Part shown: positions 1 to 64,000 of the stretch, in pieces
Layout of the letters: each line of letters begins with the position of its first letter
How positions within the stretch are numbered: position 1 is the stretch's first letter
Source of the DNA: a virus
Strand: one strand, 5' to 3'
Virus record (IMG/VR): IMGVR_UViG_3300049484_000177
Location: 34,384 to 98,383 of that record
Length of the DNA: 64,000 nt
The notes under the pieces: generated by a model
The model's database searches: none
Seen by the model: only the letters and a program-made list of their open reading frames with translations
Told to the model about the DNA's origin: nothing
Made by a program: the position numbers and the translations under genes

Positions 1-107
1 CTCACGGCAAGCATCCCAACCGCCACTTTCACTCTACCGACGATGGGGATCATGTGAAATCGTTACTAAGCTAACAATTAGTCCGAACCGTTTATCTCTG
101 TGCCCAC

Positions 108-136
108 TTGAAACTTCCGGCCAGTTATAGTAAACT
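108..136 (+). promoter_or_regulatory. sigma70-like promoter
   Basis: TTGAAA-17 nt-TAAACT upstream of the 177 ORF. Confidence 0.4.
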
Positions 137-176
137 CCCACAGTAGACTTTCCCCTCTAACACCTTTGGCGAGGAG

Positions 177-677
177 TTGGTGGTGACAAAATCTCTGTGC
201 CACAGTGCTTGGTCTAAGCACGAAGGATTAGCTAGAACTATAACATGGCGTGTTGTTAGGGAGTACGGTGGGGATTATGAGGAACTATTCTCAGAATCAC
301 TCGTCCTCTTCGTCCAAGCCTGCAAAACGTGGGAGAAGGACAAGGGGTCGTTATCCAATTGGTTAGCCTGGAAGATATACCGAGGTCTCCAGGAGCGTAA
401 GCGAACAGAGGCTAGGCATAAGTCCATAACCGGGCCGATTGCAGATGGTGAATTGCTTGGTTCACTCTTTCACCACGATAAGAACATCGACCTAATTTGG
501 AAGGACCTCTCGGACGATAGCAGGCTCGTCTTACATATATTGTTCGGCATGGACGTTAAGTTCCGCAACACTAGTTTGGTGAGGATGTCGCTGAGGCTGA
601 AAGTACAGAAGGAGACTGGATGGGGCAATCATAAGGTAACTAACTGCTTTCGAGAGATTGAAGCAGCTCTCACTTGA
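177..677 (+). CDS. RNA polymerase sigma-factor-like protein
   Basis: Region-2-like segment DYEELFSESLVLFVQACKTWEKDKGSLSNWLAWKIY; GAGGAG RBS. Confidence 0.65.
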   Translation: MVVTKSLCHSAWSKHEGLARTITWRVVREYGGDYEELFSESLVLFVQACKTWEKDKGSLSNWLAWKIYRGLQERKRTEARHKSITGPIADGELLGSLFHHDKNIDLIWKDLSDDSRLVLHILFGMDVKFRNTSLVRMSLRLKVQKETGWGNHKVTNCFREIEAALT

Positions 678-690
678 CTCCTCGCCAATG

Positions 691-722
691 AGGGACCGGT
701 AGGATACGGTCCCTTCTTTTTG
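691..722 (+). terminator. Rho-independent terminator
   Basis: AGGGACCG/CGGTCCCT stem followed by a T-tract. Confidence 0.7.
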
Positions 723-743
723 TTATGTGGCTAGAGGTTATCT

Positions 744-2144
744 ATGGGCATTAATGGCAATGGTAGGATGATCGCCTTCCCTTTCCAACGAAGGACTGTA
801 TATGAAGTGGAAAGGAAGTTCAAAGGCAGATCACTCATTGCTAACGACATGGGTCTTGGTAAGACGAACTGTTCGCTTTGGATAGTAAAGCGCAAACGTC
901 TTGGGGAAATGCTACCCGCCCTAGTCATCTGCCCGCGGGTAGTTAGACCACAATGGATCAAGGCAATAGAGGATACTCTAGGCATATACCCAGACGTCCT
1001 TGAAACCCGCAAACCATCCTGGCACCGTAAGGGTGGGCAGGTAGCCATCATTAACTACGATATCATAGCGTGGTGGAGAGACTACCTAGAGGCACAGAAC
1101 TTCCAGACGCTGATACTAGACGAGTGCCAATACCTAATCAATGGTAAACGTAAGCGGACGAGAACAGCTACATCGTTAGCCAAAGAAATACCATACTGCT
1201 TAGCCCTTAGCGGCACCCCTCTAACTAATCGTCCCATCGAACTATTCCCAGTCATCAATGCCCTTCGTCCCCGTGAATGGCCTAACCGGGGATCGTTTGC
1301 TCATAGGTATTGTGGCCCTAAGTTCACCCGCTTTGGTTGGGACTTCACCGGGGCATCTCATATCGATGAGTTGCACGTTAGGCTTAAGCAAACGTGTATG
1401 GTTAGATTTCGCAAGGACGAGGTACTCCGTGAATTGCCCGAGAAGGTTCGAACTATCATACCTGTCGAACTATCTAACCCACAGGAATACCGCAGGGCAA
1501 GGGACGACTTCATCGGTTGGATGAAGCAACGATACCCAGAGAGGCTTAACAAAGCAGTTAAGGCTGCGGCATTAGTTCGCTCTGGGCATCTGTTACGTCT
1601 AGCAGCTAGGCTCAAGCTTCGTAGTGCCATAGATTGGATCAACTACCGATTCGAGACTAACCCAAACGAAAAGATGGTTGTGTTCGCCGTACATAGGAAG
1701 TGTATTGCTGCATTGAAACGTCGTATCAAGGTCAAGAGCATAGTAGTGGATGGTTCAGTGGTAGGCAGACACAGAGATAATGCAGTAGCACAATTCCAGA
1801 ACGACCGGAACACTCGTTGCTTCATCGGCAACATAGCAGCAGCAGGCATTGGATTGAATCTAACCCAAGCATCAACTCTCTGTGTAGTTGAGTTAGCTCA
1901 AAAACCCGGCCCATTGCTGCAAATCGAAGATCGCATCCATCGGATTGGTCAGGAAAAGGTTTCGTGGATCTACTACTTCATTGCTACTGACACTATCGAG
2001 GAAAGTGTTAGTAAGCTAGTCCAACGAAAGCAGAAAGTAATCACGGGTACATTGGATGGTGGAAATGTCGAAGATGACTTTGATCTCTATGATCAATTGC
2101 TAGAAGAACTAGAGAACGAGATTGTTAGATCCAAAACCAAATAG
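744..2144 (+). CDS. SNF2-family helicase (HARP/SMARCAL1-like)
   Basis: DMGLGKT, LILDECQ, LSGTP, GIGLNL and QIEDRIHRIGQ motifs. Confidence 0.95.
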   Translation: MGINGNGRMIAFPFQRRTVYEVERKFKGRSLIANDMGLGKTNCSLWIVKRKRLGEMLPALVICPRVVRPQWIKAIEDTLGIYPDVLETRKPSWHRKGGQVAIINYDIIAWWRDYLEAQNFQTLILDECQYLINGKRKRTRTATSLAKEIPYCLALSGTPLTNRPIELFPVINALRPREWPNRGSFAHRYCGPKFTRFGWDFTGASHIDELHVRLKQTCMVRFRKDEVLRELPEKVRTIIPVELSNPQEYRRARDDFIGWMKQRYPERLNKAVKAAALVRSGHLLRLAARLKLRSAIDWINYRFETNPNEKMVVFAVHRKCIAALKRRIKVKSIVVDGSVVGRHRDNAVAQFQNDRNTRCFIGNIAAAGIGLNLTQASTLCVVELAQKPGPLLQIEDRIHRIGQEKVSWIYYFIATDTIEESVSKLVQRKQKVITGTLDGGNVEDDFDLYDQLLEELENEIVRSKTK

Positions 2145-2391
2145 ACCCAGACCAGAATACGCTCCAGATGGAATACTAGCTGGGGACTATCGACTGGTTA
2201 GAAAGTCTGGCAGATCCGCGCGTCTTAAATGCTTCGGTGATTGGTGGGAGTCAGATAAACTAATCCCCTTCATCGGAAAATGGGTTTGGGTAGATGCTGG
2301 CGGATATTGGATTGTCTCTATAAGAGTCTACAGCAAAGCCTACACCCCAGAGAACTTCATTTGTGAAATAGGAGAAAGAAGAAGAAGATGA
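2122..2391 (+). CDS. hypothetical protein
   Basis: Fills the gap and overlaps the primase start (ATGA). Confidence 0.55.
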   Translation: MLDPKPNRPRPEYAPDGILAGDYRLVRKSGRSARLKCFGDWWESDKLIPFIGKWVWVDAGGYWIVSIRVYSKAYTPENFICEIGERRRR

Positions 2392-3275
2392 ACCTAACCA
2401 GTGTGTTAGACGAACTAGGCATTAAGTATTGTACTGCCGGTCAACATCACCACGTCCGCGAAGGGTGGATTGGCACTTCGTGTTGTTGGTGCCCTCCACC
2501 AATCAACGGCAAAGGTCTCTACCGTCTAGGAATTCAGGTAGCAACCGGAAGGTGTAACTGTTGGGTCTGTGGTCATCATTCCTTAGAATCTGCTCTCGTA
2601 GCTCTCGCCAAGACAACATACCGTAACATACGGTCACTCCTCAAGAACATCTCCCTGCAGAAGTTCCATCTGCGAGATGGTAAGTCATCTGGCACTCTAG
2701 TTATACCAAAGCACGTCGAGCTGTTAGGCCCAGCACACAGAGACTACCTAGCCGAGAGGGGATTCAACCCAGACAAGATCGAAAAGCTCTGGGGTGTTGG
2801 AGGGATAGGGCTTTCCAACAGACTAGCCTGGAGGCTATTCATTCCGGTGAACACCAACGGTGAGACTGTCTCCTGGACGACCAGAAGCATAGGCCGAAAC
2901 AATCCCCGACGTTATGTAAATGCATCGCCCAACGAAGAGAAAGTACCCATCAAAAATACGTTATATGGCATCGACCTAGTCCGCAACAATATAGTTATAA
3001 CCGAAGGTCCTACCGACGTTTGGCGGATCGGACCAGGGGCAGTAGCTACGTTTGGATTGATCGTTAGCCCAATGCAAATCAAGCAAATCAGTCAGTTCCC
3101 ATATCGAACCATCTGCTTCGACAATGAGCCCGCGGCACAGAAAAGGGCAACGTGGTTATGCGAGACGTTATCTACTTACCCAGGCAAAACACATAATGCC
3201 GTGCTTGACTCCGAAGATCCAGGGTCAGCATCAGTTCGTGAGATTCGAAGGTTACGAGAAGCGGTGTTAGACTAG
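2388..3275 (+). CDS. DNA primase (Zn-binding plus TOPRIM)
   Basis: N-terminal Cys pairs; TOPRIM motifs ITEGPTD, CFDNE, EDPG. Confidence 0.9.
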   Translation: MNLTSVLDELGIKYCTAGQHHHVREGWIGTSCCWCPPPINGKGLYRLGIQVATGRCNCWVCGHHSLESALVALAKTTYRNIRSLLKNISLQKFHLRDGKSSGTLVIPKHVELLGPAHRDYLAERGFNPDKIEKLWGVGGIGLSNRLAWRLFIPVNTNGETVSWTTRSIGRNNPRRYVNASPNEEKVPIKNTLYGIDLVRNNIVITEGPTDVWRIGPGAVATFGLIVSPMQIKQISQFPYRTICFDNEPAAQKRATWLCETLSTYPGKTHNAVLDSEDPGSASVREIRRLREAVLD

Positions 3276-3284
3276 AGGTAAATC

Positions 3285-4412
3285 ATGATACAGGAACAAC
3301 CACACCGACCAGATTTCTATAGGGACATATCTACTATGTACCCAAACATAATTGGTATATTCAACGGGAATGTACTTTCAGTCTACCTGTATATCTGTTT
3401 TTACTACTGCCTAGGCAGAAGAACATATATCAAACTAACATATGAACAGATACGAAACGGCACACAACTGACACATGGGTTGCCCATTTCGAGAGGCACC
3501 CTATCCAAAGCAATAAGCGAACTTAAGAAGCTGAAGTTGCTAGAAGTTAAACGCAAGAGGTATAAAGACCCTTATGGAGAAAGAGGAGGTAAGAAAGGAA
3601 AGATAACATCCCATTGGTATAAACCATTCATACCTGGAGTAGCAGAAGGTCATGTAATGGAGTTTCCCCTTGTGTCGGAAACGGGAAAAAGTCCGGTCGA
3701 AAATTTAGACCCTGGGGGCCGGGTACAGTCCAAAAATTCGACCGAAGTCCAGTCCAAAAATTCGACCGATAATTCGGTCCAAATTTTGACCGAAAGTCCG
3801 GTCGAAAATTTAGACCCTTTGTATTGTTCTCTAAACAATACAACTCTTCCGGAAAATCCGGAAAAGAAGACAATACATAAGTTAAGACCTAAAAAGAAAA
3901 CCACCAAAAGTAAACTTCCAGAAGTTACTTTGAAACACAGGTCATCATCGCAGAGTAACAAGCTACCACTAATATCCTCGTCAGATAAGAATGAGGTGCC
4001 CTCGATAGACATATATCAAGAAGCAGTGACTTTATTATGGGACACTATAGCATCACATAACTTGCTCAGTAGAAAGTCCTCGCCTACTTCGTGGAAACAC
4101 ACTTTCAAGTATTACCATACAACTAAGAACATCAATTGGAATGAACTCCTCGCCGTACTCAAATGGTACTGCAACAACTATGATATTGTTATAGCAGATA
4201 AATACTTCCCACAAGCATATTCCGCCGAAGGCTTCTGCGAGAAATACCCTAGAATAGTGATGGCCATTAAAAGACGCGAAGATCAATCATTAAACATAGA
4301 TGCTCTAGAAACTGCTTATGATCCCGCCCCCACGAGACCAGAGGAGATTACCGAAGAGGAGAAAACAAGACGCAAGATACTACACAACGCTTCCATCGCT
4401 CACTTGTTGTAA
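3285..4412 (+). CDS. replication initiator-like protein (N-terminal wHTH, internal iterons)
   Basis: ISRGTLSKAISELKKLKLLEV wHTH; internal DNA repeats; lies between primase and helicase, like lambda O. Confidence 0.7.
   Translation: MIQEQPHRPDFYRDISTMYPNIIGIFNGNVLSVYLYICFYYCLGRRTYIKLTYEQIRNGTQLTHGLPISRGTLSKAISELKKLKLLEVKRKRYKDPYGERGGKKGKITSHWYKPFIPGVAEGHVMEFPLVSETGKSPVENLDPGGRVQSKNSTEVQSKNSTDNSVQILTESPVENLDPLYCSLNNTTLPENPEKKTIHKLRPKKKTTKSKLPEVTLKHRSSSQSNKLPLISSSDKNEVPSIDIYQEAVTLLWDTIASHNLLSRKSSPTSWKHTFKYYHTTKNINWNELLAVLKWYCNNYDIVIADKYFPQAYSAEGFCEKYPRIVMAIKRREDQSLNIDALETAYDPAPTRPEEITEEEKTRRKILHNASIAHLL
3688..3818. repeat. iteron array, probable replication origin
   Basis: 26-bp direct repeat at 3688-3713 and 3793-3818; CAGTCCAAAAATTCGACCGA at 3726 and 3750, variant at 3775; AT-rich tract follows. 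Confidence 0.75.
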
Positions 4413-4428
4413 CATGACACGGTGACAA

Positions 4429-5886
4429 ATGAAAATATCCCGATTCGATTCGAGTAGCATGCGGCTTATACTGATTGGTATGATAACCAATATCAAGGTG
4501 TGTAGTCGTATGGCCTCTATAATGAATAGCAATAAAAGCATAAGGTTCAATGACGCGTACTCCAAGTTGATAGCTAAGTGGTGCATAGATCACCTAAAAA
4601 AGTTCGGTACGGTTATAGGTGATAACATAACCACGGTATTTCATCATTGGGCAGAAAACAGTGCTACTGATAAAGCCACGATAGATCAGATAGAAGATAT
4701 ACTAGAGTTTCTCTCGAACGAATACAGCGGATCTGCCGACCAATCACCAGATTATATTCTGAGTCTAGCTACTGAGTATTTCAATACCCGCATCATTAAG
4801 AATAGAATTGAAGAAGCGGAAGGCAGCATCACATCAGGGCAGGTTGATGAAGCTTACAAACAGCTAAACTCAACACCGCGAATAGACTTTAGTGTCACCA
4901 GTATCATAAAGCCGCTGGAGGATCACGAAGAGTTACTAGAGGTATTCAATGAAGAACGAGTCAAGCCACTGTTTGAGTATCCAGGTGACCTCGGAAAGCT
5001 TATAGGTCAATCATTCACCCGTGGAACATTATTTGCCTTTATGGGCATTGAGAAAGCAGGCAAGTCCTACTATCTACTTGATGCAGCATACAGAGCACTT
5101 AAACAACGTCATAGGGTAGCTTACTTTGAGGTAGGTGATCTCGGCAAGCGAAAGACGATAGAGCGATTGGGACAGAGGATACTAAGGCAACCCGTCAACA
5201 GTGAAGATGTAAGCTGGCCGATAGGGTGGGACAAAGAAGACAAGCCTACAACTGAACTCATTCACAAGGATGGAGTCTCGGTAGCACACCTAATGAAGAG
5301 AATCAGACGATATACAAGGGGCAGGGATTTACTTAGGTTATCTGTTCACACCAACTCAAGTATCAATGTAACTGGTATCGAATCCTATCTACAAGAGTGG
5401 GCGAGGATTGAGTGTTGGACTCCAGATGTAGTAGTCATCGATTATGCAGACATTCTGGCTCCTCCAAGTGGATTTATGGAACTGAAGGATCAGATAGATG
5501 AAACGTGGAAGCAGTTACGACGTATGTCACAGACATATGATTGTCTAGTCCTGACTGCTACACAAACTGGCGCCCAAGCGTACAAGAAGAATGGTAGATA
5601 CATAACACGTCATGACTTCTCCGGTCGCAAAACTAAGTTGGCTCATGTCAATGGTATACTTGGGCTTAATGCTAGTGCTGAAGATATGAGACGTAATATA
5701 ACTAGGGTGAACTGGGTTGTACGAAGAGAGGGTGGGGGTTCTGAATCTCTCCAGGTGTTAGTAGCTGGATGCTTCGCTGCTGGCATGCCTATAGTCCTCT
5801 CTAAGTTCCCGAAGCCGTTCGTATCACCCAATGGTCAAAATGGCAAGGAATCATCCGAACATAAGGGAAAGGAAAAACCGGAATGA
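4429..5886 (+). CDS. dnaB: DnaB-like replicative helicase
   Basis: Walker A GIEKAGKS, VVIDYAD, LTATQ. Confidence 0.85.
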   Translation: MKISRFDSSSMRLILIGMITNIKVCSRMASIMNSNKSIRFNDAYSKLIAKWCIDHLKKFGTVIGDNITTVFHHWAENSATDKATIDQIEDILEFLSNEYSGSADQSPDYILSLATEYFNTRIIKNRIEEAEGSITSGQVDEAYKQLNSTPRIDFSVTSIIKPLEDHEELLEVFNEERVKPLFEYPGDLGKLIGQSFTRGTLFAFMGIEKAGKSYYLLDAAYRALKQRHRVAYFEVGDLGKRKTIERLGQRILRQPVNSEDVSWPIGWDKEDKPTTELIHKDGVSVAHLMKRIRRYTRGRDLLRLSVHTNSSINVTGIESYLQEWARIECWTPDVVVIDYADILAPPSGFMELKDQIDETWKQLRRMSQTYDCLVLTATQTGAQAYKKNGRYITRHDFSGRKTKLAHVNGILGLNASAEDMRRNITRVNWVVRREGGGSESLQVLVAGCFAAGMPIVLSKFPKPFVSPNGQNGKESSEHKGKEKPE

Positions 5887-6073
5887 GAACCGAAACCAAA
5901 CTTCAAAGCCTTGGGGCCAGGCTCCCCGAATTTCGGGGCTTGGAAGAAGGGTTCGGGTTCCGGTCGGGGAATCCGAGAGTCCCGTAAACGGGGACGTGGT
6001 GGGTTTGGTGGGGTCCGTCTTGTGGGGAAGGAAACATTCCCCATTGTAACTATTTGTGGCGAGGAGTGATTGC

Positions 6074-6556
6074 ATGACAACGATCAAACGTGGATTGGTA
6101 GTGAAGGTAATGGAGTCTGCCGGGTTCACTACAGCAGGAGCATTGTCTACCGGACGTCTAACGAAAAAGATCAACCGCATCAATCGGGTAGTGAAGACAC
6201 CGAAGGATCTAATGGACAACACGGAGGAATCAGTCATCAGTGCATTCAAGGTTATCATGCGATGCATTGAGATAGGTGACAGAATCATCGTACAGGAAGA
6301 CCGGGAGAATATCCCAGTGGTAGAGCACGAGCCACAAGCAAAAAGGGCCTATGTGTCTCACTTCGATCAAGGGAGGGGCAAGTACGATTGGAACACCATA
6401 CTATCCGGCAGGATAGTCCAGTTAGTTCAGGGAGAGGATTACGATTGCAAGACCTCGGCATTTGGTGTGCAGGTCAGGACACACGCAAAGAAGTTAGGTG
6501 TAGGGGTTCGTATATCAATCAGCAAGAGCAAGATCGTCGTCCAGGCAATTAGGTAG
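6074..6556 (+). CDS. hypothetical protein with C-terminal YDW-type domain (copy 1 of 3)
   Basis: KYDWNTILSG...GEDY...HAKKLG...VVQA, shared with the 33514 and 37122 ORFs. Confidence 0.75.
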   Translation: MTTIKRGLVVKVMESAGFTTAGALSTGRLTKKINRINRVVKTPKDLMDNTEESVISAFKVIMRCIEIGDRIIVQEDRENIPVVEHEPQAKRAYVSHFDQGRGKYDWNTILSGRIVQLVQGEDYDCKTSAFGVQVRTHAKKLGVGVRISISKSKIVVQAIR

Positions 6557-6570
6557 ATGGAGGCTAATCA

Positions 6571-6975
6571 ATGTGGACGCCTAGAGGTAAGGACGAAAAG
6601 AAGCCGGTTGGAATTCTCCAAGCTACGTTCGAGCGGCTTCACGAGGCTGGGTGCATTCAAACCCTTGCAGATCAAGAAGCAGACGTAATTGAAGCCCGGA
6701 GAAAGCACGGGGTTGTTTTCAGTGGTCTCATGTTCATAACCAATCAGAACCCCTGTGATGGCTGCCCTGAATACAAGAACGGGACCTGTCAAGCCTTCCT
6801 CAAGTATCACACCCAAGCCGCCCGCGATGAGAATGACCGAAGGGTTCGGAAGCTTGAGTCCACAGCTCCCAAGGGCACAGAGAAATACCCCGGTCTAAGT
6901 GTTGCCCAGATCGCTGATGAGTTGCACATCTCCAAGAGTGAAGTGAGACGTAGAAAGGCGGCTGGGACTCTGTAA
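6571..6975 (+). CDS. Cys-cluster protein with C-terminal HTH
   Basis: PCDGC...C; LSVAQIADELHISKSEVRR HTH. Confidence 0.7.
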   Translation: MWTPRGKDEKKPVGILQATFERLHEAGCIQTLADQEADVIEARRKHGVVFSGLMFITNQNPCDGCPEYKNGTCQAFLKYHTQAARDENDRRVRKLESTAPKGTEKYPGLSVAQIADELHISKSEVRRRKAAGTL

Positions 6976-6983
6976 GGGGATAG

Positions 6984-7373
6984 GTGATGGGTTGGTCCCT
7001 CCTACTTGGGGTAATCCTCATATTGTACATTCTTGAACTAATCCACGATCTGAGGATGAGGAACAGGTCACCCAAACCAGTACACACCATAAAGTGGAAG
7101 TCGGTAGGAGATGAAAGACCTAGACATATGGGATTAACAACTCGGGTATCCATCAAATTGTCCGAAGAGGGAAAAGGGAAACGTTGGCTTGCTGCTACGT
7201 TAACAACGAATACACCAGATGGCGTGGCCGTTATTCGTAGGGCTGGTTGGTGTCATCCTCCTGCAAGTATACTAGTTGTACGCATAACTTCCGACTGTCC
7301 AGTTGAACTACTGGATGCAGCGGTTGAAGCGGGTTACTACGTTGTTGGCAAACCAATAGACAAAAGGATCTAA
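6984..7373 (+). CDS. hypothetical protein with N-terminal hydrophobic helix
   Basis: Operon-packed ORF; true start uncertain. Confidence 0.55.
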   Translation: MMGWSLLLGVILILYILELIHDLRMRNRSPKPVHTIKWKSVGDERPRHMGLTTRVSIKLSEEGKGKRWLAATLTTNTPDGVAVIRRAGWCHPPASILVVRITSDCPVELLDAAVEAGYYVVGKPIDKRI

Positions 7374-7376
7374 CCA

Positions 7377-8441
7377 ATGCGAATCAATCGCGAGTATTTG
7401 CTCCACAAACTCCAACAGGTATCCCCTGGATTAGCAAGCCGGGAAATTGTTGAACAGTCCGCATCGTTTGTGTTCAATGAAGGTTCTATAGCTACATTCA
7501 ACGATGAGGTACTGTGTATTGCCGATCTTGAATGTGATATTGTAGGGGCTGTGCATGCAGCTCCACTGAGCAGTCTCTTATCGAAGCTGGCAGAAGATGA
7601 ATTGGACATTTCATCTAATGGGTCAGAGTTGCTCGTCAAGGGCAAAAGAAGCCGATCTGGCATTAGGATGCAGAAGGACATACTTCTGCCTATCTCCAGC
7701 GTCGAGCTGCCAGACGATTCATCATGGTCTGATCTTCATGGTGAGTTTGTGGAGGCACTAACCATCGTTGAGGGATCGGCATCGAAGGATGATTCCACCT
7801 TCAACCTTACCTGCATCCATGTCAGTCCCAAATATCTCGAAGCCTGCGATGGTTACCAACTCACCCGATACAAACTGAAGACCGGTATAACTAACGAATG
7901 CCTCATCAAACGGGACGCAGCGAAGTCCCTCATTGGATCATCAGTCAATCAGGTCAGCGAAGGTAAGAATTGGATTCATTTCAGGGGCAAGGAGATTCGC
8001 ATATCCTTCCGCAAGTGGATTCAGGACTACGTTGATCTTAGTCAGCTCATCAGTGCACGCGGGCAAAAGACAACACTGCCGGGAGGGTTAGCTGAGGCTG
8101 TGGACAAGGCTGAAATATTCTCGGCCGACAATTCGGTTAGGAATGAGGTCACAGTACAAATCAGACAGGGAAGGCTGAGACTGAAGGGTGAGGGTGGCCA
8201 CGGGTGGTACGAGGAACGAAAGAAGATCGAGTACACTGGTGAGCCCATCTCTTTCATGATCTCGCCCAAGCTGTTAACTGAGATCACCAAACGAACGAAT
8301 GACTGTGAAATCACTAGGGGCTGTTTGAGAATCGATGCAGGCAAGTTCATCTTTGTGGCAGCACTTGGTGAGATAGAGGAAAAGGAAGAGGTAGTAGCCG
8401 AACAGGAAGAGACACAGGGACAAGCAGAGGAGCAAGAATGA
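7377..8441 (+). CDS. dnaN: DNA polymerase III beta-like sliding clamp
   Basis: 354 aa; MRINREYLLHKLQQV start; LTCIHV...ACDGYQL matches the beta-clamp LxGV...ATDGHRL pattern. Confidence 0.8.
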   Translation: MRINREYLLHKLQQVSPGLASREIVEQSASFVFNEGSIATFNDEVLCIADLECDIVGAVHAAPLSSLLSKLAEDELDISSNGSELLVKGKRSRSGIRMQKDILLPISSVELPDDSSWSDLHGEFVEALTIVEGSASKDDSTFNLTCIHVSPKYLEACDGYQLTRYKLKTGITNECLIKRDAAKSLIGSSVNQVSEGKNWIHFRGKEIRISFRKWIQDYVDLSQLISARGQKTTLPGGLAEAVDKAEIFSADNSVRNEVTVQIRQGRLRLKGEGGHGWYEERKKIEYTGEPISFMISPKLLTEITKRTNDCEITRGCLRIDAGKFIFVAALGEIEEKEEVVAEQEETQGQAEEQE

Positions 8442-8761
8442 TATATCTTGCTAGTCCGTATTCTGATCCCAATCCGGTTGTTATGGAGGAAAGATTCAGG
8501 GCTGCTTGTATTGCCGCTGGGGAACTCATGAACCAAGGATTGGTAGTTTTCAGTCCTATTGCTCATACCCATCCAATAGCTGTTGCCTGCAATCTACCAA
8601 GGGGCTGGGATTATTGGCATCAGTTCGACTTGGAATTCATTAGGGCAGCAGATGCTTTAATCGTCCTACGATTGCCTGGATGGAACAAGTCAAAAGGTAT
8701 AGATGGTGAACTGTCGATAGCTAGGGATTTGTGTATCCCAATAGACTTCATTGATCCTTAA
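8438..8761 (+). CDS. DUF1937 / nucleoside 2-deoxyribosyltransferase-like protein
   Basis: MIYLASPYS, FSPIAHTH, GWNKSKGIDGE. Confidence 0.85.
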   Translation: MIYLASPYSDPNPVVMEERFRAACIAAGELMNQGLVVFSPIAHTHPIAVACNLPRGWDYWHQFDLEFIRAADALIVLRLPGWNKSKGIDGELSIARDLCIPIDFIDP

Positions 8762-8926
8762 CGCCCTCCACAGGCTTACCCGTTCCGAAGATTAGGCTGG
8801 TTCCTAACGCAAGAGTCGTGGTGCCACCGCAGAGAAAGAGGGTACTGGAAACGCAGAGTAGAATCGACAATCCGATAAGGTCTTCTGTATCTCCAAAGGG
8901 GACGTTCCCCAACTGTGGAGGGTGTT
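8760..8926 (+). ncRNA. candidate structured RNA (~165 nt)
   Basis: 14-bp closing stem AACGCCCTCCACAG/CTGTGGAGGGTGTT with one G-U, internal hairpins, T-tract. Confidence 0.55.
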
Positions 8927-8949
8927 TTTATTTTCAAGGGAGCCAACAA

Positions 8950-9144
8950 ATGAGTGATGAAGAAAAAGCAAGAGTGAGAAAGATGCAGGAGGAGGATCAG
9001 GCCCTAGCCAGGATGGCAGATACTCTACCTGCCGTATTCTGGAGGATGTACAAGAATCTATGTGAGGAAGGATTCAGTGAAGGACAAGCTATGTCCTTAC
9101 TCCAGACGTTTATTGCGAGTGCTATAGGTGCGATCAAGCCATGA
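8950..9144 (+). CDS. hypothetical protein
   Basis: AAGGGAG RBS, ATG at 8950. Confidence 0.7.
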   Translation: MSDEEKARVRKMQEEDQALARMADTLPAVFWRMYKNLCEEGFSEGQAMSLLQTFIASAIGAIKP

Positions 9145-9335
9145 GTTATCCCTACTACTACGCATGGAATAACAATAGCAAGAGAAGGACTCTCTACATG
9201 CGACCATGCAGACTAGTTGCTAAGGGATCAAGGAACTCGGTGCTCATTGAGTTCGAAGGGGGCCAACAGGAATGTGTTAGTAGGTTCTCTATCAGGAAAC
9301 AACCAAGGAGGCCGGCATTGCCGTTGTTCAAATGA
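9141..9335 (+). CDS. hypothetical protein
   Basis: ATGA overlaps at both ends. Confidence 0.65.
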   Translation: MSYPYYYAWNNNSKRRTLYMRPCRLVAKGSRNSVLIEFEGGQQECVSRFSIRKQPRRPALPLFK

Positions 9336-9571
9336 GTATTCCGCTAAAGCCAGATGATCCGGCTATGTGTTTGTTGAAGGACAACGTTCACTCTCGTCCA
9401 AAGATATTCAGACCAGACTGCTACATTTGTACGGACCCAGAATTTGCTCTGATGGGTTTACCTCTGTGTCAGCCATGCCCGAAGTGTGGTGGCCACGTAG
9501 CGGCAGATGATACAATTTGTGATGAATGCGGATTTGATACCCTTCCCATACCTCCCGACTACTTCGAGTGA
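9332..9571 (+). CDS. Cys-rich zinc-ribbon protein
   Basis: CYIC, CPKC, CDEC. Confidence 0.7.
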   Translation: MSIPLKPDDPAMCLLKDNVHSRPKIFRPDCYICTDPEFALMGLPLCQPCPKCGGHVAADDTICDECGFDTLPIPPDYFE

Positions 9572-9574
9572 TAT

Positions 9575-10057
9575 ATGAGCAAATGCTTCATCGTTACCAC
9601 GGGAGAGTATTCAGACTACAGCATAGAGGCTGTATTCACCAAAGAAGATTCTGCTAACGAGTACTCCAGTAACTTGCCGGGGTCTCGGGTAGAAGAGCAG
9701 GAACTTGATCCTAAGTACTCCATCTGTACGGAGAAGAGATGGAGTGTATACATCAGACTCAATTCAGGTGAGGTTCTCTGCATAGTTAAGCATAAGGAAG
9801 TCGTTTGTGACGGTGAACCTGAAGAGCAATTGAGACTGAGAACATGGATTGACTCAGATCCTACAAGCATTTGTTGTATGGACAGAATGACTTGTTATGA
9901 TAGTCTTAGTGGTATAGTAAAAGCCAAATCAGAGGAACACGCTCGCAGGCACGTAGAGGAGATTCGTAGGCAGATCCTAGCCGGTCAGTTACCGTCTGGA
10001 GTTGAAAATGTTGATTCTTACCAAAGGTGTCTAGCAATAACAAACCAACAACGGTGA
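9575..10057 (+). CDS. hypothetical phage protein
   Basis: N-terminal IVTTGEYSDYSIEAVF motif common in phage ORFs. Confidence 0.7.
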   Translation: MSKCFIVTTGEYSDYSIEAVFTKEDSANEYSSNLPGSRVEEQELDPKYSICTEKRWSVYIRLNSGEVLCIVKHKEVVCDGEPEEQLRLRTWIDSDPTSICCMDRMTCYDSLSGIVKAKSEEHARRHVEEIRRQILAGQLPSGVENVDSYQRCLAITNQQR

Positions 10058-10062
10058 GGCCA

Positions 10063-10317
10063 ATGTCCCCAGAACCAGCTTATGCGTACTGCAAGAAGGT
10101 AAAGTTGTCTGTTTGTACCACCCCAGCAAATGGCACCTTCAATATCTATGTAAGGCATTGGTGGATAGTAACCCCAGACGACGAGATTCTTCTCTACAGA
10201 GGATACTCACCCCAATGCAACTCTAACGAATCTGTAGCGAGGGGCATTCGAGATCGTCTCTACCCCGATATGGATGTTCGCCGGTTGGACCAAGTATTTC
10301 TGCCCCACCACGGATAG
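10063..10317 (+). CDS. hypothetical protein
   Basis: GAGG RBS; SPQCNSNE motif. Confidence 0.6.
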   Translation: MSPEPAYAYCKKVKLSVCTTPANGTFNIYVRHWWIVTPDDEILLYRGYSPQCNSNESVARGIRDRLYPDMDVRRLDQVFLPHHG

Positions 10318-10322
10318 CTATA

Positions 10323-10577
10323 ATGGATCACTACAACAAACTCTCGTACCAAGAGATCGAGAAGCTGGTCGATTATATTGACAAGGGGATGCGGACAATG
10401 AATGGTGATACCACCATGATCCCTTTGACAGCAAGGCAGGTAGCCATTCTATTGTGGACCTACGCAAAGAGAACAAGGCCAATGCCAGGGGCTTATATCT
10501 TCGCTGATATTCAGTGTATGCTGAGGGAAGGCCAGCTCTCAAACATTTCTCCGGATGAAAGGAGTCCTTTTGAGTGA
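10323..10577 (+). CDS. hypothetical protein
   Basis: Operon-packed ORF. Confidence 0.55.
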   Translation: MDHYNKLSYQEIEKLVDYIDKGMRTMNGDTTMIPLTARQVAILLWTYAKRTRPMPGAYIFADIQCMLREGQLSNISPDERSPFE

Positions 10578-12805
10578 AAGGATTCTTCAAACGATCTGAT
10601 TTGTTATTGATGGGCAGCAAGCCTGCTAATCTAGCCCCTCGCTGTAAAGTGTGTCGGTTGTATAGGGGATGCAATAGCCCCAAAATGCCGGTTACAGGTG
10701 AGGGTCGGTTAGGTGTGTTAGTGATTGCGGAAGCGCCGGGAGCGAAAGAGGATGAGCGAAACGAGCAGCTTATAGGTAAGGCTGGTCAGCGGCTACGGAG
10801 TACACTCGAACCGTTAGGGGTTGATCTAGACGAGGACTGCTGGAAGACCAATGCAATCATTTGTTTTATAAGTCCAAAAGTGACAATTTATACAAGCAAA
10901 GGTTACAAACAGATAAGTAGAATACAAGTAGGGGATCTCGTGTTAACTGACAAGGGAAGATTCAAGCGAGTAATATCAAGATCTGTGGATCTCCCTTTGC
11001 ATCAAAGACAGAATAAAAGAAAGCTGGTAGATATCAGATTCGCAAACCATAAGTTAACAGTCACGGCAGATCACTTATTTTATACTAGAGATGGATGGAA
11101 AAGAGCAGATCAACTATTAACTGGTGAAGAAGTAAGAGCGCTGGGAGAAAAATGCATAGTTTGTGGTGTTGTGTATTTCAAACAACCAGGTAGGTTCGAT
11201 ACCGCAGAGAGTACATGCTCTCCTTGTTGTCATAACATAATGGTAAGTAGAAAGAACGGACCAGCTATATCAAAGAGCTTGAGACAACAATACGAGACAG
11301 GACAACGTGACCCAATATTAATCACTAACAAAGCTCATTTAGCAGTCAAGAAGCTTATGCTAGATGGTAAATGGGCTGATATGACTGCACGAACTGATGA
11401 AGGAAAAAAGAGGGCCTATAGGACAAATGCACAACTGAGACAAGGACATAATAATCTTAAACCAGGACAATGGATAGGTGATTGGGAGCAAACGATAGCT
11501 AATTATCTAAAATCAGAGAACATAGAATACTTCTCGCAATATGCTATAGGTTCCAGAAATGTAGATTTTTATTTACCTGACCACAAGCTCATGATCGAGG
11601 TAGAAAATAACAATAGACCAGAATCGTACTTCTCCAGAAGAATTAAATTAGCAGAATCAATGGGTTGTAAACTAGTCTTTTTGCAATCAACTAACCCATT
11701 GAGAGAATTGCAGAGATTACTAAAGAATGACACACACAACTATTACTTTACATGGATGCCACTCAAATCAGTAACAATAAGACTCCCCGCACGGCAGGAG
11801 TATCTTTATTGTATCGAAGTAGAGGAGGATGCCAGTTATGTAGCCAAAGGATTAGTCAGCCACAATTGTCGCCCCCCAAATAATAGAACACCAACCGAAG
11901 AGGAGTTAGATTGCTGCCGTCCTAACCTAGTAAAAACCATCGAGGAGTTGCAACCTCATACAATCATTGTATTAGGGGAGGTAGCACTCAGGCAGCTCAT
12001 CAATCCGTGGTGGCACAGAGATATTGGTGGTATAGGAAGGTGGGCCGGATTTAGGATACCACTACAATCGTTGAATGCTTGGGTCTGCCCCACCTGGCAC
12101 CCGTCGTATCTTGAGCGGGAAGGTGCTAAGGATGGTAACGTTCTTCAGTTATGGTTTAGTAAGCATCTAGAATCGGCATTTGAAAAGAAGGAACGTCCTT
12201 GGTCTATAGTACCTAACTACCAAGCCATAGTGGAACAGGCACTCGATCCATCTAGCATCATGGAAGAGATGAAAGACTATAGTGGCATGGCCAGTTTCGA
12301 TTATGAAACAAACATGCTGAAGCCCGATAACAATAAGGCTGCTTGTGTTAGCTGTTCGATTGCTTGGGGTAAGGGTAGAGTATCACGTTGTATTGCTTAT
12401 GTTATGACCGCAGAGAACAAAAGGCTCACCCGATCCTTCTTACGCTCCCCTATTCCGAAGATAGGAGCATCAATCAAGTTCGAAGAGCGTTGGTCGCTGC
12501 GTCATTTCGGAACTAGGGTTCGTAACTGGTTCTGGGACACAATGCTATGTGCTCACGTTTTAGACAATCGGCCAGGCATAACATCCCTTGATTTCCAAGC
12601 ATTCGTTCGATTAGGATTACCAACATACAGTGCTCATATATCTCCGTTGCTCAAAACTAAGGATGGGACAACCGTCAACCAGATCCTAACGGAGATTAGT
12701 ACCTCAGAGCTACTCAAGTATAATGGGCTGGATGCCATATCGGAATTTGAGGTAGCGGTTAGTCAGATGAAGGAGTTGGGTCAACGTCCACCATGGATCT
12801 CTTAG
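10574..12805 (+). CDS. family-4 uracil-DNA glycosylase fused to 3'-5' exonuclease (N-terminal part of split DNA polymerase), intein-containing
   Basis: Cxx[23 protein letters not shown] motifs; Exo motifs FDYET, DTML, YNGLDA. Confidence 0.9.
10862..11866 (+). mobile_element. intein (335 aa) with Vsr/DUF559-like endonuclease
   Basis: Begins CFISPK; block B VTADH; ends VSHN before Cys; removal restores TNAII-CRPP. Confidence 0.9.
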
Positions 12806-12821
12806 AGAAAGGAGATGGACA

Positions 12822-13037
12822 ATGTTAGTGCTATCGAGGAAACGGGGAGAATCGATAATCATTGGGGATGGCATCAAGATCGTCATTGTTGACGTCCGGG
12901 GAGACAAAGTTCGCTTAGGAGTTCAAGCGTCACCAGAAATCCCAGTTCACAGGGAAGAGGTTTACAATGCCATTCAGAGGGAGAAACAAGCCAATACCAA
13001 ATGTGGTGAGGGTTGGTCAGGTAGCCTTTTATTATGA
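12822..13037 (+). CDS. csrA: carbon storage regulator CsrA
   Basis: [15 protein letters not shown]...[16 protein letters not shown]. Confidence 0.95.
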
Positions 13038-13048
13038 TAATCTACTAC

Positions 13049-13160
13049 GACCGAGTGGCGGAAATACCGGGCGATGAGTCCTGTCGGCAGACGCGCCAGC
13101 CTATAGCTGGTGTCTAGGTGCAAATCCTGGGACGTATGGGTTCGAATCCCATCTCGGTCA
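13049..13160 (+). tRNA. atypical tRNA-Leu-like RNA (5-nt anticodon loop, enlarged D loop)
   Basis: Acceptor GACCGAG/CTCGGTC+A; TGGCGGAA...GGCAGACGC; T arm ATGGG-TTCGAAT-CCCAT. Confidence 0.7.
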
Positions 13161-13161
13161 C

Positions 13162-13580
13162 TGAATGAAGTAGTTATGAGCAGCCGTACATCATATAACC
13201 GACCTCATGGTAAATCGCGAAAGCGATGGTCGGGAATTGGTGTTCATGGTTGTCGTAACTGGTGGGCTGAATGGTTGGTATGGGAGGAACCCGCGGGGAA
13301 GGCCCGGCGGTTCCGGATAGTTTCTTCAACGCCATTAGCTCCAACCGGGATAAGCTCCGGTGGCTGTGGGAGAACGCTCGTTAGTAGGCGGGTGCTTCCA
13401 CCTAACATATTCACGAGTGGCTTTGGCTAAACACACGTCCCGGCACGGTAGCATTGCCGGGCATTTCCGTTAGAGCGACACGGCAATAACGTCGTGTGGC
13501 AGCGATGTCAACGTACCCACTGACTCGCTGCAAAAAGCAGTGTGGCCCCGAGCTGCTTGTACAATCTCGGGGCTTATTCA
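13162..13580 (+). ncRNA. candidate large multi-hairpin ncRNA (~420 nt)
   Basis: Closing stem TGAATGAAGT/GCTTATTCA; about 8 radiating hairpins with many G-U pairs; no credible ORF. Confidence 0.65.
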
Positions 13581-13609
13581 ATACTTACCCTTACAAGCAA
13601 AGACTACCT

Positions 13610-14833
13610 ATGGACAATAAACCATCCAAATACAAAGCACCGTTCCCATACTTCGGCAGCAAGAGCATCATAGCTGGGGAGGTATGGAAGAGGTTTGGGA
13701 AGGTGCATAACTATATCGAGCCGTTCTTTGGGTCTGGGGCAGTGTTGTTAGCTCGACCCCTTCCGTTCTCAGGTAAAGAAATATGCAATGACAAGGATGG
13801 CATGGTGAGTAATTTCTGGAGGGCAGTTGCCCACGATCCAGAAAAGGTGGCTCATTATGCTGATTGGCCAATTAACGAAAATGACAAACACGCCCGTCAC
13901 ATATGGTTGGTTAACAGGAAAGATTCATTACAGACCAAACTAGAGGGAGATCCAAATTATTACAACGCGAAGATAGCTGGATGGTGGGTGTGGGGCCTGT
14001 GTCTACATATTGGGGGCGGATTCTGCTCAGGAGAAGGTGGATGGAGAATAATCGATGGAGAATTAACGAGAGGTAATAATGAAGAAGATTCTCCTACTAT
14101 AGATAGGTCGAGACAGCAAACTATAGGAAACAGAGGAGTAGCTAAGGCTGTAACTAGATCCAGGCAACATCTCAAAGGGAATAGAGGAGTAGCTAAGGCT
14201 GTAACTAGATCCAGGCAATATATGGTATCCAGACAAGGAATCATCAAAACAATCACAGAAGAGTGGGGGGTAAACAGGTCTGTTATAAATATAGGAGCCA
14301 AGAGAGGTGTACTAAGATCAAGTGAAAGAGGTAACTCAGAAGGGGCCGGACTAGGCAACGGTACTATTTATGAATGGTTTGATGCACTATGCGGACGTAT
14401 GAAATCGGTCCTGATTTGTTGTGGCGAATGGTATCGTGTGTGTGGGGGAAAGAGAGGGGATGCATTAGCTGCCATGTTATCTGGTGGTCCGACGTGTGGT
14501 GTGTTCTTGGACCCTCCTTATTCTTTTGATGCAGGTCGTGATATGAATCTCTATAGATACGAATCAGGTAGTGTAGCGTATGCCGTGCGTGAATGGTGTC
14601 TAAAATATGGAGACGACTCGCGATTTCGTATAGCGCTCTGTGGGTATGAAAGTGAGCATAATATGCCTGATTCATGGGAGTGTCTAGAGTGGAAAGGCAC
14701 AGGTGGAATGTCTAACATGGCCAAAAAGAAAACCAGAGCGAAAGATAACGCCATACGCGAACGTATATGGTTCTCACCACACTGTCTAAAAGCAAAGGAT
14801 CGTCTTCCACTACTTAAGATGTTAGATAAATAA
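13610..14833 (+). CDS. Dam-like (D12 class) DNA adenine methyltransferase
   Basis: PFPYFGSK, YIEPFFGSGAV, FLDPPY. Confidence 0.9.
   Translation: MDNKPSKYKAPFPYFGSKSIIAGEVWKRFGKVHNYIEPFFGSGAVLLARPLPFSGKEICNDKDGMVSNFWRAVAHDPEKVAHYADWPINENDKHARHIWLVNRKDSLQTKLEGDPNYYNAKIAGWWVWGLCLHIGGGFCSGEGGWRIIDGELTRGNNEEDSPTIDRSRQQTIGNRGVAKAVTRSRQHLKGNRGVAKAVTRSRQYMVSRQGIIKTITEEWGVNRSVINIGAKRGVLRSSERGNSEGAGLGNGTIYEWFDALCGRMKSVLICCGEWYRVCGGKRGDALAAMLSGGPTCGVFLDPPYSFDAGRDMNLYRYESGSVAYAVREWCLKYGDDSRFRIALCGYESEHNMPDSWECLEWKGTGGMSNMAKKKTRAKDNAIRERIWFSPHCLKAKDRLPLLKMLDK
14105..14257 (+). repeat. 51-bp tandem repeat (17-aa unit x3) within the methyltransferase
   Basis: Exact 36-mer at 14132 and 14183; RSRQ...GNRGVAKAVT units. 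Confidence 0.85.
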
Positions 14834-14835
14834 CA

Positions 14836-16224
14836 ATGGCAAGTAATCCAACATCCTTAGATGCTTATAGGCTCATGCACGATGGGTCTATCGCTCTGTC
14901 TCAGTTGGAACATAATGGCATTCGGGTTGATATGGACCATCTCCGCAAAGCAAAGGCTGAAGTGGAGGAATCAATAAGACGTCTCAAAGCTAATCTATTA
15001 TCTAGTGACGTCTACCAAAGCCAGAGAAAGATGTTCGGAGACAAAGCAAAGATCACCAGCCGCCAGCAGTTAGCTAAGGTTCTAGAGAAAGATTATAAGG
15101 CAACCATACCAAAGACCGAAAGCGGTAAGAACTATAACCTGGACGAACTTGTCCTTCAGGCAGTTGCATCCAAACACGACGTCCAATACTGCCGGGACTT
15201 CATGGAACACGAAAGTCTCGTCAAGCTTAATGGTACATATCTGGATGGTGTAATACGGGAGGTTGTGGATGGTTACCTTCACGTTATATTCAATCTACAT
15301 TTGGCTAGGACGCACCGTTCAAGTTGCGATAGCCCAAACCTACAAAATGTACCAATTCGTGATCCTCTCATAGCTAAATACATTCGCACAGCATTCATCC
15401 CACGCCCTGGTCACGCTCTGGTAGAGATCGATTTCAGTGCGTTGGAGTTTCGTATTTGTGCTTGCTTTTATCGTGACCCAGCTATGGTCCAATATGCCAG
15501 CGATCCTGACAAAGACATTCACCGGGATTGTGCAGCTAAGATATTCAAAGCCAACCGGGATGACATAACGAAACAGGATCGTTTCTGTGCAAAGAACCTG
15601 TTCGTGTTCCCCGAGTTGTATGGGGATTTCTACTTACAGTGTGCTCAGAATCTGTGGGATGCTATGAGTAGGCATTCCCTAACCATACAAAACACGCCAG
15701 CAAAGGAGTGGCTGAGCAATAATGGGGTCACTAGGTTAGGTGAATGTGATTCGAAGAAGAAGCCTGTACCTGGCACCTTCGAACATCACATGAAGAAGTT
15801 CGAGGATGAATTCTATCAGTGGTTTCCGGTGCTAGATGAACGTAGGGACAAGTTCTGGGCTGAGTACAAGAAGACCGGTCAGTTCGATCTAATGACTGGG
15901 TTTGTTATTAGGGGTGTGTTCAAACGTAACTTCGTCCTTAACTGTATCATTCAAGGCCCGGCGTTTCACTTGTTGCTGTGGTCCCTGATACAGATAGTTA
16001 GGTGGACCCAAAAGCACAAGACCAAGACAAAGGTAGTGGCACAGATTCACGATAGTATACTGGCCGACGTCCATCTGAGTGAGCTAGATGAGTACATGGA
16101 ATTCGCCGTTAAGGTTATGACCCAAATGGTGAAAGAGCACTATCGTTGGGTTATAACTCCTTTGAATGTAGAGGCTGAAATTGGAAGATTGAACTGGTAC
16201 GAAAAGGAGAAGCTTGCAATATGA
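14836..16224 (+). CDS. polA: family A DNA polymerase, polymerase domain only
   Basis: PNLQNVP, motif A IDFSALEFR, motif B RFCAKNLFVFPELYG, motif C QIHDS. Confidence 0.95.
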   Translation: MASNPTSLDAYRLMHDGSIALSQLEHNGIRVDMDHLRKAKAEVEESIRRLKANLLSSDVYQSQRKMFGDKAKITSRQQLAKVLEKDYKATIPKTESGKNYNLDELVLQAVASKHDVQYCRDFMEHESLVKLNGTYLDGVIREVVDGYLHVIFNLHLARTHRSSCDSPNLQNVPIRDPLIAKYIRTAFIPRPGHALVEIDFSALEFRICACFYRDPAMVQYASDPDKDIHRDCAAKIFKANRDDITKQDRFCAKNLFVFPELYGDFYLQCAQNLWDAMSRHSLTIQNTPAKEWLSNNGVTRLGECDSKKKPVPGTFEHHMKKFEDEFYQWFPVLDERRDKFWAEYKKTGQFDLMTGFVIRGVFKRNFVLNCIIQGPAFHLLLWSLIQIVRWTQKHKTKTKVVAQIHDSILADVHLSELDEYMEFAVKVMTQMVKEHYRWVITPLNVEAEIGRLNWYEKEKLAI

Positions 16225-16967
16225 CTAGTCCAATCAAGGATGAATGGATATCTAAGGATGGCAGGATTAGGTTACTGTTAGGTAACTGTCTGGAGATCCT
16301 ACCAACACTGAAGATCGGAAGTGTGAATATAGTAATTGATCCTCCTTACGGTATTAACGAGAAGTGGGGGTGTGGCAAAGGATGGGTATCAAATGGAATC
16401 AATGGACGTGGTCGACTGTGGAACGGCACACCAGACTGGGACAAAGAACCAGCATGGCGTGAAGTACAAGTTACTCTTGCATTAATACATCATTATGCAA
16501 TTATATGGGGAGGAAACTACTTTGACCTACCACCTGCCTCTGGTTGGTTGGTTTGGGACAAGATGCAAATACACACTGGAAGTCACGCAGAGTTAGCTTG
16601 GTCTAATATACCTCAACCAATACGAACATTCAGAATGAGCCGTATTGATGCTTATGTCAATATTGGGGAATATAAACAACACCCAAACCAGAAACCAACG
16701 AGGTTAATGTCATGGTGCCTGTCATTCATTAAGGGTGACTTGCCCATTCTTGATTCAATGATGGGTTCAGGAACAACTGGTGTGGCTTGTGTTTATGAAG
16801 ATCGTCGATTTATTGGAATTGAAATCGACCCCACCTATTATGAGATTGCTAAGAAGCGTATTCATAATGCAATGACAGATAAATCCAGACGATTTCAACT
16901 CACAAGCACCAAGAAGTTAACTACATCATCTCTGTTCCCAATAGAAAAGAACAAGAGGCCAAAATGA
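16221..16967 (+). CDS. N6A/N4C DNA methyltransferase (beta class)
   Basis: DPPYG, HPNQKP, DSMMGSGTT. Confidence 0.92.
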   Translation: MTSPIKDEWISKDGRIRLLLGNCLEILPTLKIGSVNIVIDPPYGINEKWGCGKGWVSNGINGRGRLWNGTPDWDKEPAWREVQVTLALIHHYAIIWGGNYFDLPPASGWLVWDKMQIHTGSHAELAWSNIPQPIRTFRMSRIDAYVNIGEYKQHPNQKPTRLMSWCLSFIKGDLPILDSMMGSGTTGVACVYEDRRFIGIEIDPTYYEIAKKRIHNAMTDKSRRFQLTSTKKLTTSSLFPIEKNKRPK

Positions 16968-17899
16968 CAACAGTAGAACTGTACCGCCGGTATCGTCCGA
17001 CCTCCCTGGAAGGTCTGATTGGTCAAGACAAGGTAGTCAAGATGGTAGGAGCTATGCTGGAGAAGGGCAAAATCCCGCATTGCATACTAGCCAGCGGTCC
17101 GTCTGGTTGTGGCAAAACCACTATCTTCAGAATATTACGAGCATCCCTGAATTGCTCTGACATGGATTTCAAGGAGATCAACGCTGCTGATTTCCGGGGC
17201 ATTGATTTCATACGTGACATAAGGCAAAGCCTTAACCTCAGTCCGATGAATGGGGATGCTAAGGTATGGTTAGTAGATGAATGTCACCAGCTAACCGCCC
17301 AGGCGCAGGAATCGTTCCTCAAGATGCTAGAGGACACACCATCTCATGTCTACTTCTTCCTGGCATCTACCGACCCACAGAAACTCAAGAAGACCATCAT
17401 CACCCGCAGCACCCACCTTCAGTTAGAGGCACTAAACGAGCAACAGTTAGCCGGGCTGGTTAGCTCTGTGTACCGCAAGGAAACGAAGCAGAAGCTACCG
17501 CAGGCTATCGTCGATAAGATTGCCAATCTATCCGATGGGTCAGCCCGTAAGTCATTGGTATTGTTACATCAGATCATTAACCTAGACATGGAAGACGAGG
17601 ACAAGATACTCGATGCTCTGCAATCTACCTCGTCCGAACGTCAGTCCATTGAAATATGCCGGGCATTACTCAACCCAAGAACTGACTGGAAGACAATGGC
17701 TGCTATACTCAAAGGTGTGACAGACGATCCGGAACAAATAAGGTGGTTAGTTTTAGGGTACATGAAGTCGGTGGCGTTATCCGGTGGTAAGATTAGTAAT
17801 AGGGCATGCAGCATCATCGACGAGTTCCGAGACAACTTCTACGATAGCAAGCATGCTGGTCTTGTAGTATCTTGCTATCGCGTTATCGAAGGTCACTAA
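16964..17899 (+). CDS. dnaX: clamp loader, DnaX gamma/tau-like
   Basis: YRRYRP, GPSGCGKTT, VDECH, LKMLED. Confidence 0.9.
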   Translation: MTTVELYRRYRPTSLEGLIGQDKVVKMVGAMLEKGKIPHCILASGPSGCGKTTIFRILRASLNCSDMDFKEINAADFRGIDFIRDIRQSLNLSPMNGDAKVWLVDECHQLTAQAQESFLKMLEDTPSHVYFFLASTDPQKLKKTIITRSTHLQLEALNEQQLAGLVSSVYRKETKQKLPQAIVDKIANLSDGSARKSLVLLHQIINLDMEDEDKILDALQSTSSERQSIEICRALLNPRTDWKTMAAILKGVTDDPEQIRWLVLGYMKSVALSGGKISNRACSIIDEFRDNFYDSKHAGLVVSCYRVIEGH

Positions 17900-17901
17900 T
17901 A

Positions 17902-18591
17902 TTGGGTGCCATAAAAGACAAGTGGGAAAGCCCAGATGGTAGTATACGTTTGCTGTTAGGCAACAGCCTAGACATCGTGTCTGTCTTGGGATCTATAGAT
18001 ACCATCATAACAGATCCTCCTTACGGAATGTCTTACCGATCCAACCATAGAAAACCACAGACGAGGCATGACTATATCAGTGGGGATGAAGATACAGAAA
18101 TGTTGTTATGGGCATGCAACCTAAACGTCTCGTACAGTAAGTATGTTTTTTGTAGATGGGATAACATACCAAGTGTACCAAAACCCAATAGCATAGTAAC
18201 GTGGGTCAAGAACAACTGGTCTGGGGGAGATCTAAAACACGAACACGGCAGACAAACAGAAATCATTTTATTTTACGCTGGGGAAAACCATACTTTCCCT
18301 GATGGACGACCTCCGGACGTAGTTAACCATCGTAGAACCGATAACGAACATCACCCTAGCGAAAAGCCAGTAAGTCTAATGAGGAGAATCATCGAATGGA
18401 CAATAGGTACTGTGGTTGATCCATTTATGGGATCTGGATCAACGGGTCTAGCCTGCGTCATTACCAATCGACCATTTATAGGCATTGAAATCGATCCTTC
18501 CCATTTCAATACATCCAAAAAGCGTATTGTATCAGCATTGAAAGACAAGAGATCACAATTCAACCTGCTACCACGTCGTATGAAAGGTTAG
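17902..18591 (+). CDS. N6A/N4C DNA methyltransferase (beta class)
   Basis: TDPPYG, HPSEKP, DPFMGSGST; start codon uncertain. Confidence 0.9.
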   Translation: MGAIKDKWESPDGSIRLLLGNSLDIVSVLGSIDTIITDPPYGMSYRSNHRKPQTRHDYISGDEDTEMLLWACNLNVSYSKYVFCRWDNIPSVPKPNSIVTWVKNNWSGGDLKHEHGRQTEIILFYAGENHTFPDGRPPDVVNHRRTDNEHHPSEKPVSLMRRIIEWTIGTVVDPFMGSGSTGLACVITNRPFIGIEIDPSHFNTSKKRIVSALKDKRSQFNLLPRRMKG

Positions 18592-18635
18592 ACTACATTC
18601 TGTCATATCACAGGAATTAATCCCGAAGATATGGT

Positions 18636-18899
18636 ATGAATGTGGTGTTTCCTATGTCGTTAGCGATCCAAATTCTGTGCTGGGTGATTGTTGGGTGGGT
18701 CGTAGTCCGCTACGTGATGCCCATTACAGCCTATCACATTTCCAAGGCCGTTGCCTTGGGTTGGCTCGCGGGTTTCCACGTGTTTGTTAATGCAATGGAG
18801 GAACGTAAGTATGGTCAGTCAACGAGAGAAACGGGAACAGCGGAAGAAGCTGAGCGGGAGGAAAAGAGCAGAGGAGCACAAGAGCGGGTTCGAGACTAA
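18636..18899 (+). CDS. possible small membrane protein
   Basis: Two hydrophobic segments; overlaps the SSB start. Confidence 0.4.
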   Translation: MNVVFPMSLAIQILCWVIVGWVVVRYVMPITAYHISKAVALGWLAGFHVFVNAMEERKYGQSTRETGTAEEAEREEKSRGAQERVRD

Positions 18900-20151
18900 G
18901 TGCTTCAAGCTGCCGGACGGCAAGCGGCTGTTCACGGTCAAGCAGGAGGGAGTCAAGCGGATCGACATTATCCCCTATGAAGTACCCGAGGGTGTCCGCA
19001 ATCCCAACGCCCGATCCGGCGAATTGCACATGGAACGGACCTACTACGCCCACCGGGACGTCGGGCCGGATGGTGACATGTACCCCTGCCTGAAGAAGAC
19101 ATTCAACAAGCCCTGCCCTATCTGTGATTACCGGGCCAGCATGCTCAAAGACCCAGACGCCGACGAAGACCTCGTCAAGAGTATGGCTCCCAAGGAACGG
19201 CAGTTGTGGAACGTGTTCGATCACGACGAGCCCGAACGTGGCGTGCAAATCTGGGATGTGTCATTTCATCTGTTCGGCAAGCAGTTAGATGCTCGTGTGC
19301 TGAACTCTGACGAAGAGGACAACTACGAGTTCTACGCCGACCCCGTTGATGGTATGACGCTGAAGGTGGGATTCAAGGAAGAGTCATTCGGTAGGGGCAC
19401 CTTCTACACAACGTCCACCCTCGACTTCAAGGCCAGGAAAACGCCACTGTCGGACGAGTTGTTAGAGCAGGCGTTAGTCCTCGACAGCCTGCTCACCGAG
19501 TACAAATACGACCAGCTCAAAGAGGTCTTCCTGCAAACGGCTGAATCGGATGAAGATGAACCCATCCGTGAGCCAAAGAAGAAGGGCAAACCTCCGGTCG
19601 AGGAAGAGGTCGAGGAAGAAGAGCCTGACGAGGACGTTGATGAGGACGAGGACAACGAGGAGGAGGAGTTAGAGGAGGACGATGAAGAACAGGAAGCAGA
19701 GGACGAAGAAGAGGAGGAAGAGGAGGAGGAGGCTCCCAAATCAAAAAAGGCAAGTGCCGCGACTGCGGCAAAGACTTCATCCCCACCAACGAAATCAACG
19801 ACTACTGCGAAAACTGCCTCCCCTTCTAAGTCTAAGCCATCCCCAAAGACGGCCAAAGACTTCGGCATCGCCGTGAAAGACATCGTTGATCACGAAGAGT
19901 TCGGTGAGTGCGAAGTGGTGGCCATTAGCAAGGATGGATCGGCCGTCTATGTCATGGACAAGAAGAACAAGAAGCATTCGGTCGGCCCGGAGGAGTTGAC
20001 CAAGGTCGAGTTCGAGGACGATGAACCAGAGGAGAAAGAAAAGCCCAAGGCCAAATCCAAACCCACGGCCACAACATCCAAGGGCAAGGGAATGCCCGCC
20101 GCCAAGGAGGAAGAGGAAGAGTGGGATGAGGATTGGGACGAGGAAGGATAG
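18811..20151 (+). CDS. gp32-like single-stranded DNA-binding protein with long acidic tail
   Basis: YYAH...CLKK...CPIC Zn motif; ends EEEWDEDWDEEG; upstream of RecA. Confidence 0.8.
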   Translation: MVSQREKREQRKKLSGRKRAEEHKSGFETKCFKLPDGKRLFTVKQEGVKRIDIIPYEVPEGVRNPNARSGELHMERTYYAHRDVGPDGDMYPCLKKTFNKPCPICDYRASMLKDPDADEDLVKSMAPKERQLWNVFDHDEPERGVQIWDVSFHLFGKQLDARVLNSDEEDNYEFYADPVDGMTLKVGFKEESFGRGTFYTTSTLDFKARKTPLSDELLEQALVLDSLLTEYKYDQLKEVFLQTAESDEDEPIREPKKKGKPPVEEEVEEEEPDEDVDEDEDNEEEELEEDDEEQEAEDEEEEEEEEEAPKSKKASAATAAKTSSPPTKSTTTAKTASPSKSKPSPKTAKDFGIAVKDIVDHEEFGECEVVAISKDGSAVYVMDKKNKKHSVGPEELTKVEFEDDEPEEKEKPKAKSKPTATTSKGKGMPAAKEEEEEWDEDWDEEG

Positions 20152-20170
20152 GAAGAGTAGTTCACACCCC

Positions 20171-20235
20171 TCCCAGCCGGTTGATCCTCCCGTTTAGAGG
20201 CCCTTCACGGTGGTTGATCCCGGCTGGGACTTTTT
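20171..20235 (+). terminator. long hairpin terminator after SSB
   Basis: TCCCAGCCGG/CCGGCTGGGA followed by TTTTT. Confidence 0.55.
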
Positions 20236-20242
20236 GGTCCAT

Positions 20243-20389
20243 GAGTGTAGGTATAACGGATGGAACCAGAGACCTGGCACTGCTCCCATAACGACGTCTC
20301 AAACCTTCCGACGTATCTTTCACTCGATGCAAACTGGAAGCGTTATGACAACGTATGGAAGTACGAAAACGCTTGCGATGCGTAGTGCC
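20243..20389 (+). ncRNA. candidate pseudoknotted RNA upstream of the tRNA
   Basis: GGCACT/AGTGCC, CATAACG/CGTTATG, CTTCC/GGAAG, GAGTG/CACTC pairings. Confidence 0.45.
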
Positions 20390-20440
20390 GAACTATTTCG
20401 TCACGCTCCCGGCTGGGAATGGAACCAGTGCGGGAGTATT

Positions 20441-20514
<74 letters not shown>

Positions 20515-20533
20515 TTATTGAAGGGAGAGACAC

Positions 20534-21628
20534 ATGACAGAAGAACGAACGAAGGTTAGTGCAATCAAAGCAGCTAGACTTAAGTCACCGTTCACAGAGG
20601 ACGAGCTGCTTCATACTGGCAGTCTGCTACTCAACCTATCCGTATCAGGTAATCCAAATGGTGGCATCCTCAAGGGACGATACTTCTATCTTGTTGGGGA
20701 CAGTAGCAGCGGCAAGACTTTCTTCACGCTCACCGCGTTAGCAGAAGCATCCATCAACCCTGCTTTCGATGATTATCGTTTGATATACGATGACGTTGAG
20801 GGTGGGGCACTTATGGATGTAGAGAGGTACTTTGGAGGCAAACTAGCCGACCGCATTGAGCCTCCATCTGGCACTAAAGATCGTCCAATCTATTCAGCAT
20901 TAGTCGAGGAGTTCTACTTCCACCTGGACGATGCATTCAATCGTAGGGAACCGTTCATCTATGTCCTCGATTCGCAGGATGCTCTCGATAGTCTCTACTC
21001 ACAAAAGAAGTTCAGGCAGCTCAAAATAGCATCCCGCACGGACACTAAGGCGAAGGGTGACTATGGGGATGGTAAGGCCAAGTTCCACAGCACCCGTATT
21101 CGCAGCGTCGTATCCAAGCTGCGAGAGACTGGTTCGATTCTCATACTGGTGAACCAAACACGGGACGTTATAAGCACCACACCATTTGGACCTAAAACAC
21201 AAGCTAGTGGTGGTCGAGCATTGAAATTCTATGCTGCTGCCCAAATATGGACGTCGGTTAAGGGCAAGCTAGTTAGGACCATCAACAAGAAGAAACGTCA
21301 GGTAGGCATAGAAGCCAGGGTATCCATCAAGAAGAATCGCATCAGTGGCAAGGAATGGTCTGTTGTGGTTCCTATCTACTTCTCCCACGGCATCGACGAC
21401 ATAGGCTCTTGTGTGGAATTCCTAGCGGACGAGGGTAGGTGGGGACGAAACAAAAAGACTGGCATGATTAGGGCCAGCGACTTCGACGACATCTCTGGTA
21501 ATCTGGATACGGTAGTTAGGAAGATCGAGGAGTTAGGGTTGGAGAACGAGGTCCGTGAGATAACGGCAGAGGTCTTTCAGGAGATCGAAGAGGCCGCCCG
21601 TGTAGTAAGGAAGCGACGGTATGAATAA
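20534..21628 (+). CDS. recA: RecA/UvsX-like recombinase
   Basis: GDSSSGKT, YVLDS, VNQTR, SGGRALKFYA. Confidence 0.95.
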   Translation: MTEERTKVSAIKAARLKSPFTEDELLHTGSLLLNLSVSGNPNGGILKGRYFYLVGDSSSGKTFFTLTALAEASINPAFDDYRLIYDDVEGGALMDVERYFGGKLADRIEPPSGTKDRPIYSALVEEFYFHLDDAFNRREPFIYVLDSQDALDSLYSQKKFRQLKIASRTDTKAKGDYGDGKAKFHSTRIRSVVSKLRETGSILILVNQTRDVISTTPFGPKTQASGGRALKFYAAAQIWTSVKGKLVRTINKKKRQVGIEARVSIKKNRISGKEWSVVVPIYFSHGIDDIGSCVEFLADEGRWGRNKKTGMIRASDFDDISGNLDTVVRKIEELGLENEVREITAEVFQEIEEAARVVRKRRYE

Positions 21629-22097
21629 ACGGCGTTATCGGGAAGATGCTGATTTCCTGCGACCGTGGACACAAGACGAAATAGACTATGCTCTCAACAC
21701 AATTCTACCAGCCAACAGTGTTGAGCAGTTCCACGGTCTCTGTGATGTAGTAGGTAGTAAGCTAGGACGTAGCGGATCGGCCGTTAGTCGGTTCATGTGG
21801 GGTCTAGCTTCCCGTATTACTCATACTGAATACACCCCCGGTCCAGGTAGGATTCCCCGCTCGGATAAGTACACCTACTGCGACATTCGCATGACCGAGT
21901 TAGCATCGAAGGCTATCACTAAGGATAAGAATGCAAAGGCTGGTCGGTCCAATCCACAATATCTAGCAGGCATACTAGGTCACCCGGTCGAAATGGTAGA
22001 AGTGCTCTGGCGGAAGTATGGGTGGGGAGCGGGGAGGTCTAGGTTTCAGTTGGATCGGTATACTATATCCAACAAGCAAGTAGGACCAATGAAATGA
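21621..22097 (+). CDS. hypothetical protein
   Basis: Operon-packed; PWTQDE Myb-like start. Confidence 0.65.
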   Translation: MNKRRYREDADFLRPWTQDEIDYALNTILPANSVEQFHGLCDVVGSKLGRSGSAVSRFMWGLASRITHTEYTPGPGRIPRSDKYTYCDIRMTELASKAITKDKNAKAGRSNPQYLAGILGHPVEMVEVLWRKYGWGAGRSRFQLDRYTISNKQVGPMK

Positions 22098-22318
22098 TGA
22101 TACCCAAAAAGATTCGCCAAGCCATTAATATTGCAATAGGCGAAGTGAGCAACGAGATCGGAAACTTTGGTAGTAGAAGTCGAGTTGCTGCAGGAATGGC
22201 ATCTGAAGGTTATAGTGGAGGTTACAGGGATGCTCTCCATGATGTGTTACTGTTACTGAATGGGAACATACCAAACCGACGTCACTACTGGTATCATCTA
22301 ACCGACAAAGGCAAGTGA
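22094..22318 (+). CDS. hypothetical protein
   Basis: Operon-packed. Confidence 0.6.
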   Translation: MMIPKKIRQAINIAIGEVSNEIGNFGSRSRVAAGMASEGYSGGYRDALHDVLLLLNGNIPNRRHYWYHLTDKGK

Positions 22319-22319
22319 A

Positions 22320-23111
22320 ATGAGTACATGGCTAGTTCTAGATAGCTCTTATCTCGTGTATCGTGCTGCCTATGCCATGAGAGATGCTGGCGATCCTGTC
22401 TACGGGTTCCTAGCTACTGTAATGTCGCTCAGGGAACGGTTCGACACGGACAACTTCGTGTTCGCATTCGACCGGGGTAAGCTGAAACGCACTGAGATAC
22501 TACCTACATACAAAGACAGACCACCGAGGAGTCCAGACCACGAGGAAGAGCATAAGTTGGCCAAACAAACAATGGAGCAGCTACGTCGTAAGCTGCTACC
22601 ATTCTTTGGGTTCAAGAACATCTTGTCTCAACCCGGTTATGAGGCGGACGACGTTATTGCTAGTGTGGTTATCAACAGCCTACCGGAAGGTGATGATGCA
22701 GTTATAGTTTCTACTGACAACGATTTACTGCAACTACTAAGTACTGATCGGGTGGTGATATACAATCCCAATAAGGAACTTGTGTATAATGAGGCTAAGT
22801 TCTCGGAAGAGTGGTATGGTCTGCAACCAGGAGATTGGGCACTGGTGAAAGCAATCGCGGGATGCCGATCGGACAACGTTCCAGGTATACGAGGTATTGG
22901 AGAAACTACAGCAGCTAAGTTCGTAGCTGGTCAACTGCCGTGGCATAGCAGTGGTTATGAGAAGATCAAATCAACCAAGAAGTCAGTCTTCGAAGAAAGA
23001 CTCAAGCTAGTCAAACTTCCGTATGAGGGAACACAGACATTCACACTAGCTGAGGATGATAATGTGGATTGGAGGAGGGTGAGGACTTATGCTCCGAAGT
23101 CAGATGACTAA
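22320..23111 (+). CDS. 5'-3' exonuclease / flap endonuclease (Pol I N-domain-like)
   Basis: LDSSYLVYR, YEADDVIA, STDNDLLQL, SDNVPGIRGIGETTA. Confidence 0.93.
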   Translation: MSTWLVLDSSYLVYRAAYAMRDAGDPVYGFLATVMSLRERFDTDNFVFAFDRGKLKRTEILPTYKDRPPRSPDHEEEHKLAKQTMEQLRRKLLPFFGFKNILSQPGYEADDVIASVVINSLPEGDDAVIVSTDNDLLQLLSTDRVVIYNPNKELVYNEAKFSEEWYGLQPGDWALVKAIAGCRSDNVPGIRGIGETTAAKFVAGQLPWHSSGYEKIKSTKKSVFEERLKLVKLPYEGTQTFTLAEDDNVDWRRVRTYAPKSDD

Positions 23112-23634
23112 ATTCATAGGCATCGACCCTGGCACGCACGGAGGCATAGCCGTTATCGATCTAAGTGGTCAGGTAGAGTACCTTCGTAAGATGCCAGAGA
23201 CAGAAGTAGATATATGGCAATTGATAGATGAGATTTCAATGGAGGCGTCACGCGCGGCTATTGAGAAGGTGCATTCCAGACCAGTATTCACACCAGGTAA
23301 ACCATGCCCATTATGTCACCGCCCACCCAACTTCAATCCAGGAATGAAATCGTCGTTCGCCTTTGGCCAAAACTACGGCTTCCTTCGTGCGTGCCTAACT
23401 GCGACAGAGGTCCGATTCCAAACCGTAGATCCGAAGATATGGCAGAGGGACGTTGGCATTATACCCAAGCAAAAGGGCGAAACAAACACTCACTGGAAGA
23501 ACAGACTCAAGGCTCATGCACAGCAGCTTTTCCCTCATGTGAACATAACCTTAGCAACGGCAGATGCGCTTCTTATAGCAGAGTTTTGCAGGATGCATTA
23601 TAATGTCACAACCAGCAGAAAACAAAATCATTGA
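23104..23634 (+). CDS. ruvC: RuvC-like Holliday junction resolvase
   Basis: IGIDPG, AIEKV, FAFGQNYG, ADALLIA. Confidence 0.88.
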   Translation: MTKFIGIDPGTHGGIAVIDLSGQVEYLRKMPETEVDIWQLIDEISMEASRAAIEKVHSRPVFTPGKPCPLCHRPPNFNPGMKSSFAFGQNYGFLRACLTATEVRFQTVDPKIWQRDVGIIPKQKGETNTHWKNRLKAHAQQLFPHVNITLATADALLIAEFCRMHYNVTTSRKQNH

Positions 23635-23881
23635 GGTAGTTGAGAATCTAGTTAACTGCACCACCCTATCTAACGCTAGGGATTTTGTAGGGCGGCCAAT
23701 AAAGCTAGTTCGCGGTATGTATACTGGGTACACTGGCACCATTAGTCATACATTCCTCGCTGACGTTTCTAACGACGAACGGTTGGGTAGGGGTGTCTAT
23801 CATACCGTGAAACTGGATGACTTCCCAATAGTATTGTTTGGCATAACGTGGCTTGACTATCTCAGGGTAGGTAAATGGTAG
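23603..23881 (+). CDS. hypothetical protein (KOW-like)
   Basis: VRGMYTGYTGTI. Confidence 0.55.
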   Translation: MSQPAENKIIEVVENLVNCTTLSNARDFVGRPIKLVRGMYTGYTGTISHTFLADVSNDERLGRGVYHTVKLDDFPIVLFGITWLDYLRVGKW

Positions 23882-24078
23882 ACTCGAAAAACAAGACTCT
23901 GCTATGGCCTCACTGTCCTGTTTGTGGAATACCGATGTCAGAGTGGTTTACTTGGGGAGGTAAGATGTACTGCTACCCATGTGGTCCACTTAGCCCGAAA
24001 CGAGGAAAGGTCATTACGGAAGATCAAGCAGATTGGAAGGATAGATGTGATGGTAGACTGGAAGAAACTATCTCGTAA
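23875..24078 (+). CDS. small zinc-finger protein
   Basis: CPVC, CYPC. Confidence 0.55.
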   Translation: MVDSKNKTLLWPHCPVCGIPMSEWFTWGGKMYCYPCGPLSPKRGKVITEDQADWKDRCDGRLEETIS

Positions 24079-24079
24079 C

Positions 24080-24457
24080 ATGGACGTTCGGGTCAAAGCA
24101 GAGGAGATCAAGAAGCTCATCGACGAGATGTTTGATGAGGAGAAATTCACCGACGAAGAGAAGCAACGGGCTTGGGGTGTTATACTCAATGAGGTATTCG
24201 ACCGGGACGATGCAGATGAGAAGATGTCGGTTGCTCCTATGTCTTACAATGAGGCAAGGAGGTGGTATCATAATCACATCCTGACCTTTGGAAAGCACAA
24301 GGACAAGAAGATAGAAGATGTCCCATTTGAATACCTCTCTTGGTTAGCCTGGCAACCTGATTTTCGTAGGGATCTAAATAGATTCCTAGCATCGGAATTC
24401 GTCAAGACGCAGCAATATCTCAAGGGATCGAAGTCTGTCGAGGAAGATAGTGATTGA
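24080..24457 (+). CDS. DUF3820-like protein
   Basis: LTFGKHKDKKIEDVPFEYLSWL. Confidence 0.75.
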   Translation: MDVRVKAEEIKKLIDEMFDEEKFTDEEKQRAWGVILNEVFDRDDADEKMSVAPMSYNEARRWYHNHILTFGKHKDKKIEDVPFEYLSWLAWQPDFRRDLNRFLASEFVKTQQYLKGSKSVEEDSD

Positions 24458-25358
24458 CTCCATTTCGTTGCAGAATTTCCAGACTCATCGTCGATTGCAT
24501 ATCGACCTAGACCCGCACATAACAATTGTCGTGGGTCCTAGTGACGTCGGTAAGTCTTCTATCATCCGAGCCCTTAACTACGTTGCCTTCAATTCACCGT
24601 CTGGAGATGCCTTCATTAGAGATGGATCAAAGGGCTGTACTGTAACCATCAGAACTAACGGTCATGTAGTAAAGAGGCGTAGGGGCAAGCAAGTAAACCA
24701 CTACGAAATAGACGGGCGTAAGCTAGAGGCCCTTCGCAAGGGTGAGGTTCCCGATGACGTACTAAATGCCTTGCAGCTAGACGAACTGAACATCCAGCAT
24801 CAGCACGATGCTCCTCTATGGTTATCCGAAAGTGCTGGGCAGGTAGCAAAGAATCTCAACGAGATAGTCAACCTGGATCTCATCGACCGTGTACTCACCA
24901 GGCTCAGCAGAGCAACCCGGCAAGTGTCTAGTGAGCTGACTGTTTGTGAGAATCGTCTACTAGCTGCCAAATCTACTGCTAAGGAACTCGAATGGGTTGA
25001 ACAGGCTATAGCTGACTATGAAGCTGTAGAGAGGGCAGAAGCTAAGATACAGGAAGCCCAACAAGAACATACTCAGTTACTCACTATCGTCCAGTCATTA
25101 GAAAAGCAGGAAGAAAAGATAACCAGGCTTGAAGGTATCGTTGAGCCTGCTCAAAAGGACTTAGATGATCTGCAAGAGACGAATAAGCAATGGAATGAAC
25201 TACAGGATTCAGCCGAGTCCTTGAGGAATCTGCTACTACAAATAGGACGACTAGAAGGTCAGATGTATGAAGCGGATCGTCAGGGTTCTCTTGTAGACAA
25301 GCAACTCAAATCAGTGAAGACATGCCCTCTATGCCAGCGACCAATAGGGAAGCAATAA
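24450..25358 (+). CDS. sbcC: SbcC/Rad50-like ATPase, N-terminal half
   Basis: LQNFQTH, GPSDVGKSS, coiled coil, ends at zinc hook CPLC. Confidence 0.9.
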   Translation: MIDSISLQNFQTHRRLHIDLDPHITIVVGPSDVGKSSIIRALNYVAFNSPSGDAFIRDGSKGCTVTIRTNGHVVKRRRGKQVNHYEIDGRKLEALRKGEVPDDVLNALQLDELNIQHQHDAPLWLSESAGQVAKNLNEIVNLDLIDRVLTRLSRATRQVSSELTVCENRLLAAKSTAKELEWVEQAIADYEAVERAEAKIQEAQQEHTQLLTIVQSLEKQEEKITRLEGIVEPAQKDLDDLQETNKQWNELQDSAESLRNLLLQIGRLEGQMYEADRQGSLVDKQLKSVKTCPLCQRPIGKQ

Positions 25359-25658
25359 ATGAACGCTGAACAGAACCTCATTGAGAACCTCATTCCTCCC
25401 CTTGGAGTCTACGGCTATTGGTTGATTTTGTACGGGATGTTATTGGACAAAAACGATCCTGAAGTTCGTCGCATCATGGCTGTATATGAAATGTATTACA
25501 GGTCACCTGATAGTCCAACGGCTGGGATGTTGATGGGAGCTATCGACGTCTATGTTAGGAATCATCCTGACCAGTCTATACCAGCATCGATGGATGAAGG
25601 GGAACGACGCCTCAAACTACGCAACCAACCAACAGTCGATAAAAAGCTGATAGTCTGA
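25359..25658 (+). CDS. hypothetical protein
   Basis: Operon-packed. Confidence 0.6.
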   Translation: MNAEQNLIENLIPPLGVYGYWLILYGMLLDKNDPEVRRIMAVYEMYYRSPDSPTAGMLMGAIDVYVRNHPDQSIPASMDEGERRLKLRNQPTVDKKLIV

Positions 25659-25670
25659 AAGGGACTAACC

Positions 25671-25955
25671 ATGACTAGCAAAGCGCCCCAACAGCCTCCC
25701 GATAAACCGAGTCGTCCATCGATTCCACCACCTCTACCACCGAGAAAGCCACCAACCCTCGAACAAGCTGGTGTAAACAAAATGGATGAACTCAGAAGGG
25801 AGATTCTACTAACAGGAGTTCGTTGGACCAATAACATCTTGGTGGAGATTTTGTCTAAGCATGCTAGAGCTGTAAGTAATGAGGGGGCTGACTCTCTAGC
25901 CAAAGCTATTCAATATCTAGCAGAAGCAGAGAGAGCCTTTAGAAGAAACAAATGA
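25671..25955 (+). CDS. hypothetical protein with Pro-rich N-terminus
   Basis: RBS; overlaps next gene. Confidence 0.6.
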   Translation: MTSKAPQQPPDKPSRPSIPPPLPPRKPPTLEQAGVNKMDELRREILLTGVRWTNNILVEILSKHARAVSNEGADSLAKAIQYLAEAERAFRRNK

Positions 25956-26869
25956 ACCCCAAACCAATAGCCATCTTTTGCTCCGACATTCATTTGTCGG
26001 TCAAACCACCGGCTCTACGTTTCAATGAGCCAGATTGGTATGAGGCTATGGAACGTCCCATCAAGGAGCTATGCAAACTACAAAGCAAATTGAAGGTCCC
26101 TATACTTTGTTGTGGTGACGTATTTGATCATTGGCGGAGTCCTCCTGAACTTGTTAACTTCGCTATACAGACATTACCCAAGATGTATGCTATACCTGGA
26201 CAACACGATCTACCAAATCACAGCTACGAAGACATAGAGAGATCGGCCTATTGGACGTTGACCGAGGCAGATATAGTTCGACACATTGAACCTGGCAAGC
26301 CAGTTAGACTAGAAGACGAAGGGTTAGAATTGTGGGGCTTCCCGTGGGGCTTTAATCCAGAACCTTGTCTATCTGATTGGACACGACGAGGAGAGTCGTC
26401 TCTGAAAATAGCCATCGTTCATCAATACTGTTGGTCTGGCAAACATAAGTACCCCACAGCCCCAGAACAAAATAACGTCCGGTCGTTCAAGCTGACTGGT
26501 TACGATGCTGTAGCTTTCGGTGATAACCACGATGGATTCATTAGAGGTCGTATATGTAATTGTGGGTCTATGATGCGTAGGCATTCACCTGACTTACAAC
26601 GGCATCCATTCCTATCTGTCCTTATGAGTGATATGTCATTCAAGCAACATATCCTCGATACCAGTAATGACGTCTACTCTACTGATTCCGAAGATGAAGT
26701 AGCAGAAGTAGGTTCGATAGACATTGCCAGTTTCACGGATGGTCTGTTAGAATTGAAAGATGCCAGGGACCTGGACTTCGGGAAGGTGTTACAACGTTAC
26801 TGTCAGAAGATGAAGGTGAGTAGTAGGGTCATAAGCATAATCAATCAAGCCGTGGATAGTGAACGATGA
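25952..26869 (+). CDS. sbcD: SbcD/Mre11-like metallophosphoesterase nuclease
   Basis: SDIH, GDVFD, PGQHD, GDNH, NCGS. Confidence 0.9.
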   Translation: MNPKPIAIFCSDIHLSVKPPALRFNEPDWYEAMERPIKELCKLQSKLKVPILCCGDVFDHWRSPPELVNFAIQTLPKMYAIPGQHDLPNHSYEDIERSAYWTLTEADIVRHIEPGKPVRLEDEGLELWGFPWGFNPEPCLSDWTRRGESSLKIAIVHQYCWSGKHKYPTAPEQNNVRSFKLTGYDAVAFGDNHDGFIRGRICNCGSMMRRHSPDLQRHPFLSVLMSDMSFKQHILDTSNDVYSTDSEDEVAEVGSIDIASFTDGLLELKDARDLDFGKVLQRYCQKMKVSSRVISIINQAVDSER

Positions 26870-27111
26870 TCACTGCCAAAGAATTCCTCAAGCTAAAGGA
26901 TCAGCTAGAGAAACTCAAGGAGGAGTACCACCAAGCTCAAGGGGCTAGAGACAATCTACTAGCTAGACTGCAATCAGATCACCAATGTAACTCAACGGAA
27001 GAAGGTCAAAAGAAGCTCATGGAACTAGAGGAGCAAATACGGCATCTCTCAAAGAGCAGGGATTCAAAACTGTCCAGGTTTGAAAAGAAGTGGTCAAGTA
27101 AATTGAAGTAG
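26866..27111 (+). CDS. short coiled-coil protein (possible middle piece of split SbcC)
   Basis: Heptad-rich; directly follows SbcD. Confidence 0.7.
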   Translation: MITAKEFLKLKDQLEKLKEEYHQAQGARDNLLARLQSDHQCNSTEEGQKKLMELEEQIRHLSKSRDSKLSRFEKKWSSKLK

Positions 27112-27123
27112 GAGCCCTAGCAA

Positions 27124-27327
27124 ATGGCTGATGATATAATCACCAAGGATAATCTACGCAACTGGTACTGTCCCCATTGTAAAGAGTGGTTGGCATCGTG
27201 TGATGTCTCAGAGGGGCAAGGTGTATTTAACCAGCATCGCAAACATATAAAGTGTATGATCACAGCCAACGTAGATGTTGAATGGAGAGTATACCCAATC
27301 AACCTACAAACCGGTAAAGCGTTTTGA
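27124..27327 (+). CDS. small zinc-binding protein
   Basis: CPHC...H...C. Confidence 0.6.
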   Translation: MADDIITKDNLRNWYCPHCKEWLASCDVSEGQGVFNQHRKHIKCMITANVDVEWRVYPINLQTGKAF

Positions 27328-27365
27328 GTGTTCTGTTAGTGTTCCAACCCTAGAGGAGTCGTGGC

Positions 27366-27863
27366 ATGATGAGAACATTTGTGTTTGTGGTGGCGGCGTT
27401 TCTGCCGTCGGTAGCGTTCTGTCAGTCTGTAGGCGAAACCTACTCGCGGAGTGCAGCCTACCAAGCCCAACAACGAGCCAGTGATTCCGCTGGAAACGCT
27501 CTCCAGTGTAGGCTGAAGGCGGAGCAGTGGCGGGATTTAGCGGTTCCACCATTTCGGGCGATTGGTGACCTCATTATGTCGGAGGGCGACCAGCTTGTGG
27601 ATGACGGAGACAACGAGCGGTCGATGGGAGGTCCAGCGTGTGCGAGTGGTGAGGCGTTCTGGGCGTTAGAGATGTACTCGGATGCAGTACCGCCCTTCAA
27701 TGAGGCCACACTGGACTATGTTGCTGCCGAGGTCGATTACGACTGCGCCGCCGCCAAATACGTCGAGGCGGCTAGGGTATACAGGTCGGTTGCCCTATTC
27801 CTGATGGCGGTGGGTATGGAGACCGACGAAGTGGGGGTGATATTACCGGCGTGTGCGTGGTGA
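27366..27863 (+). CDS. predicted secreted helical protein
   Basis: Signal-peptide-like MMRTFVFVVAAFLPSVAFC; GAGGAG RBS. Confidence 0.65.
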   Translation: MMRTFVFVVAAFLPSVAFCQSVGETYSRSAAYQAQQRASDSAGNALQCRLKAEQWRDLAVPPFRAIGDLIMSEGDQLVDDGDNERSMGGPACASGEAFWALEMYSDAVPPFNEATLDYVAAEVDYDCAAAKYVEAARVYRSVALFLMAVGMETDEVGVILPACAW

Positions 27864-27989
27864 ACAATGAAAGCAACGAGGTCAGTATGTCCTGGCAATG
27901 TGTGTTGCTGCTAGTTGGTGCCGCAATCTGGCTAAGTTTCTTGGCTGGATGGTACGTGCGAGACAGTCGAACAATGGGAGAGACGACAA

Positions 27990-28336
27990 TGCCGGATGAA
28001 GTTCTGACCGTGGGCGATCTGGTTGTTGGTATGAATGTGACGGTGCTGGAGTGGGGGCCCCTTACTCAAATTGTCGATGATGTTTCTGTCGTGACTCAGA
28101 GTCGCGGTTTATGTGGCGATGTGTTGGTGGTCAAGGCAATAGACCTGCCGTACATCGTGGTGGAGGAACAAAAGTATTTCGGACGGATTTCCTTGGACAC
28201 CAGGAAAGCGACGCTGATGAAGCTCACCGACGAGTACATGGCGGCCCTGAAACCTGACCAGCCCGCGAAGCGAATGAAACTCACTGATGAGCCTATTTCG
28301 CTGGGACCAGAATTGGAGATGGAATCAACCCCATGA
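27990..28336 (+). CDS. hypothetical protein
   Basis: GGAG RBS before MPDEV; an upstream start would add a TM segment. Confidence 0.55.
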
Positions 28337-28470
28337 CGTTCACCATCAACACACTCTCTGTCCGCGAGGTCCAGCCAGACGGCACGCTGGGGACAGAGTT
28401 GCTGGAGTCACCCAGAGAAGAAGACTTCTGGAAGTGGATCGAACCCGACGAGGAGCAAAGCAATGGCTGA
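28333..28470 (+). CDS. small hypothetical protein (45 aa)
   Basis: Read manually: MTFTINTLSVREVQPDG...; ATGA overlap. Confidence 0.5.
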   Translation: MTFTINTLSVREVQPDGTLGTELLESPREEDFWKWIEPDEEQSNG

Positions 28471-28765
28471 CGAACGAACTCCGGGCCAAGTGGCATATGA
28501 TGTGTTCATGCGTTATGTACTGGGTGACCTTTCGGAATTTGCGGTACGGGCGCAAGCAACACCCAAGGTGCGCGAGGCGTGGGAGGTCGCTGCGAGGGCG
28601 GTCAGAGACAATCAACGGGTCGAGTGCCGGGAACTGCTGGAGACAGCCGTGAATGCGTTTGAGAGTGGTCACCAGTCGATAGAGGGAACTACCGTCTGGT
28701 GTCACGGACAGGTGACTCGGGATTGGCTGCAAAGGGCGAAGGAGGTGATGGATGGCAACGAATAG
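28463..28765 (+). CDS. hypothetical protein
   Basis: GAGGAG RBS; TPGQVAYD motif. Confidence 0.65.
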   Translation: MADERTPGQVAYDVFMRYVLGDLSEFAVRAQATPKVREAWEVAARAVRDNQRVECRELLETAVNAFESGHQSIEGTTVWCHGQVTRDWLQRAKEVMDGNE

Positions 28766-29087
28766 TCTACCTGACGGCTGGGAAGCAACGATTGTTGGTC
28801 AGCCGTGCATGATGTGCCGAAGGAAAGATACTGAGATCGAGCAGCTAAGAGAGGAGTTGAAACGCTCAGTCGATAGTCTGAGTATGCTGGACATTGCAGC
28901 CCGATCCGATGGGCTGCTACCGTCCGATTTTAAGGCTGAGATCGAGACGCTGCGAGATGTCATTAGGTTCGCTCTGTCCCACGTCGTTGCGCGAAACGCC
29001 GGAACTCTCAACGATCCGTTTTCCTATCTCTGGCAGAAAGACTGGGATGAGTTTGAGCGAATGGCGAAGGAGGTGACTGGTGAGTGA
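28752..29087 (+). CDS. hypothetical protein
   Basis: GGAGGT RBS. Confidence 0.65.
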   Translation: MATNSLPDGWEATIVGQPCMMCRRKDTEIEQLREELKRSVDSLSMLDIAARSDGLLPSDFKAEIETLRDVIRFALSHVVARNAGTLNDPFSYLWQKDWDEFERMAKEVTGE

Positions 29088-29256
29088 ACTGACTTGCCCA
29101 CACTGCGGAATACCGATTGAATCGGAGCGGGACATCATCACGTGCCCACGATGTGGTCGCGAAGGATGCGACGTTGCGAGAGGGTGTATGCCAGCGGGAA
29201 GGAATTGCCTATGCCCGGAATGTGAAGAAGGAGAGGGAGGTGACGAAAATGAGTGA
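29080..29256 (+). CDS. small Cys-rich zinc-finger protein (58 aa)
   Basis: Read manually: CPHC, CPRC, CPEC; AGGAGGT RBS. Confidence 0.6.
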   Translation: MSELTCPHCGIPIESERDIITCPRCGREGCDVARGCMPAGRNCLCPECEEGEGGDENE

Positions 29257-29827
29257 GCTAGCGTCGGTATGGTCTCAGAAGTTGGAGATCAGACGACTGA
29301 AAAAGAAGCTCGACGAGTACGAGCAGGCGACACGCGTAGCCTATTTAGAACCCTGCGGCGACGAACGGCATTGTGCGTGCGTACCGCTACTACGAGTCGA
29401 GATAGATCGCCTGCGGCATGAGAACGAGTATCTGCAGGGTGACGAGTACGGCGCGGCGCTGAAGGTGACCGCAGAGGCTCTTGACACAGAGCGGAAGCGT
29501 TTGGATTGGATCTTTGAGTGGTGCATCATCGATCCTGGAGAGGAGCACTATACGCCAGAAAATCGTGAGCAGATCGACGAGCTGATGGCGACCAGTGGGC
29601 CAGACCAGGGGACCGTCCGCAAGTCAATAGAGGACTATGAAGCTGGTCGGTGGAAAACAGCGGAGCAGCTCGTAGATGAATTGAGGTCGAAAACAGAAAC
29701 CGAAAAACTGTGCTCAACATGCGGTGGTTCTGGTTACACTCAATCCGATGGTGGCGGTGCGGTTTTGTGTCGCGACTGCGGGGGTATCACCGATCAGCGT
29801 CTGCGGCGTGAAGCGGGAGGTGAATGA
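29249..29827 (+). CDS. mosaic hypothetical protein with C-terminal DnaJ-like Zn finger
   Basis: GGAGGT RBS; CSTCGGSG...CRDCGG. Confidence 0.65.
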   Translation: MSELASVWSQKLEIRRLKKKLDEYEQATRVAYLEPCGDERHCACVPLLRVEIDRLRHENEYLQGDEYGAALKVTAEALDTERKRLDWIFEWCIIDPGEEHYTPENREQIDELMATSGPDQGTVRKSIEDYEAGRWKTAEQLVDELRSKTETEKLCSTCGGSGYTQSDGGGAVLCRDCGGITDQRLRREAGGE

Positions 29828-29976
29828 TGTTCGCGAGGTTGTTGTGCTGGATGTTTGGCCATAGGTACAGCACTATTAGTCGTTGGGAGAATGAACGCAG
29901 CCAATGGGGCTACCGTGAGTGCGAAAGGTGTGGACACTGCGAGTCATGGCAGCATGACGGTGGAAGGGGTTTTTGA
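29824..29976 (+). CDS. DUF1660-like small protein
   Basis: Read manually: LLCWMFGH...CERCG. Confidence 0.6.
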   Translation: MMFARLLCWMFGHRYSTISRWENERSQWGYRECERCGHCESWQHDGGRGF

Positions 29977-29986
29977 CTGACACGGC

Positions 29987-30096
29987 TGCGGCGGCGTGGC
30001 GACGTACACGCAGGCATTTCGGAGCTTACCACAAAGCCAGAGTTACCTCCAATATCTCTGGCCGGTAAAGGATTCCGTTCGACTCGGAACCACGCA
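29987..30096 (+). ncRNA. degenerate tRNA-like element
   Basis: D-like arm GCGTG/CACGC; T arm TTCCG-TTCGACT-CGGAA; imperfect acceptor TGCGG/CCACGCA. Confidence 0.5.
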
Positions 30097-30136
30097 CTGA
30101 GTAGTGTGTCTTGTTTCAATTAACATGAGGTGCAAT

Positions 30137-30447
30137 ATGTTTCAGCTTAGCCTGGAAGACATGCGGTCGTTGTGCGGCGGAAAGTCGCACTCGTTTGAGA
30201 TCGGTAAGGCGTATCTGATTTTCGTACGGTGACGATGCACTATACGAGACGTGTGGTTGCCGTGACGGACAGTGACGTGGTTCTTGAAGACGCAGCGTGG
30301 ATCGCAGATACAGGGAGGTACGCCAACTCACTATCGGAAGGTGTGCTCTCGGAAGTCGAGCCATATCCAGGGTGAGTGGCGGTTTGTCGAGGTGGCATGA
30401 TCGACTTCGCGGAGTGAACATTTTCACTGCCGAGGAATCAGAAATGA
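30137..30447 (+). pseudogene. disrupted DUF6948-like (Sm-like) gene
   Basis: FEIGKAYLI|RTVTMHYT...LEDAAWIADTGRY; frameshift near 30220; in-frame TGA at 30373 and 30415. Confidence 0.7.
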
Positions 30448-30530
30448 ATCAAGCATTTTTGAGAACCGGATTTGATATGTCGTGGTCGCGGTCGCGGTCG
30501 TGGTCGTGGTCGTGGTCGTGGTCGGGGTAA
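30444..30530 (+). CDS. Ser-Trp/Ser-Arg repeat micropeptide (28 aa)
   Basis: MNQAFLRTGFDM(SW/SR)7SG; ATGA-coupled to the pseudogene. Confidence 0.55.
   Translation: MNQAFLRTGFDMSWSRSRSWSWSWSWSG
30480..30527 (+). repeat. hexanucleotide tandem repeat (TCGYGG x7 plus TCGGGG)
   Basis: Directly visible. Confidence 0.95.
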
Positions 30531-30558
30531 CTCCTACCCGCAGCGCTGGAGGTATAAA

Positions 30559-30768
30559 ATGATTGTTGTCATTCGAGCATTCAATAAACAAGGATACAAC
30601 AAAGATATCCTGGTGATGAGCGAACACCAGATACATCGGAGTGATAATCGGATAAAGTCACCTCTGTTGAGCACTCTTTCTGGGCTAATTGGAGTGGGTG
30701 CTGCCATCATACCTACTGATTTTCCAGAAATGGAACGTTTTGAAGTAGTGATCAAAACGGAATCGTGA
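30559..30768 (+). CDS. hypothetical protein
   Basis: GGAGGT RBS before MIVVIRAF. Confidence 0.55.
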   Translation: MIVVIRAFNKQGYNKDILVMSEHQIHRSDNRIKSPLLSTLSGLIGVGAAIIPTDFPEMERFEVVIKTES

Positions 30769-30778
30769 AGGATAAACC

Positions 30779-31348
30779 ATGAGCAACATGAATATTCGAT
30801 CATCACTAGACAAAGCTAATTTCGACTATCAACGATCGCTGAAGGCAGTTGAGGAGGAGCAAACCAGGATACAGCAATTCCAACAATCCCTAGCCGACTG
30901 CCAGACAGCGGTTTCTATCGTTCAAACCGTGGCTCAGTCCATCGAGCAAGCCGTCCACAATAAGATAGCGGTCGTCGTGAGTAACTGCTTGGAGGCTATC
31001 TTCGACGATCCTTACACCTTCAAGATCACCTTCGAGCGGAAACGAAACCGAACAGAGGCCCAGCTACTCTTCACTCGCAACGGCATGGACGTTGATCCTA
31101 TGACCGCTGCGGGTGGGGGTGCTGTGGACGTAGCTGCCTTCGCTCTTCGGGTGGCGTGCCTCACAATCCAGAAGCATCTCCAGCAGGTCCTCATCTTGGA
31201 CGAGCCGTTTCGTTTTGTTAGTCGTGAATTTAGACCCAGGATACGTGCTTTAATCGAAAGTCTATCGCGGGACCTTGGTATTCAGTTCCTAATTGTGACG
31301 CACATGGACGTCCTCCGAACGGGCACCGTGGTCACCATAGGAACCTGA
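30779..31348 (+). CDS. sbcC: SbcC/Rad50-like ATPase, C-terminal half
   Basis: Signature-like AGGGAVDVAAFALR, Walker B LILDEPF, IVTH. Confidence 0.9.
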   Translation: MSNMNIRSSLDKANFDYQRSLKAVEEEQTRIQQFQQSLADCQTAVSIVQTVAQSIEQAVHNKIAVVVSNCLEAIFDDPYTFKITFERKRNRTEAQLLFTRNGMDVDPMTAAGGGAVDVAAFALRVACLTIQKHLQQVLILDEPFRFVSREFRPRIRALIESLSRDLGIQFLIVTHMDVLRTGTVVTIGT

Positions 31349-31689
31349 CTGTCCATCCCGCCCCTACCTACTCACCCAAGCATACCCCTCCCTTAGTAGG
31401 TCACGGTCTCCCCAAAGGTAGCACGAAATGGACGGGCTGTTCCCCTTCCCCACATTTCCACGAACACGGGAGCCCTCCCGTCCAATCCTTCCCCGTGGGC
31501 ATAGGTGGCTTGCACAGGACACCGGGTCTGGGGGAGGTTGTGTGGTCCCGTACACAAGAGACCCCCGAATCGATTCTAGGGGCATCCTGGTGGGTTTGGT
31601 GGGACTCCCCCTTCCGGGGAGTAGCCATCCCAAGAGGCCCCCAAAGTAGCTATTTATTGACCACGGAACAATTCTGGGGATTCCAACCG

Positions 31690-32340
31690 GATTGGACTAC
31701 ACCTAAAGGCATATGGAGCCTAAACTTGCCATGGGCAAGGACGCCCCGCGGGGGACCGGCAGTGAGCCGGGGGTGGCAGGAAGCCGCCTCAATGCTCTTT
31801 GGCAACACGGGCTTGGGGGTCGATGAGGGATGCAAATCGCCCCACCCCAGCCCACGAACATTACGCAAAACTGGTCGAGAAGCGCGGCTGCTAATCACAG
31901 GTTCCTCCAAGGCCCTTTCAGGTCCCGGCAAGACCGGGCATAGCTAGGAAACCCGGAGAGAAGAGGACAGCCGGTCGAGCCCAGGGTGGTGCAAAAGATC
32001 CACTGCAACGCGAACCAGAAGTAGCGACGGGTCCCGAGCGGATCATGGAAACTGGATTTCCCTTCCCTAGTATCTCTTGCTAGTGCCGCTCGCGGAACGT
32101 AGGGTCGTCAAGACCCCAAAGAAGGTTGCCAAGCAACTGCACTGTAGTCCCTCTAGTCCAGGTGGGTGCAGTTGGACAGGGCATGATGCCACGTATTTAG
32201 CCATCCCTAACGTTGGTTCGTTAACTCAATTTGCCGACAGCGTCGAGCGGCAGGACGCCGCGATGGGAGGATGGCACCTGTGGATAAACGAAGGGTGGAC
32301 CCGCTCCGGTCCACCCCGTACGGCATTGGTAGCCGTGCCT
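31690..32340 (+). ncRNA. candidate large structured ncRNA (~650 nt)
   Basis: No credible ORF; more than 10 helices, including long-range TTGGCAAC/GTTGCCAA and GGACTACA/TGTAGTCC. Confidence 0.6.
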
Positions 32341-32371
32341 AGTGAGTTACCATTTTCACAGGGAGCGAAAC

Positions 32372-32785
32372 ATGCAGACTATGATGTTGGATCTACAGAA
32401 TGCACAGATGCTGCTAAACACCATACAGGAGACTGGCCGAGCAGCCGAGGTTGATTGGGTCAACCAAACGATCCGCGTCTTGTCAGAGGTCAAGACACAC
32501 CCAACCAAAGTGTTGTCGTCCGGCCCGATGACATACCAGGATATCCTGCTGGAGATTTCCGAACGGGGAATCACCCGCACGGGCATCAAGCCGAAGGTCA
32601 CCAACCACAAGATCGAATGTGGGCTGTGCAACACCACTATAACGAGTGTTGAGGCAGCCATCGATGCGGGTTGGTTACCATCCTACTACGATGGGGACGA
32701 CGAGGTGCTCGGCCCGGTGTGCCCAGAGTGCACCAAATCCAAACTGGAAATAGACCCAGAAACGGAGGAGTATTTCCTGCGATAA
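32372..32785 (+). CDS. hypothetical protein with C-terminal Zn ribbon
   Basis: GGGAGCGA RBS; CGLC...CPEC. Confidence 0.75.
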   Translation: MQTMMLDLQNAQMLLNTIQETGRAAEVDWVNQTIRVLSEVKTHPTKVLSSGPMTYQDILLEISERGITRTGIKPKVTNHKIECGLCNTTITSVEAAIDAGWLPSYYDGDDEVLGPVCPECTKSKLEIDPETEEYFLR

Positions 32786-32793
32786 TGAAATGA

Positions 32794-32877
32794 ACTGCTC
32801 GAATCCGAGGGGCTGCGGAACAGCCCTGAGGACCCGTGCAGTACGGGAGTTAGTAAACCATAGGTGAGGAGCGAACG
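32794..32877 (+). promoter_or_regulatory. repeated two-hairpin leader, copy 1
   Basis: ACTGCTCGAA-hairpin-CCCGTGCAGTACGGG-AGTTAGT...GGAGCGAACG-ATG. Confidence 0.85.
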
Positions 32878-33261
32878 ATGAAGACCACAGTAGAGAGAAC
32901 AATGAACCGAGCGATGACGGTTGGCGATCTGCTTTCCGAATTGGATGGCTTGCCGATGGACGCCCCGGTTGTGTTTGTGTGCGACTATGGAGACTACTGC
33001 CATACTCAACAAGCATTGCCGGTCAGCAGCATCGAGGTTGTCACAGCCGAACGGTTGTCAGACTCGGGGTACAGCAAATCGGGTGTTGAGCTGGTGGATG
33101 GACACAGTAATGTGTTCTACTGCCCCACCTGCGACGAGGAGTATGATGGGTTAGTGTGCTGCCCGAAATGCAAAACGGCATGTGTTACGGAGGATGGAAC
33201 CCCGGCAGAAACGGAAGAGGACGGGAGGAAAGTAGTGGTCCTGAAAATGGAACGGGACTAA
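32878..33261 (+). CDS. hypothetical protein with Zn ribbon
   Basis: MTVGDLLSEL motif; CPTC, CPKC. Confidence 0.75.
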   Translation: MKTTVERTMNRAMTVGDLLSELDGLPMDAPVVFVCDYGDYCHTQQALPVSSIEVVTAERLSDSGYSKSGVELVDGHSNVFYCPTCDEEYDGLVCCPKCKTACVTEDGTPAETEEDGRKVVVLKMERD

Positions 33262-33307
33262 CGGAAAGAAAGTTAGGGGAACTTTGGAAAAAGGGATTCC
33301 TAACTAG

Positions 33308-33336
33308 TTGACTCCCTACACCCAGTCGTTAGTATT
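33308..33336 (+). promoter_or_regulatory. sigma70-like promoter
   Basis: TTGACT-16 nt-TAGTAT with an A-rich upstream tract. Confidence 0.4.
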
Positions 33337-33513
33337 GTGAATGACCGGGAAGGGAGTAGAAGGTCGGAATTTTCTCCCACGGACGGGAGCGGATTGAAAC
33401 CAGCCAGACCAGGCTGGTAGGAAAGGGAAAGAAAGGGGGCTGATCGGGAAGGGTTGTACTCTTCCGATTACGACAGCCTCCCACAGTGTAGGTTCTCCAC
33501 AAGGAGCGATGGT

Positions 33514-33891
33514 ATGAAGACTCTCGAATCGTTTGATTTCGGATCGCGTGCGGTCAGCAGCAAGAAGTACAATTGGGACGAGATCCTGAGCGGCGAGATC
33601 GTGGTGCTCGAAGCCGGAAAGGACTTCGAGTGCAAGCCGGGAGGTATCCGGCTGACCGTGAAGAAGAACGCCGAGAAGTTGGGGTTGAAGGTGCGGTCGA
33701 AGGTGGTCGATGGCAATGTGGTCATCCAAGCCTTCAAGCCGACCGAGGAGGAGAAAGCCTTCTCCGCCGCAGCCAAGGGCAAGAAGGGTCGCAAGATGGG
33801 TGACGAAGACGAGGAGATCGAGGACGTCGAGGAGGAAGAGGACGAGGTCGATGTCGAGGAGAAGAAACCGACTCCCCGACGACGCAAGTAG
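33514..33891 (+). CDS. stand-alone YDW-type domain protein with acidic/basic tail (copy 2)
   Basis: KYNWDEILSG...GKDF...VIQA; strong GC3 codon bias. Confidence 0.8.
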   Translation: MKTLESFDFGSRAVSSKKYNWDEILSGEIVVLEAGKDFECKPGGIRLTVKKNAEKLGLKVRSKVVDGNVVIQAFKPTEEEKAFSAAAKGKKGRKMGDEDEEIEDVEEEEDEVDVEEKKPTPRRRK

Positions 33892-33926
33892 GTCCGTAAC
33901 TGGAACTGGACGGCGGGACGTACAAG

Positions 33927-33954
33927 AGGGGTGGGTGCAAACCCACCCCTTTTT
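33927..33954 (+). terminator. Rho-independent terminator
   Basis: AGGGGTGGGT-GCAA-ACCCACCCCT-TTTT. Confidence 0.9.
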
Positions 33955-33978
33955 GCGTCTTGTAGACACAGGACAAAG

Positions 33979-34065
33979 TGCTCGAACACAATGGGCTGTA
34001 GGTTAGCTCATTGTGCCCGTGCATTTCGTGCGGGAGTTAGTGACACAGGTTTTAGGAGCGAAACG
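33979..34065 (+). promoter_or_regulatory. repeated two-hairpin leader, copy 2
   Basis: TGCTCGAA-hairpin-CCCGTGC..GTGCGGG-AGTTAGTGACACAGGT..GGAGCGAAACG-ATG. Confidence 0.85.
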
Positions 34066-35265
34066 ATGAAGACTATGAAGAGGGAAGAGTTGGTTGCAAA
34101 GCGGGTAGGCAATGCAACGGTCGTCATGTCAGAGGCATTGGCTGATGAAACCAACGCCGAGGCATCCAGTATCACGCCCCAAGCCAAGTTCAAGATGGCA
34201 CGGGACGAGATGAACAAGAGCCTCATCGAACGGCATGACGAGATTGATTTGATACTGGTCGCTTTGCTGGCTGGGGAAAACCCGCTGCTCGTGGGTCCTC
34301 CTGGCACAGGCAAATCGCTGCTCATGGATTCGCTGATGCGATGGATGAGCAACGGGACCAAGAAGTTCAGCATACTACTCTCCAAGTTCTCGATGCCGGA
34401 CGAGGTCTTTGGACCTATCGACATCAACGGACTGAAGGCGGGAAAGTATGCAAGGGTCACGGTTGGTCGGCTGCCCGAGGCTCACGTGGCATTCATTGAC
34501 GAGGTATTCAAAGCCTCGCCCGCCATCCTGAATAGCCTGCTAAAGGTCCTCAACGAGCATCTGTTTCCGATTGGTGATGGCACCGAAAAGAAATGCCCGC
34601 TCAGAGAGGCATTGGCTGCGAGCAACGAATGGCCCGATGCATTGGAGTTGGGAGCCCTGTTCGATAGGTTCCTGCTTCGGAAAACGGTCCACTATGTGAG
34701 CCGGATCGGGCGGCGACGGTTGCTGCGGGAACGGAATCACGAACCCGTATTCAGCCACACCATCTCCCCCAATGAGCTAGACAAGGCTCATGACGAGGCG
34801 ATGGGACTGGAGTTGAGCGATCGGGCTTACGAAGTGCTGGACGAGATTCTGGCTGAACTGAATAAGGCTGGAATCGACCCTGGCGATCGCCGGATGAAGA
34901 AGGCGATCAACATTGCTCGTGCTTATGCCTACCTACGAGGGTCGGCATCGGTCGAGCCGGTTCATTTGGAAGTGCTGAAGTATGTGCTGTGGGTGGACCC
35001 AGAGCAGGAGATGAAAGCACACAAGATCGTCTGCTCGCTTTCCAATCCGGTCGGGTCGAAGATCACGGAGTTGCTTATGCAGGCTGCTTCGGTCGTGGAC
35101 GTTAGTGTTCCCGAAGAGGCGGTAAGCAAGCTGCAGGACATTCAGAAGCAGCTCAAGGAACTTCCGGATCACGATCGGCGGGAGTTGGCGGTACGGTTCG
35201 TCGGCAACGAGATTAAAAAGCAGTACAAAAAGATCACGGGGCTGGACGAACAATCATTCGAGTAA
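34066..35265 (+). CDS. MoxR-family AAA+ ATPase (RavA-like)
   Basis: GPPGTGKS, FIDEVFKA, ASNE, ALFDRF. Confidence 0.92.
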   Translation: MKTMKREELVAKRVGNATVVMSEALADETNAEASSITPQAKFKMARDEMNKSLIERHDEIDLILVALLAGENPLLVGPPGTGKSLLMDSLMRWMSNGTKKFSILLSKFSMPDEVFGPIDINGLKAGKYARVTVGRLPEAHVAFIDEVFKASPAILNSLLKVLNEHLFPIGDGTEKKCPLREALAASNEWPDALELGALFDRFLLRKTVHYVSRIGRRRLLRERNHEPVFSHTISPNELDKAHDEAMGLELSDRAYEVLDEILAELNKAGIDPGDRRMKKAINIARAYAYLRGSASVEPVHLEVLKYVLWVDPEQEMKAHKIVCSLSNPVGSKITELLMQAASVVDVSVPEEAVSKLQDIQKQLKELPDHDRRELAVRFVGNEIKKQYKKITGLDEQSFE

Positions 35266-35354
35266 ACTGCTCGAACCTGACGAGCCTCATGGACGAGGCT
35301 CAGACGGCCCGTGCAGTACGGGAGTTAGTGACACAGGTATAGGGAGCGAAACGC
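35266..35354 (+). promoter_or_regulatory. repeated two-hairpin leader, copy 3
   Basis: Fills the whole stop-to-start interval. Confidence 0.9.
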
Positions 35355-36779
35355 ATGACTAAAGAAACACAAGAGGAACTACTCAAAATGCTCGACATTG
35401 GTCTTTCCGATGTTGGGGATGAGGAGTTATTGGCGGAGGGTCTGTCCTTCGACGAGTTTGGTCCCGAAGATAGGGAAGAGGAGCTATCCGAAACGGTTCT
35501 TCGACAGGATGATTGGGATCGAGCAGTAGGGGAGGAAGTTATGAGGCGGCACAGCTTAGGCGACGACGCTAAAGCTGTGGCTGACTTCCACAGCGCCTCA
35601 TACCATCTGTCACCAGAGCCTGCTGGCAAATGTATCAACAAACGTCGGCAGGAATTCATGGACACACTGATGGAATCTCCCGAGTACAAGCAGCTACACG
35701 AATCTACTCGCCAGAATCGTCTGGCTAGTGAGGTGGCTGCTGTACGGTTCACAAGGCAATACCAAGCCTTGGTAGAGAAGGATAAGAAGAATCCACCTGC
35801 CGGGATGGGATTGCCTGGTGAGGGAGAGGGAGAACCGGATGGGAACGTCCTAGTGGCGGTTGGTAAGGCTGTGCAAGGGGCACAGGAGGAAGTGGATCAG
35901 ATCGAAGATATGACTTCCGCCTTGGGTGGGGATATCGGTGGCTTGGGACAGGGCGACGCAGCCCAGTCCGCGAACATCGATAAGATCCGCGATACCTACG
36001 AACGTCTCCGCGGTAGCAAACGGCTGCGGGACATCTTCGAGCGTGCTGGGGCTTACATTCGATCAGCCAAAGGATTGCAGAAAAACAAGACCCAGCACGG
36101 ATTCGACGATATCGTAGGAGTGGAACAGGCCGGAGACGTAGGACGTCTGCTGGCTAGTGAGTTAGCCTACCTCGACGACCCTGACTTGGAACTGGATCTG
36201 CTTCGGCGGATCGTGGAGAACCAAGCCATGTGCCAACTGTACCAAGGGGTCGAGGCACAAATGAAAGGTCCGGTCGTAGTAGTGGTTGACGAAAGCGGGT
36301 CGATGGCTGGTGCACCAATCGCCAATGCGAAAGCATTAGCATTGGCAATGGCATGGATCGCCAAGCACCAGAAACGGTGGTGTGCGTTGGTGGGATTCTC
36401 CGGTGGCACCAGTGGGACGATGTGTGTACTGAAGCCGGGTAAATGGGACCAATCAGACTTGTTAGATTGGTTGGATCATTTCTACGGCGGAGGCACCACA
36501 TTGGATGTACCGCTCGATAAGCTGCCCAATGAGCACTGGGCAGCAATGGACCCCCCACGAGGGAAAACGGACGTAATCATGGTCACGGATGCTATGGTTA
36601 CGGCTCCTCAGCGGATGGTGGAGCAGTTCAACGCGTGGAAGGTGAAGGAAAAGGTTCGTTGCATCTCCATAGTCCTTGGCTCACGGGCTGGGGACCTAGA
36701 GAAGGTTAGCAACGAAGTACATTGCATTCCGGGGTTGACCGTGGATTGCACGGCGGCTGCAAGTTGTATGTCAATCTAA
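35355..36779 (+). CDS. VWA-domain protein (ViaA-like partner)
   Basis: MIDAS DESGSM, GGGT, VTDA. Confidence 0.9.
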   Translation: MTKETQEELLKMLDIGLSDVGDEELLAEGLSFDEFGPEDREEELSETVLRQDDWDRAVGEEVMRRHSLGDDAKAVADFHSASYHLSPEPAGKCINKRRQEFMDTLMESPEYKQLHESTRQNRLASEVAAVRFTRQYQALVEKDKKNPPAGMGLPGEGEGEPDGNVLVAVGKAVQGAQEEVDQIEDMTSALGGDIGGLGQGDAAQSANIDKIRDTYERLRGSKRLRDIFERAGAYIRSAKGLQKNKTQHGFDDIVGVEQAGDVGRLLASELAYLDDPDLELDLLRRIVENQAMCQLYQGVEAQMKGPVVVVVDESGSMAGAPIANAKALALAMAWIAKHQKRWCALVGFSGGTSGTMCVLKPGKWDQSDLLDWLDHFYGGGTTLDVPLDKLPNEHWAAMDPPRGKTDVIMVTDAMVTAPQRMVEQFNAWKVKEKVRCISIVLGSRAGDLEKVSNEVHCIPGLTVDCTAAASCMSI

Positions 36780-36796
36780 CCAGGAGGAGAGAAACT

Positions 36797-37006
36797 ATGA
36801 ATGAAAGGACCAAGCAGATCGAGGAGATTTTGAGACAGGTGAGGGAGGAGGGATTTCAAAACGGACTGGCTGAGGGGTATAGAGCAGCAGAGAGGATCGC
36901 TATTCTGTGGGGTGTCAATCACAAACTGAAGGTGCCTCATTCGGTGGAATGGCTGATTGATGAATCCCGCAAGGAATTGGAAAACCTGAAGATCAAACTG
37001 ACATAG
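36797..37006 (+). CDS. hypothetical protein
   Basis: AGGAGG RBS. Confidence 0.65.
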   Translation: MNERTKQIEEILRQVREEGFQNGLAEGYRAAERIAILWGVNHKLKVPHSVEWLIDESRKELENLKIKLT

Positions 37007-37011
37007 CAGAG

Positions 37012-37121
37012 GACGCCCGAAAGGGCGTAATGCCCTACGATTGGTTATGTTACCAATCGTAACCGTTCCAAGGCGGCATTCATACCTATGGGCTGGTAGG
37101 TACACAGGCGAGGAGCGAGAC
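37012..37121 (+). promoter_or_regulatory. multi-hairpin leader ending CACAGG...GGAGCGA
   Basis: ACGCCC-GAAA-GGGCGT and TACGATTGGT/ACCAATCGTA hairpins. Confidence 0.6.
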
Positions 37122-38237
37122 ATGAACAAGACAACGAAGAGAGCCAAGCACGTGCAGGCGAAGGAATTAACCGCCGGGCTGAAGGGCATGAAGTGGCTGG
37201 GGGTTGTGATCACGTGGAACAGTGGACCGGAGGGTGCTACCCACGGACACAGCAAGGTCATGAATGCTTTGGGCGTTGCTGGTCTGGATACGAAGTACGA
37301 GCGGGAACTGTTGCCGAGAAACGCCTTTCAACGGGCAGCTAAGAAGCTGTCCGACGAACGGATCATCGACGTCTTCCGCGAGGACGAACGGGAGTTAGTC
37401 TTCCAGTTCACACGGAAGCATTTGAATTCCCTACAGTGGGAATTCCGCAAGGAGACATTCGTCTCCCTGAACAAGAACACCGGCAAGGTCCTGTCGGACG
37501 ACAAAGCCATTGCATTGGAAGCACAGGCAGAGGTCGACAAGGCTATGGACCTTCGCACCAATGCGGACGTGACCCGCATAGTGAATCGGTTGTTCGAAGA
37601 CCACGCCGATCTGATCCCAATGCGGGATGCTGGTGGTGTGTATTTCGTGCCGCAAGAGCATTGCGGGTTTGTCGCGAGGGTCGAGACATTCCTAACTCAG
37701 CTCGGTGGGCGAATCGACCAGATCCCGGTGCCTGCTGGTACGGCTACTGGAGACCGCACGATCCAAAACGCGGTTAGTGCCACGATGGCGAAGCTGATTG
37801 AGGACCATATGGATGCGGTCAAGAAGTTCGAGCCTGCTACAAGGAAAGATACCATCCAACGGCAGGCGGACGAGATCAAGCACACCCGGATCAAGATCGA
37901 AGCGTATGCTCATTATCTCGGTGAGCGGCAGAGCGAACTGATCAAGAAGATCAGCGAGGCTAACAAACTCCTGAAGGAGCAAGTGGAAGCGATCGGCGGC
38001 GGAGCCGAAGCTTACTCCGAGTATGATTGGAATACCATACTCGATGGCAAGGTCCACAAACTGGTCCAGGGAGAGGACTACTTGGCAACGACCAGAACTT
38101 GCTTGGTTATGGCAAGGGCCCATGCGAAGAAGCAGGGCATGCGAATCCGGTCGCGGATCATGGACGAGGGGAAGGCGATCGTGATGCAGGCGGTTCCGAT
38201 GAAAGAGGGAGACAAAGAGGAGAGCGACGAGGAATAG
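37122..38237 (+). CDS. DUF6744-like protein fused to C-terminal YDW-type domain (copy 3)
   Basis: LGVVITW...MRDAGGVYFVP; EYDWNTILDG...GEDY...VMQA. Confidence 0.75.
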   Translation: MNKTTKRAKHVQAKELTAGLKGMKWLGVVITWNSGPEGATHGHSKVMNALGVAGLDTKYERELLPRNAFQRAAKKLSDERIIDVFREDERELVFQFTRKHLNSLQWEFRKETFVSLNKNTGKVLSDDKAIALEAQAEVDKAMDLRTNADVTRIVNRLFEDHADLIPMRDAGGVYFVPQEHCGFVARVETFLTQLGGRIDQIPVPAGTATGDRTIQNAVSATMAKLIEDHMDAVKKFEPATRKDTIQRQADEIKHTRIKIEAYAHYLGERQSELIKKISEANKLLKEQVEAIGGGAEAYSEYDWNTILDGKVHKLVQGEDYLATTRTCLVMARAHAKKQGMRIRSRIMDEGKAIVMQAVPMKEGDKEESDEE

Positions 38238-38328
38238 ACTGCTCGAACCTGATGGGGCTCCAATGAGCCCCTGATGGCCCGTGCATTCTGTATGGGAGTT
38301 AGTGACACAGGTATAGGGAGCGAAACGT
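38238..38328 (+). promoter_or_regulatory. repeated two-hairpin leader, copy 4
   Basis: 34 nt identical to copy 3 at the 3' end; fills the stop-to-start interval. Confidence 0.9.
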
Positions 38329-38631
38329 ATGCTAACAGACAAAGAGAGAGATCGTATCCTGCAAGAGCGGGATCACGCTGGGTTCATCCGGCACCCGGAG
38401 TTGTGGCCCAGAACCTTCTTCCTGCCAGTCATCAAGGCTGGCGGGGCTATTCGCGACGGAGCGGATGGTGTAATCACCGCCCTCTACGGGTTCAATGTGG
38501 TTGTCCATGTTAACCTGTTCCTATTGCAGCGGTCCGGTAAGACACTACTGCAAGCAGTGAATGAGGGAGCGAAGATCAGCCGTTACGAAACAGTGGAGGC
38601 TCTGGTTGCGGATGGATGGGAGGTGGATTGA
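38329..38631 (+). CDS. hypothetical protein
   Basis: Follows leader; ends YETVEALVADGWEVD. Confidence 0.8.
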   Translation: MLTDKERDRILQERDHAGFIRHPELWPRTFFLPVIKAGGAIRDGADGVITALYGFNVVVHVNLFLLQRSGKTLLQAVNEGAKISRYETVEALVADGWEVD

Positions 38632-38840
38632 TGACCTCATCCAAAGACGAGAGGATTTTCCGTGAGGCTTGTAATGGCTACGGATTCACCGAGGTGGAGC
38701 AATCCAGTGATGGACTCTATTGCACTGGTTGTATGATCATTCACAAGCGGCCGACGAAGATGTACTCAAACGGCCAGCGTGAAGTTCTATGCAAGACGCA
38801 GGTTATTAGACTCTACAATCCGGAGGAGGAGGTAGACTAA
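38631..38840 (+). CDS. hypothetical protein
   Basis: GGAGGT RBS, coupled. Confidence 0.65.
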   Translation: MTSSKDERIFREACNGYGFTEVEQSSDGLYCTGCMIIHKRPTKMYSNGQREVLCKTQVIRLYNPEEEVD

Positions 38841-39046
38841 TGGAGTTACATCACTACGTTGTCGTGATGCGGGTGAGGCCACGGCTGGCCGTATCGAAGG
38901 AGGAGGGAGCTTTCGACGTGATCGTTGATATAGGTGCGGTTAACGATCTATCGGCCCGGAAGGGCTCGATGGAGTTGGCCTGGTACAATGGCCATCTGGT
39001 GAACGAGATCAAATGTGTTAGCGTAGCAAAGGAGGACGAAGAATGA
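38840..39046 (+). CDS. hypothetical protein
   Basis: GGAGG RBS, coupled. Confidence 0.65.
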   Translation: MELHHYVVVMRVRPRLAVSKEEGAFDVIVDIGAVNDLSARKGSMELAWYNGHLVNEIKCVSVAKEDEE

Positions 39047-39228
39047 AGGACTGGATTATCTACTGCGATGCTACAAGGTTGCTGTGGGACGCGCAAGAGG
39101 ATGACAATGCTGGAGCTGTCAGTTCTAACTGGCAGCCGGTCACAAAGTCTCAGGCGATGAGATTCATCGCTGAGATGGAACACAGAGAGGGGTGGACGAG
39201 GGGCCATTGGAATGCCCCAAGGTTCTAG
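39043..39228 (+). CDS. hypothetical protein
   Basis: GGAGG RBS, ATGA overlap. Confidence 0.65.
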   Translation: MKDWIIYCDATRLLWDAQEDDNAGAVSSNWQPVTKSQAMRFIAEMEHREGWTRGHWNAPRF

Positions 39229-39247
39229 GGAGGACATGAAAACCGAA

Positions 39248-39349
39248 ATAACTGGGCTTGGATAGCCCAGTTATAGCTGTGGGGTGAGAGCCTACAGCCT
39301 GATGAGGTATCTCATACAGTTACTCAATCACAGGACAAAGGAGCGAGAC
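39248..39349 (+). promoter_or_regulatory. three-hairpin leader ending CACAGG...GGAGCGA
   Basis: ATAACTGGGCT/AGCCCAGTTAT, GCTGTGGG/CCTACAGC and TGAG/CTCA hairpins. Confidence 0.6.
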
Positions 39350-39754
39350 ATGGAAATGCCAAGGATTGAATTCGTGGTACGGGATTTCACGTCGTTCGAG
39401 TCAGCAGGGGAGATCGCAGAGGCGCTCAACTTGGAGCTACCTCACCTGAAGTTCTCCGCCACCTACCTCAACGTTTGGGATGTACACCTTCTCATCGACG
39501 GGAGCATCGTAGTGCAGCAGAATTGCTCACACGAGCATCCTTGGGGGAGATGCTGTGTGAACCTGAATACCAAGTCGGTGTCGAGATCAACTCTCTGTTC
39601 ACTACTCACCCGTGCCGAACGGGCGGGTTGGGATGTTATTGTCGGAGGGGTGAGGCTGATCGAATACCCCGAGATGGTTTGGAGGAGACTGGCGTTGTGG
39701 ACCCAATTCCCCAAGTACAACGTCGAGAAGCATTACCATCTGATCAAGAAGTAG
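39350..39754 (+). CDS. hypothetical protein
   Basis: AGGAGCGA RBS. Confidence 0.7.
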   Translation: MEMPRIEFVVRDFTSFESAGEIAEALNLELPHLKFSATYLNVWDVHLLIDGSIVVQQNCSHEHPWGRCCVNLNTKSVSRSTLCSLLTRAERAGWDVIVGGVRLIEYPEMVWRRLALWTQFPKYNVEKHYHLIKK

Positions 39755-40020
39755 TAAACCAAAACACCGACCGGGATTTCCAACACGATGTCATCGAAGG
39801 TCCACCGCTAAGTGCTCGTGCTTGGCTGATCTTTCATCCCGGTCGTTGTCGGGTCTGGGTGAACTCCAGATCCCTGATGATGGCAGTTCTTCCGAAGATA
39901 GGTTGGAGGGATTGCGTTTCGTTCTACAACTAACAACTATGAAGGGAGGTGATGCCTTTGCACTACTACAACAACCTGCGGAAGTTAGCCAACAATAGCT
40001 GACCACCAACGGCGGCGGCC

Positions 40021-40104
40021 AGGGGCGAGCGATGACCCTAGTGCGGTGGACGCTTGGCATCGTCCCATTTGACAACTGCGACTAGTGGCTCGCTCGCCCC
40101 TTTT
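40021..40104 (+). terminator. long hairpin terminator or processing site
   Basis: AGGGGCGAGCGA/TCGCTCGCCCCT plus T-tract. Confidence 0.65.
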
Positions 40105-40187
40105 ACCCTGACAAGAAGACATCATAGTGCGAGTCTATGACAGGGTACTGTTTCGTGTTTCAATACTTGCTACATAAGGACATTACC

Positions 40188-40472
40188 ATGAGTAGCGAGC
40201 GGGTGTTTGTGTCGAGAGGAGAAGGGGACGAGTTGCAGTTGAGTCTCAATGGAGCCACCATGTCTATCAGTGAACTTCGAGTGCGTCCGATGAGTAACTG
40301 GAAGACACCTCACCAGCTACTAGCAAAAGGAGGAGCGTCAATCGCTCTGACCGACGCCCAACTGATGCAGGTAGTGGGTGAGTACCTTCGTTACCGAATC
40401 AACGAGAGCTGCTCCCACAGCCAAAAGCAGGTAGGGTACGAATTCACCTGCACTGTGAAGAGAGGGGATTGA
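40188..40472 (+). CDS. hypothetical protein
   Basis: AAGGA RBS. Confidence 0.65.
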   Translation: MSSERVFVSRGEGDELQLSLNGATMSISELRVRPMSNWKTPHQLLAKGGASIALTDAQLMQVVGEYLRYRINESCSHSQKQVGYEFTCTVKRGD

Positions 40473-40643
40473 ATGGATAGCGAACAAACAGACATCACAG
40501 GAGCCGCTATCGTTGAGGTCCGGGTACGGGCTGATGGTAGGGTCCTGTGGGTCAACGTAGACGGGATCTGCAGGCTGCGGGTCTGCCAGATCGATCAGAT
40601 TGAAGTGGAGGACGAACGAAGCATACCAATCAGTGACAACTGA
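40473..40643 (+). CDS. small hypothetical protein (56 aa)
   Basis: Read manually: MDSEQTDITG...LWVNVDGICRLR. Confidence 0.6.
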   Translation: MDSEQTDITGAAIVEVRVRADGRVLWVNVDGICRLRVCQIDQIEVEDERSIPISDN

Positions 40644-40660
40644 TTAGAAAGCGTGATGCT

Positions 40661-40882
40661 ATGAGTGTAAAACGACGCATTGTGAAGTGGTTGTTGGTTT
40701 CAATCACATTACTTGTGCTGCTCTGGATTGCTTGCATTCTGGGATCAGTGGCAATCAATCTCAGCCCGATAGGACAGGAACAACAACGACAGGTCAACAG
40801 GGCCCGCGAGTTGAGGGAAGAGCAAAGCACCCGTGACGAGAAGCACCTTGCCGAAGTGCGTATGGTTCTGCGGTCGAAGTAA
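40661..40882 (+). CDS. small membrane-anchored protein
   Basis: N-terminal TM helix. Confidence 0.6.
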   Translation: MSVKRRIVKWLLVSITLLVLLWIACILGSVAINLSPIGQEQQRQVNRARELREEQSTRDEKHLAEVRMVLRSK

Positions 40883-40914
40883 CAATGACAATTCAAGAGA
40901 CAATCGTTTCGCTC

Positions 40915-40967
40915 GGGCGACGTGGCGCTTCCAGCTTGTAGCTGGCTCTGGTCACGTCGCCCTTTTT
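40915..40967 (+). terminator. Rho-independent terminator
   Basis: GGGCGACGTG/CACGTCGCCC plus TTTTT. Confidence 0.7.
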
Positions 40968-40987
40968 AGTTGCTATAGGAGAGCTAA

Positions 40988-41176
40988 ATGAAAGAAGGTG
41001 ATACGGTCACATGGACCCACTATGCCAGAGGAGTAACCCTCCAAACCCGTGTGCGAATTATATCCATCTCACAGGATAAGGCTCGCGTCACGTTCTGGAA
41101 GGGACCAGACTACGCTAGGGTCCCGAAGTATCTGACGGTCCCGTTACGTTTGTTAGAGAAGATAGACAAAGAGTAG
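40988..41176 (+). CDS. small SH3/KOW-like protein
   Basis: AGGAG RBS; MKEGDTVTW. Confidence 0.65.
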   Translation: MKEGDTVTWTHYARGVTLQTRVRIISISQDKARVTFWKGPDYARVPKYLTVPLRLLEKIDKE

Positions 41177-41205
41177 TTTCTATTCACTACAGAGAGGAAG
41201 ATAAC

Positions 41206-41391
41206 ATGAGTACATTCGCATCAGATAAGAAGCCGCAGTTCATGGTCAATGCTCCTATCCTCATTTCAATGAACGATGAGATGGCAATTGAGCTGATCAA
41301 GTTCTTCAAGCAGACACTGACCGGTGCTCCACTACCTCCGTCCGTGTTCGCGTTCATGAAGCAGTTGGAAAACGACCTGGACGACAAGTAG
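41206..41391 (+). CDS. hypothetical protein
   Basis: GAGGA RBS. Confidence 0.6.
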   Translation: MSTFASDKKPQFMVNAPILISMNDEMAIELIKFFKQTLTGAPLPPSVFAFMKQLENDLDDK

Positions 41392-41897
41392 CCATTCAAC
41401 AAAGAAGTTGAACGTGGTTATACTAATCGCCTTAATGACGGCTCTATGGGTGACTGGCATCACCATAGTCTGTGGAGAACGTCCCATTAATGAACCGGGC
41501 GTAGTGAATCGTCCCGCCTACCGAATAGGACGATTCATAAGCGGATTTACTTAGTTGCTATGGGGCTTGCCAGAGCCCCATCAAGTCATTAGAGAACGGC
41601 CTAACCGACAAGAAGGAGCGATGTAGAGATGAGAACATTAAGAATCACGTGGAGAAACGGCAGAGGCGGAAAGGACTAAGCGTGCCAGATGGTACGCGGA
41701 GGGGCCTAGCGATGATGTTGGTACTCACAATTTCCGCTTGGAGTTGGAAGACTCTACTATTGGGGAAGGGCAGAACTCCTTCGAAACCAGAGAAGGGGCT
41801 CAAGCAGTATGGGATCAGTTCAAAGCAGGAACTATTGATCCCTTTCGCAATCCAGTAGTGTCAGCATCGAAGGACTAACACAAGAGAGGAAAACAAC

Positions 41898-41956
41898 AGC
41901 CGCAGCCACCCATCACGAACCGGAGCGAAAAGCCCGTGATGAGGTGGACTGCGGCT
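41898..41956. terminator. long hairpin at the convergence of + and - transcription
   Basis: AGCCGCAG-CCACC-CATCACG / CGTGATG-GGTGG-CTGCGGCT. Confidence 0.65.
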
Positions 41957-42867
41957 TATTTCGTTGCTACTGGATAGGGCTTCATAGCCTCTTGATAATC
42001 CGCTATCTTCTGCAGCATCTGCCTCACTCTAGCAGTATAAGTGAATTCACCACACCGCTCAAACCCGGCCCTTCTTATCCGCTCCCTCTCTTCATTGTGT
42101 TCCAAGTAGTAGTCTATCAACCAACGAAGTCTCTTGTAGTCATTTCGCGGGTAACTAACGTAATGAACACCATCTGTAAACTCCTCATCCAATCCTGGAG
42201 TCTCTGGGAACAACATAAACCCACCACGTCCTAGAATCTCGTAGATACGATTGGACCAATAGGATGGAGATGGGTGACTTGCTCCTACCACTATCTTAAC
42301 CTGTGAGAGGGCTTGATTCAAATCAAGCCCTCTAGTGCGAGTGTGCCAGACCACTCGTTTACCATAGTTGCTATTAAGCCAATGTGTTAGTATGCTGCGT
42401 TGCTTGGACGAATTGACGGTTCCTATAAACGCTAGATCATGCCTTATATCTAATGGACACATAACATGTTCTGGCTCGTGTATACCCTGACGTAAGGTTA
42501 TATGATTGGCTCCGTACTCCTGCCACTCTTCAACATGACCCCCATCCGTCGTGAATAGTATGTCAGCCAGAAATTGAAATGGACGCTCCTTGCGGTAGCC
42601 CCAATACAAATCCCAAATCCAAGCTACCGTTACAATACCCCGTCCCTTACACCACTCGATAAGCTCTGGGAAGGTTCGACTAGTTACCTTACTAAACAAC
42701 ACTATATCGCATTGATTTCGTTTGATCTCTAGAGCATAAGTCCTAACCTTATCAGTTGAAACTATCACCTTCTTAACTACCTCTACTCCATTCTGCTCCA
42801 AAGCATGAGTGACGTATGTTTCCGTACTCCAATCATAGAGAAACTTCCCGATGTAGTAGACCCTCAT
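41956..42867 (-). CDS. CgeB-like GT-B glycosyltransferase
   Basis: LAFIG, YWSNRIYEILGRGGF, ERERIRRAG...TYTAR. Confidence 0.88.
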   Translation of the reverse strand: MRVYYIGKFLYDWSTETYVTHALEQNGVEVVKKVIVSTDKVRTYALEIKRNQCDIVLFSKVTSRTFPELIEWCKGRGIVTVAWIWDLYWGYRKERPFQFLADILFTTDGGHVEEWQEYGANHITLRQGIHEPEHVMCPLDIRHDLAFIGTVNSSKQRSILTHWLNSNYGKRVVWHTRTRGLDLNQALSQVKIVVGASHPSPSYWSNRIYEILGRGGFMLFPETPGLDEEFTDGVHYVSYPRNDYKRLRWLIDYYLEHNEERERIRRAGFERCGEFTYTARVRQMLQKIADYQEAMKPYPVATK

Positions 42868-43874
42868 TGAAAGTTGTCCTCCATGAACTTGGTAAACGAG
42901 GCTACGTCCTGTTCCCTCTCCGATTGCCACATCAACTGAACAATCCTTCTGCGACCGGCTGCTCCTATGCGAGCATTCTCTTTTGGATCTTTCAAACGCT
43001 CGATGCTCTCGGTCAGCTGATCCATAAGATAATTCGTCCGGTCGGGGAACGATAGAGTAGCATCATCCTTAACTACTAGACAGGTCACATCATCTTCATA
43101 GAGATCATTGTATAGTGTTTGCTTCAAGAACAGGTCAGTTATAATAACCGGGCAGCCTGTTAGTAGTGATTCATATAACGCACAACCAGGGCAATCGTGG
43201 CTCTTAGCATGCACCAAGCAAAGAGCCGTCTCCAGCACTTCTGGAACTCTCGTAGTGTCTATCAGTCCGGTGGGTGAACCAAACCCTCCATAGAATCTAA
43301 CCCCATGAAATCGCATGAGGGGAGATACTAACCACCCATACCCCCAATGCTTGACATTATGTACAAGGCATACAGGAGATTGGGTTGGACGCCTCCTATG
43401 AGCAGCCTCAAGGAACTCGTAACGCTTAGTCAATGGAATGTAGCAAACATATCTAGGTCCAGATACCTCATGAGGCGATCCTTCGGCGTATCGTTTATTT
43501 GCACTGAGATAGGGAACAGGTACTTGTAGAGGATATGTCTTCCTGGGTTCCTGCGAAATGAATTGGCCGGGGTTTCCTCCATTGATATCGAACCAAAGAA
43601 CCTTGCCATTCAAGTGAGTGTATCGTTCAGCTATACTCGGCAGATTATAGTGCTTGACAGTCACGAACAAATTGCATTGTTCAAAGTGATGCAACTCAGC
43701 CTTCTTGATCAACCTAGATGCCACCACAGGCTTCATGTGAGTATTAAGTAAATGAGATACGTCACGACCAATACCAAAGACACTATAACCCGCAGAGGTG
43801 AGCATCTCCTCTATTGACTTTTCGCACTGTTCGTGTGGAACGTGTAATATAGCTAACTTGTAGTTTTTCGACAT
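42864..43874 (-). CDS. GT-B (GT4-like) glycosyltransferase
   Basis: DCPGCALYESLLTGCPVI; RIGAAGRRR. Confidence 0.75.
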   Translation of the reverse strand: MSKNYKLAILHVPHEQCEKSIEEMLTSAGYSVFGIGRDVSHLLNTHMKPVVASRLIKKAELHHFEQCNLFVTVKHYNLPSIAERYTHLNGKVLWFDINGGNPGQFISQEPRKTYPLQVPVPYLSANKRYAEGSPHEVSGPRYVCYIPLTKRYEFLEAAHRRRPTQSPVCLVHNVKHWGYGWLVSPLMRFHGVRFYGGFGSPTGLIDTTRVPEVLETALCLVHAKSHDCPGCALYESLLTGCPVIITDLFLKQTLYNDLYEDDVTCLVVKDDATLSFPDRTNYLMDQLTESIERLKDPKENARIGAAGRRRIVQLMWQSEREQDVASFTKFMEDNFQ

Positions 43875-43886
43875 ACAACCCTCATT

Positions 43887-44381
43887 TCATTCACCCGTAA
43901 ACACTGCCAAGCGGCCTACTCTTTCCTTCCAAGAACCTAACAACTCCAAACAAGCCTTCTTCACTTGAAGTCCTCCCCCTCCATCGTTCACATCATGCAA
44001 AGCAATGTAGGTAGGGTGACATAGCTTAGCTACCTGAATCTGTCTCTTCGTTCCCTCGTAAGTATGGTCGCCATCTAAGTAAGCAAACCCAACTGGACAA
44101 GGAGTCCAATTCTCAACAGGACCAACGAACAGTTCTACATTAGGGAGATGTCTAGTGTTATCTAAGAAGCGTTTCTTAATATCCTCACCCGAAAGGTCAT
44201 ACTTAGCAAAGTCAGCAAACTTATCAACCGATAGTACCCTACGTCCTGTTTGTGCGAGTACAACTGTGCTACGTCCCTTATAGCAACCGACCTCAAGAAT
44301 ATCACCATCACATAACATGGCGTATTTGTACAGCAATTCCGCTTCATCCTTAACCAACCATCCAGGAGGCAGGTCTGTCAT
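43887..44381 (-). CDS. class I SAM methyltransferase (Methyltransf_24-like)
   Basis: LEVGCYKGRST, YLDGDHTYE, LHD. Confidence 0.88.
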   Translation of the reverse strand: MTDLPPGWLVKDEAELLYKYAMLCDGDILEVGCYKGRSTVVLAQTGRRVLSVDKFADFAKYDLSGEDIKKRFLDNTRHLPNVELFVGPVENWTPCPVGFAYLDGDHTYEGTKRQIQVAKLCHPTYIALHDVNDGGGGLQVKKACLELLGSWKERVGRLAVFTGE

Positions 44382-44383
44382 AT

Positions 44384-45121
44384 CTAACATGTAACGAATA
44401 CCTCATGGGGTACGTTAGGATCAAATGGCTTGAGTTGTACCTTATCCAACTCGTTCACCAACCCTAACCAATAGTGAGATCCGTTTGTTCCATCCCACCG
44501 TTTGAAGTGCCATTGCCTAGATTCCTCATTCTGAAACCCCCAATGCAATATACGAAGTCCAGAGTCTCCTCGATGCCCCCAATGACCATTACGCTCGCGT
44601 AGTGAAGCAGTACCTACTTGATAATACCACTGATGATCCTTCGTAGGATAGAATCTGGCCTTATATCCAATATACCCATTATCTACTCTAATGATTGGCA
44701 CACCATCCTTCACATCCCATACGTTATACCACTGAACCACCCAATGCCAGTCAGTCTTTAGTATCTCCTGAAGTAAGGCCGGGGCATTGGGCTCTAAGGT
44801 TTCATCAGCATCATGTGGGCTTATCCAAGGAGAGCCTAAACCCAAAGCCATCTGAACAGCCCTATTACGGTCCTGATCTATAAACGGGCAGTTTATATCA
44901 TCCTGATAAGTATAGCCAACAGTTCGTCCCCAATCAGCAATCCGTTGGAATTGATCTCCATTCACTTCGATGCCGTTAATATGCCATACTACATCGAAGT
45001 TCAAACGGTCGAAGTCAGTCATTAGCTGATCGAGGAATAGATCAGCGTCCCGCTTGTGGATTGGCGTAATAGCTACCACTTGCTCATTGGACTTTCGCTT
45101 TATCACAGATCGAATGGTCAT
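44384..45121 (-). CDS. GT-A (GT2-like) glycosyltransferase
   Basis: RNRAVQ...WISPHDADE; ILHWG. Confidence 0.75.
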   Translation of the reverse strand: MTIRSVIKRKSNEQVVAITPIHKRDADLFLDQLMTDFDRLNFDVVWHINGIEVNGDQFQRIADWGRTVGYTYQDDINCPFIDQDRNRAVQMALGLGSPWISPHDADETLEPNAPALLQEILKTDWHWVVQWYNVWDVKDGVPIIRVDNGYIGYKARFYPTKDHQWYYQVGTASLRERNGHWGHRGDSGLRILHWGFQNEESRQWHFKRWDGTNGSHYWLGLVNELDKVQLKPFDPNVPHEVFVTC

Positions 45122-45666
45122 TGAAATACCGCAATCCTTCCTGCCAAAGCTAACCGCTCCTTGAAGCGGTACTCTCTCACAGCCTGAGCTACCCCAGGAT
45201 GACTACCACCAAAGTCATGCAATGCTGTCTTGGCAGCCAATGGAGCCCAACGCTTGATAGCTCCTAGAGTAGCCTCAAAGCTATGGTTGCCGTCAATGTA
45301 GACCATATCCAACCTATGACCTTTATCCCAAATAGAGTAGAGGTCCTCTTCAAGCATACAACATAAATGAACCTGAAGAGCAGTACGAGTACTCAAGACG
45401 TGATGGGCTATGGAGGTGAGCATACCTTCCCTGGTAGGTGTATCTACACCATCAAACCCTTCGATGATTGGGTCACAGCAGTAGAGCCTGCGAAACTTCT
45501 GTACTCCAATAGCATTAGCCAACAACTTGGCCGATCGACCGCAATACGTACCAATCTCTAGAACATCTCCTTCTCCACAAGTAGCCTGCTCCCAAAGGAG
45601 TTTGGCTTCTATTAGAGTTAGCCAACCCGTCGTTGGTAGACTGTCGAAGACGTCTTGAAAGTTCAT
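45118..45666 (-). CDS. class I SAM methyltransferase (Methyltransf_24-like)
   Basis: LEIGTYCGRS, YIDGNHSFE, LHD. Confidence 0.88.
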   Translation of the reverse strand: MNFQDVFDSLPTTGWLTLIEAKLLWEQATCGEGDVLEIGTYCGRSAKLLANAIGVQKFRRLYCCDPIIEGFDGVDTPTREGMLTSIAHHVLSTRTALQVHLCCMLEEDLYSIWDKGHRLDMVYIDGNHSFEATLGAIKRWAPLAAKTALHDFGGSHPGVAQAVREYRFKERLALAGRIAVFQ

Positions 45667-46199
45667 TGCACCACCAGTTCGAAACGAGGGGGGTAGTTTG
45701 GTTGAGCTAACATGAAGCGTATAGCTTGACTGGGAAACCTGCTCAAGTAGTAGCGCTTGCTCTCACCCGCCCATAAGGCAGACACTACTCTTCGGTTTAG
45801 TAACTTCGTGCAAAGCTCTTCATTCATCTCACCCTGTACGTAATAGGCGTCTAGGTAATGAAGAGCCTTGTTTGCAAACTGCATAGAGACCTCAGCCACT
45901 CTTCTATGGTCGGGGTGGCGAATGCCTAATGGAAAGACAAGTAGGTCTTCTGGCCCAGGTCTGATGCCCCAACTACCAAATGGTGGGATATTGTCCACCT
46001 CTAGCCAATCGCTGTCTGGAAAACCAAGAGAGGCATGATTGCAACCTACCGCTCTGGCATAGGAGGTAGCTTCTTTGGTGCGTTCTTCTACACCAGTAAC
46101 CGTGACTATGGTCTTGGGATGATTCTTCCACAACGTCGTTATGTGGGCATGAAGGGACATGAAGGCGTCATCGGGATGTGGTTCGATTATGTAGATCAT
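45663..46199 (-). CDS. PIG-L/LmbE-family de-N-acetylase
   Basis: PHPDD, R..EA, HPDH. Confidence 0.85.
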   Translation of the reverse strand: MIYIIEPHPDDAFMSLHAHITTLWKNHPKTIVTVTGVEERTKEATSYARAVGCNHASLGFPDSDWLEVDNIPPFGSWGIRPGPEDLLVFPLGIRHPDHRRVAEVSMQFANKALHYLDAYYVQGEMNEELCTKLLNRRVVSALWAGESKRYYLSRFPSQAIRFMLAQPNYPPRFELVVQ

Positions 46200-46906
46200 T
46201 CAAACACCTTAGCCCAACTCTCGGACATCCAGGTATTGTACTTCTTTACAAGCCCTAACCCTTCTGGATCTGTTATCTCCAAAAACGACCCACAGTATGA
46301 GCAGATCCGTTGCTTAACATACTCCACCCATTCAGGGTCTTGTATCTTAGCCAGATCCCAAGTTCTAGTCTCTGGACACTGCCAATGAGAAATCATACAG
46401 CCCATCGTACAGGGCGAGTACCCGAACACATCTACACCATAACCACAGATAGTTTCCCAACTACAAGTAGCCCTACGTACTTGTGGTAAATCTCTAGGGG
46501 CACAGAATATAAACTGCTCTCCCTGATTATCCGCATTACCTTCTATCTTGAATGAAGAGGATGTATACCAAACTCTTGTCCTTAGAGAGTATAGCAACCT
46601 CCTAGATGCTGCTGTGTATCCATTAGAATATGTCTTGATAAAGAATCCACGACGAATTGCCACTAAAGCAAACTCTTCAAACTGGGGATGCAGTGTAGGT
46701 TCTCCTCCCACAAATACCAACAGCTTCCTGAAATCCAAACGCTCGATATCATCCATGACTCTTACAAATGTTGCCATATCCATATCCGGGGGCTGATTCT
46801 TTTTATAAAAGCAGCCTGCATTACAGCATCTGCAAGACAGGTTGCATTTATAAGTCAACTTCAGCTCGGCATTACGAGTCTTTGGATCTAAGAAGTAGTA
46901 GCCCAC
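46196..46906 (-). CDS. radical SAM protein with Cys-rich C-terminus
   Basis: CNLSCRCC, GGEPTLHP, SNG, C-terminal CSYCG. Confidence 0.9.
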   Translation of the reverse strand: MGYYFLDPKTRNAELKLTYKCNLSCRCCNAGCFYKKNQPPDMDMATFVRVMDDIERLDFRKLLVFVGGEPTLHPQFEEFALVAIRRGFFIKTYSNGYTAASRRLLYSLRTRVWYTSSSFKIEGNADNQGEQFIFCAPRDLPQVRRATCSWETICGYGVDVFGYSPCTMGCMISHWQCPETRTWDLAKIQDPEWVEYVKQRICSYCGSFLEITDPEGLGLVKKYNTWMSESWAKVFE

Positions 46907-46916
46907 AGCACCATAC

Positions 46917-47639
46917 CTATGAAAAGATTACTTGCCATGTCTCTGTCATCTTCGTTCCATTGACATCCTTAATCTTAGACCGATCCACCTTCCCAAAGCA
47001 CACATCTAATGGAAGAAAGGACCCACAGTGTTTGCATAACTCCTGATACACAATATCCATATACAACGGGTCTACTAAGTCCTTCAGTTCATTAGCATAG
47101 GTAGCAGGAGCAGAGTAATGAGCTATCATCGTACCGATAGGACACGGTGAGAATCCCTGCTCATCCACACTATATCCCCAACTACCACTATCGTATCCCC
47201 ACTTACACGGTGAGCGAGTGACTCCCATATCCGCCGGGCTGCAGAAGATGTATGGGTTGTGAAAGCCAGCAACCGCTCCATTGAACTTATGAGTGCCTTC
47301 AGCCACTCTACCAAGATCCAACTCGCGAACCTTGACTATCGTATCCTTAGCCCGTTTACTGTAGGCATTGGACCATAACGTTTGCCTGAAATCCCGCTCA
47401 TGACTCAACTGCATAAACTTAACACATTGAGAATGAAGGGTAGGCTCACCGCCAATAAACACCAACTCCATACGAAACCCTAAACCCTCAATCTGATCCA
47501 ATACATCGAGGAATCTTTCCTCTGACATATCAGGCGGCAGATGCTTCTTGTTGAAGCAGGCTCGATTACATCCAGGGCAATCCAAGTCGCACTTGTAGGT
47601 AAGATGCAACTCCGCCTTGCGTATTCGTTGATCAAACAC
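46917..47639 (-). CDS. radical SAM protein (paralog of adjacent gene)
   Basis: CDLDCPGC, GGEPTLH, C-terminal CKHCG. Confidence 0.9.
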   Translation of the reverse strand: MFDQRIRKAELHLTYKCDLDCPGCNRACFNKKHLPPDMSEERFLDVLDQIEGLGFRMELVFIGGEPTLHSQCVKFMQLSHERDFRQTLWSNAYSKRAKDTIVKVRELDLGRVAEGTHKFNGAVAGFHNPYIFCSPADMGVTRSPCKWGYDSGSWGYSVDEQGFSPCPIGTMIAHYSAPATYANELKDLVDPLYMDIVYQELCKHCGSFLPLDVCFGKVDRSKIKDVNGTKMTETWQVIFS

Positions 47640-48240
47640 GGTCAGTCTCCTTCAGTAGGAATCCGCCCTTTTCAGAAATTATGATTGAATTGGCACTACG
47701 TCCATAAGTCCGCAAAGGGAGATTCGATCGCCAGTTCATTTCATCAAACCTGCTCAACGTTAGAACATTTATCCCTTCCGGTCTACCTAGCAGGTATTTC
47801 TGTAGAGGACCAACCTCTAGTCTACCTTGCTCCCAACCATAAGGTATTGTTATGAGAAAGTATTGAGACTCACCTTGTATCTTAAAGTAGGCATCCAATG
47901 GTGTTTTGCCCTCCAATGGTAAGCCATATCTACCATCATCTACATGCTCAATAGTAGAAATAGAAATGACAGCCTGCCCTCCGTAATTGACTGAGAATAA
48001 CGACGCCTTATCAGTAGCATGAGTGTCGATAGGATCTAAAATTCTATGAGACCATCCTCTGCTGAAATAAGGCAATACTGCACCAACTTCTATAATTGGT
48101 ATTCCAAGGCTGAGCATTAGACCATGCCAATACTCAGCGATGGGAACCTCGACCGCTCTTTCAGTAGTACCATTATTCTGATGGCGGTTGTATTTAAGCC
48201 AAACGCCGCCTTCTTCGTATTGAAACAACTCTTGGATCAT
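47632..48240 (-). CDS. methyltransferase-like protein (DUF268-like)
   Basis: ERAVEVP, IEVG, ISTIEHV, ITIPYG. Confidence 0.7.
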   Translation of the reverse strand: MIQELFQYEEGGVWLKYNRHQNNGTTERAVEVPIAEYWHGLMLSLGIPIIEVGAVLPYFSRGWSHRILDPIDTHATDKASLFSVNYGGQAVISISTIEHVDDGRYGLPLEGKTPLDAYFKIQGESQYFLITIPYGWEQGRLEVGPLQKYLLGRPEGINVLTLSRFDEMNWRSNLPLRTYGRSANSIIISEKGGFLLKETDRV

Positions 48241-49802
48241 ACTATACCTCTCCCTAACAAGACCTGACGTCCATTATCGTGAAGAACATCGAATCCCATA
48301 CGTAGGGCTTCTGGTATAGCAAGTTCTCCCTTACCTCTACCTACCCATCGTCCCGGCCAGAGATCACAATCATCCATGAGAACCAAACAACTGCCAGATA
48401 GAGGGGCCATCTTTAACGCTTTCAAATGAAACTCCGTCCCTCCCTTCTCCGCATCTGGCCCATCCAAATACAGGAGATCAATACTACCCTCAAACTCCCG
48501 TAGAAACTTGAACCCATCCCGACAGTGGTAGTGGACTCCGGTAGGTACTAACTTCTGAGCAGAGGCTATAGCCCTAGAATCATTGTCAATGCAATAGACC
48601 TCAAACCTTCCAGCCTGAGCCCAACGAACAGTAGACCATCCATCTGCATGTTCAGCAGCTGGTTTCAAATCACGTATAGCCCCTAATTCTACTATCACCT
48701 TCCCCCCAATTTTGTCCAAGGCTTGTATGGCCTCAGTAAACAAGAACTTGTCCCAACGCTCACGTCCTTTGAACGGAGGAGGAGCAACAGGTAGATTAGG
48801 AAGCGGAGACTCTGTTACTTGATTATCCTTCGCATCATAACTAGTCACCAACTCTACAAACGACTTAGCCCTATGAGACCAATCATTATCCTCTGCCCAC
48901 TCACGTCCTTGAAGACTGTGTTCCGATATATCCTTGCCCAACCAACTCTTGCATATGCTGACTAGATGCTCTGGGTCCGGCAAGTACCAATCCATTGGCC
49001 TTCGTACTTGTTGTTTTGTTACGACAGCTCGAATCCGATCCATAGCAGGATACTCCCGCCACGGTTCTCCATCAGTGCTGATGACAGGCATTCCACAGAC
49101 CATCGCCTCCATACATTCCAAACCTATACCATCAACGGAATGAGGGGCTATTAGAACATCACCCTGATTGTAGAGATCGTCATTGTCCTTGACCTTATCA
49201 AGAACTGGAATGCCCCAATCGGTAGCCGTCTGATCGTGTATTAGTAATGGCATCTCAGGCCATAACTCCAATGCCTTACGTATAACAGTGAATCCCTTTC
49301 TTCCCTTCCAGCCTCCATGACCATTGATGAACAAGAAGTGATCGCATGTTATGCGGGGGTCGAATTTGTACCTATTAACGTCGACAGGCCAGGAGAATGA
49401 AACTCGGGGTAGGTTGTCCCCCAGCTGATCATAGCACTGCTGGGTCGGGCAAATGAATAGATTAACTTGCTCCAACCAACCATGACTACCAAGCGAAGTC
49501 CATTCCAACATCGGCACACAAACTATTCTCTTTCCGTGAGTAACACAGAGATCAATGAGGTGGCTAAAGTGAGGGACCTCTGCAAACAGAACCACGTCTA
49601 CAGACTTGACGAAGTCCTCTACAGTAGAACCAGTTGCTTCACCAATAGTACACTCTACGTTCTCTGGTAGGCCACGCATCTCATACTTACTATGAGGTTT
49701 GATCAGCCAATGAGTAATGCCAGCATATTTAACCAACTGGCGATTCACCTCCCCTAAACCAGAGGCTACGTTACATCCAACGAGACCTATCTTTACAGAC
49801 AT
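48237..49802 (-). CDS. GT4-like glycosyltransferase fused to C-terminal methyltransferase
   Basis: RKG, DGIGLECMEAMVCGMPVI; IVELG, IDLLYLDG, LMDD. Confidence 0.85.
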   Translation of the reverse strand: MSVKIGLVGCNVASGLGEVNRQLVKYAGITHWLIKPHSKYEMRGLPENVECTIGEATGSTVEDFVKSVDVVLFAEVPHFSHLIDLCVTHGKRIVCVPMLEWTSLGSHGWLEQVNLFICPTQQCYDQLGDNLPRVSFSWPVDVNRYKFDPRITCDHFLFINGHGGWKGRKGFTVIRKALELWPEMPLLIHDQTATDWGIPVLDKVKDNDDLYNQGDVLIAPHSVDGIGLECMEAMVCGMPVISTDGEPWREYPAMDRIRAVVTKQQVRRPMDWYLPDPEHLVSICKSWLGKDISEHSLQGREWAEDNDWSHRAKSFVELVTSYDAKDNQVTESPLPNLPVAPPPFKGRERWDKFLFTEAIQALDKIGGKVIVELGAIRDLKPAAEHADGWSTVRWAQAGRFEVYCIDNDSRAIASAQKLVPTGVHYHCRDGFKFLREFEGSIDLLYLDGPDAEKGGTEFHLKALKMAPLSGSCLVLMDDCDLWPGRWVGRGKGELAIPEALRMGFDVLHDNGRQVLLGRGIV

Positions 49803-49816
49803 GCAATCGCTCCTGT

Positions 49817-50485
49817 CTACTTCTTCAGTAACTTCATGCAATCAAAGTCCTCGCCGCGGAACGAGCGAGGTAGTGGGTGTTGCAGATTCTCCATCATACT
49901 AACCTTCCCTGTATGCTGGATCAGCGTAGGTTGATGTACATACTCCCTAACATTCAACCTCCTGAAAGCACTAACGATACCACCATCAATACTCTTCCAT
50001 CCCCTATCGGACTGCATCCTATCAATCAAGTAGCGTTGTGACAATAGATTACGAAGTGTCTCTCCATCAAATATCAAAGCACAGGCCCCCTTACCTAACT
50101 GCTTAGCTAGAACCCAACCAGTTACCCCAGGTAGATCGTTAGTAGGTACTGTATAACAATTAAGATAGCCCCTAGCCGGATAGGAGCAACGCTCCAGGTA
50201 TTGCCGCAGGTTGCGGTAGACTACTATATCATCCTGAAACAAAGCATAGCGATCGGCCTTTGGGTAGCGGAGATTCAATTCACTAGCCGATAACCACCAA
50301 TTACCAAACGTCTTGATCCTCTCACCACGTAGAGTCTGTGCTAGAGAAGTATCAGGGTAGGGCTGACCGCCATCTATGAAGAGACGGGGCTTGTCAAATC
50401 CGCCGGCGGATAGACTAGCTATAGTCTTCGGTAGTAGATCACCAAACCGTTCGGGAACGGTTGTGATGCCGTAAGCCCACTCCAC
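49817..50485 (-). CDS. GT-A glycosyltransferase
   Basis: LFQDDI, SIDG, PTLIQHTG; TAGGAGCGA RBS. Confidence 0.75.
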   Translation of the reverse strand: MEWAYGITTVPERFGDLLPKTIASLSAGGFDKPRLFIDGGQPYPDTSLAQTLRGERIKTFGNWWLSASELNLRYPKADRYALFQDDIVVYRNLRQYLERCSYPARGYLNCYTVPTNDLPGVTGWVLAKQLGKGACALIFDGETLRNLLSQRYLIDRMQSDRGWKSIDGGIVSAFRRLNVREYVHQPTLIQHTGKVSMMENLQHPLPRSFRGEDFDCMKLLKK

Positions 50486-50505
50486 TTGTTCGCTCCTAAT
50501 GACTA

Positions 50506-51058
50506 CTAACTGATTCGTCTCATGACGAGTAGCTGTCCCCTATGAATTACCTCAACCCGACGATCATAAATAGAGAGGAAAGGGTCAATGCCCATAGCAG
50601 GTGTTTTGTATAGAGGCCACTCTTTATTGACAACCCACAAGTAGTCATCGAAGATTGTGATTCCACCTACCTTGAGCATCCAGAAACATAAGACAGCATC
50701 TACTATAACATCCTCTGCTTCATGAGATCCGTCGATATGGCAGAAATCAATCGTATCATCTTCTATCTCACGTAACCTATGTCTTGAAAACCCTTTCAGT
50801 TTCACTACCTTATAGGAGACTCCTGTATCGGCTATATTTCGATTGAAGCACTCCTCTCGTCCATGTCCTCCCTGCCAATGATCTATGCACCATAATTGAT
50901 TCTGGGTGTGTTAGGATATTCTCTAACCACCAGCAAGTAGATCCCCCTTCATGACACCCTATTTCAAGAGCAGTGATTTGCTTACCAACCAGATGCTTCA
51001 ATACCTCAGCCCATATCTTAGGCTTGTCTTTAACGAAGTCGTTATGGAACTCTCTCAT
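50506..51058 (-). pseudogene. frameshifted Methyltransf_24-like gene
   Basis: LEIGCHEGGS in one frame; LWCIDHW...HIDGSH...IFDDY in another; shift near 50896. Confidence 0.75.
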
Positions 51059-52212
51059 CGGAGCAGTTCCCAAGGCTTCGGCCGACCGAGCCAGTGGACC
51101 ACCTTAGCCCCCGGGTGACGTTCAATAGCCTCCCTAAGAAATACAGATGGGTCAGGAGATACCTTTCGACGTTGATTCAACTGATGCCTAGTAAGATTTT
51201 CCGCAGGGACATTCCATTCCGGAGAAAGTAACTTCAAATCCAGTCCGCCATTAAGATATTCGTCAATAAGACTGATTGCCATAGCCGACTGATCTCTAAC
51301 GTTGCATAACTCGACTTTCACCGGGTCTTCAATGACAAATGAACACACATCCCTCCATTTCATTATCAATGACTCCCCTCGTCTCCAACCAATAATACCC
51401 GTATTGATATCGAGTAACGTAGTCATAATATCTACGGCATGATGTTCACTTCCATACATATAGGAAACGATTGGATAATAGAGAGGCTTCCCCATATCAC
51501 CAAATAGTATTTGACTGGAAAGACAAAACTGATTCTCAGCCATCTCAAATAGAGGAGACAAATCACCCACAACTACAGCATCCGAATCTATCCATACTGA
51601 AGTATCAAATGGGGAGGCTAAACATACCCAGGGTTTCCACCAAGCGTTGATATGACTATGGATGATTGTCTCTCGTCTCGTCTTAGAAACTATAGGTTTA
51701 TCATGATACACCCAAACCACACCTACCCTATCCAATTCCATATGTTGCCAATATTCTAATCCATGATCTGCTACAGCTAAACCTACACCATTACTAACAG
51801 CCCCATATACTAAGGCCCCCAAACAACACCAATGATTGGATGACGCTCCAGTCACTACACCTCGTGACAAATCACTTGTTAGTATGTGATCCTCAAGAGA
51901 TAGCTTATACTGTACACTAGGCGAAGTGTTAGGTTTATATTCCCTCCACAAACCTAATGGACAATTACCTCCTAATATCAAAGCGTCTTCGTGCATACAC
52001 TCCTTCTCATGAAGACATGGATACTTATAACACGTAGAGCATACATTCTGCACAAATCTTCTAGCTGCCTCCCATCTACTACCAGGTTGTGTAGATGGGC
52101 AGTTACGATGAATATTGGAACTAGATAACGGGGGAGTAACAAACCCGCAATTACAGCAGGTGTAACGAATCCTCTTTCCTTTCTCGGCTGATGAGAAGAC
52201 GCAATCTGTCAT
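51055..52212 (-). CDS. GT8-like glycosyltransferase with Cys-rich N-terminal domain
   Basis: KPW...WIDSD, INTG, DQS, WN, HWLGRPKPW. Confidence 0.8.
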   Translation of the reverse strand: MTDCVFSSAEKGKRIRYTCCNCGFVTPPLSSSNIHRNCPSTQPGSRWEAARRFVQNVCSTCYKYPCLHEKECMHEDALILGGNCPLGLWREYKPNTSPSVQYKLSLEDHILTSDLSRGVVTGASSNHWCCLGALVYGAVSNGVGLAVADHGLEYWQHMELDRVGVVWVYHDKPIVSKTRRETIIHSHINAWWKPWVCLASPFDTSVWIDSDAVVVGDLSPLFEMAENQFCLSSQILFGDMGKPLYYPIVSYMYGSEHHAVDIMTTLLDINTGIIGWRRGESLIMKWRDVCSFVIEDPVKVELCNVRDQSAMAISLIDEYLNGGLDLKLLSPEWNVPAENLTRHQLNQRRKVSPDPSVFLREAIERHPGAKVVHWLGRPKPWELLR

Positions 52213-53978
52213 GGTGGAACTACAGAACTTAAATATATCGATGTAGGAACAGTACAAGGTGTCGTATCGTCGATCTTAGTCAACTCAATGTTTTCCAACG
52301 TCAGGCAATCATTCAAAACACCAGGAGAGACATAATAAGGTAGGAGACCCTGCCAGATAGCACGCCCTGGTGGTACGTCCTTATCGTAAAGATACAAGAG
52401 GAATCGAAGTTTGGATGAGGGGCCTGGAGGAGAGGGCGAATCGGATCTGTCAATGAATAATTGCCACCCAGCCTGAACCTCCCCTGGAAAATAGTAAATA
52501 GCACCACAAGGATAAGACGTAAGAAAGAAGTTCCCATTGTAACGAGGACAGTATTCACTATATGGAGGGGAAGAACCAGAAACTCCACTAACCTCAATTA
52601 GCCATTGATCAGGCATAAGCTGATCTTTGCAAACGTCACAGAATATAATACATACGCAATCATTGCATAGCTGTAATGAAACATCATTCTTTTGTTGCAT
52701 ATACAAAAACTGATGACAAAGACCTGTAGTACCTGCCCCTATATTCTCGATGGCTGCATAAGCCCCTCCTACAACAGGAGGCTTATAACTACGAACACAA
52801 ATATAATCACCCCTATCAACATAGGATTTCTGAATCCCAAAGGACACCCCTGTTGGATAGACACACAAACGAATTTCGTATTCGTCAGTAAGTGGGTATA
52901 TCCAATCAGCTGTTCTCTCCTCACCTCCGTTGTTATTAACTCGAATAGTAATAAGACCCCCTGCTTTGAATTCTACCTCTCCCCACGGTCCATTACCACC
53001 TAACGCAGCACAAGCATATATCCTTATCTTCTGTCCTATAGTATCTGCCTGAATTCGAGCTATTACAGTAGCGTATTCATACCCACTCCCCACTACATAA
53101 TAGCTATGTTGAATCAGGCAATCAGAGCGAAGATTGCCCGCCAGTTCCATATAACCCGATGCAAATACCCCAGCACTCCATTCACACTCTGGGGTATGAT
53201 CTGGCCATCCACCACGATAAGAACCATATCCAACTATCTCACAACGAGCTGGGCATTCAGGACATTTAACATCTGTATCATGATGAGCTTGAACCTGGAA
53301 ATTATCGAAGTCTGCTGATCCCCCTGAAGTTCCAGAGAGATGAACTCCAGTGAACCCAAAGAACGTCTCATCTATTTGTTCGCTAGTAGCATAGGTCAAT
53401 TGAAACGAAACTGGAGTAGGTCGGGAAGTTGCTGTAACTACTACACGAATAGTAGCCCCACCAGGATAAGGTGTATCACGAACACAAACAACCACATCAT
53501 GCCAAACCCCCGTTTGCAGCCCTAATACATTCTGCTCTAATAGAACCGTATCCCCTCCATTGTGTCTAACTAGTTTGAACGACCCACAATAATCCTCAGT
53601 ATCTGAACATGTTATCGAGAGATACCAGTAATCATCCACATCAATATAACCAAATACCACACCTGCTTCATCTCCATCGTATTCAACTCGTATACTACCA
53701 CTTAGTATCCAACTTCTACCAGGAGCATTCACTCCACTACCAGTTCCAATACCTACCCCAGTCTCCTCTGTACGAACTATAACTGATCCCGAATCATTGG
53801 TAGACAAATAGTAGTTACTAGGATCACTAGGACTAGTTCCCGTACCTGGGCCAGTGAACTCCTGCTTTATTACCCAATCACCAGCCTCTTGAAACCACGA
53901 CGATAAATCCCCACCAAACGAATCGGCGGCTATAACACAACAGCATCCACAACCCCCTGCATTATGCTTCTTCGGCAT
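52209..53978 (-). CDS. Cys-rich virion/tail-tip protein with lectin-like beta-sandwich
   Basis: GCGCCC start; AGVVFG...Y...WHDVVV...ADFDNFQV ConA-like pattern; position after tail genes. Confidence 0.65.
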   Translation of the reverse strand: MPKKHNAGGCGCCCVIAADSFGGDLSSWFQEAGDWVIKQEFTGPGTGTSPSDPSNYYLSTNDSGSVIVRTEETGVGIGTGSGVNAPGRSWILSGSIRVEYDGDEAGVVFGYIDVDDYWYLSITCSDTEDYCGSFKLVRHNGGDTVLLEQNVLGLQTGVWHDVVVCVRDTPYPGGATIRVVVTATSRPTPVSFQLTYATSEQIDETFFGFTGVHLSGTSGGSADFDNFQVQAHHDTDVKCPECPARCEIVGYGSYRGGWPDHTPECEWSAGVFASGYMELAGNLRSDCLIQHSYYVVGSGYEYATVIARIQADTIGQKIRIYACAALGGNGPWGEVEFKAGGLITIRVNNNGGEERTADWIYPLTDEYEIRLCVYPTGVSFGIQKSYVDRGDYICVRSYKPPVVGGAYAAIENIGAGTTGLCHQFLYMQQKNDVSLQLCNDCVCIIFCDVCKDQLMPDQWLIEVSGVSGSSPPYSEYCPRYNGNFFLTSYPCGAIYYFPGEVQAGWQLFIDRSDSPSPPGPSSKLRFLLYLYDKDVPPGRAIWQGLLPYYVSPGVLNDCLTLENIELTKIDDTTPCTVPTSIYLSSVVPP

Positions 53979-54358
53979 TAGCAGTCCTCCCAATCAACGA
54001 ATAGCTTATTACTAAGCGTTTCTCGTTTGCATTGGATATAACTGCTTCCTGCGACCGAAGACCTGCTCAGATTATAAACTGTCTCCTCATAATCTGTGTC
54101 ATCCCAATTCAACCTAGCAGTCAGTTCATCATCATCGTTTAGATAGTATAGAACACAGTCTGCCGAACCCGGTAGAAGTCCAATTCTAGCCGGTATTCCT
54201 CCTGCGGGTGTATAAGCAAGGTAGACAGATGTCTCCACTGCCCCCATAATCATCTCTTCGTCCGGGAACTTTCGCCCCTGTTCCCGCTTACGCTCCCGAT
54301 CAATGAGAGCACGAAACAGAACGGCATCTTCCGGCGACAAGGCAAAGAGATCAGCCAC
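53978..54358 (-). CDS. putative tail protein
   Basis: Operon position; TPAGGIPAR. Confidence 0.6.
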   Translation of the reverse strand: MADLFALSPEDAVLFRALIDRERKREQGRKFPDEEMIMGAVETSVYLAYTPAGGIPARIGLLPGSADCVLYYLNDDDELTARLNWDDTDYEETVYNLSRSSVAGSSYIQCKRETLSNKLFVDWEDC

Positions 54359-54360
54359 AA

Positions 54361-54843
54361 TTACCTCGGGAAGACAGTTATGCGGCAGAGGGCTTCACCA
54401 TGCTGACAACGTATAGAAAGCAAAGCCGCTTTAGCCGGACGAAGGATTGAGATTAGACCAGGTGAGCAAAGCTCGCACTCGTCACTATTCTGTGTATAGG
54501 ACAGTTCCAATACCTTCCGATCTATCTCATCCAACTCTTCCTTGGATGGATTAGTGACCGGAGATTTGCCCTCTAGGTTCTCTACTGTAATCGTACCTAC
54601 CTTATTGGACTCTACCCATCCAGTATCAACTGTCTTCCACATCACACCCACACGAATGCGACGGGTGTAGGGTTCTTCCTTCTCCTTGAGAATCTGGCTG
54701 CAAATGACCTGCACACCAAACGGTTGATCACCTCTGTGTTCGTGGTATATGTTCACCACTGTAGTTAGGCGATCTGGAGTTTCCTTTGCTGGATCAAGAG
54801 GAGCGACATTTACTCCAAGCAGCGGACTAGTTATCTGGCTCAT
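54361..54843 (-). CDS. putative virion protein
   Basis: Operon position; beta-rich. Confidence 0.6.
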   Translation of the reverse strand: MSQITSPLLGVNVAPLDPAKETPDRLTTVVNIYHEHRGDQPFGVQVICSQILKEKEEPYTRRIRVGVMWKTVDTGWVESNKVGTITVENLEGKSPVTNPSKEELDEIDRKVLELSYTQNSDECELCSPGLISILRPAKAALLSIRCQHGEALCRITVFPR

Positions 54844-55256
54844 GCGTCGAACGCCTCCACTATTACATAACAAGCGGCAGTGTCTGATCTAACACGTAGT
54901 TTGTTGACTACCCCAACAGTCCCAGTTCCAGCCCCATACTCAAACCTCAAGTTACGAGACAAACGAAGGATGTAGGCTTCCCCTGGCAGAACCTCACCCA
55001 ATGGATCGAAGTTAGCACCATCCCAAATGCCATACTCAATGAAGTTAGTAACATCCAAATTCATAATACGGCAGAGGGCGGGTAACATTAGTTCGCTGAA
55101 GTCCACGTCAGTGCCCGTTACCGATGCCGTAAATGCTCCTGGTACAGGCCCCTTGCCTATGGCCACATCCGCCCGGAAGTCGTTAGGATTGCTACGGTAG
55201 TTGAGGTTATCCTTGAGGATATTCAATTCAGAACGGAAGGTGGCTTCGTCACTCAT
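54840..55256 (-). CDS. putative virion protein with GAGTGT loop
   Basis: Operon position; beta-rich. Confidence 0.65.
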   Translation of the reverse strand: MSDEATFRSELNILKDNLNYRSNPNDFRADVAIGKGPVPGAFTASVTGTDVDFSELMLPALCRIMNLDVTNFIEYGIWDGANFDPLGEVLPGEAYILRLSRNLRFEYGAGTGTVGVVNKLRVRSDTAACYVIVEAFDA

Positions 55257-55268
55257 TTGTGTTTCGCC

Positions 55269-56201
55269 TTATAACCAGGTGGGTATGCCCAGTGTCAAGA
55301 AGTTGTACTCACCATACAACTCGATTGCTGCATGAAAGACTGGATTGGTAGGATCGGTAAGCGGGTCACCATTAGCTGTTAGCAAAATTCGAGTAGGAGT
55401 AGGTCGTTGACTCCATTCTTCTTTATACCAATCGAAATTCGTAGGATCTGCAGCACTAAGCGCTGAAGGCACCCAAACGTGAGTGACATTATTCCAAGTT
55501 CCCTTACGACATTTGTATCCTACCTGGGCCACTTCCTTCTCATCAAACCCATCAAACCTAACCTCAAACTCGAGGGTGCGAGTGTAGTAGTAATTGCAAG
55601 TACCATATACATTCCTTCTCCATGTAATGTTCGTCAGCATGACCTTACGCTTAGTCAAACCCCATAGATTACCATCATTCAACTTGTTGATAGCACCGGA
55701 GAGTGAATCTAACTGGAGAGCCGGGGTGTTCTGCTCGATAGTAACAGTAGGACGTACATCCTTCTTCTCTATCCCCTTAATACGTTCATGACTACTACTA
55801 AGAATCAGCTTCCCGAGACGATCCTTCTCAGCCTCCTTAGTATAGACAGCAAACGTCCCACTCACTTTTTGAGGCTCTGACAACGGATTACCTACCTGCG
55901 AGTCCTGACAACGTCTGATAGGTTTGGTACTGAAAGTCTGTTCCGTTGTCCAGTATACATTAGGCTCCTTCGACACTACAGGATTGATAGACAAGCTAGG
56001 GAGACAGAAAGCCCACGGGTCCGAATCATTACCAAACTGCCACGGAGCACCTACGGTAGGCAAGCCATAAGCAATAGATACAATAGCCGGACCATCACTA
56101 GGACTAGTAGTCTGAACCAAGCATTTCAACTTATACTCACGATGACCGTCCGAGTCCGTCGAACGGGACCAGTCTGTTCTTCCTAATACTACAGCCGACA
56201 T
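55269..56201 (-). CDS. putative distal tail / hub protein
   Basis: Immediately downstream of tape measure. Confidence 0.6.
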   Translation of the reverse strand: MSAVVLGRTDWSRSTDSDGHREYKLKCLVQTTSPSDGPAIVSIAYGLPTVGAPWQFGNDSDPWAFCLPSLSINPVVSKEPNVYWTTEQTFSTKPIRRCQDSQVGNPLSEPQKVSGTFAVYTKEAEKDRLGKLILSSSHERIKGIEKKDVRPTVTIEQNTPALQLDSLSGAINKLNDGNLWGLTKRKVMLTNITWRRNVYGTCNYYYTRTLEFEVRFDGFDEKEVAQVGYKCRKGTWNNVTHVWVPSALSAADPTNFDWYKEEWSQRPTPTRILLTANGDPLTDPTNPVFHAAIELYGEYNFLTLGIPTWL

Positions 56202-56202
56202 A

Positions 56203-58887
56203 TCATGAGACTCCTAACGGACTGATGGTAATAGGAGGCACTCTTGACTGAGCCTCTACTGCTATTGCTATACGTTCAAGCAGTTGCTTAAACAGATCAT
56301 CAGTAGGTGGCTTGCCTCCACCAATCCCAGCTATACGAGGAGCATCAGCTATGGGAGCCCCTATACCTGCAGGCCCTCCAATTGCTGGTGCTATTACAGG
56401 AGGTGCTCCGGGAATGCCAGGAACAGGCATTCCCGCGGTGATATTTCTCATAGCCACATCAGCCAATAACTGATTGAACTCTTTTGTACCCTTGCGAACT
56501 GCTTCAAAGTCCCCTACCCCAAACTGGACTTCTACAAATGCTCTTGATTGAGCCTCTACCAACTCTTTATTCAAATCAACCAAAGCTCTCTGGTATAATT
56601 GCTGTCCCTTAACACCTTGACTTAGTAATGGCTGTAAATCATTTAACCCCTTATTAAACTTCTCCTGCGGAGTCATGTACTTCTCTGTCATATCTTTCAA
56701 CAACTTCATCCCGGTGGCCTGATCCATCAACTTCTTAGCAGAGTCTAACTGAGCAGCTCCAGCCCCCCGTAAGGATAGCTCATATAACTTGACCTCATCG
56801 GACGTCATACCAAATGTAGCTACTTGCTTCGCCAGTTCCTCGGTGAGTTTAGCTGTGTCCTTAACAACTTCAAGATTCCTCTTCTCCTCCATCTTATCTG
56901 CCATATCCATCAAATCCGCTAAATTAGCCCCTCGCTTATTAAGCCCTTCCAACTTCACTTCATCAGCTATAGTAGAAGCATCCGCTCCAGCCTCAATCAA
57001 CTCTGTCTCTACCTTCAATGCATCTATACTCTCTTGTAGACTATCAATAAACGATTTGGAATCGCTACTGAGCTTTTCTATCGCATCTGCCTTAGCCTTC
57101 GCTGCTTTGGCAGACGCTTCTAATACCGCCACCTCTTCTTGCAGGGATTCTACTAACACCCGTTGAGACTCTAGCATACCATCCGTTATCAATTTGCTAA
57201 GAACAGACTCATCATTAACCGCCTTCAGTTTATCCCTCTTTTCAGTAAGGGATTCTATGTAACTCGTTGCCTCTACCTCCCCCTTACTCATTGCAGCTTT
57301 GGAATCGGCTAACGGTCCCAATTCCTTACGCAAGGTAGCCAATGTATCTTTACTAGCCTTGAGCTTACCTTCAAGACTTTGCACTTCCTCCACCTGTCCC
57401 CGATAAACAAACTTACCAGCTTGCCATAACGATAAGACCGACGGGGCAAGTTCCTTTGCCCTATCCCTAGCATTAGTAAGAGTTTTCTCCATGCCCTTTT
57501 GATTCAATAAAAGAGCGTCATACTCCTTCTTCAAATAAGTGGTACGATCTACACCAGACAACTTAGCAGCGTTCTCCATAACAGACTGCAGATGCTCATT
57601 GTTGATCTTATCTAATTCCTCATTGATAGTACGAGCCTGATCCACCGTGACTTGTTCCGCTTCTATCTCTTTGCGTTCGTTAGTAGGCACAAGAGATCCA
57701 GCTTTATACCCTACATAAGCCGCTCCTGCTACAGCTCCCGCTACTCCCAAGGCCCTAGCAACCGCTTGAGCTTTAGACAACTTAGCAACCGATGAAGCTA
57801 AACCTAACGAGGCTAACGAAGCCGAGTTAGCCGTAGTAGAATAATAAACATTAGCCGCTGAAGCCGCGAGAGTAGAACCTGTCAAAGCTGTATAAGCAAC
57901 CCACAATTTACTAACTATAGCAATACCACCAGCCGCCATCGTGAAGACCGCTCCCAATACAGTAACAAGTCCTACAATAGTGCCTATAAGAGTCTTGTCA
58001 ACAGAAGACAAGCTACTAAACCACTCTACCAACTTAATGAACTGTTCAACTATCAATTTAGCAACAGGCAGGATACTCTCAGCCATCTCCCGACCAAGAA
58101 TACGCCAGGCGTCCTTGAGGGTGGACATCAAACCAAGATATGACTTAGATTGCTTCTCCATCAAATTGAAGAAGCGTCCTCCTTCACTAGATAACTCCTT
58201 AAATATATCCCGCACATCCGAGAAGGTGATTTTGCCTTCACTAAGCATCTGCTGAGCACCAGCTATGTTAGTCTTATAATGCTTGGCGAGATCCTCCAAT
58301 GATAGAATGCCCCTAGTAGACAACTGGCGGAAATCCTGGGTTAGTAATTTACCTACACCACGAATCTGATTGAAGATTAAAGCAACCATACCAAACTGAG
58401 AACTAGTACCTGAAGCAGCATTTCCTAATATTTTGAGCGTGTCCATCAACTCCTCTCCACGCTCACCAAACTGGACGAGACCTCTTGCTGCTTGTTCTAT
58501 CTCAGGCATTTCAAAGGGTGTCTTAGCAGCAAACTCCGTCAAACTGTTAAGCAATGCTGTTGTCTCTGAAGCACTACCTAGCATAGTTTCAAATGCAATG
58601 GTAGTCTGTTCAAACTTACCAGCCGCCTGTAGAGCTTCATTCCCCATCATCCCAAACACAGCCGTCAAAGCCCCTCCTACGACAGCGGCTGTTGTGCTTA
58701 GACTAGACAGACTATCCGCAAAACTTCTGGTTATAGCCGTACTCTGAGCCGTGAACTGCTTGGTCTGATTCTGAATGGCATTGGAAGCTGAAGCAGTCTG
58801 TTTGATAGCCTGATCCAACGTCTTCTGATAGTCCGATCCGTCTCCCATCAGACGAATGACCATCCTACCAAGTTCTGTCTCGTCCAT
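56203..58887 (-). CDS. tail tape measure protein
   Basis: FETMLGS...FAAKTPF tape-measure domain; long Ala-rich helices. Confidence 0.93.
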   Translation of the reverse strand: MDETELGRMVIRLMGDGSDYQKTLDQAIKQTASASNAIQNQTKQFTAQSTAITRSFADSLSSLSTTAAVVGGALTAVFGMMGNEALQAAGKFEQTTIAFETMLGSASETTALLNSLTEFAAKTPFEMPEIEQAARGLVQFGERGEELMDTLKILGNAASGTSSQFGMVALIFNQIRGVGKLLTQDFRQLSTRGILSLEDLAKHYKTNIAGAQQMLSEGKITFSDVRDIFKELSSEGGRFFNLMEKQSKSYLGLMSTLKDAWRILGREMAESILPVAKLIVEQFIKLVEWFSSLSSVDKTLIGTIVGLVTVLGAVFTMAAGGIAIVSKLWVAYTALTGSTLAASAANVYYSTTANSASLASLGLASSVAKLSKAQAVARALGVAGAVAGAAYVGYKAGSLVPTNERKEIEAEQVTVDQARTINEELDKINNEHLQSVMENAAKLSGVDRTTYLKKEYDALLLNQKGMEKTLTNARDRAKELAPSVLSLWQAGKFVYRGQVEEVQSLEGKLKASKDTLATLRKELGPLADSKAAMSKGEVEATSYIESLTEKRDKLKAVNDESVLSKLITDGMLESQRVLVESLQEEVAVLEASAKAAKAKADAIEKLSSDSKSFIDSLQESIDALKVETELIEAGADASTIADEVKLEGLNKRGANLADLMDMADKMEEKRNLEVVKDTAKLTEELAKQVATFGMTSDEVKLYELSLRGAGAAQLDSAKKLMDQATGMKLLKDMTEKYMTPQEKFNKGLNDLQPLLSQGVKGQQLYQRALVDLNKELVEAQSRAFVEVQFGVGDFEAVRKGTKEFNQLLADVAMRNITAGMPVPGIPGAPPVIAPAIGGPAGIGAPIADAPRIAGIGGGKPPTDDLFKQLLERIAIAVEAQSRVPPITISPLGVS

Positions 58888-58889
58888 AA

Positions 58890-59228
58890 CTACTTCTTCC
58901 CTAGTATAGCACCCCAAAAGGACTTAGAGTGTGCTACCATCCGCTCCTTGACCGATTGAGGTACAGCTACTAACTTCTTGAACAAGAACGGAATCTTGAA
59001 CATACCAACCTTCACCTGCCCCGGATTCTTATGCAGAACGCAATGAACCTCCCTAGCCACCTGCATCATGTAGTAGTCACTACGGCTAGGTTCATTCCAT
59101 TGCTTCTTCAACCATTCCATCCAAACTAGATACTGACGGTTGGATGTCTTCTCTTGACAGTCGTCAAGGGACATACCTAAGTAACCGGCTAAGGTGAGCC
59201 AGCCGTCGTATCTTTCTGCAAGTTTTTT
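58890..59228 (-). CDS. tail assembly chaperone frameshift extension (gpT-like)
   Basis: -1 frame open from the slippery site: KLAERYDGWLTLAGYLGMSLDD... Confidence 0.8.
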   Translation of the reverse strand, partial: KKLAERYDGWLTLAGYLGMSLDDCQEKTSNRQYLVWMEWLKKQWNEPSRSDYYMMQVAREVHCVLHKNPGQVKVGMFKIPFLFKKLVAVPQSVKERMVAHSKSFWGAILGKK

Positions 59229-59740
59229 GCTTTTTCCTCAGCCGTGGGCTCCAGCCACTTCTTCAGTGCTTCGTAATCATCTCCGAGGGTGTCCACAAAC
59301 TCCTTCAGATCAGACAAAGGCAATGGAGACACCGGACTTGATAGAGCCTTGCCTAGAAGTTCTCTCTCACTAGCCTCCTCCTGAAGCATTGAGACTTCTT
59401 TGATCTTGGCGAAGAGTGTTTTCTGAATGCGGCTGGGCCAGCTTTCGATGGTGGCCTGTGTCACGAGCTTGTCCGCCTTCAACTCACCATTACCATCTGA
59501 CTTGGTAGTATAAAGGCAGTGAGATACAAGAAGAGGCTCGACACTAGCCATACCCCGCAGAGAAGTCGGTTTACCATCCGGGCCCAACGTCATCGAGGCA
59601 AGCAGAGCATTGCGATAGATAGTAGCCGCCTTGCCACTAGCCTCCTTGAGAATGTAGGACTTACCCTGCACCATAACAGGGAGTTCTACTGGAGTCAGAG
59701 TATCAAAGTTCAGATCATCTTGTTGGATTTGGTCTTTCAC
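59189..59740 (-). CDS. tail assembly chaperone (gpG-like)
   Basis: Between tail tube and tape measure; EEKAKN at slippery site. Confidence 0.85.
   Translation of the reverse strand: MKDQIQQDDLNFDTLTPVELPVMVQGKSYILKEASGKAATIYRNALLASMTLGPDGKPTSLRGMASVEPLLVSHCLYTTKSDGNGELKADKLVTQATIESWPSRIQKTLFAKIKEVSMLQEEASERELLGKALSSPVSPLPLSDLKEFVDTLGDDYEALKKWLEPTAEEKAKNLQKDTTAGSP
59222..59228 (-). other. programmed -1 ribosomal frameshift site A AAA AAC
   Basis: X XXY YYZ heptamer in frame; joins the two chaperone ORFs. Confidence 0.85.
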
Positions 59741-59824
59741 TGGTCGCTCCTAAGCAGACATCGAAAATTGGCCCTCCCCGCCCGTCCGCTAAAGACAGGG
59801 AGGGCCTTGCAAGCCACAGGCAGA

Positions 59825-60289
59825 CTACGTGCCGCTGCCAGTAGCCGAATACTCAGCGAGAGTCTCCACTCCCGCTAACTGATTTGTAGCCACAATCGTT
59901 ATGGCTGCTTCCGGTTGGTTGCCTTCCTGCATTTCGTTGGGCTCGAAGGACTTCAGGTATCCAACGAAATTCCAACAGCTTCCATCCGAGAAGTGAACCG
60001 AGATCCACCCATTGACGTTGATCAGGGCGATTATCTGATCCAGCACCTGAGGATCATAGGCCACAGTGAGTTGGGCATCTGTCAACGTCTTCAGAACCCG
60101 CGGACCTCTTGTCCGGTAGGTAGTGTTGAACATGGTGGTAGTTTCCACCGCGTCTCCACCATCTACCCCAGGAGGCTTCACCGACTTCTCCCAGAACGAA
60201 ACGTCGGAGTCAGCTGCAAAGGCTATCTTTGCAGGAAATCCTTCGTCCAGTTTGGTCCCAGCAGGGGCCGAGCGAGTCGTAGCAGTCAT
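59825..60289 (-). CDS. major tail tube protein
   Basis: PPGVDGGDAVETT...YDP...F.GYLKSFEP; ends ATGSGT. Confidence 0.85.
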   Translation of the reverse strand: MTATTRSAPAGTKLDEGFPAKIAFAADSDVSFWEKSVKPPGVDGGDAVETTTMFNTTYRTRGPRVLKTLTDAQLTVAYDPQVLDQIIALINVNGWISVHFSDGSCWNFVGYLKSFEPNEMQEGNQPEAAITIVATNQLAGVETLAEYSATGSGT

Positions 60290-60313
60290 GTTCAAATCTC
60301 CTTTCTGAGATTG

Positions 60314-60775
60314 TTATGTTCCAGTACCCGGAACTGTCATAGTCAAACTCATCAACGCATTTACTGTCCATAATTTCCTACGGCTTGAGCCATGTTCATA
60401 ACCCAACGAAAGGACACCTGATGTACGAGTAATAGCATTCACAGTATAGATAGCAGACCCAACTTCAACCGATGTCCTATTAACTGTCTTATCCAATCCC
60501 TGAGATATATTCATGGCCTTAGTGAACCCATTTTCACCATTAGAACGCACACGAATCTGAGTGCCGTAATGCTCTGCCATCTCCCCTTGAACGTGCTCTC
60601 TACCCCCTAACTTACTCTCGGTTGAGTAGACACAAACGGAATTGTCTGGAGTATCAGGATGGTTACCACTATAACAAGGCCAACTCCCTCCTGCACTGAT
60701 ATCGGTTACGTAACCTAAGTCAATGAGAAGTTGCTGAAGAACGTCAGCCGGTGAATGATCTAGGTCACCACTCAC
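60314..60775 (-). CDS. tail terminator protein
   Basis: PDTPDNSVCVY, QIRVRS; ends PGTGT. Confidence 0.8.
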   Translation of the reverse strand: MSGDLDHSPADVLQQLLIDLGYVTDISAGGSWPCYSGNHPDTPDNSVCVYSTESKLGGREHVQGEMAEHYGTQIRVRSNGENGFTKAMNISQGLDKTVNRTSVEVGSAIYTVNAITRTSGVLSLGYEHGSSRRKLWTVNALMSLTMTVPGTGT

Positions 60776-61281
60776 TACTTACGTCTCCTCTTACCAGATA
60801 CCTTCAATCCAGCCTTCCTAAGTGTCTCTACATCCTTACTCATTTGCTTAGTAGAACCTTCCCCTTTAGATAAGCGTCGTAGGGCCTGTGAACGGGCGAA
60901 TGCTGCTTTGGATTCTGTATCAACATCCTTCTCCAATGCCGTGAAGGCACTAGCCCTAAGAGCCGATGTATCAACAGGTACTATCATCTGACTCTCTCGT
61001 TGCAACCGAAGCCCAGCCATTAGAAGTGACTGAGCTATCGACCGTGTCTTCAAATAGACCTTTTGAACAATAGCCGCCAGTTCATGACGTAATCTACGGG
61101 CTGGGTCTTCTAGGTATTTAGCCTGCTTGCCCGGAGCATGCCTAGCATTGAGATCCTCATGAACATAGAGAGCATATTTCTGGGTATACCCTACCACTAC
61201 AGATTGATTCCCTTCAGCAGCGCTCTTCTTTAGTGCTGCTAGTTTCTGCATCACCTGATTTACACCTTCGATCTGAGCCAT
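60775..61281 (-). CDS. HK97 gp10-like neck / tail-completion protein
   Basis: YALYVHE, QAKYLE, VPVDTSALRAS. Confidence 0.8.
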   Translation of the reverse strand: MAQIEGVNQVMQKLAALKKSAAEGNQSVVVGYTQKYALYVHEDLNARHAPGKQAKYLEDPARRLRHELAAIVQKVYLKTRSIAQSLLMAGLRLQRESQMIVPVDTSALRASAFTALEKDVDTESKAAFARSQALRRLSKGEGSTKQMSKDVETLRKAGLKVSGKRRRK

Positions 61282-63725
61282 TAGGTATCCGATCCTACTA
61301 TACTGTCAATATCATAGGTAGCTGTATCCGGGATGAATGTTGCCCAAGGACTACGCTTACCCGTCCCCCTCCTCCACTCATAACCAGCATTTCTCCAGAG
61401 AGTAAGAGCTACTTGTCCATTAGCATCACTAACCTTAGTTTTTATCGTGCCATCCAATGAGCTGTTTATACTCCCAGAAGCAGGAGTAACCTGTCGATAT
61501 TGAATAGTAACCCCAGCCTCCAAAGTAGTGCTCTCGTTATAACAATAGATCGTTACATTGGACTTGGTTGCAACTGGTTCTGTTGGAACAGGAATGATAG
61601 TCATTGAGTAGGTAGCCGTCTCATTCCCATCCACAACCATTGTAGTCCCCGAATAGGTATAGTTGGCCAAAGTAATAGCTACTACCCAAGAACCGTCGTT
61701 TACGTTAAACGTAACATGACCCAACACATCAGTAGTCTGAAGGTAGGACTCATTGGCTTTAGTCATCCTTACTAATGCTCCCTCCAAGACTGTCGATCCG
61801 TCATTAACCGTAATAGTAACAGTGCGGGCACCAGTACCAGCAGAAGGACTAGCCGCCGTATCGAGAATTGTATCTAAACGTCCTCCATTAGCCCAGTCAG
61901 TTTGCAATTCGTTAGTATCCGCCAAAATAGCAGCAACCTCCGTGTCGAGGTAGCCAGCAACAGTGGCTAGATTTGTCGCCGTCGCCACGCCATAATCCAA
62001 CAATGACGCATCTACCTGGGTATTGATGTTCGCCAGTGATGTGGCGTCATTCGTCAGTGTCGTACCAGTGGCCGTATTCACAACGGTTCCGCACACGCCG
62101 GAGATGGTTACAATAGCCGAACCAGCTCCCGTACCGGCCACCGTGATTGGCCCCAGCACTCCGCGCAGTAGCACACTCGCCCCCGCGGCTACCGTGACGT
62201 TGATGCCCTCAAACGTACCTTGATATCTTGCAGCGCAACCGCCAGTGACGAGCGTTTGAACGGTAGCTGACACGACCTCCATGATGAGTGTTACGTTACT
62301 GTCGGCCGTAATTGTCGTTCCGCCGCTCCACCGCGAGAACCTCGCCGTCGTTGGTGCACCTGTTCCGACGAAGTTAAATACCGCCGCAACACCAGCCGTC
62401 GCCATTGCTCGGCAATCGACGAAATCATACTCACCAGCCGATCCGGTAGTGAATGTGCCGGACAAGTGTCCAAGTCCACAACTTATAAATTTGGATGGAC
62501 CCAATGTAACGGCACCAATGTCACAATCGAAAAACGTCGGATGTGTAGCACCCGTACCCGTTCCAATAACCGTTGCACCTTCGATATACGTTCCGCTGTA
62601 CGATTGTCCGTTGAGTGCGAGGTTCCAATTCTTACCGATGATCGACTTTCCATTAAATGCTGCAATCGGAGTGATGGTCTCTCCGTTCTGGATTCTAAAT
62701 CGCGTCAAACCCAACGCGGCAGCAATCACCAGGGCATCTGCAAACGGGCACGGGTTATCCGCCGTACCGTTAATGTAAGTGGTAGTTCCCGCTGTGCCAG
62801 AGGCTTTCACCCAAACAGCACCGTCAACATAGCCGACCGTGCGATTGGTAATCGTCTTGCCGACGAGAAGCTGGTCGATATTAAGTGTGGCATTTGACAG
62901 TGCGGCTAAGGGAGCTTCGTTAATGACTTGGATTCGCACCTTGCCGGCATTTACACCCGTTCCCGTATAGGTGGCTGTCAGTTCGGGCACAGAGACGGAA
63001 TTGGTGCTTCCGTTGGTCCCCGCTAATGTGTAAAAGTTCTTCCACTGCCCTCCACCAGTCACCCAATCCCAAACATTGACATGGACCGAATCGTTGGATG
63101 AGTTGATATAGCCCTTGAAGATGAATCCTGTGGCTTGCTCATCGCCAGCGAGCGTAAAATCAAAGATGAGGGAAATTCCACCGAGACCCGTTCCTGTCCA
63201 TGTCATGTAGTTTCCGGTTGCTGCAACAAGGTCGGCCAACACACCACCCGTTAGCACCCCAGCCGTCAGTGTGTACGTGGCGGGCGATGAATAAGACGGA
63301 GAGCCCGTAATGGCAATGTTGGAGACTTGACCACGGATGATATCCACCTCAGCGTCGATGTCGTCCTGTAATCCCTCCACCGATGCCGTGGTTCCGTTCC
63401 ACCAGACTCGCATCGACTTGAGCAGCGTATCGGAGATGGCAGGCGTAGCTCCCACTCGCTTGTAGATGTCGATGTCGTACCAGCCAACCGTAGTTAACGT
63501 CGCTGGCCAAGTGCCAACATAGAAGTACGATGAAGCGGGAGTCTCTGTCAACGCAATCCAGTAGTTTCCGTCCGTCGCTGCCGCGTTGTACCAGTTCAGT
63601 ACGGTCAGCGACTCAAACGCTGGCAGGTCCGTGTCCGTGTTCCACATCTGCCGAGATGAGTTGCGGATAGTCACGTACAAAACCTCACCCGTGGCACTGT
63701 GCCGGTAGCTCAACTCGCTGGCCAT
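61281..63725 (-). CDS. large Gly/Thr-rich virion protein (beta-helix plus C-terminal Ig/transthyretin-like domains)
   Basis: NGTADNPC, beta-helix-like repeats, TTDVLGHVTF, SDANGQV. Confidence 0.7.
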   Translation of the reverse strand: MASELSYRHSATGEVLYVTIRNSSRQMWNTDTDLPAFESLTVLNWYNAAATDGNYWIALTETPASSYFYVGTWPATLTTVGWYDIDIYKRVGATPAISDTLLKSMRVWWNGTTASVEGLQDDIDAEVDIIRGQVSNIAITGSPSYSSPATYTLTAGVLTGGVLADLVAATGNYMTWTGTGLGGISLIFDFTLAGDEQATGFIFKGYINSSNDSVHVNVWDWVTGGGQWKNFYTLAGTNGSTNSVSVPELTATYTGTGVNAGKVRIQVINEAPLAALSNATLNIDQLLVGKTITNRTVGYVDGAVWVKASGTAGTTTYINGTADNPCPFADALVIAAALGLTRFRIQNGETITPIAAFNGKSIIGKNWNLALNGQSYSGTYIEGATVIGTGTGATHPTFFDCDIGAVTLGPSKFISCGLGHLSGTFTTGSAGEYDFVDCRAMATAGVAAVFNFVGTGAPTTARFSRWSGGTTITADSNVTLIMEVVSATVQTLVTGGCAARYQGTFEGINVTVAAGASVLLRGVLGPITVAGTGAGSAIVTISGVCGTVVNTATGTTLTNDATSLANINTQVDASLLDYGVATATNLATVAGYLDTEVAAILADTNELQTDWANGGRLDTILDTAASPSAGTGARTVTITVNDGSTVLEGALVRMTKANESYLQTTDVLGHVTFNVNDGSWVVAITLANYTYSGTTMVVDGNETATYSMTIIPVPTEPVATKSNVTIYCYNESTTLEAGVTIQYRQVTPASGSINSSLDGTIKTKVSDANGQVALTLWRNAGYEWRRGTGKRSPWATFIPDTATYDIDSIVGSDT

Positions 63726-63757
63726 CAGGCTATCCTATTCTTAATGTTGCTTGTATC

Positions 63758-64000
63758 TCAGCCGTCTTCCATTGGTTCTTCAATCACCGCCACGGCCGTT
63801 GCTGCCAGTGTTTTTAACGGGTTCATACACGGCTTCCCGGCCGTCGGCTTTTCAACCGTTACACCCGCGAGCTTCGCCAATTCTGTGGTCTTGGCTGACT
63901 CACAGGTAGCAAACACGTCGGTCTGGATCGGCTTGGCAGCGGTGCCCATCACCTTATGAAATGCTTCCAATCCGGCAAGCATGTCGTCAGTAGCCCGAAA
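63758..64000 (-). CDS. hypothetical protein, 5' end possibly outside the window
   Basis: Open to near the window edge. Confidence 0.5.
   Translation of the reverse strand, partial: FRATDDMLAGLEAFHKVMGTAAKPIQTDVFATCESAKTTELAKLAGVTVEKPTAGKPCMNPLKTLAATAVAVIEEPMEDG

What the first reader, a model, noticed from the sequence alone, without database searches (positions are those of the whole stretch)
13162..13580. ~420-nt wheel-shaped RNA between csrA/tRNA-like element and a methyltransferase
Seen: the ends pair (TGAATGAAGT/GCTTATTCA) and enclose successive hairpins. One is a long arm AGTTATG-GCAGCCGT-ACATCA-CCGACC capped by ATCGC-GAAA-GCGAT; others are GGGCTGAATGG/CCATTAGCTC, ACCGG/CCGGT, GTGGGAG/CTTCCAC, CCCGGCA/TGCCGGG, ACACGGC/GTCGTGT, GCAGCGA/TCGCTGC and CCCCGAG/CTCGGGG. 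It starts one base after the tRNA-like element, so tRNA processing could release it. Inference: a new phage ncRNA, possibly tied to the adjacent CsrA (it holds several GGA, far fewer than CsrB).
Basis: partly seen in the sequence, partly recalled or inferred. Interest (0 to 1): 0.72.

Follow-up and report, generated by a model that had tools for sequence, protein, structure and literature searches.

The report
Orphan folded RNA stretch beside phage tRNA-mimic
A 420-base gene-free stretch in an uncultured phage folds into unusually stable hairpins on the transcribed strand and is probably a structured RNA, but it has no relatives anywhere I could search, so its function cannot be confirmed, and it is not a CsrA-binding decoy.

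Summary
The + strand folds far better than shuffled sequence (z -5.05; 21 other tiles of this window average -0.07, sd 1.3). Most of that signal comes from one 89-nt arm (13172-13260, z -6.2). The end-to-end 'wheel' closure is a suboptimal alternative, 5.6 kcal/mol worse than the best fold. The stretch is non-coding by codon usage, by stops in all six frames, and by Pfam and PHROG searches.

In the nearest relative, csrA abuts pol directly. The tRNA-like element, this RNA and the Dam methyltransferase therefore form a 1.8-kb insertion.

No Rfam family matches. No similar sequence or fold turned up in about 220 related viral loci, 44 whole related virus records, phage and plasmid collections, or exact 21-35-base pattern scans of viral, metagenome and genome contigs. 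Covariation therefore cannot be tested.

The CsrA-sponge idea fails: 7 GGA (shuffles give 8.7), no ANGGA, and most are base-paired.

My best reading (0.35) is a structured intercistronic leader or processing module of the dam-pol message, with its 5' end set by tRNA-type processing. Rivals are a free GOLLD/ROOL-like RNA (0.25) and a functionless remnant (0.25).

This scan has noted the same stretch twice, and similar tRNA-linked phage RNAs on other DNA.

The parts
12822..13037 (+). Phage csrA gene (71 aa), the upstream neighbour. Homology to the relative's CsrA ends at residue 57 (about 12992).
   Evidence: Pfam PF02599 at 8e-24; PHROG 9500; 49% identity to L063 CsrA over residues 1-57.
13014..13041 (+). 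Promoter-like site (TGGTCA, 16 nt spacer, GATAAT) ending about 7 nt before the tRNA-like 5' end. It could be the cassette's own promoter, but the evidence is weak.
   Evidence: Consensus scan. The number of such sites in the region is at chance level (12 found, 13.8 expected), and no recurring promoter word was found in the genome.
13049..13160 (+). tRNA-Leu-like element. It has a 7-bp acceptor, a canonical T arm (ATGGG-TTCGAAT-CCCAT), A73, a D-loop insert of about 20 nt, an abnormal anticodon loop and no encoded CCA. It probably serves as an RNase P / 3'-processing handle.
   Evidence: Sequence. ARAGORN calls 13069-13161 tRNA-Ile(tat). Rfam gives only 18 bits to tRNA-Sec, below threshold. The cloverleaf-like fold scores z -2.25.
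13162..13580 (+). The candidate structured RNA (419 nt, 54% G+C against 48.6% for the genome).
   Evidence: Minimum free energy -175.8 kcal/mol, z -5.05. It is the most stable + strand tile of the window. Non-coding. No Rfam match.
13172..13260 (+). Domain 1: an 89-nt irregular long hairpin with 34 pairs (4 of them G-U), a 9-nt one-sided bulge and a GAAA tetraloop. Its shape suits an RNase III substrate.
   Evidence: z -6.22, and the minimum-energy fold equals the centroid. Pair probabilities are near 1. Pair counts.
13261..13346 (+). Domain 2: an arm closed by GGGCTGAATGG/CCATTAGCTC, with an inner G+C-rich hairpin.
   Evidence: Folds at z -1.31, a poorly defined ensemble. Helix positions.
13366..13401 (+). 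Hairpin GTGGGAG...CTTCCAC.
13439..13461 (+). Hairpin CCCGGCA...TGCCGGG. Its 3' side (13452-13469) is also 83% complementary to the D-loop insert of the tRNA-like element (13059-13076).
   Evidence: The complementarity is not significant (about 9% of shuffles do as well).
13478..13497 (+). Hairpin ACACGGC...GTCGTGT.
13499..13531 (+). Hairpin GCAGCGA...TCGCTGC.
13546..13572 (+). 3' hairpin CCCCGAG...CTCGGGG, followed by CTTATTCAAT. At best a weak, leaky terminator.
   Evidence: The terminator scan did not call it (13-nt loop, poor T run).
13581..13609 (+). An unstructured A/C-rich spacer of 29 nt before the dam start codon, with no Shine-Dalgarno match.
   Evidence: Unpaired in the fold of 13049-13612. 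Sequence shown.
13610..14833 (+). D12-class (Dam-type) DNA adenine methyltransferase, 407 aa. It is the downstream gene and part of the same 1.8-kb insertion.
   Evidence: Pfam PF02086. Thousands of homologues, at most about 52% identical. Homology starts at the ATG at 13610, not upstream.

Best explanation
The stretch is a genuine non-coding, + strand RNA structure belonging to a 1.8-kb cassette: a possible promoter, a tRNA-like element, this RNA, then dam. The cassette was inserted between csrA and the polymerase gene of an uncultured ~98-kb phage.

The proposed mechanism is as follows.
1. The region is transcribed with the + strand replication operon, and perhaps also from a promoter-like site at 13014-13041.
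2. The tRNA-like element is recognised by host tRNA-processing enzymes, RNase P at 13049 and a 3' endonuclease after A73 at 13160. This cuts the polycistronic RNA.
3. The 420-nt hairpin chain is left as the 5' end of the dam-pol message.
4. There it acts in cis as a processing and stability module. The 34-bp arm is a plausible RNase III site or a 5' protective structure. The following hairpins protect the message or partly terminate transcription. The last 29 nt before the dam ATG stay open for ribosomes.

Shown: non-coding status, exceptional strand-specific fold stability, the insertion relative to kin, and the lack of a CsrB-like design. Inferred: transcription, the cleavage sites and the cis role.
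For: - **Stability:** fold z is -5.05 against a window background of -0.07 +/- 1.3. It is the most stable + strand tile of 152, while the - strand is ordinary. Twenty-two of 143 pairs are G-U, which only work on the + strand.
- **Non-coding:** the best of six frames scores -0.225 on codon-usage log-likelihood, against 0.26 +/- 0.12 for coding windows. There are mixed stops in all frames. Pfam and PHROG find nothing. There is no remnant of the ParB domain that long Dam homologues carry.
- **Transcription context:** all neighbouring genes are on the + strand in one tight operon.
- **Insertion:** the closest relative, L063, has exo, csrA and pol with no gap, and L064 has exo then pol. The RNA therefore came in together with the tRNA-like element and dam.
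- **Architecture:** the stretch is a chain of hairpins with one dominant long arm rather than an ornate multi-junction fold. That fits cis-acting phage intercistronic elements.
- **Open start region:** the dam start region is unpaired.
- **Processing signals:** the tRNA-like element has the acceptor and T-arm features that RNase P and 3'-processing enzymes use (established knowledge of tRNA processing).
Against: - No homologue exists in anything searchable, so there is no covariation or conservation support.
- No expression or end-mapping data could be obtained.
- 420 nt is long for a leader.
- Outside the 89-nt arm the fold scores are modest and alternative folds compete.
- Gaps upstream of pol in ten relatives are not strongly structured, so the position itself does not demand such an element.
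- The promoter-like site is no better than chance.
Confidence: 0.35

Rival explanations
1. It is a stand-alone, stable, trans-acting or scaffold RNA of the kind represented by GOLLD and ROOL, the large phage RNAs encoded next to tRNAs. It would be cut free at its 5' end by tRNA 3' processing and ended by the 13546-13572 hairpin. Its function would be unrelated to dam.
For: It starts one base after a tRNA-like element in a phage. GOLLD and ROOL are often near tRNAs in phages and prophages, and one GOLLD lies directly downstream of tRNA-Met (PMC5737381; bioRxiv 10.1101/2024.12.08.627333). Fold stability is very high, the G+C content is raised and the stretch is non-coding. A GAAA tetraloop and a terminal hairpin are present.
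Against: GOLLD, ROOL and every other Rfam model fail to match even at E of 10. The predicted fold is a chain of hairpins without well-supported multi-stem junctions or pseudoknots. The 3' hairpin is not a convincing terminator. No homologues were found, whereas known ornate RNAs are families. Single-sequence models R1 and R2 hit only the stretch itself.
Confidence: 0.25
2. It is a functionless remnant. Foreign DNA was dragged in with the dam cassette, perhaps a decayed tRNA-region spacer, and is tolerated between genes. Its hairpins reflect its origin or composition, not selection in this phage.
For: It is a singleton, with no relative in about 220 loci, 44 whole related virus records, or the phage, plasmid, metagenome and genome scans. 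It lies in a known insertion hot spot between exo and pol. The neighbouring tRNA-like element is itself degenerate. Domains other than the long arm fold only modestly better than chance.
Against: A z of -5 is well outside the genome's background. An 89-nt arm with 34 pairs, G-U pairs and a GNRA loop is unlikely to survive drift. Phage genomes are compact: only 8 gaps of 150 nt or more were left by a permissive ORF call across 98 kb.
Confidence: 0.25
3. It is a CsrB/RsmZ-like decoy RNA that titrates the CsrA encoded just upstream.
For: It is adjacent to csrA and contains some GGA triplets.
Against: There are 7 GGA against 8.7 +/- 2.5 in shuffles, and a lower density than the window average. There is no ANGGA, and only one GGA lies in a clearly unpaired stretch. 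No Rfam Csr/Rsm family matches. The closest relative keeps csrA without the RNA. Fifty-nine other phage csrA loci have nothing similar.
Confidence: 0.03
4. It is a DNA-level element, such as a replication origin, a primosome or recombination site, or a packaging signal, lying within the replication module.
For: It lies between replication genes and has many inverted repeats.
Against: It is G+C-rich rather than A+T-rich. No iterons or direct-repeat families were found. The stability is strand-asymmetric, with many G-U pairs. It is absent from relatives, which must also replicate.
Confidence: 0.05
5. It is a protein-coding gene or pseudogene, for example the 106-aa ORF at 13110-13430 or a decayed N-terminal domain of the methyltransferase.
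For: An ORF of 106 aa and three 56-aa ORFs on the minus strand exist. Many Dam homologues carry an extra N-terminal ParB-like domain of about 160 aa.
Against: Codon-usage scores in all six frames are below every coding window tested. Pfam and PHROG find nothing. tblastn with 119 Dam homologues finds nothing upstream of 13610 beyond chance. The 106-aa ORF overlaps the tRNA-like element. All frames carry mixed stops, so no recoding opens it.
Confidence: 0.03

Closest known systems
GOLLD (RF01998) and ROOL (RF03087) large phage and prophage RNAs
   Same: Encoded in a phage, several hundred nt long, non-coding, strongly folded, and placed directly beside a tRNA-type gene. GOLLD env-38 lies downstream of tRNA-Met and tRNAs can be linked to GOLLD.
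   Different: No covariance-model match at any threshold. It is shorter (419 nt against about 580-800). The predicted fold is a chain of hairpins without supported multi-stem junctions or pseudoknots. It is a singleton rather than a family.
Intercistronic RNase III processing hairpins of phage T7 early mRNA, and tRNA-punctuated operons such as E. coli tyrU-tufB (from general knowledge)
   Same: It lies between cistrons of a phage polycistronic unit and contains a long irregular hairpin (34 bp) of the size RNase III accepts. It is preceded by a tRNA-shaped element that tRNA-processing enzymes could cut.
   Different: T7 sites are single hairpins of about 50-60 nt, whereas this is 420 nt with about eight hairpins. 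No cleavage data exist. The sequence is unrelated.
CsrB / CsrC / RsmX-Y-Z CsrA-sequestering RNAs
   Same: A non-coding RNA of similar length (CsrB is about 370 nt), built of many hairpins and next to a csrA gene.
   Different: It lacks the defining repeated GGA/ANGGA loops and matches no Rfam family. It is not linked to csrA in relatives.
Phage T4 species 1 and 2 RNAs (rnaC, rnaD), stable RNAs co-transcribed with the tRNA cluster
   Same: A stable-looking non-tRNA RNA transcribed in line with a tRNA-type gene in a lytic-type phage, presumably released by tRNA-processing enzymes, with unknown function.
   Different: The T4 species are about 120-140 nt, while this is three times longer. There is no sequence relation.
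YrlA-type bacterial and phage Y RNAs
   Same: A tRNA-like module joined to further helices in a phage RNA.
   Different: There is no Ro60/TROVE gene in the phage and no Rfam match. The tRNA-like part here is a complete cloverleaf-like unit at the 5' side, not a module closed by a Ro-binding stem.

Membership tests
CsrB/Rsm sponge RNAs | Many GGA (ideally ANGGA) motifs, enriched over chance and exposed in hairpin loops or single-stranded linkers | tested here: not met
   There are 7 GGA against 8.7 +/- 2.5 in shuffles and 0 ANGGA. Six of the 7 are mostly or partly paired.
CsrB/Rsm sponge RNAs | Match to an Rfam Csr/Rsm covariance model | tested here: not met
   No such match at E up to 10.
CsrB/Rsm sponge RNAs | High-affinity multi-site binding of CsrA | not testable with these tools
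   Needs a gel shift or footprint.
GOLLD / ROOL ornate phage RNAs | Match to RF01998 or RF03087 | tested here: not met
   cmscan of 13030-13625 with lax filters at E up to 10 gave no hit.
GOLLD / ROOL ornate phage RNAs | Phage or prophage location next to tRNA genes | tested here: met
   It is in a virus record with terminal repeats and starts one base after a tRNA-like element.
GOLLD / ROOL ornate phage RNAs | Conserved multi-stem junctions and pseudoknots supported by covariation | not testable with these tools
   No homologue was found in any collection.
Group I / group II introns | Match to intron covariance models, and flanking exons that join into one gene | tested here: not met
   No Rfam match. 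The flanks are complete separate genes with their own stop and start. Relatives have csrA and pol as separate adjacent genes.
tmRNA (one-piece or permuted) | Detection by ARAGORN or Rfam, a G3:U70 alanine identity pair, and a tag reading frame | tested here: not met
   ARAGORN and Rfam find none. The acceptor pair 3:70 is C:G.
YrlA / Y RNA | Partner Ro60 (TROVE) gene and a match to the Rfam model | tested here: not met
   No TROVE domain in the 98-kb genome and no Rfam match. A host-encoded Ro60 cannot be excluded.
Phage intercistronic RNase III / tRNA-punctuation processing elements | Location between cistrons of one transcription unit on the coding strand | tested here: met
   All genes from 10574 to 16967 are on the + strand and tightly packed.
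Phage intercistronic RNase III / tRNA-punctuation processing elements | An irregular double-stranded stem of about 20 bp or more, and/or a tRNA-shaped substrate | tested here: met
   A 34-pair arm with z -6.2, and a tRNA-like element with a 7-bp acceptor and a canonical T arm.
Phage intercistronic RNase III / tRNA-punctuation processing elements | Demonstrated cleavage by RNase III, RNase P or RNase Z | not testable with these tools
Intrinsic terminator at the 3' end | A G+C-rich hairpin with a short loop, followed directly by a T run | tested here: not met
   The scan calls nothing at 13546-13580. The loop is 13 nt and the tail is CTTATTCAAT.

The most novel reading that the evidence does not exclude
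The stretch is the founding member of a new class of tRNA-tethered large phage RNA. It would be a ~420-530-nt RNA made in one piece with an anticodon-defective tRNA-Leu mimic, which serves as its processing or assembly handle. It would travel with a Dam methyltransferase as a mobile cassette into the replication operon, and act in trans, for example as a scaffold or decoy during infection.
Probability: 0.15. Interest if true: 0.6.

Novelty: new member of a known kind. Interest (0 to 1): 0.3.

Why it matters
If real, it adds one more case to the growing but functionally unexplained set of large structured RNAs that phages place beside tRNA-type genes. It also offers a concrete example in which a tRNA mimic may punctuate a replication operon and set the 5' end of a structured leader for a DNA methyltransferase and polymerase message. 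As a singleton from an uncultured phage, without transcript or covariation evidence, it does not make any open question directly testable at present. The clear negative result, that it is not a CsrA sponge despite its neighbour, removes the most eye-catching reading.

Tried and rejected
**Known RNA families.** Rfam was run on 3 kb and then on 596 nt with lax filters. Only sub-threshold noise came back (MEG8_1, STnc310, tRNA-Sec at 18 bits).

**Sequence homologues.**
- blastn (11-base words) against 50,697 phage records and 72,556 plasmids found nothing.
- nhmmer and blastn against 59 csrA loci, 2 plus 80 Dam loci and 80 PolA loci found only T-loop words.
- BLAST over 44 whole related virus records found only 14-17-nt T-loop matches, one of which is an ordinary tRNA in L094.

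**Structure homologues.** Single-sequence covariance models R1 (13172-13260) and R2 (13436-13580) hit only the stretch itself in 44 whole records and 80 Dam loci.

**Pattern scans.**
- The T-arm plus acceptor 23-mer gave 0 hits in viral and genome contigs.
- A 21-mer from the arm apex gave one metagenome hit. It is a chance match inside a coding gene.
- A 21-mer from the 3' domain gave 0 hits in viral contigs.
- A double-T-loop pattern found one unrelated contig, L233.

**Positional analogues.** Gaps upstream of pol in ten relatives are not strongly folded. The 416-nt gap in L063 has z -0.2.

**Other ideas tested and dropped.**
- A ParB-domain remnant.
- An alternative upstream start for dam.
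- Small-ORF or recoded coding capacity.
- RT, Ro60 or RtcB partners in the genome.
- Paralogues within the genome.
- Significance of the 18-nt complementarity between the tRNA-like D-loop insert and 13452-13469, which about 9% of shuffles match.
- A recurring promoter word.
- Flanking direct repeats of the cassette. Only a 9-nt inverted word was found, and its right copy lies in conserved dam coding sequence.

Full report
**Setting.** The window is bases 34384-98383 of a 98,383-bp IMG/VR virus record with direct terminal repeats. All genes around the finding are on the + strand.

| Coordinates | Feature |
|---|---|
| 10574-12805 | Protein with a uracil-DNA-glycosylase domain, an intein and a 3'-5' exonuclease |
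| 12822-13037 | CsrA homologue (PF02599, 8e-24) |
| 13038-13609 | ORF-poor gap |
| 13610-14833 | D12-class (Dam-type) adenine methyltransferase |
| 14836-16224 | Family A polymerase domain |
| 16221-16967 | Second methylase |

The gap holds a tRNA-Leu-like element at 13049-13160 (ARAGORN calls 13069-13161 tRNA-Ile(tat)). After one base, the candidate RNA runs from 13162 to 13580.

- The 419-nt + strand folds at -175.8 kcal/mol, z -5.05 against dinucleotide shuffles.
- Twenty-one random tiles of the same length from this window give a mean z of -0.07, sd 1.3, minimum -3.3.
- After regression on G+C it is the most stable of 152 + strand tiles (-2.8 sd), while its reverse complement is ordinary (-0.5 sd). 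The - strand folds 32 kcal/mol worse.
- Twenty-two of the 143 predicted pairs are G-U, which points to an RNA-level structure on the + strand.
- The signal is uneven. The 89-nt arm at 13172-13260 scores z -6.2 and has a single dominant fold. It has 34 pairs, a 9-nt one-sided bulge and a GAAA loop. The remaining pieces score -1.3 to -2.6.
- The end-to-end pairing that would close a wheel is imperfect, is not in the best fold, and costs 5.6 kcal/mol if enforced. A 13-bp helix between 13348-13360 and 13567-13579 competes with it.
- When the tRNA-like element is included, the best fold instead pairs its D-loop insert (13059-13076) with 13452-13469. That complementarity is not significant, since about 9% of shuffles do as well.

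**Is it coding?** No.
- The best of six frames scores -0.225 on a codon-usage log-likelihood trained on this phage's long genes. Coding windows of the same length score 0.26 +/- 0.12, with none below 0.005.
- All six frames carry a mix of TAA, TAG and TGA, so no alternative code opens it.
- The 106-aa ORF at 13110-13430 and the three 56-aa minus-strand ORFs match nothing in Pfam or PHROGs.
- Many Dam homologues carry an extra N-terminal ParB-like domain. tblastn with 119 homologues finds no trace of it upstream of 13610, and true homology starts at the ATG at 13610.

**Is it a known RNA?** No. Rfam 15 gives nothing above noise on 3 kb. The same holds with lax filters at E up to 10 on 596 nt, for GOLLD, ROOL, Csr/Rsm RNAs, introns, RNase P, tmRNA, riboswitches and small ribozymes. 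The phage has no Ro60/TROVE, reverse transcriptase or RtcB gene that might point to a Y-RNA-like, retron-like or ligase-linked RNA.

**Evolutionary context.** The polymerase domain identifies a clade of uncultured phages of about 85-100 kb that carry a stand-alone polymerase gene of about 460 aa. The nearest cultured phages are at most 28% identical.
- In the closest accessible relative (L063, 55% PolA identity) the order is exo, csrA, pol with no spacer. In L064 it is exo then pol.
- CsrA homology between the two phages ends at residue 57.
- The tRNA-like element, the RNA and dam are therefore a 1.8-kb insertion into a junction that is an insertion hot spot in this clade. Ten of 73 relatives have gaps of 200 nt or more upstream of pol, and others have extra genes between exo and pol.
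- None of those gaps is strongly folded (z +1.6 to -2.6).

**Search for homologues.** This was the decisive test and it came back empty.
- There was no similarity in the phage or plasmid collections, in 59 csrA loci, 82 Dam loci and 80 PolA loci, or in 44 whole related virus records.
- Single-sequence covariance models of the arm and of the 3' domain hit only the stretch itself.
- Exact-word scans of viral, metagenome and genome contigs gave only a chance match inside a coding gene (L151) and one unrelated contig (L233).
- Dam's best homologues are about 52% identical and PolA's about 60%, so no near relative of this phage exists in the protein collections either.
- Conservation, covariation and expression therefore all remain untested.

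**The CsrA idea.** It is rejected.
- The RNA has 7 GGA triplets where shuffles give 8.7 +/- 2.5. It has no ANGGA, and only one GGA lies in a clearly unpaired stretch.
- csrA occurs without this RNA in the closest relative.
- In other phages csrA sometimes sits in tRNA islands, as in L009 where tRNA-Leu genes flank it. That may explain the neighbourhood without any functional link.

**Most likely mechanism.**
- The region lies inside a + strand operon, so it is almost certainly transcribed.
- The tRNA-like element has what RNase P and the 3' processing enzymes need: a 7-bp acceptor stacked on a canonical T arm, A73 and no encoded CCA. This rests on established knowledge of tRNA processing.
- Cutting there would separate the exo-csrA message from what follows. 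It would leave the 420-nt hairpin chain as the 5' end of the dam-pol message.
- The 34-bp irregular arm has the size of an RNase III substrate or a 5' stabiliser.
- The 29 nt before the dam ATG are predicted to be open.

I therefore favour a cis-acting intercistronic processing and stability module (0.35). A free, GOLLD/ROOL-like trans-acting RNA is at 0.25, supported by the tRNA adjacency that those families share. A functionless hitch-hiking remnant is also at 0.25. A CsrA sponge, a DNA-level element and a coding remnant share the rest.

**Novelty and score.** If functional, it is a new, so far single, member of a known kind: structured non-coding RNA linked to tRNA-type genes in phages. This scan has noted the same stretch twice, and similar tRNA-linked large phage RNAs on other DNA. 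Without relatives, transcripts or a testable function, the interest is modest (0.3).

Noticed in passing
L233:6462-7368 (IMGVR_UViG_3300014205_000419): An ORF-free stretch of about 900 nt on the + strand that ends in a strong bidirectional terminator. It contains two T-loop-like motifs (GGTGCAAATCC and GGGTTCGAATCCC) next to a hairpin with a 5-bp stem and 5-nt loop, an arrangement resembling the tRNA-like element of this window. There is no Rfam match and no ARAGORN tRNA. Apart from 36 nt it is unrelated to the finding. It is a possible separate large RNA with a tRNA-mimic core.
   Followed up: partly
L233:10772-11119: The same viral contig carries a permuted (alpha-type, two-piece) tmRNA gene, scoring 82 bits to RF04321 and 73 bits to RF01849.
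   Followed up: no
window 12805-14836; L063:5589-8365; L064:190-2423: The exo-pol junction of this phage clade is an insertion hot spot. Some relatives have exo directly followed by pol, the closest has csrA between them, and this phage also has a tRNA mimic, the RNA and dam. Others carry unrelated small genes or gaps of 200-600 nt there.
   Followed up: partly
window 14100-14230: The Dam methyltransferase contains a tandem in-frame repeat (RGVAKAVTRSRQ twice). Homologues show the same kind of repeated G-V-N-R-x-R-V-H-L unit in this insert between the N-terminal and DPPY parts. Many homologues also carry an N-terminal ParB-like domain that this copy lacks.
   Followed up: no
L009:3897-4292: In a 298-kb phage contig, csrA sits inside a tRNA array, flanked directly by tRNA-Leu(UAA) and tRNA-Leu(CAA). 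In L058 and L030 a tRNA-Met lies just upstream of csrA. Phage csrA genes seem to recur in tRNA islands.
   Followed up: no
window 13059-13076 and 13452-13469: There is an 18-nt, 83% complementarity between the D-loop insert of the tRNA-like element and a hairpin of the RNA. The best fold of 13049-13612 uses it and breaks the cloverleaf. It is statistically unremarkable (about 9% of shuffles), but it could be tested as a switch.
   Followed up: yes
window 35616-36034 and 20113-20531: These are the second and fourth most stable + strand tiles of the window after G+C correction (-2.4 and -1.9 sd). They coincide with the repeated structured leaders and the tRNA-Met leader noted by other first-stage findings. 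This phage seems rich in + strand RNA structure.
   Followed up: no
window 30073-30089: A third perfect T-arm-like motif (TTCCG-TTCGACT-CGGAA) on the + strand, outside any predicted tRNA.
   Followed up: no
window 13002-13010 and 14773-14781: A 9-nt inverted word (TGTGGTGAG / CTCACCACA) lies near the two ends of the inserted cassette. The right copy is inside conserved dam coding sequence, so it is probably chance.
   Followed up: partly

Follow-up and report, generated by a model that had tools for sequence, protein, structure and literature searches.

In phage MS2, the coat-replicase interaction masks a ribosome-binding site over a long range and brings about translational coupling. Phage T7 has repeated RNase III sites, such as R1.1, between the early genes of one polycistronic mRNA; once these are cut, the upstream message keeps a protective 3' hairpin, and the downstream ribosome-binding site may be freed. 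It is established that internal loops can limit RNase III to one strand, leaving a protective hairpin of this kind (PMC1540722).

Repeated start-associated or intergenic motifs, such as PeSL and SAS/ESAS, have been known in phages for more than 10 years. In the PeSLs of T4-type phages, a sigma-70-like -35/-10 promoter lies between the stem-loop, which is a terminator, and the Shine-Dalgarno sequence (SD) (PMC2839356, PMC4122927). SAS and ESAS of Cluster K mycobacteriophages have been known since 2011 (PMC3203893), and their function was still unshown in 2025 (PMC12699233). The SAS is a short asymmetric, SD-containing box a few bases (3-8 nt; consensus GGGATAGGAGCCC) before the ATG of many non-structural genes, always in one orientation, and about half of the SAS genes also have, further upstream, an inverted repeat whose spacer varies, the ESAS. 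Pope et al. reported no support for RNA pairing in the departures within the ESAS arms and favoured DNA-binding sites (PMC3203893).

Results

We analysed a window of 64,000 nt (positions 34,384 to 98,383 of record IMGVR_UViG_3300049484_000177) from an uncultured freshwater-sediment phage. A folded RNA spacer of about 90 bases was found in four copies on the + strand, each between neighbouring genes (Table 1), and every full copy (n = 4) terminated at the ATG of a gene in one orientation. Alignment placed all four copies where the sequence-only reading had put them, with their parts in the order it had described. Copy 1 begins 9 nt past the stop codon of gene 32372-32785; copy 2 lacks a neighbouring gene upstream. 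Copies 3 and 4 had been claimed to fill the stop-to-start gap; the fit was exact, from the MoxR stop codon (TAA, 35263-35265) to the ATG at 35355 and from the stop codon of the DUF6744 gene (TAG, 38235-38237) to the ATG at 38329. A covariance model of the whole element scored 92-99.5 bits at the four copies and 11 bits at the next-best match in the window, and its matches in the 98,383-bp phage record were confined to the four copies. Moreover, the junction motif GGGAGTTAGT with its degenerate tail matched four times against 0.05 expected. The distance from hairpin to ATG is about 40 nt, and this 40-nt linker is 89-97% identical among copies 2-4.

Table 1. Copies of the element and associated features, in window positions
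Feature	Position	Strand	Parts or setting	Downstream gene	Score
Copy 1	32794-32880	+	Long hairpin 32794-32842, linker, SD GGAG, ATG 32878	127-aa zinc-ribbon-like protein	93.6 bits
Copy 2	33977-34068	+	Long hairpin 33977-34025, linker, SD, ATG 34066	MoxR AAA+ ATPase	92.4 bits
Copy 3	35266-35357	+	Long hairpin 35266-35317, linker, SD, ATG 35355	vWA protein	99.5 bits
Copy 4	38238-38331	+	Long hairpin 38238-38287, linker, SD, ATG 38329	100-aa protein	95.3 bits
Degenerate copy c0	32270-32374	+		Gene 32372-32785	z -3.4
Degenerate copy c37	37062-37124	+	ATG 37122	DUF6744 gene	Covariance rank 5, 11.2 bits
Degenerate copy c39	about 39290-39352	+		Gene 39350-39754	
Intrinsic terminator	33928-33957	+	GC stem and T run, directly upstream of copy 2		
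csrA gene	12822-13037	+	71 aa; outside the repeat		83 bits

The element had been described as two separate hairpins, the first differing in sequence between copies yet always pairing. That structure paired in 95% of cells (31-52% in slid controls), with seven pairs changed on both sides, all of them in or beside hairpin 1. The division into two hairpins did not hold. Hairpin 1 proved to be the tip alone of an irregular hairpin of about 50 nt (fold A), at whose base ACUGC, within the TGCTCGAA box, pairs with GCAGU, the 5' arm and loop of hairpin 2; what is conserved is a single long hairpin into which half of hairpin 2 is drawn. This basal helix, a competitor of hairpin 2, had not been noted before. 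From base to tip, fold A consists of the 5-bp basal helix, CG/CG, an AA-opposite-CC loop, CC/GG, a tandem G.A loop and a variable apical stem. The AA-opposite-CC loop is invariant, and copy 2 carries a fully Watson-Crick version without the tandem G.A.

Three further contigs, of uncultured phages or metagenomes, carry homologues of the long hairpin: L263 (one copy), L012 (one) and L312 (three). This gives nine sequences from four contigs in all. In fold A, 94% of cells were paired and 12 of 17 pairs were changed on both sides (six sequences), against 27-42% pairing in slid controls. For the basal helix alone (nine sequences, four contigs) the corresponding values were 90%, 7 of 10 pairs and 22-41%. 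Fold A was also the predicted minimum-energy fold of copy 1, of L263 and of the three L312 spacers. Compensatory changes thus occurred both among the four copies and in the three other contigs; together with the G-U pairs on the + strand, they bear out the proposal that selection acts on single-stranded pairing, here of the + strand. As judged from these alignments, the long hairpin is the conserved unit across phages.

The homologues occupy similar positions. The L263 copy is located between DUF6744 and MoxR genes, with the upstream stop codon inside the hairpin. Its hairpin base is 80% identical to copies 3 and 4, whereas identity between the flanking proteins is only 35-47%. At about 35 loci, the DUF6744-MoxR-vWA module shows two gene orders, and the hairpin comes after DUF6744 both in this phage and in L263. 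The nearest MoxR relatives showed 64-74% identity; the phage collection, and pattern scans of the viral-contig collection, yielded no relative at the DNA level. In L312, the three copies separate the cistrons of one operon that has its own TTGACA promoter and U-tract terminator. Here the base of fold A is extended further, and the spacers are predicted to fold at -58 to -65 kcal/mol. Across the family, the hairpin adjoins the upstream stop codon (at it, within about 10 nt or containing it) in seven of nine copies, the exceptions being copy 2 and L012.

A second fold (fold B) competes with fold A. It combines hairpin 2 with a TGCTC/GAGCG stem over the ribosome-binding site and was found mainly in this phage. 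Fold B was predicted at -32.6, -32.9 and -36.1 kcal/mol for copies 2-4, against -29.5, -26.3 and -24.4 kcal/mol for fold A; in copy 1, the two folds had nearly equal predicted stability. The predicted probability that the GAG of the SD is unpaired was at most 0.07 in copies 2-4. The TGCTC/GAGCG pairing had been proposed from the sequence, and this stood in so far as the segments are complementary in all four copies and paired in the minimum-energy fold of three. It lacks covariation of its own, because it is invariant among the four copies. Conservation of GAGCG is expected in any case, as it is the SD. Hairpin 2 of L263 shows GC-to-AU and UA-to-CG exchanges, and at column 46, where L263 has A in place of G, both alternative partners change along with it. 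Occlusion of the SD by the 5' box was not evident in L263 or L312 and is therefore a lineage-specific addition at best.

Three degenerate copies (Table 1) had been missed by the sequence-only reading; the full long hairpin is present in four of seven element copies in the block at 32.3-39.4 kb. In c0, an 8-bp closing stem, CCUGUGGA with UUCACAGG, surrounds two hairpins and extends into the SD; the 3' box of this copy is CACAGGGAGCGAAAC. The 5' box of c37 is ACCGUUCCAA and its 3' box CACAGG..GGAGCGAGAC; here CGUUCC replaces UGCUC and is still complementary to GGAGCG of the SD. In c39, a short hairpin is followed by AGTTA, CACAGGACAAAGGAGCGAGAC and the ATG. Diverged copies retain an SD-occluding closing stem with differing sequences. 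The start-adjacent box of this phage reads CACAGG..GGAGCGARAC, and GGAGCGARAC occurred six times against 0.17 expected. This phage-specific start-codon box marks more genes than the long hairpin does. L312 has the same layout with a box of its own, TAGATTCTGGAG, in five occurrences.

The intrinsic terminator upstream of copy 2 had likewise gone unnoticed. It closes a self-contained inserted unit with a sigma-70-like promoter (33308-33335) and a gene (33514-33891), and a stray 12-nt fragment of the 3' box, CACAGGACAAAG, lies between it and copy 2, at 33967-33978. Because this terminator precedes copy 2, the 5' box of that copy may not be transcribed from upstream.

We then compared the element with known classes. 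With Rfam 15, only a tRNA matched in the window at gathering scores, and nothing overlapped the elements in 32200-39500 even at E up to 1, which agrees with the claim that the element is unnamed. A consensus scan revealed no sigma-70-like promoter inside the elements, with the reservation that the promoter type of the host is not known directly; the sole weak promoter-like site, TAGACA-18-CACAAT, shares bases with the 5' end of copy 2. The inserted unit close by and relatives do use canonical promoters. The likeness to PeSLs that had been suggested fails on the promoter that defines them, as none lies between hairpin and start. No T run follows either hairpin in any of the four copies, which rules out an intrinsic terminator; true T-run terminators are present at 33928-33957 and, in L312, where the operon ends. 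Neither a tyrosine recombinase (PF00589) nor a Y1 transposase (PF01797) was detected in the record, whose completeness is estimated at 78%, and the controls were positive. An integron attC site and a REP element were rejected since no such gene is linked in the record.

Discussion

We propose, with a probability of roughly 0.4, that the element works in cis, as an intercistronic switch or processing signal of the mRNA, that it takes two mutually exclusive folds, and that it probably governs the processing of the next gene or its translation. According to this model, it would act as a stretch of polycistronic phage mRNA. Fold A, which starts at or beside the upstream stop codon, would be the ancient, conserved hairpin and would most likely serve as an RNase III-type processing or stability signal, or as a protein docking site. 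In fold B, the basal helix would be broken, the freed 3' strand would form hairpin 2, and the freed UGCUC would pair with GAGCG and bury the SD of the next gene. The downstream cistron would then be translated only while the 5' box is kept off the SD, be it by a processing cut, by a lock in fold A or by a terminating ribosome covering the box. The long hairpin of this phage is predicted to have about 17 bp in some 23 rungs and would be a marginal substrate for RNase III; those of L312 are longer. In its predicted shape, an irregular helix of some two turns interrupted by an internal loop, the hairpin of this phage conforms to the T7 type. No RNase III gene is encoded by the phage, so any cleavage would need the host enzyme. 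The invariant AA/CC and the G.A loops point to a specific ligand, which the switch model leaves unnamed. CsrA, for which all three phage records with the element have a gene, is a possible partner.

Such a ligand would be supplied if the element were an operator at which an RNA-binding translational repressor, for which the phage's own CsrA is a candidate, shuts off the four genes together. A CsrA dimer would sit on two conserved GGGAG motifs of the linker, 23 nt apart, the second being the SD, and in some copies on a GGA of the apical loop as well. We regard this as unlikely, with CsrA a candidate trans-acting partner. The phage encodes a typical CsrA (83 bits), and a specific protein ligand would account for the invariant unpaired bases; nevertheless, the conserved AA/CC and G.A loops are not explained by CsrA. 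Among the 28 phage records searched, nine encode CsrA. These include both other searchable records with the element, giving three of three against six of 25 MoxR-phage records without it, a weak association (Fisher one-sided p of about 0.03, calculated by hand), and the element is absent from three CsrA-positive relatives that were searched. GGA was counted, by eye and post hoc, in five of nine apical loops, but the other four lack it, GGA occurs in any SD, and the copies contain it at 21-46 per kb, little more than the 20 per kb of the window. Also unlikely is a plain intercistronic stabiliser or insulator hairpin that protects the upstream message against 3' exonucleases, with RNase III cutting optional, no switch, and hairpin 2 and the anti-SD pairing incidental. 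It would fit the long hairpin being the only part conserved across phages, the position of seven of nine copies adjoining or containing the upstream stop codon, the very stable L312 spacers (-58 to -65 kcal/mol) and the established one-strand cutting by RNase III, directed by internal loops, that leaves a protective 3' hairpin (PMC1540722). A simple stabiliser, however, would need neither invariant loop nucleotides nor a linker 89-97% identical in copies 2-4, nor would diverged copies be expected to retain SD-occluding stems.

Explanations at the DNA level appear improbable. If the repeats were cassette joints of the PeSL kind, that is, promoter-terminator modules at which homologous recombination shuffles genes, their order of parts (stem-loop, then SD and start; PMC4122927) would be accounted for, as would the 12-nt 3'-box fragment just before copy 2 and, circumstantially, the two gene orders of the module across some 35 loci and the hairpin following DUF6744 in both this phage and L263. 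But the element has no U-tract and no sigma-70-like promoter, although relatives and the inserted unit use canonical ones, and its G-U pairs and compensatory changes indicate RNA. A palindromic repeat, selfish or neutral (REP, MITE or integron attC-like), that spreads in intergenic DNA with no role for the phage is similarly improbable. The element is an imperfect palindrome, multi-copy in two phages and intergenic after stop codons; against this, all copies run with transcription and fit exactly from stop to start, the base is conserved between phages whose proteins are 35-47% identical, attC core sites are unmatched, and the record lacks the tyrosine recombinase and Y1 transposase sought.

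A wider view of the intercistronic switch, which we consider unlikely in its entirety, would be a phage-borne post-transcriptional regulon. The hairpin would dock a phage RNA-binding protein (candidate CsrA), the bistable SD-masking fold would time or balance the MoxR-vWA-DUF6744 module and its neighbours, and unrelated operons of other phages would reuse the hairpin, each with its own start-associated box. The case is unusually clear in combining RNA covariation, homologues in phages that share little else, and a testable pair of folds in competition, one of them hiding the ribosome-binding site. Confirmation would add a new cis-regulatory RNA family in phages of uncultured hosts, and with it a handle on how phages set relative gene expression within one transcript, and possibly a target set for a phage-encoded CsrA.

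Compared with described systems, the element resembles SAS/ESAS in having two tiers and a start-adjacent box of analogous position and orientation. Its box is unrelated in sequence to GGGATAGGAGCCC, the host and phage group differ, and, unlike the 17-bp inverted repeats of ESAS, in which departures were reported not to preserve RNA pairing, its arms covary as RNA (12 of 17 pairs; 7 of 10 in the basal helix); we thus do not assign it to SAS/ESAS. PeSLs share with it the repeated intergenic module of stem-loop, SD and start codon (PMC2839356, PMC4122927), and each is concentrated in a stretch of small or accessory genes. In contrast to PeSLs, the element has neither promoter nor U-tract, and with no integrase or transposase either, membership was rejected.

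Closer parallels are found at the RNA level. Like the T7 RNase III sites, the element forms irregular hairpins between cistrons, each about two helical turns long and with conserved internal loops; the two are unrelated in sequence, the hairpin here is short for RNase III, although L312 has longer ones, and T7 sites do not in general have a competing fold that occludes the SD. As for MS2, the masking strand lies inside the upstream gene there and in the spacer just after the stop codon here, and copy 2 departs from the MS2 arrangement in that it has no adjacent upstream gene for coupling. In both systems, the SD of the next gene is paired to an upstream segment that ribosomes must traverse or on which they stop, and translating one gene could open the next.

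Four copies of a folded spacer lie in one G+C-rich block

The 98,383-bp record has direct terminal repeats, the window being its 3' two-thirds, and a freshwater-sediment metagenome is the sole sequencing run in which the stretch is present, with no RNA run listed as containing it. Between ~31 kb and 77 kb of the genome, the genes are on the + strand; outside this interval they are on the - strand. All copies of the repeat, like the MoxR module, are located within a ~13-kb block (27000-40500) that shows strong positive GC skew and a G+C content of 52-58%, against about 45-48% for the genome. The nearest MoxR relatives are 64-74% identical; in a metagenome scan, relatives were all at ≤56% identity among the matches listed. 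Some sources label MoxR relatives as Gemmataceae, only a hint as to host identity, and no GenBank phage was matched by blastn. Three genes share a protein segment of roughly ..YxWxxILxG.. (6381-6442, 33556-33620 and 38020-38081). The first and last of these, the latter at the C terminus of the DUF6744 protein, are 73% identical as DNA, and the N terminus of the 125-aa acidic protein is similar to the segment by eye.

The sequence-only reading had described four copies with their parts in a fixed order (5' box, hairpin 1, hairpin 2, linker, ATG). This was borne out over an alignment of 87-94 nt. The junction motif gave four matches against 0.05 expected, and with a covariance model built on the complete element the four copies reached 92-99.5 bits, compared to ≤11 bits elsewhere in the window; a search of the entire record yielded no further copies. 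The proposed pairs were formed in 95% of cells, with changes on both sides in seven pairs, compared to 31-52% for slid controls. Copies 3 and 4 indeed fill their stop-to-start gaps exactly, and the element was rightly called unnamed, as Rfam 15 gave no match even at E values up to 1.

Features of the window around the folded spacers
Feature	Coordinates	Remarks
csrA	12822-13037 (+)	71 aa; PF02599, 83 bits
Degenerate copy	32270-32374
137-aa ORF	32372-32785
Copy 1	32794-32880	+ strand
127-aa zinc-ribbon-like protein	32878-33261
Inserted unit	33262-33978	Between copy 1's gene and copy 2
Sigma-70-like promoter	33308-33335	TTGACT-16-TAGTAT; inserted unit
125-aa acidic protein	33514-33891	C terminus very acidic
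True intrinsic terminator	33928-33957	Inserted unit, before copy 2
Copy 2	33977-34068	+ strand
MoxR AAA+ ATPase	34066-35265	PF20030, 174 bits
Copy 3	35266-35357	+ strand
vWA protein	35355-36779
69-aa ORF		Listed between vWA and DUF6744 genes
Degenerate copy	37062-37124
DUF6744 protein	37122-38237
Copy 4	38238-38331	+ strand
100-aa ORF	38329-38631
Degenerate copy	~39290-39352

A long hairpin is shared with other contigs

A first homologue search, covering 22 viral loci with MoxR relatives of 40-50% identity, gave one element, in contig L263, immediately 5' of MoxR. The preceding gene encodes a homologue of the DUF6744 protein (35% identity, E 1e-47), and its stop codon falls within the element. 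A second model, made from the 5' 60 nt of the element, found copies in L012 and L312 too. In the metagenome contig L012, it is again the leader of MoxR that contains the element (26 bits; E 9e-5, a rough value like all those from our home-made models). L312, a 100%-complete phage record of 51 kb, has three copies (25, 21 and 17 bits) spaced 800-870 nt, which occupy spacers between consecutive cistrons of one operon. This six-gene operon (L312:4540-7850) opens with a TTGACA promoter and closes with a U-tract terminator; the 12-kb stretch of L312 examined held no MoxR module. The L312 spacers also contain a tandem GTCGACGCG repeat. The family was taken as nine sequences from four contigs, and membership of L435 (16 bits) is doubtful. 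Pattern scans of viral and genome contigs returned mostly chance matches, and model matches in L050, L114 and L119 were attributed to chance or to the search pattern. Four single matches in 151 Planctomycetota genomes (25-29 bits) were also judged to be chance, the 5' box being matched and its basal-helix partner absent.

On this comparison, the conserved unit is one long hairpin. Both hairpins of the sequence-only reading do pair, but they did not hold up as the conserved architecture. In each of the nine sequences, what had been read as hairpin 2's 5' arm and loop is taken up by the long hairpin as the partner of the 5' box, with pairs in the order ACUGC/GCAGU, CG/CG and CC/GG, followed by a variable apical stem that corresponds to the former hairpin 1. 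Other letters form the basal helix in L263 (ACAGC/GCUGU), L012 (AAAAC/GCUUU, with one mismatch) and L312c (GUAGCGUG/CGCGCUGC). Across six sequences, 94% of 102 cells were paired and 12 of 17 pairs had changes on both sides (slid controls, 27-42%). For the basal helix alone in the nine sequences, the values were 90% of cells and 7 of 10 pairs (slid controls, 22-41%). An unpaired AA opposite CC is invariant in 9 of 9 sequences, and eight have a tandem G.A/A.G loop, copy 2 having two A-U pairs instead. Moreover, the hairpin base of L263 is 80% identical to those of copies 3 and 4, whereas the neighbouring proteins share only 35-47%. Copy 1, L263 and the three L312 spacers all have the long hairpin as their minimum-energy fold, and in the L312 spacers extra basal pairs begin directly after the stop codon.

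A competing fold is predicted to cover the SD

An alternative fold combines hairpin 2 with a UGCUC/GAGCG stem over the SD. Since these use nucleotides of the basal helix, the two folds are mutually exclusive. In hairpin 2, CCCGUG pairs with YRYGGG; the four copies include G-U variants, and L263 has two compensatory exchanges. In L263, column 46 also changes from G to A along with both alternative partners. For the full leaders of copies 2-4, the SD-occluding fold was predicted at -32.6, -32.9 and -36.1 kcal/mol, compared to -29.5, -26.3 and -24.4 kcal/mol for the long hairpin, and the predicted unpaired probability of the SD's GAG was ≤0.07; for copy 1, the two predicted energies were about equal. 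Folding of copies 2-4 was consistent with the proposed pairing of TGCTC with GAGCG over the RBS, but this pairing, being without variation among the four copies, proves nothing alone.

In the degenerate copy before the DUF6744 gene, CGUUCC is complementary to GGAGCG, and in the one before the 137-aa ORF an 8-bp stem (CCUGUGGA/UUCACAGG) encloses two hairpins and extends into the SD. Such diverged copies thus retain the predicted masking of the SD, using other sequences. Hairpin 2 is not kept in L012, and SD occlusion is not evident in L263 and L312; the second fold is thus mainly a feature of this phage. The ~420 nt at 31948-32371, 5' of the first degenerate copy, are without a convincing ORF, have a strong hairpin at 32292-32317 and contain 31 GGA per kb compared to 20 per kb for the window.

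Start-associated boxes and module joints

Between 32362 and 39340, six gene starts (0.17 expected), all on the + strand, bear the 3' box CACAGG..GGAGCGARAC with an ATG after it, and there is a near-variant at copy 1; only four of the genes so marked have the full long hairpin. In L312, an unrelated box, TAGATTCTGGAG, stands just before the start codon in five exact copies (0.03 expected), three of which accompany the hairpin. From this two-tier layout in both phages, we infer that the hairpin is the shared, old part and that the start-associated box is phage specific. The 12-mer CACAGGACAAAG occurs twice, joined to the 5' box of copy 2 (33967-33978) and to the SD of gene 39350 (39329-39340), and in L012 a comparable GACACAG precedes the 5' box by ~8 nt.

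Copy 2 stands apart in that it sits downstream of a self-contained, moron-like inserted unit with its own promoter, gene and terminator, and is preceded by a 12-nt fragment of a 3' box. At ~35 loci, the DUF6744-MoxR-vWA module has one of two circular orders, D-M-V or M-V-D, as noted for loci L005-L088 and L260-L281, and the hairpin lies 3' of DUF6744 in this phage (copy 4) as it does in L263; these observations are compatible with repeats at module joints. In L278, a homologue of the 127-aa zinc-ribbon protein is encoded immediately 5' of MoxR. In the MoxR phages L020 (9820-9960) and L275, MoxR is preceded by a near-consensus sigma-70 promoter and by a leader containing two GC-rich hairpins, with no sequence likeness to the element detected.

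The element as a probable intercistronic RNA structure

A sigma-70 promoter cassette was rejected, as the scan gave no promoter-like site inside the elements and the distance from hairpin to ATG is only ~40 nt; canonical promoters were seen where expected, in the inserted unit and at the start of the leaders in L020 and L312. The likeness of TTAGTGACAC..TATAGGGAG to SP6/T7 promoters was also considered; 9 of the 13 linker positions are different in copy 1, an argument against a polymerase promoter. A PF00940 polymerase had no match in the record, though the control of this search gave no match either, so that the negative carries no weight. The element is not an intrinsic terminator because it lacks a U run, and integron attC or REP sequences were rejected because neither a tyrosine recombinase nor a Y1 transposase is encoded in the record. 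UGCUC resembles boxA, and nut/boxA-like antitermination was dismissed given four copies per 5.5 kb and hairpin loops that are not conserved.

CsrA, a candidate partner of the element, is encoded by all three searchable element carriers (this phage and both others) compared to 6 of 25 related records in which the element is absent; the Fisher test on these counts, like the GGA-in-loop count, was done by hand and post hoc. Among the other 27 phage records that were searched, 8 encode CsrA, both hairpin carriers included. In the linker, two GGGAG motifs are conserved with a separation of 23 nt, and the second of them is the SD. The element is missing, however, from three CsrA-positive relatives, and GGA density is close to background, so that CsrA remains a candidate only. 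An RNA candidate of 420 nt beside csrA was rejected as a CsrB-like sponge, its GGA not being enriched in loops.

We consider it highly probable (near 0.85) that the element has some function as a structured RNA. An intercistronic mRNA element is the best-supported reading, because all copies run with transcription, pairing on the + strand is kept through compensatory changes and G-U pairs, the hairpin adjoins, or even includes, the upstream stop codon, and the L312 hairpin lies in a defined operon. A specific model uniting a processing/stability or docking hairpin with an SD mask is more tentative, at somewhat under even odds. In this phage, the alternative fold would mask the SD until relieved by cleavage, by confinement of the 5' box within the hairpin or by termination of a ribosome alongside, and the long hairpin itself might act as an RNase III-type processing or stability signal or as the docking site of a protein.

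Follow-up and report, generated by a model that had tools for sequence, protein, structure and literature searches.

Gly-Thr tags on tail proteins of an uncultured tailed phage as candidate acceptors for a phage-encoded glycosyltransferase

The DNA analysed here (the window, 64,000 nucleotides) belongs to an uncultured tailed phage of 98 kb, and all positions are given in window coordinates. Short Gly-Thr units (GT wherever a tag is meant) recur in the proteins of its tail block, and the sugar-building gene cluster that follows this block encodes a candidate reader of these units. The features concerned are the following.

41956..52257, minus strand: sugar-building cluster of 13 genes directly downstream of the tail-tip genes (Pfam scans and genome searches), including a GT8-like protein, a GT1+Methyltransf_24 fusion, further Methyltransf_24 proteins, two radical SAM proteins, a PIG-L deacetylase and two Glyco_trans_1_2 proteins
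49817..50485, minus strand: 222-aa GT-A-like protein with a DD motif, core enzyme of the lineage and candidate tag reader
52209..53993, minus strand: Cys-rich 594-aa tail-tip protein with GPGTGTS (53835-53846) and GIGTGSG (53736-53747)
54840..55256, minus strand: 138-aa jelly-roll protein of the tail module with the loop EYGAGTGTVG (GAGTGT at 54918-54935)
59825..60295, minus strand: tail tube protein with C-terminal SATGSGT before the stop (GSGT codons 59828-59839)
60314..60775, minus strand: tail terminator with the C-terminal extension VPGTGT before the stop (tag codons 60317-60328), adjoining the tube gene directly upstream
61281..63725, minus strand: 814-aa Gly/Thr/Ala-rich virion protein with IGTGTG (62550-62564) and 8 GTG

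The AF2 model of the tube protein matches the tube domain of lambda gpV at a TM of 0.63, with Foldseek matches to 7t2e, 8k36 and 9mfe at TM 0.60-0.63, and the position of its gene ahead of the chaperone pair and the tape measure fits the lambda gpV type. Where the tube domain stops, lambda gpV runs on into further C-terminal sequence; in the model of the present protein, pLDDT is low over the last six residues. That the tube might be extended by frameshifting or read-through, in the manner of SPP1 gp17.1*, was rejected, there being no open frame of more than about 30 codons after the stop. No match to the tube was found among cultured phages in 50,697 phage records. The terminator scores 21.8 bits (E 2e-4) against PF12691 (Phage_tail_terminator_6), below the curated cut-off of 23.8, and two of its homologues carry PF12691 in precomputed annotation. 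The model of the 138-aa protein is a beta-sandwich in which loop 105-114 has pLDDT below 50, and fold searches identified it as a generic jelly roll only (Foldseek E > 1e-3; best VIA Z 8.8 at an rmsd of 10). A Shine-Dalgarno site precedes the tube gene, which together with a family A DNA polymerase suggests a bacterial host; a scan of genome contigs for this host returned only three MAG contigs, from unrelated phyla.

Re-reading of the sequence located every motif that the initial annotation had listed in the tube, the terminator, the 138-aa ORF and the 594-aa and 814-aa proteins. As to enrichment in structural proteins relative to the rest, a check proposed with that list, the tail block contains 6 G[TS]G[TS] motifs against 0.96 expected, compared with 4 against 2.7 in the rest of the genome, and GTGT is its most over-represented word of the form XYXY (4 against 0.33, p = 4e-4 before correction for 380 words). 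Since this excess is uncorrected for the 380 words, the Gly-Thr enrichment is only suggestive when judged from a single genome; the observation gains strength from the relatives. The motif had also been reported as unseen in replication proteins, yet it is not absent from non-structural proteins, since two enzymes encoded on the plus strand contain GSGT and GSGS, which there form the SAM-binding motif of N6_N4 DNA methylases. Further GTGT sites occur in the MuF/ART head protein and in a 164-aa head protein, several conserved GT sites of the latter resembling ordinary fold elements, and the glycosyltransferase of one relative ends in VGTGT. A DNA repeat as the source of the tags can be rejected because codon usage differs from copy to copy. 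In the pooled tail-module ORFs (858 after de-duplication), G[TS]G[TS] is found 9 times in the last 8 residues against 4.4 expected, i.e. about 2-fold (p = 0.036), and the majority of GT dipeptides in tail proteins are not conserved. Gly-Thr tags on tail proteins were also found in hundreds of relatives of this phage.

Of 120 distinct tube homologues, 57 have GT as their last two residues and another 25 have 1-4 residues after it, which places GT within the last six residues in 82/120. The tail sequence is otherwise variable, and the end state switches at least 19 times on the tube tree; that the share of GT remains high despite this turnover points to selection on the GT end of the tube. The terminator family usually ends in ..LRQT[ST], and the VPGTGT extension lies past that point. 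A short C-terminal extension is present in 15 of 150 diverged terminator representatives; among those with a single domain, all such extensions are (GT)n with n = 2-5, and the tag state requires 9 changes on the best tree. In other terminators, whole extra domains begin at the very same point. This tolerance of fused domains argues that the tagged end is no buried contact. (GT)n as the relic of a linker to a lost domain is not supported, as terminators with extra domains use no GT linkers.

Of 22 aligned homologues of the 138-aa protein, 20 have a TGTGT-like loop, and 117 of 120 further homologues have two GT units in this loop, separated by 0-6 residues. No homologues of the Cys-rich 594-aa protein were found among the IMG/VR loci examined; in relatives, the protein encoded right after the 170-aa gene exists in about 20 distinct versions, 4 of them with a (GT)n end. 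The 814-aa protein contains 8 GTG against 1.4 expected, and its IGTGTG site reads [IV][SI]GT[GS]TG in four of five homologues and SGT-TG in the fifth. The Gly-Thr unit thus behaves as a selected, portable tag: it occurs on unrelated folds and always in low-confidence tails or loops, and it differs in copy number and spacing from case to case, amid drifting flanks. The initial idea of a tag grafted onto unrelated folds is upheld as regards portability, but not for the tube, whose GT end is the majority state of a large family, ancestral to it, and hence no recent graft.

Phage-encoded glycosyltransferase domains (GT1, Glyco_trans_1_2 and GT8-like) are located at 41956-52257, and the sugar cluster directly follows the tail genes both here and in relatives. 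The GT1+Methyltransf_24 fusion is a protein of 534 aa; the radical SAM genes of the cluster are rare in relatives. By family profile, the 222-aa family is represented by one copy after the tail genes in 11/11 close genomes, and is found in 17/26 wider relatives. Its profile matches that of the Che8 gp110 / Corndog gp38 family weakly (hhalign E 5e-4 to 2e-3, probability 14-32%; controls E 0.2-0.4), and PF01755, which matches both of these proteins, has no match in this genome, so that kinship between the 222-aa family and the GT25 enzymes of mycobacteriophages is not established. Che8 gp110 / Corndog gp38 is reportedly an essential GT25-family transferase of mycobacteriophage virion glycosylation.

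The 222-aa family is absent from four relatives that form one clade, three of them complete genomes, which are also without GT1, Glyco_trans_1_2 and Methyltransf_24 (PF00534, PF13524, PF13578). As anticipated for phages lacking the cluster, their tubes (ending in VYSAAP, VYSP, VYAA and DYQEAA) and terminators are untagged, and the 138-aa protein is missing. A GT end of the tube is found in 11/14 genomes with the enzyme vs 0/4 without it (Fisher one-sided p ~0.011, with kinship ignored), a contrast that counts as a single evolutionary event because the enzyme-less genomes are one clade. One member of this clade (G045) has a GT2-type gene about 11 kb beyond the tube gene. Conversely, G001 and G014 have the enzyme and a tube without a GT end, and the GC-rich G005, in which transferases were located by six-frame searches, possesses the 222-aa family and other transferases, with the tube and terminator tags and the 138-aa protein absent. 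The absence of tags from the sampled relatives that lack the enzyme suggests that the tags are probably sugar attachment sites.

The capsid C-terminus was considered as a further member of the tag system and rejected, as it does not follow the enzyme. The major capsid protein ends in HCTTA, and genomes that are complete and lack the enzymes still show the family end H-G/A-T-T-A/S. Among cultured phages, the closest capsid is that of Brevundimonas phage MaInes (32%), a phage with different tail genes and without tags.

The motifs, their conservation, their placement in low-confidence segments and their co-occurrence with the enzyme family are direct observations. On this basis, the most likely reading, to which we give somewhat better than even chances, is that the Gly-Thr tags are acceptors for O-glycosylation of Thr. 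Gly-Thr units, single or as (GT)2-5, would serve as acceptors in flexible segments of tail proteins, at least some of them outward-facing, with sites at the tube C-terminus, the terminator C-terminus and the 138-aa loop, and probably also in the tail-tip and 814-aa proteins. The first sugar would be added to the Thr hydroxyl late in infection by a cytoplasmic glycosyltransferase of the phage, most likely the 222-aa GT-A-like protein, which occurs throughout the lineage and whose gene comes just behind the tail genes. The other, variable cluster enzymes (GT1/GT4-type transferases, Methyltransf_24 O-methyltransferases, PIG-L deacetylase, radical SAM) would then extend and tailor the glycan, and the outcome would be an assembled tail with a sugar coat. 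We infer the modification of Thr, its nature as a glycan and the identity of the initiating enzyme.

The Gly-Thr units could instead be structural or assembly motifs (turns, docking tails of tube rings, contacts of the 138-aa protein), co-inherited with the cluster as clade traits, with the cluster modifying some other target such as the host envelope. We regard this as unlikely, but as deserving serious weight: G and T are frequent in turns, the conserved GT sites of the 164-aa head protein look like plain fold elements, the HGTTA capsid end is conserved without the enzymes, G005 has enzymes and no tube or terminator tags, and the co-occurrence is a single contrast involving one enzyme-less clade. 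Nevertheless, a docking motif would be expected to have fixed length and register, whereas copies number from 1 to 5 and spacing ranges over 0-6 residues; moreover, the same dipeptide is found on four unrelated folds, in low-confidence segments where these were modelled, and acceptance of whole fused domains by the terminator end speaks against a buried contact. Chance low-complexity matches chosen post hoc are very improbable: although the in-genome excess fails correction for the number of words that could be picked, and the pooled C-terminal enrichment is just about 2-fold, conservation in 120 tubes, 142 138-aa proteins and 150 terminator representatives, each far above a composition estimate of about 4%, contradicts this.

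The evidence points to a tag that is read out and is silent on its chemistry, so that the tag Thr might receive another modification (phosphate, nucleotide, ADP-ribose or methyl), or the tag might be a signal for an assembly chaperone, in either case with no role as a sugar acceptor. The genome does encode an ADP-ribosyltransferase domain in its MuF protein, many methyltransferase domains and two radical SAM proteins. However, the sole family that tracks the tags across genomes is the GT-A-like protein with its DD motif, Methyltransf_24 is fused to a glycosyltransferase in Che8 gp108 too, the ART domain belongs to the MuF head protein (polyvalent MuF-type proteins are thought to be packaged for injection), and radical SAM genes are rare in relatives, which makes such modifications improbable.

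For the preferred reading of the tags as glycosylation acceptors, the closest precedent is found in mycobacteriophages. Two articles (PMC12619734; PMC12363180) describe glycans at the C-termini of capsid and tail tube in these phages, and refer to Freeman et al. 2023 (Cell Host Microbe 31:1216) for virion O-glycosylation of Che8, Corndog and Myrna. The Che8 major capsid protein ends in TGS, the Che8 major tail protein (gp11) in DGS, and Corndog gp41 and gp49 in VGS and GDS, respectively, all of them in Ser and 3/4 in Gly-Ser; the corresponding ends in L5 and Bxb1 are EA, EG, VG and VV. Common to both cases are phage-encoded cytoplasmic glycosyltransferases, which act on virion proteins there and are proposed to do so here, a hydroxy residue at the extreme C-terminus, usually after Gly (GSGT and GTGT here), the tail tube as target there and candidate target here, and fusion of Methyltransf_24 to a glycosyltransferase (GT2 with Methyltransf_24/TylF in Che8 gp108, GT1 here). 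In contrast to the mycobacteriophages, the residue here is Thr rather than Ser, the tag is repeated as (GT)n and used in loops too, candidate targets include the terminator, the jelly-roll accessory protein and the tail-tip protein, and the capsid end is not coupled to the enzyme. The enzymes likewise differ, being without BLAST or phmmer similarity except for one methyltransferase (the 167-aa protein here, which Corndog gp35 resembles at E 1e-4), the candidate initiating enzyme is no recognisable GT25, and the cluster is much larger (13 genes) and lies at the end of the tail operon.

A short terminal tag is also used in the pilin of Pseudomonas aeruginosa 1244, whose C-terminal Ser is glycosylated by TfpO/PilO: the sugar is accepted by the terminal residue of the protein, for which a short tag at the C-terminus is said to be sufficient and transferable. 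Unlike TfpO/PilO, a periplasmic oligosaccharyltransferase using a lipid-linked O-antigen unit, the cluster here consists of soluble GT-A/GT-B-type enzymes, and phage tails assemble in the cytoplasm.

A literature search turned up no relevant description of a Gly-Thr sequon in phages. The present analysis itself brought out the (GT)n pattern across terminators, the loop of the 138-aa protein and the sister clade without the enzyme. To our knowledge, virion glycosylation has been shown experimentally for mycobacteriophages only, where it shields particles from antibodies. It is tempting to speculate, and we put this forward tentatively, that the minimal, portable Gly-Thr sequon and the small, unannotated 222-aa enzyme form a self-contained cytoplasmic O-glycosylation system, with a freely exchangeable tailoring cluster and an origin independent of the mycobacteriophage Gly-Ser system, in a very large, uncultured siphovirus lineage of soil, sediment and wetland whose tails would be sugar-coated. 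If the tags are acceptors, the rule would be readable from sequence as a Gly-Thr unit in a flexible terminus or loop, combined with a single small enzyme family, annotation could predict glycosylated virion proteins, and the pair of short tag and enzyme could be tried out in protein glycoengineering. Sugar-coated tails would in that case be common among environmental phages, and this would raise the question of the role of glycans on tube, terminator and tail tip in adsorption, stability and escape from host defences.

A 127-base overlap between the ends of the 98,383-bp contig, of which the window is the final 64 kb, shows the genome to be circular, and the late genes form a minus-strand block that runs from the contig start across the junction and through window positions 64000-42000. 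The features of this block are, in late order and in window coordinates except where the contig (L001) is named:

L001:7661-8884, minus strand, capsid gene, outside the window
First of the in-window late genes, 814-aa Gly/Thr-rich virion protein, then a 168-aa protein
60314-60775, minus strand, tail terminator (PF12691 match below threshold)
59825-60295, minus strand, tail tube (model against the lambda gpV tube domain, TM 0.63)
Between tube and tape measure, two chaperone-like ORFs
56203-58917, minus strand, tape measure
Downstream of the tape measure, 310-aa, 138-aa (54840-55256), 170-aa and 126-aa proteins, then the Cys-rich 594-aa tail-tip protein
41956-52257, after the Cys-rich protein, sugar cluster with GT8-like, GT1+Methyltransf_24, further Methyltransf_24, two radical SAM, PIG-L and two Glyco_trans_1_2 genes

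Complete relatives measure 60-77 kb, about 30 kb less than this 98-kb genome, whose sugar cluster also exceeds in size those of the relatives examined. Among the other genes of this phage, a 743-aa protein combines UDG-superfamily and 3'-5' exonuclease domains split by an intein/Hint module, and is followed by a separate family A polymerase domain (window 10574-12805 and 14836-16224, plus strand, for the two together). A MoxR-type AAA+ ATPase (bpMoxR) and then a VWA-domain protein are encoded in the early region (window 33931-36779, plus strand), and a 553-aa protein with a eukaryotic-type topoisomerase IB catalytic core lies inside the late-strand block (L001:18100-19761, minus strand).

Every Gly-Thr motif that the initial annotation had placed on tail proteins, as a candidate glycosylation acceptor, was found at its position. 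The expected enrichment in structural over other proteins is suggested by an excess of G[TS]G[TS] in the tail block (3,884 residues; 6 seen against 0.96 expected by composition), compared with 4 against 2.7 outside it, and GTGT is the highest-ranked XYXY word of the tail block, with a significance that is lost if the choice of word is corrected for; single-genome evidence for tags is thus at most suggestive. The initial annotation had seen no GTGT/GSGT in the replication proteins; among non-structural proteins there are two plus-strand matches, both in N6_N4 DNA methylases, whose SAM loop they form. Tag codons vary between copies, and no frameshift product extending the tube is possible. Gly-Thr units also occur in head proteins. 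A 1,482-aa protein (L001:11214-15662, minus strand, at the contig start) with ART-PolyVal ADP-ribosyltransferase, Acb1-like 2H phosphoesterase and MuF domains, which looks like a packaged polyvalent effector, has YHGTGT at the beginning of its ART domain match. A 164-aa protein between protease and capsid (L001:8953-9447, minus strand) has seven GT dipeptides against about 0.9 expected by our estimate; five are kept in relatives, a GTTGT insertion is found in this genome only, and these dipeptides look like ordinary fold elements.

Stronger evidence came from the tail tube family, sampled as 73 homologues found by search and 80 syntenic loci from IMG/VR scans. GT forms the exact end of 57 among 120 distinct tubes, and another 25 have GT followed by 1-4 residues (mostly GTD), the remainder having GS-type ends (10), N-x-S/T near the end (7) or other ends (21). 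Beyond the conserved core the tube tail is variable apart from GT, whose state has changed at least 19 times on a tree from which the tail was left out. That GT reaches 68% in so fast-changing a tail, against an estimated 4% or so by chance, indicates selection. Since GT is kept at this level across the family, the tube end is an old family trait, and not a graft in this phage as first proposed.

In the terminator family, 6 of 52 distinct members in the lineage extend past the usual ..LRQT[ST] end, all six with Gly-Thr-rich extensions (VPGTGT, GTGSSS, ETGTAS, ETGTAD, SVGTGS). Searching 1.84 billion representatives with a profile gave 3,599 relatives, and of the best 150, 15 have a short C-terminal extension, each of them (GT)n, including QPGTGTGTGTGS, SEPGTGTGTGTG, GSIGTGSGTGS, EEGTGT and DVGTGT. 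Longer forms are whole-domain fusions joined at the same point, which suggests that the terminator end tolerates extra mass. Tag state requires 9 changes on the best tree, against 15.2 with shuffled labels, and one loose group holds 13 of the 16 tagged rows; the terminator tags may have a single origin. Elsewhere, the protein following the 170-aa gene has a (GT)n end in 4 cases among some 20 distinct relatives (DTGTGTAS, GTGTGSDETGTG, ITGTGT, GTGTAAAGTGTA), and the Gly-Thr site of the 814-aa protein is present in 4 of 5 homologues. The majority of GT dipeptides in these families are not conserved, and strict G[TS]G[TS] at the C-termini of 858 pooled ORFs is in only 2-fold excess.

Sugar genes sit behind the tail genes in every close relative. 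The candidate reader of the tags is the GT-A-like 222-aa protein (49817-50485), which has an invariant DD and no Pfam match. By profile search its family occurs as exactly one copy in 11 of 11 close genomes, fused to a GT1 protein in some, and in 17 of 26 wider relatives picked by capsid similarity. In 11 of these 17 (G026-G047) the six-frame match spans 1-4 stops, mostly TGA, which are probably gene boundaries, with an N-terminal extension of the profile reaching upstream, although they may represent recoding. Three complete genomes (G025, G044 and G049) and one 94% complete (G045) are without the family, yet encode homologues of both tube and terminator. The tubes of these four end in VYSAAP, VYSP, VYAA and DYQEAA and their terminators in LKEI, LKET, KKIES and QEEVT; PF00534, PF13524 and PF13578 gave no match in the four, and G045 has one GT2-type gene. 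Homologues in phages without the cluster had been expected to be without the tail, and indeed tube tag, terminator tag and any 138-aa homologue are all absent from these four. A tube GT end is found in 11 of 14 genomes with the enzyme and 0 of 4 without (genomes with both states known; Fisher one-sided p ~0.011 by our arithmetic), but the enzyme-less four are one clade and hence one contrast, not four. Among enzyme-positive genomes, the tube tag is missing in G001, G005 and G014, and G005 is also without terminator tag and 138-aa protein. A GT1-type transferase of another relative (G002, C1:8886-9935, equal to L010:18866-19915) itself ends in LVGTGT, which could reflect chance, self-modification or a virion-associated enzyme.

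About two thirds of the 66 distinct capsid sequences (L001:7661-8884 and loci L145-L224) share a conserved end, H-G/A-T-T-A/S. Because this end persists in the enzyme-less clade, including complete genomes without a detected sugar enzyme, it was ruled out as part of the tag system. The capsid of the nearest cultured relative, Brevundimonas phage MaInes, ends in AHYS.

Two papers (PMC12619734; PMC12363180) report C-terminal glycosylation of the capsid and tail tube in mycobacteriophages, carried out by phage-encoded transferases. Read directly, the capsid and major tail protein of Che8 end in TGS and DGS, and gp41 and gp49 of Corndog in VGS and GDS; known acceptors therefore have a terminal Ser, preceded by Gly in three of the four, a parallel to the Gly-Thr ends found here. 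L5 and Bxb1, not among the glycosylated phages listed in the two papers, end in EA, EG, VG and VV. The Che8 and Corndog enzymes are not recognisably the same as those of this cluster, the sole resemblance being that of Corndog gp35 to one methyltransferase. Che8 gp110 and Corndog gp38 are GT25, for which this genome has no match; profile comparison of the 222-aa and gp110 families is weak, yet better than controls, with DD and PSLxxH motifs aligned. A Methyltransf_24 joined to a glycosyltransferase is common to both systems.

The main rival to O-glycosylation is that the tags are structural motifs inherited together with the sugar cluster, a reading to which the single contrast between clades is open and which the 138-aa family addresses. 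Its predicted model is a jelly roll with the tag loop at pLDDT <50, and fold searches gave generic jelly-roll matches only. The best-conserved segment is E-Y/F-G-TGTGT-T (22 aligned homologues, 41-62% identity), the whole loop being missing from one of the 22. In 120 further homologues the loop has G[TS]G[TS] in 99, a pair of GT units 1-6 residues apart (GTGAGT, GTDPTEGT) in 18 and one unit in 3. Because the two units are near-invariant but variably spaced, and the loop is flexible, they resemble sites being read more than a fixed turn. We consider the structural motif the less likely reading. O-glycosylation of the tag threonines is the best explanation and, on balance, a somewhat probable one. 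The initial observation is confirmed. Across a large lineage of uncultured phages, several unrelated tail proteins carry Gly-Thr units on their flexible parts as selected, portable tags, which are absent in all four sampled relatives (one clade) that are without the small GT-A-like enzyme.
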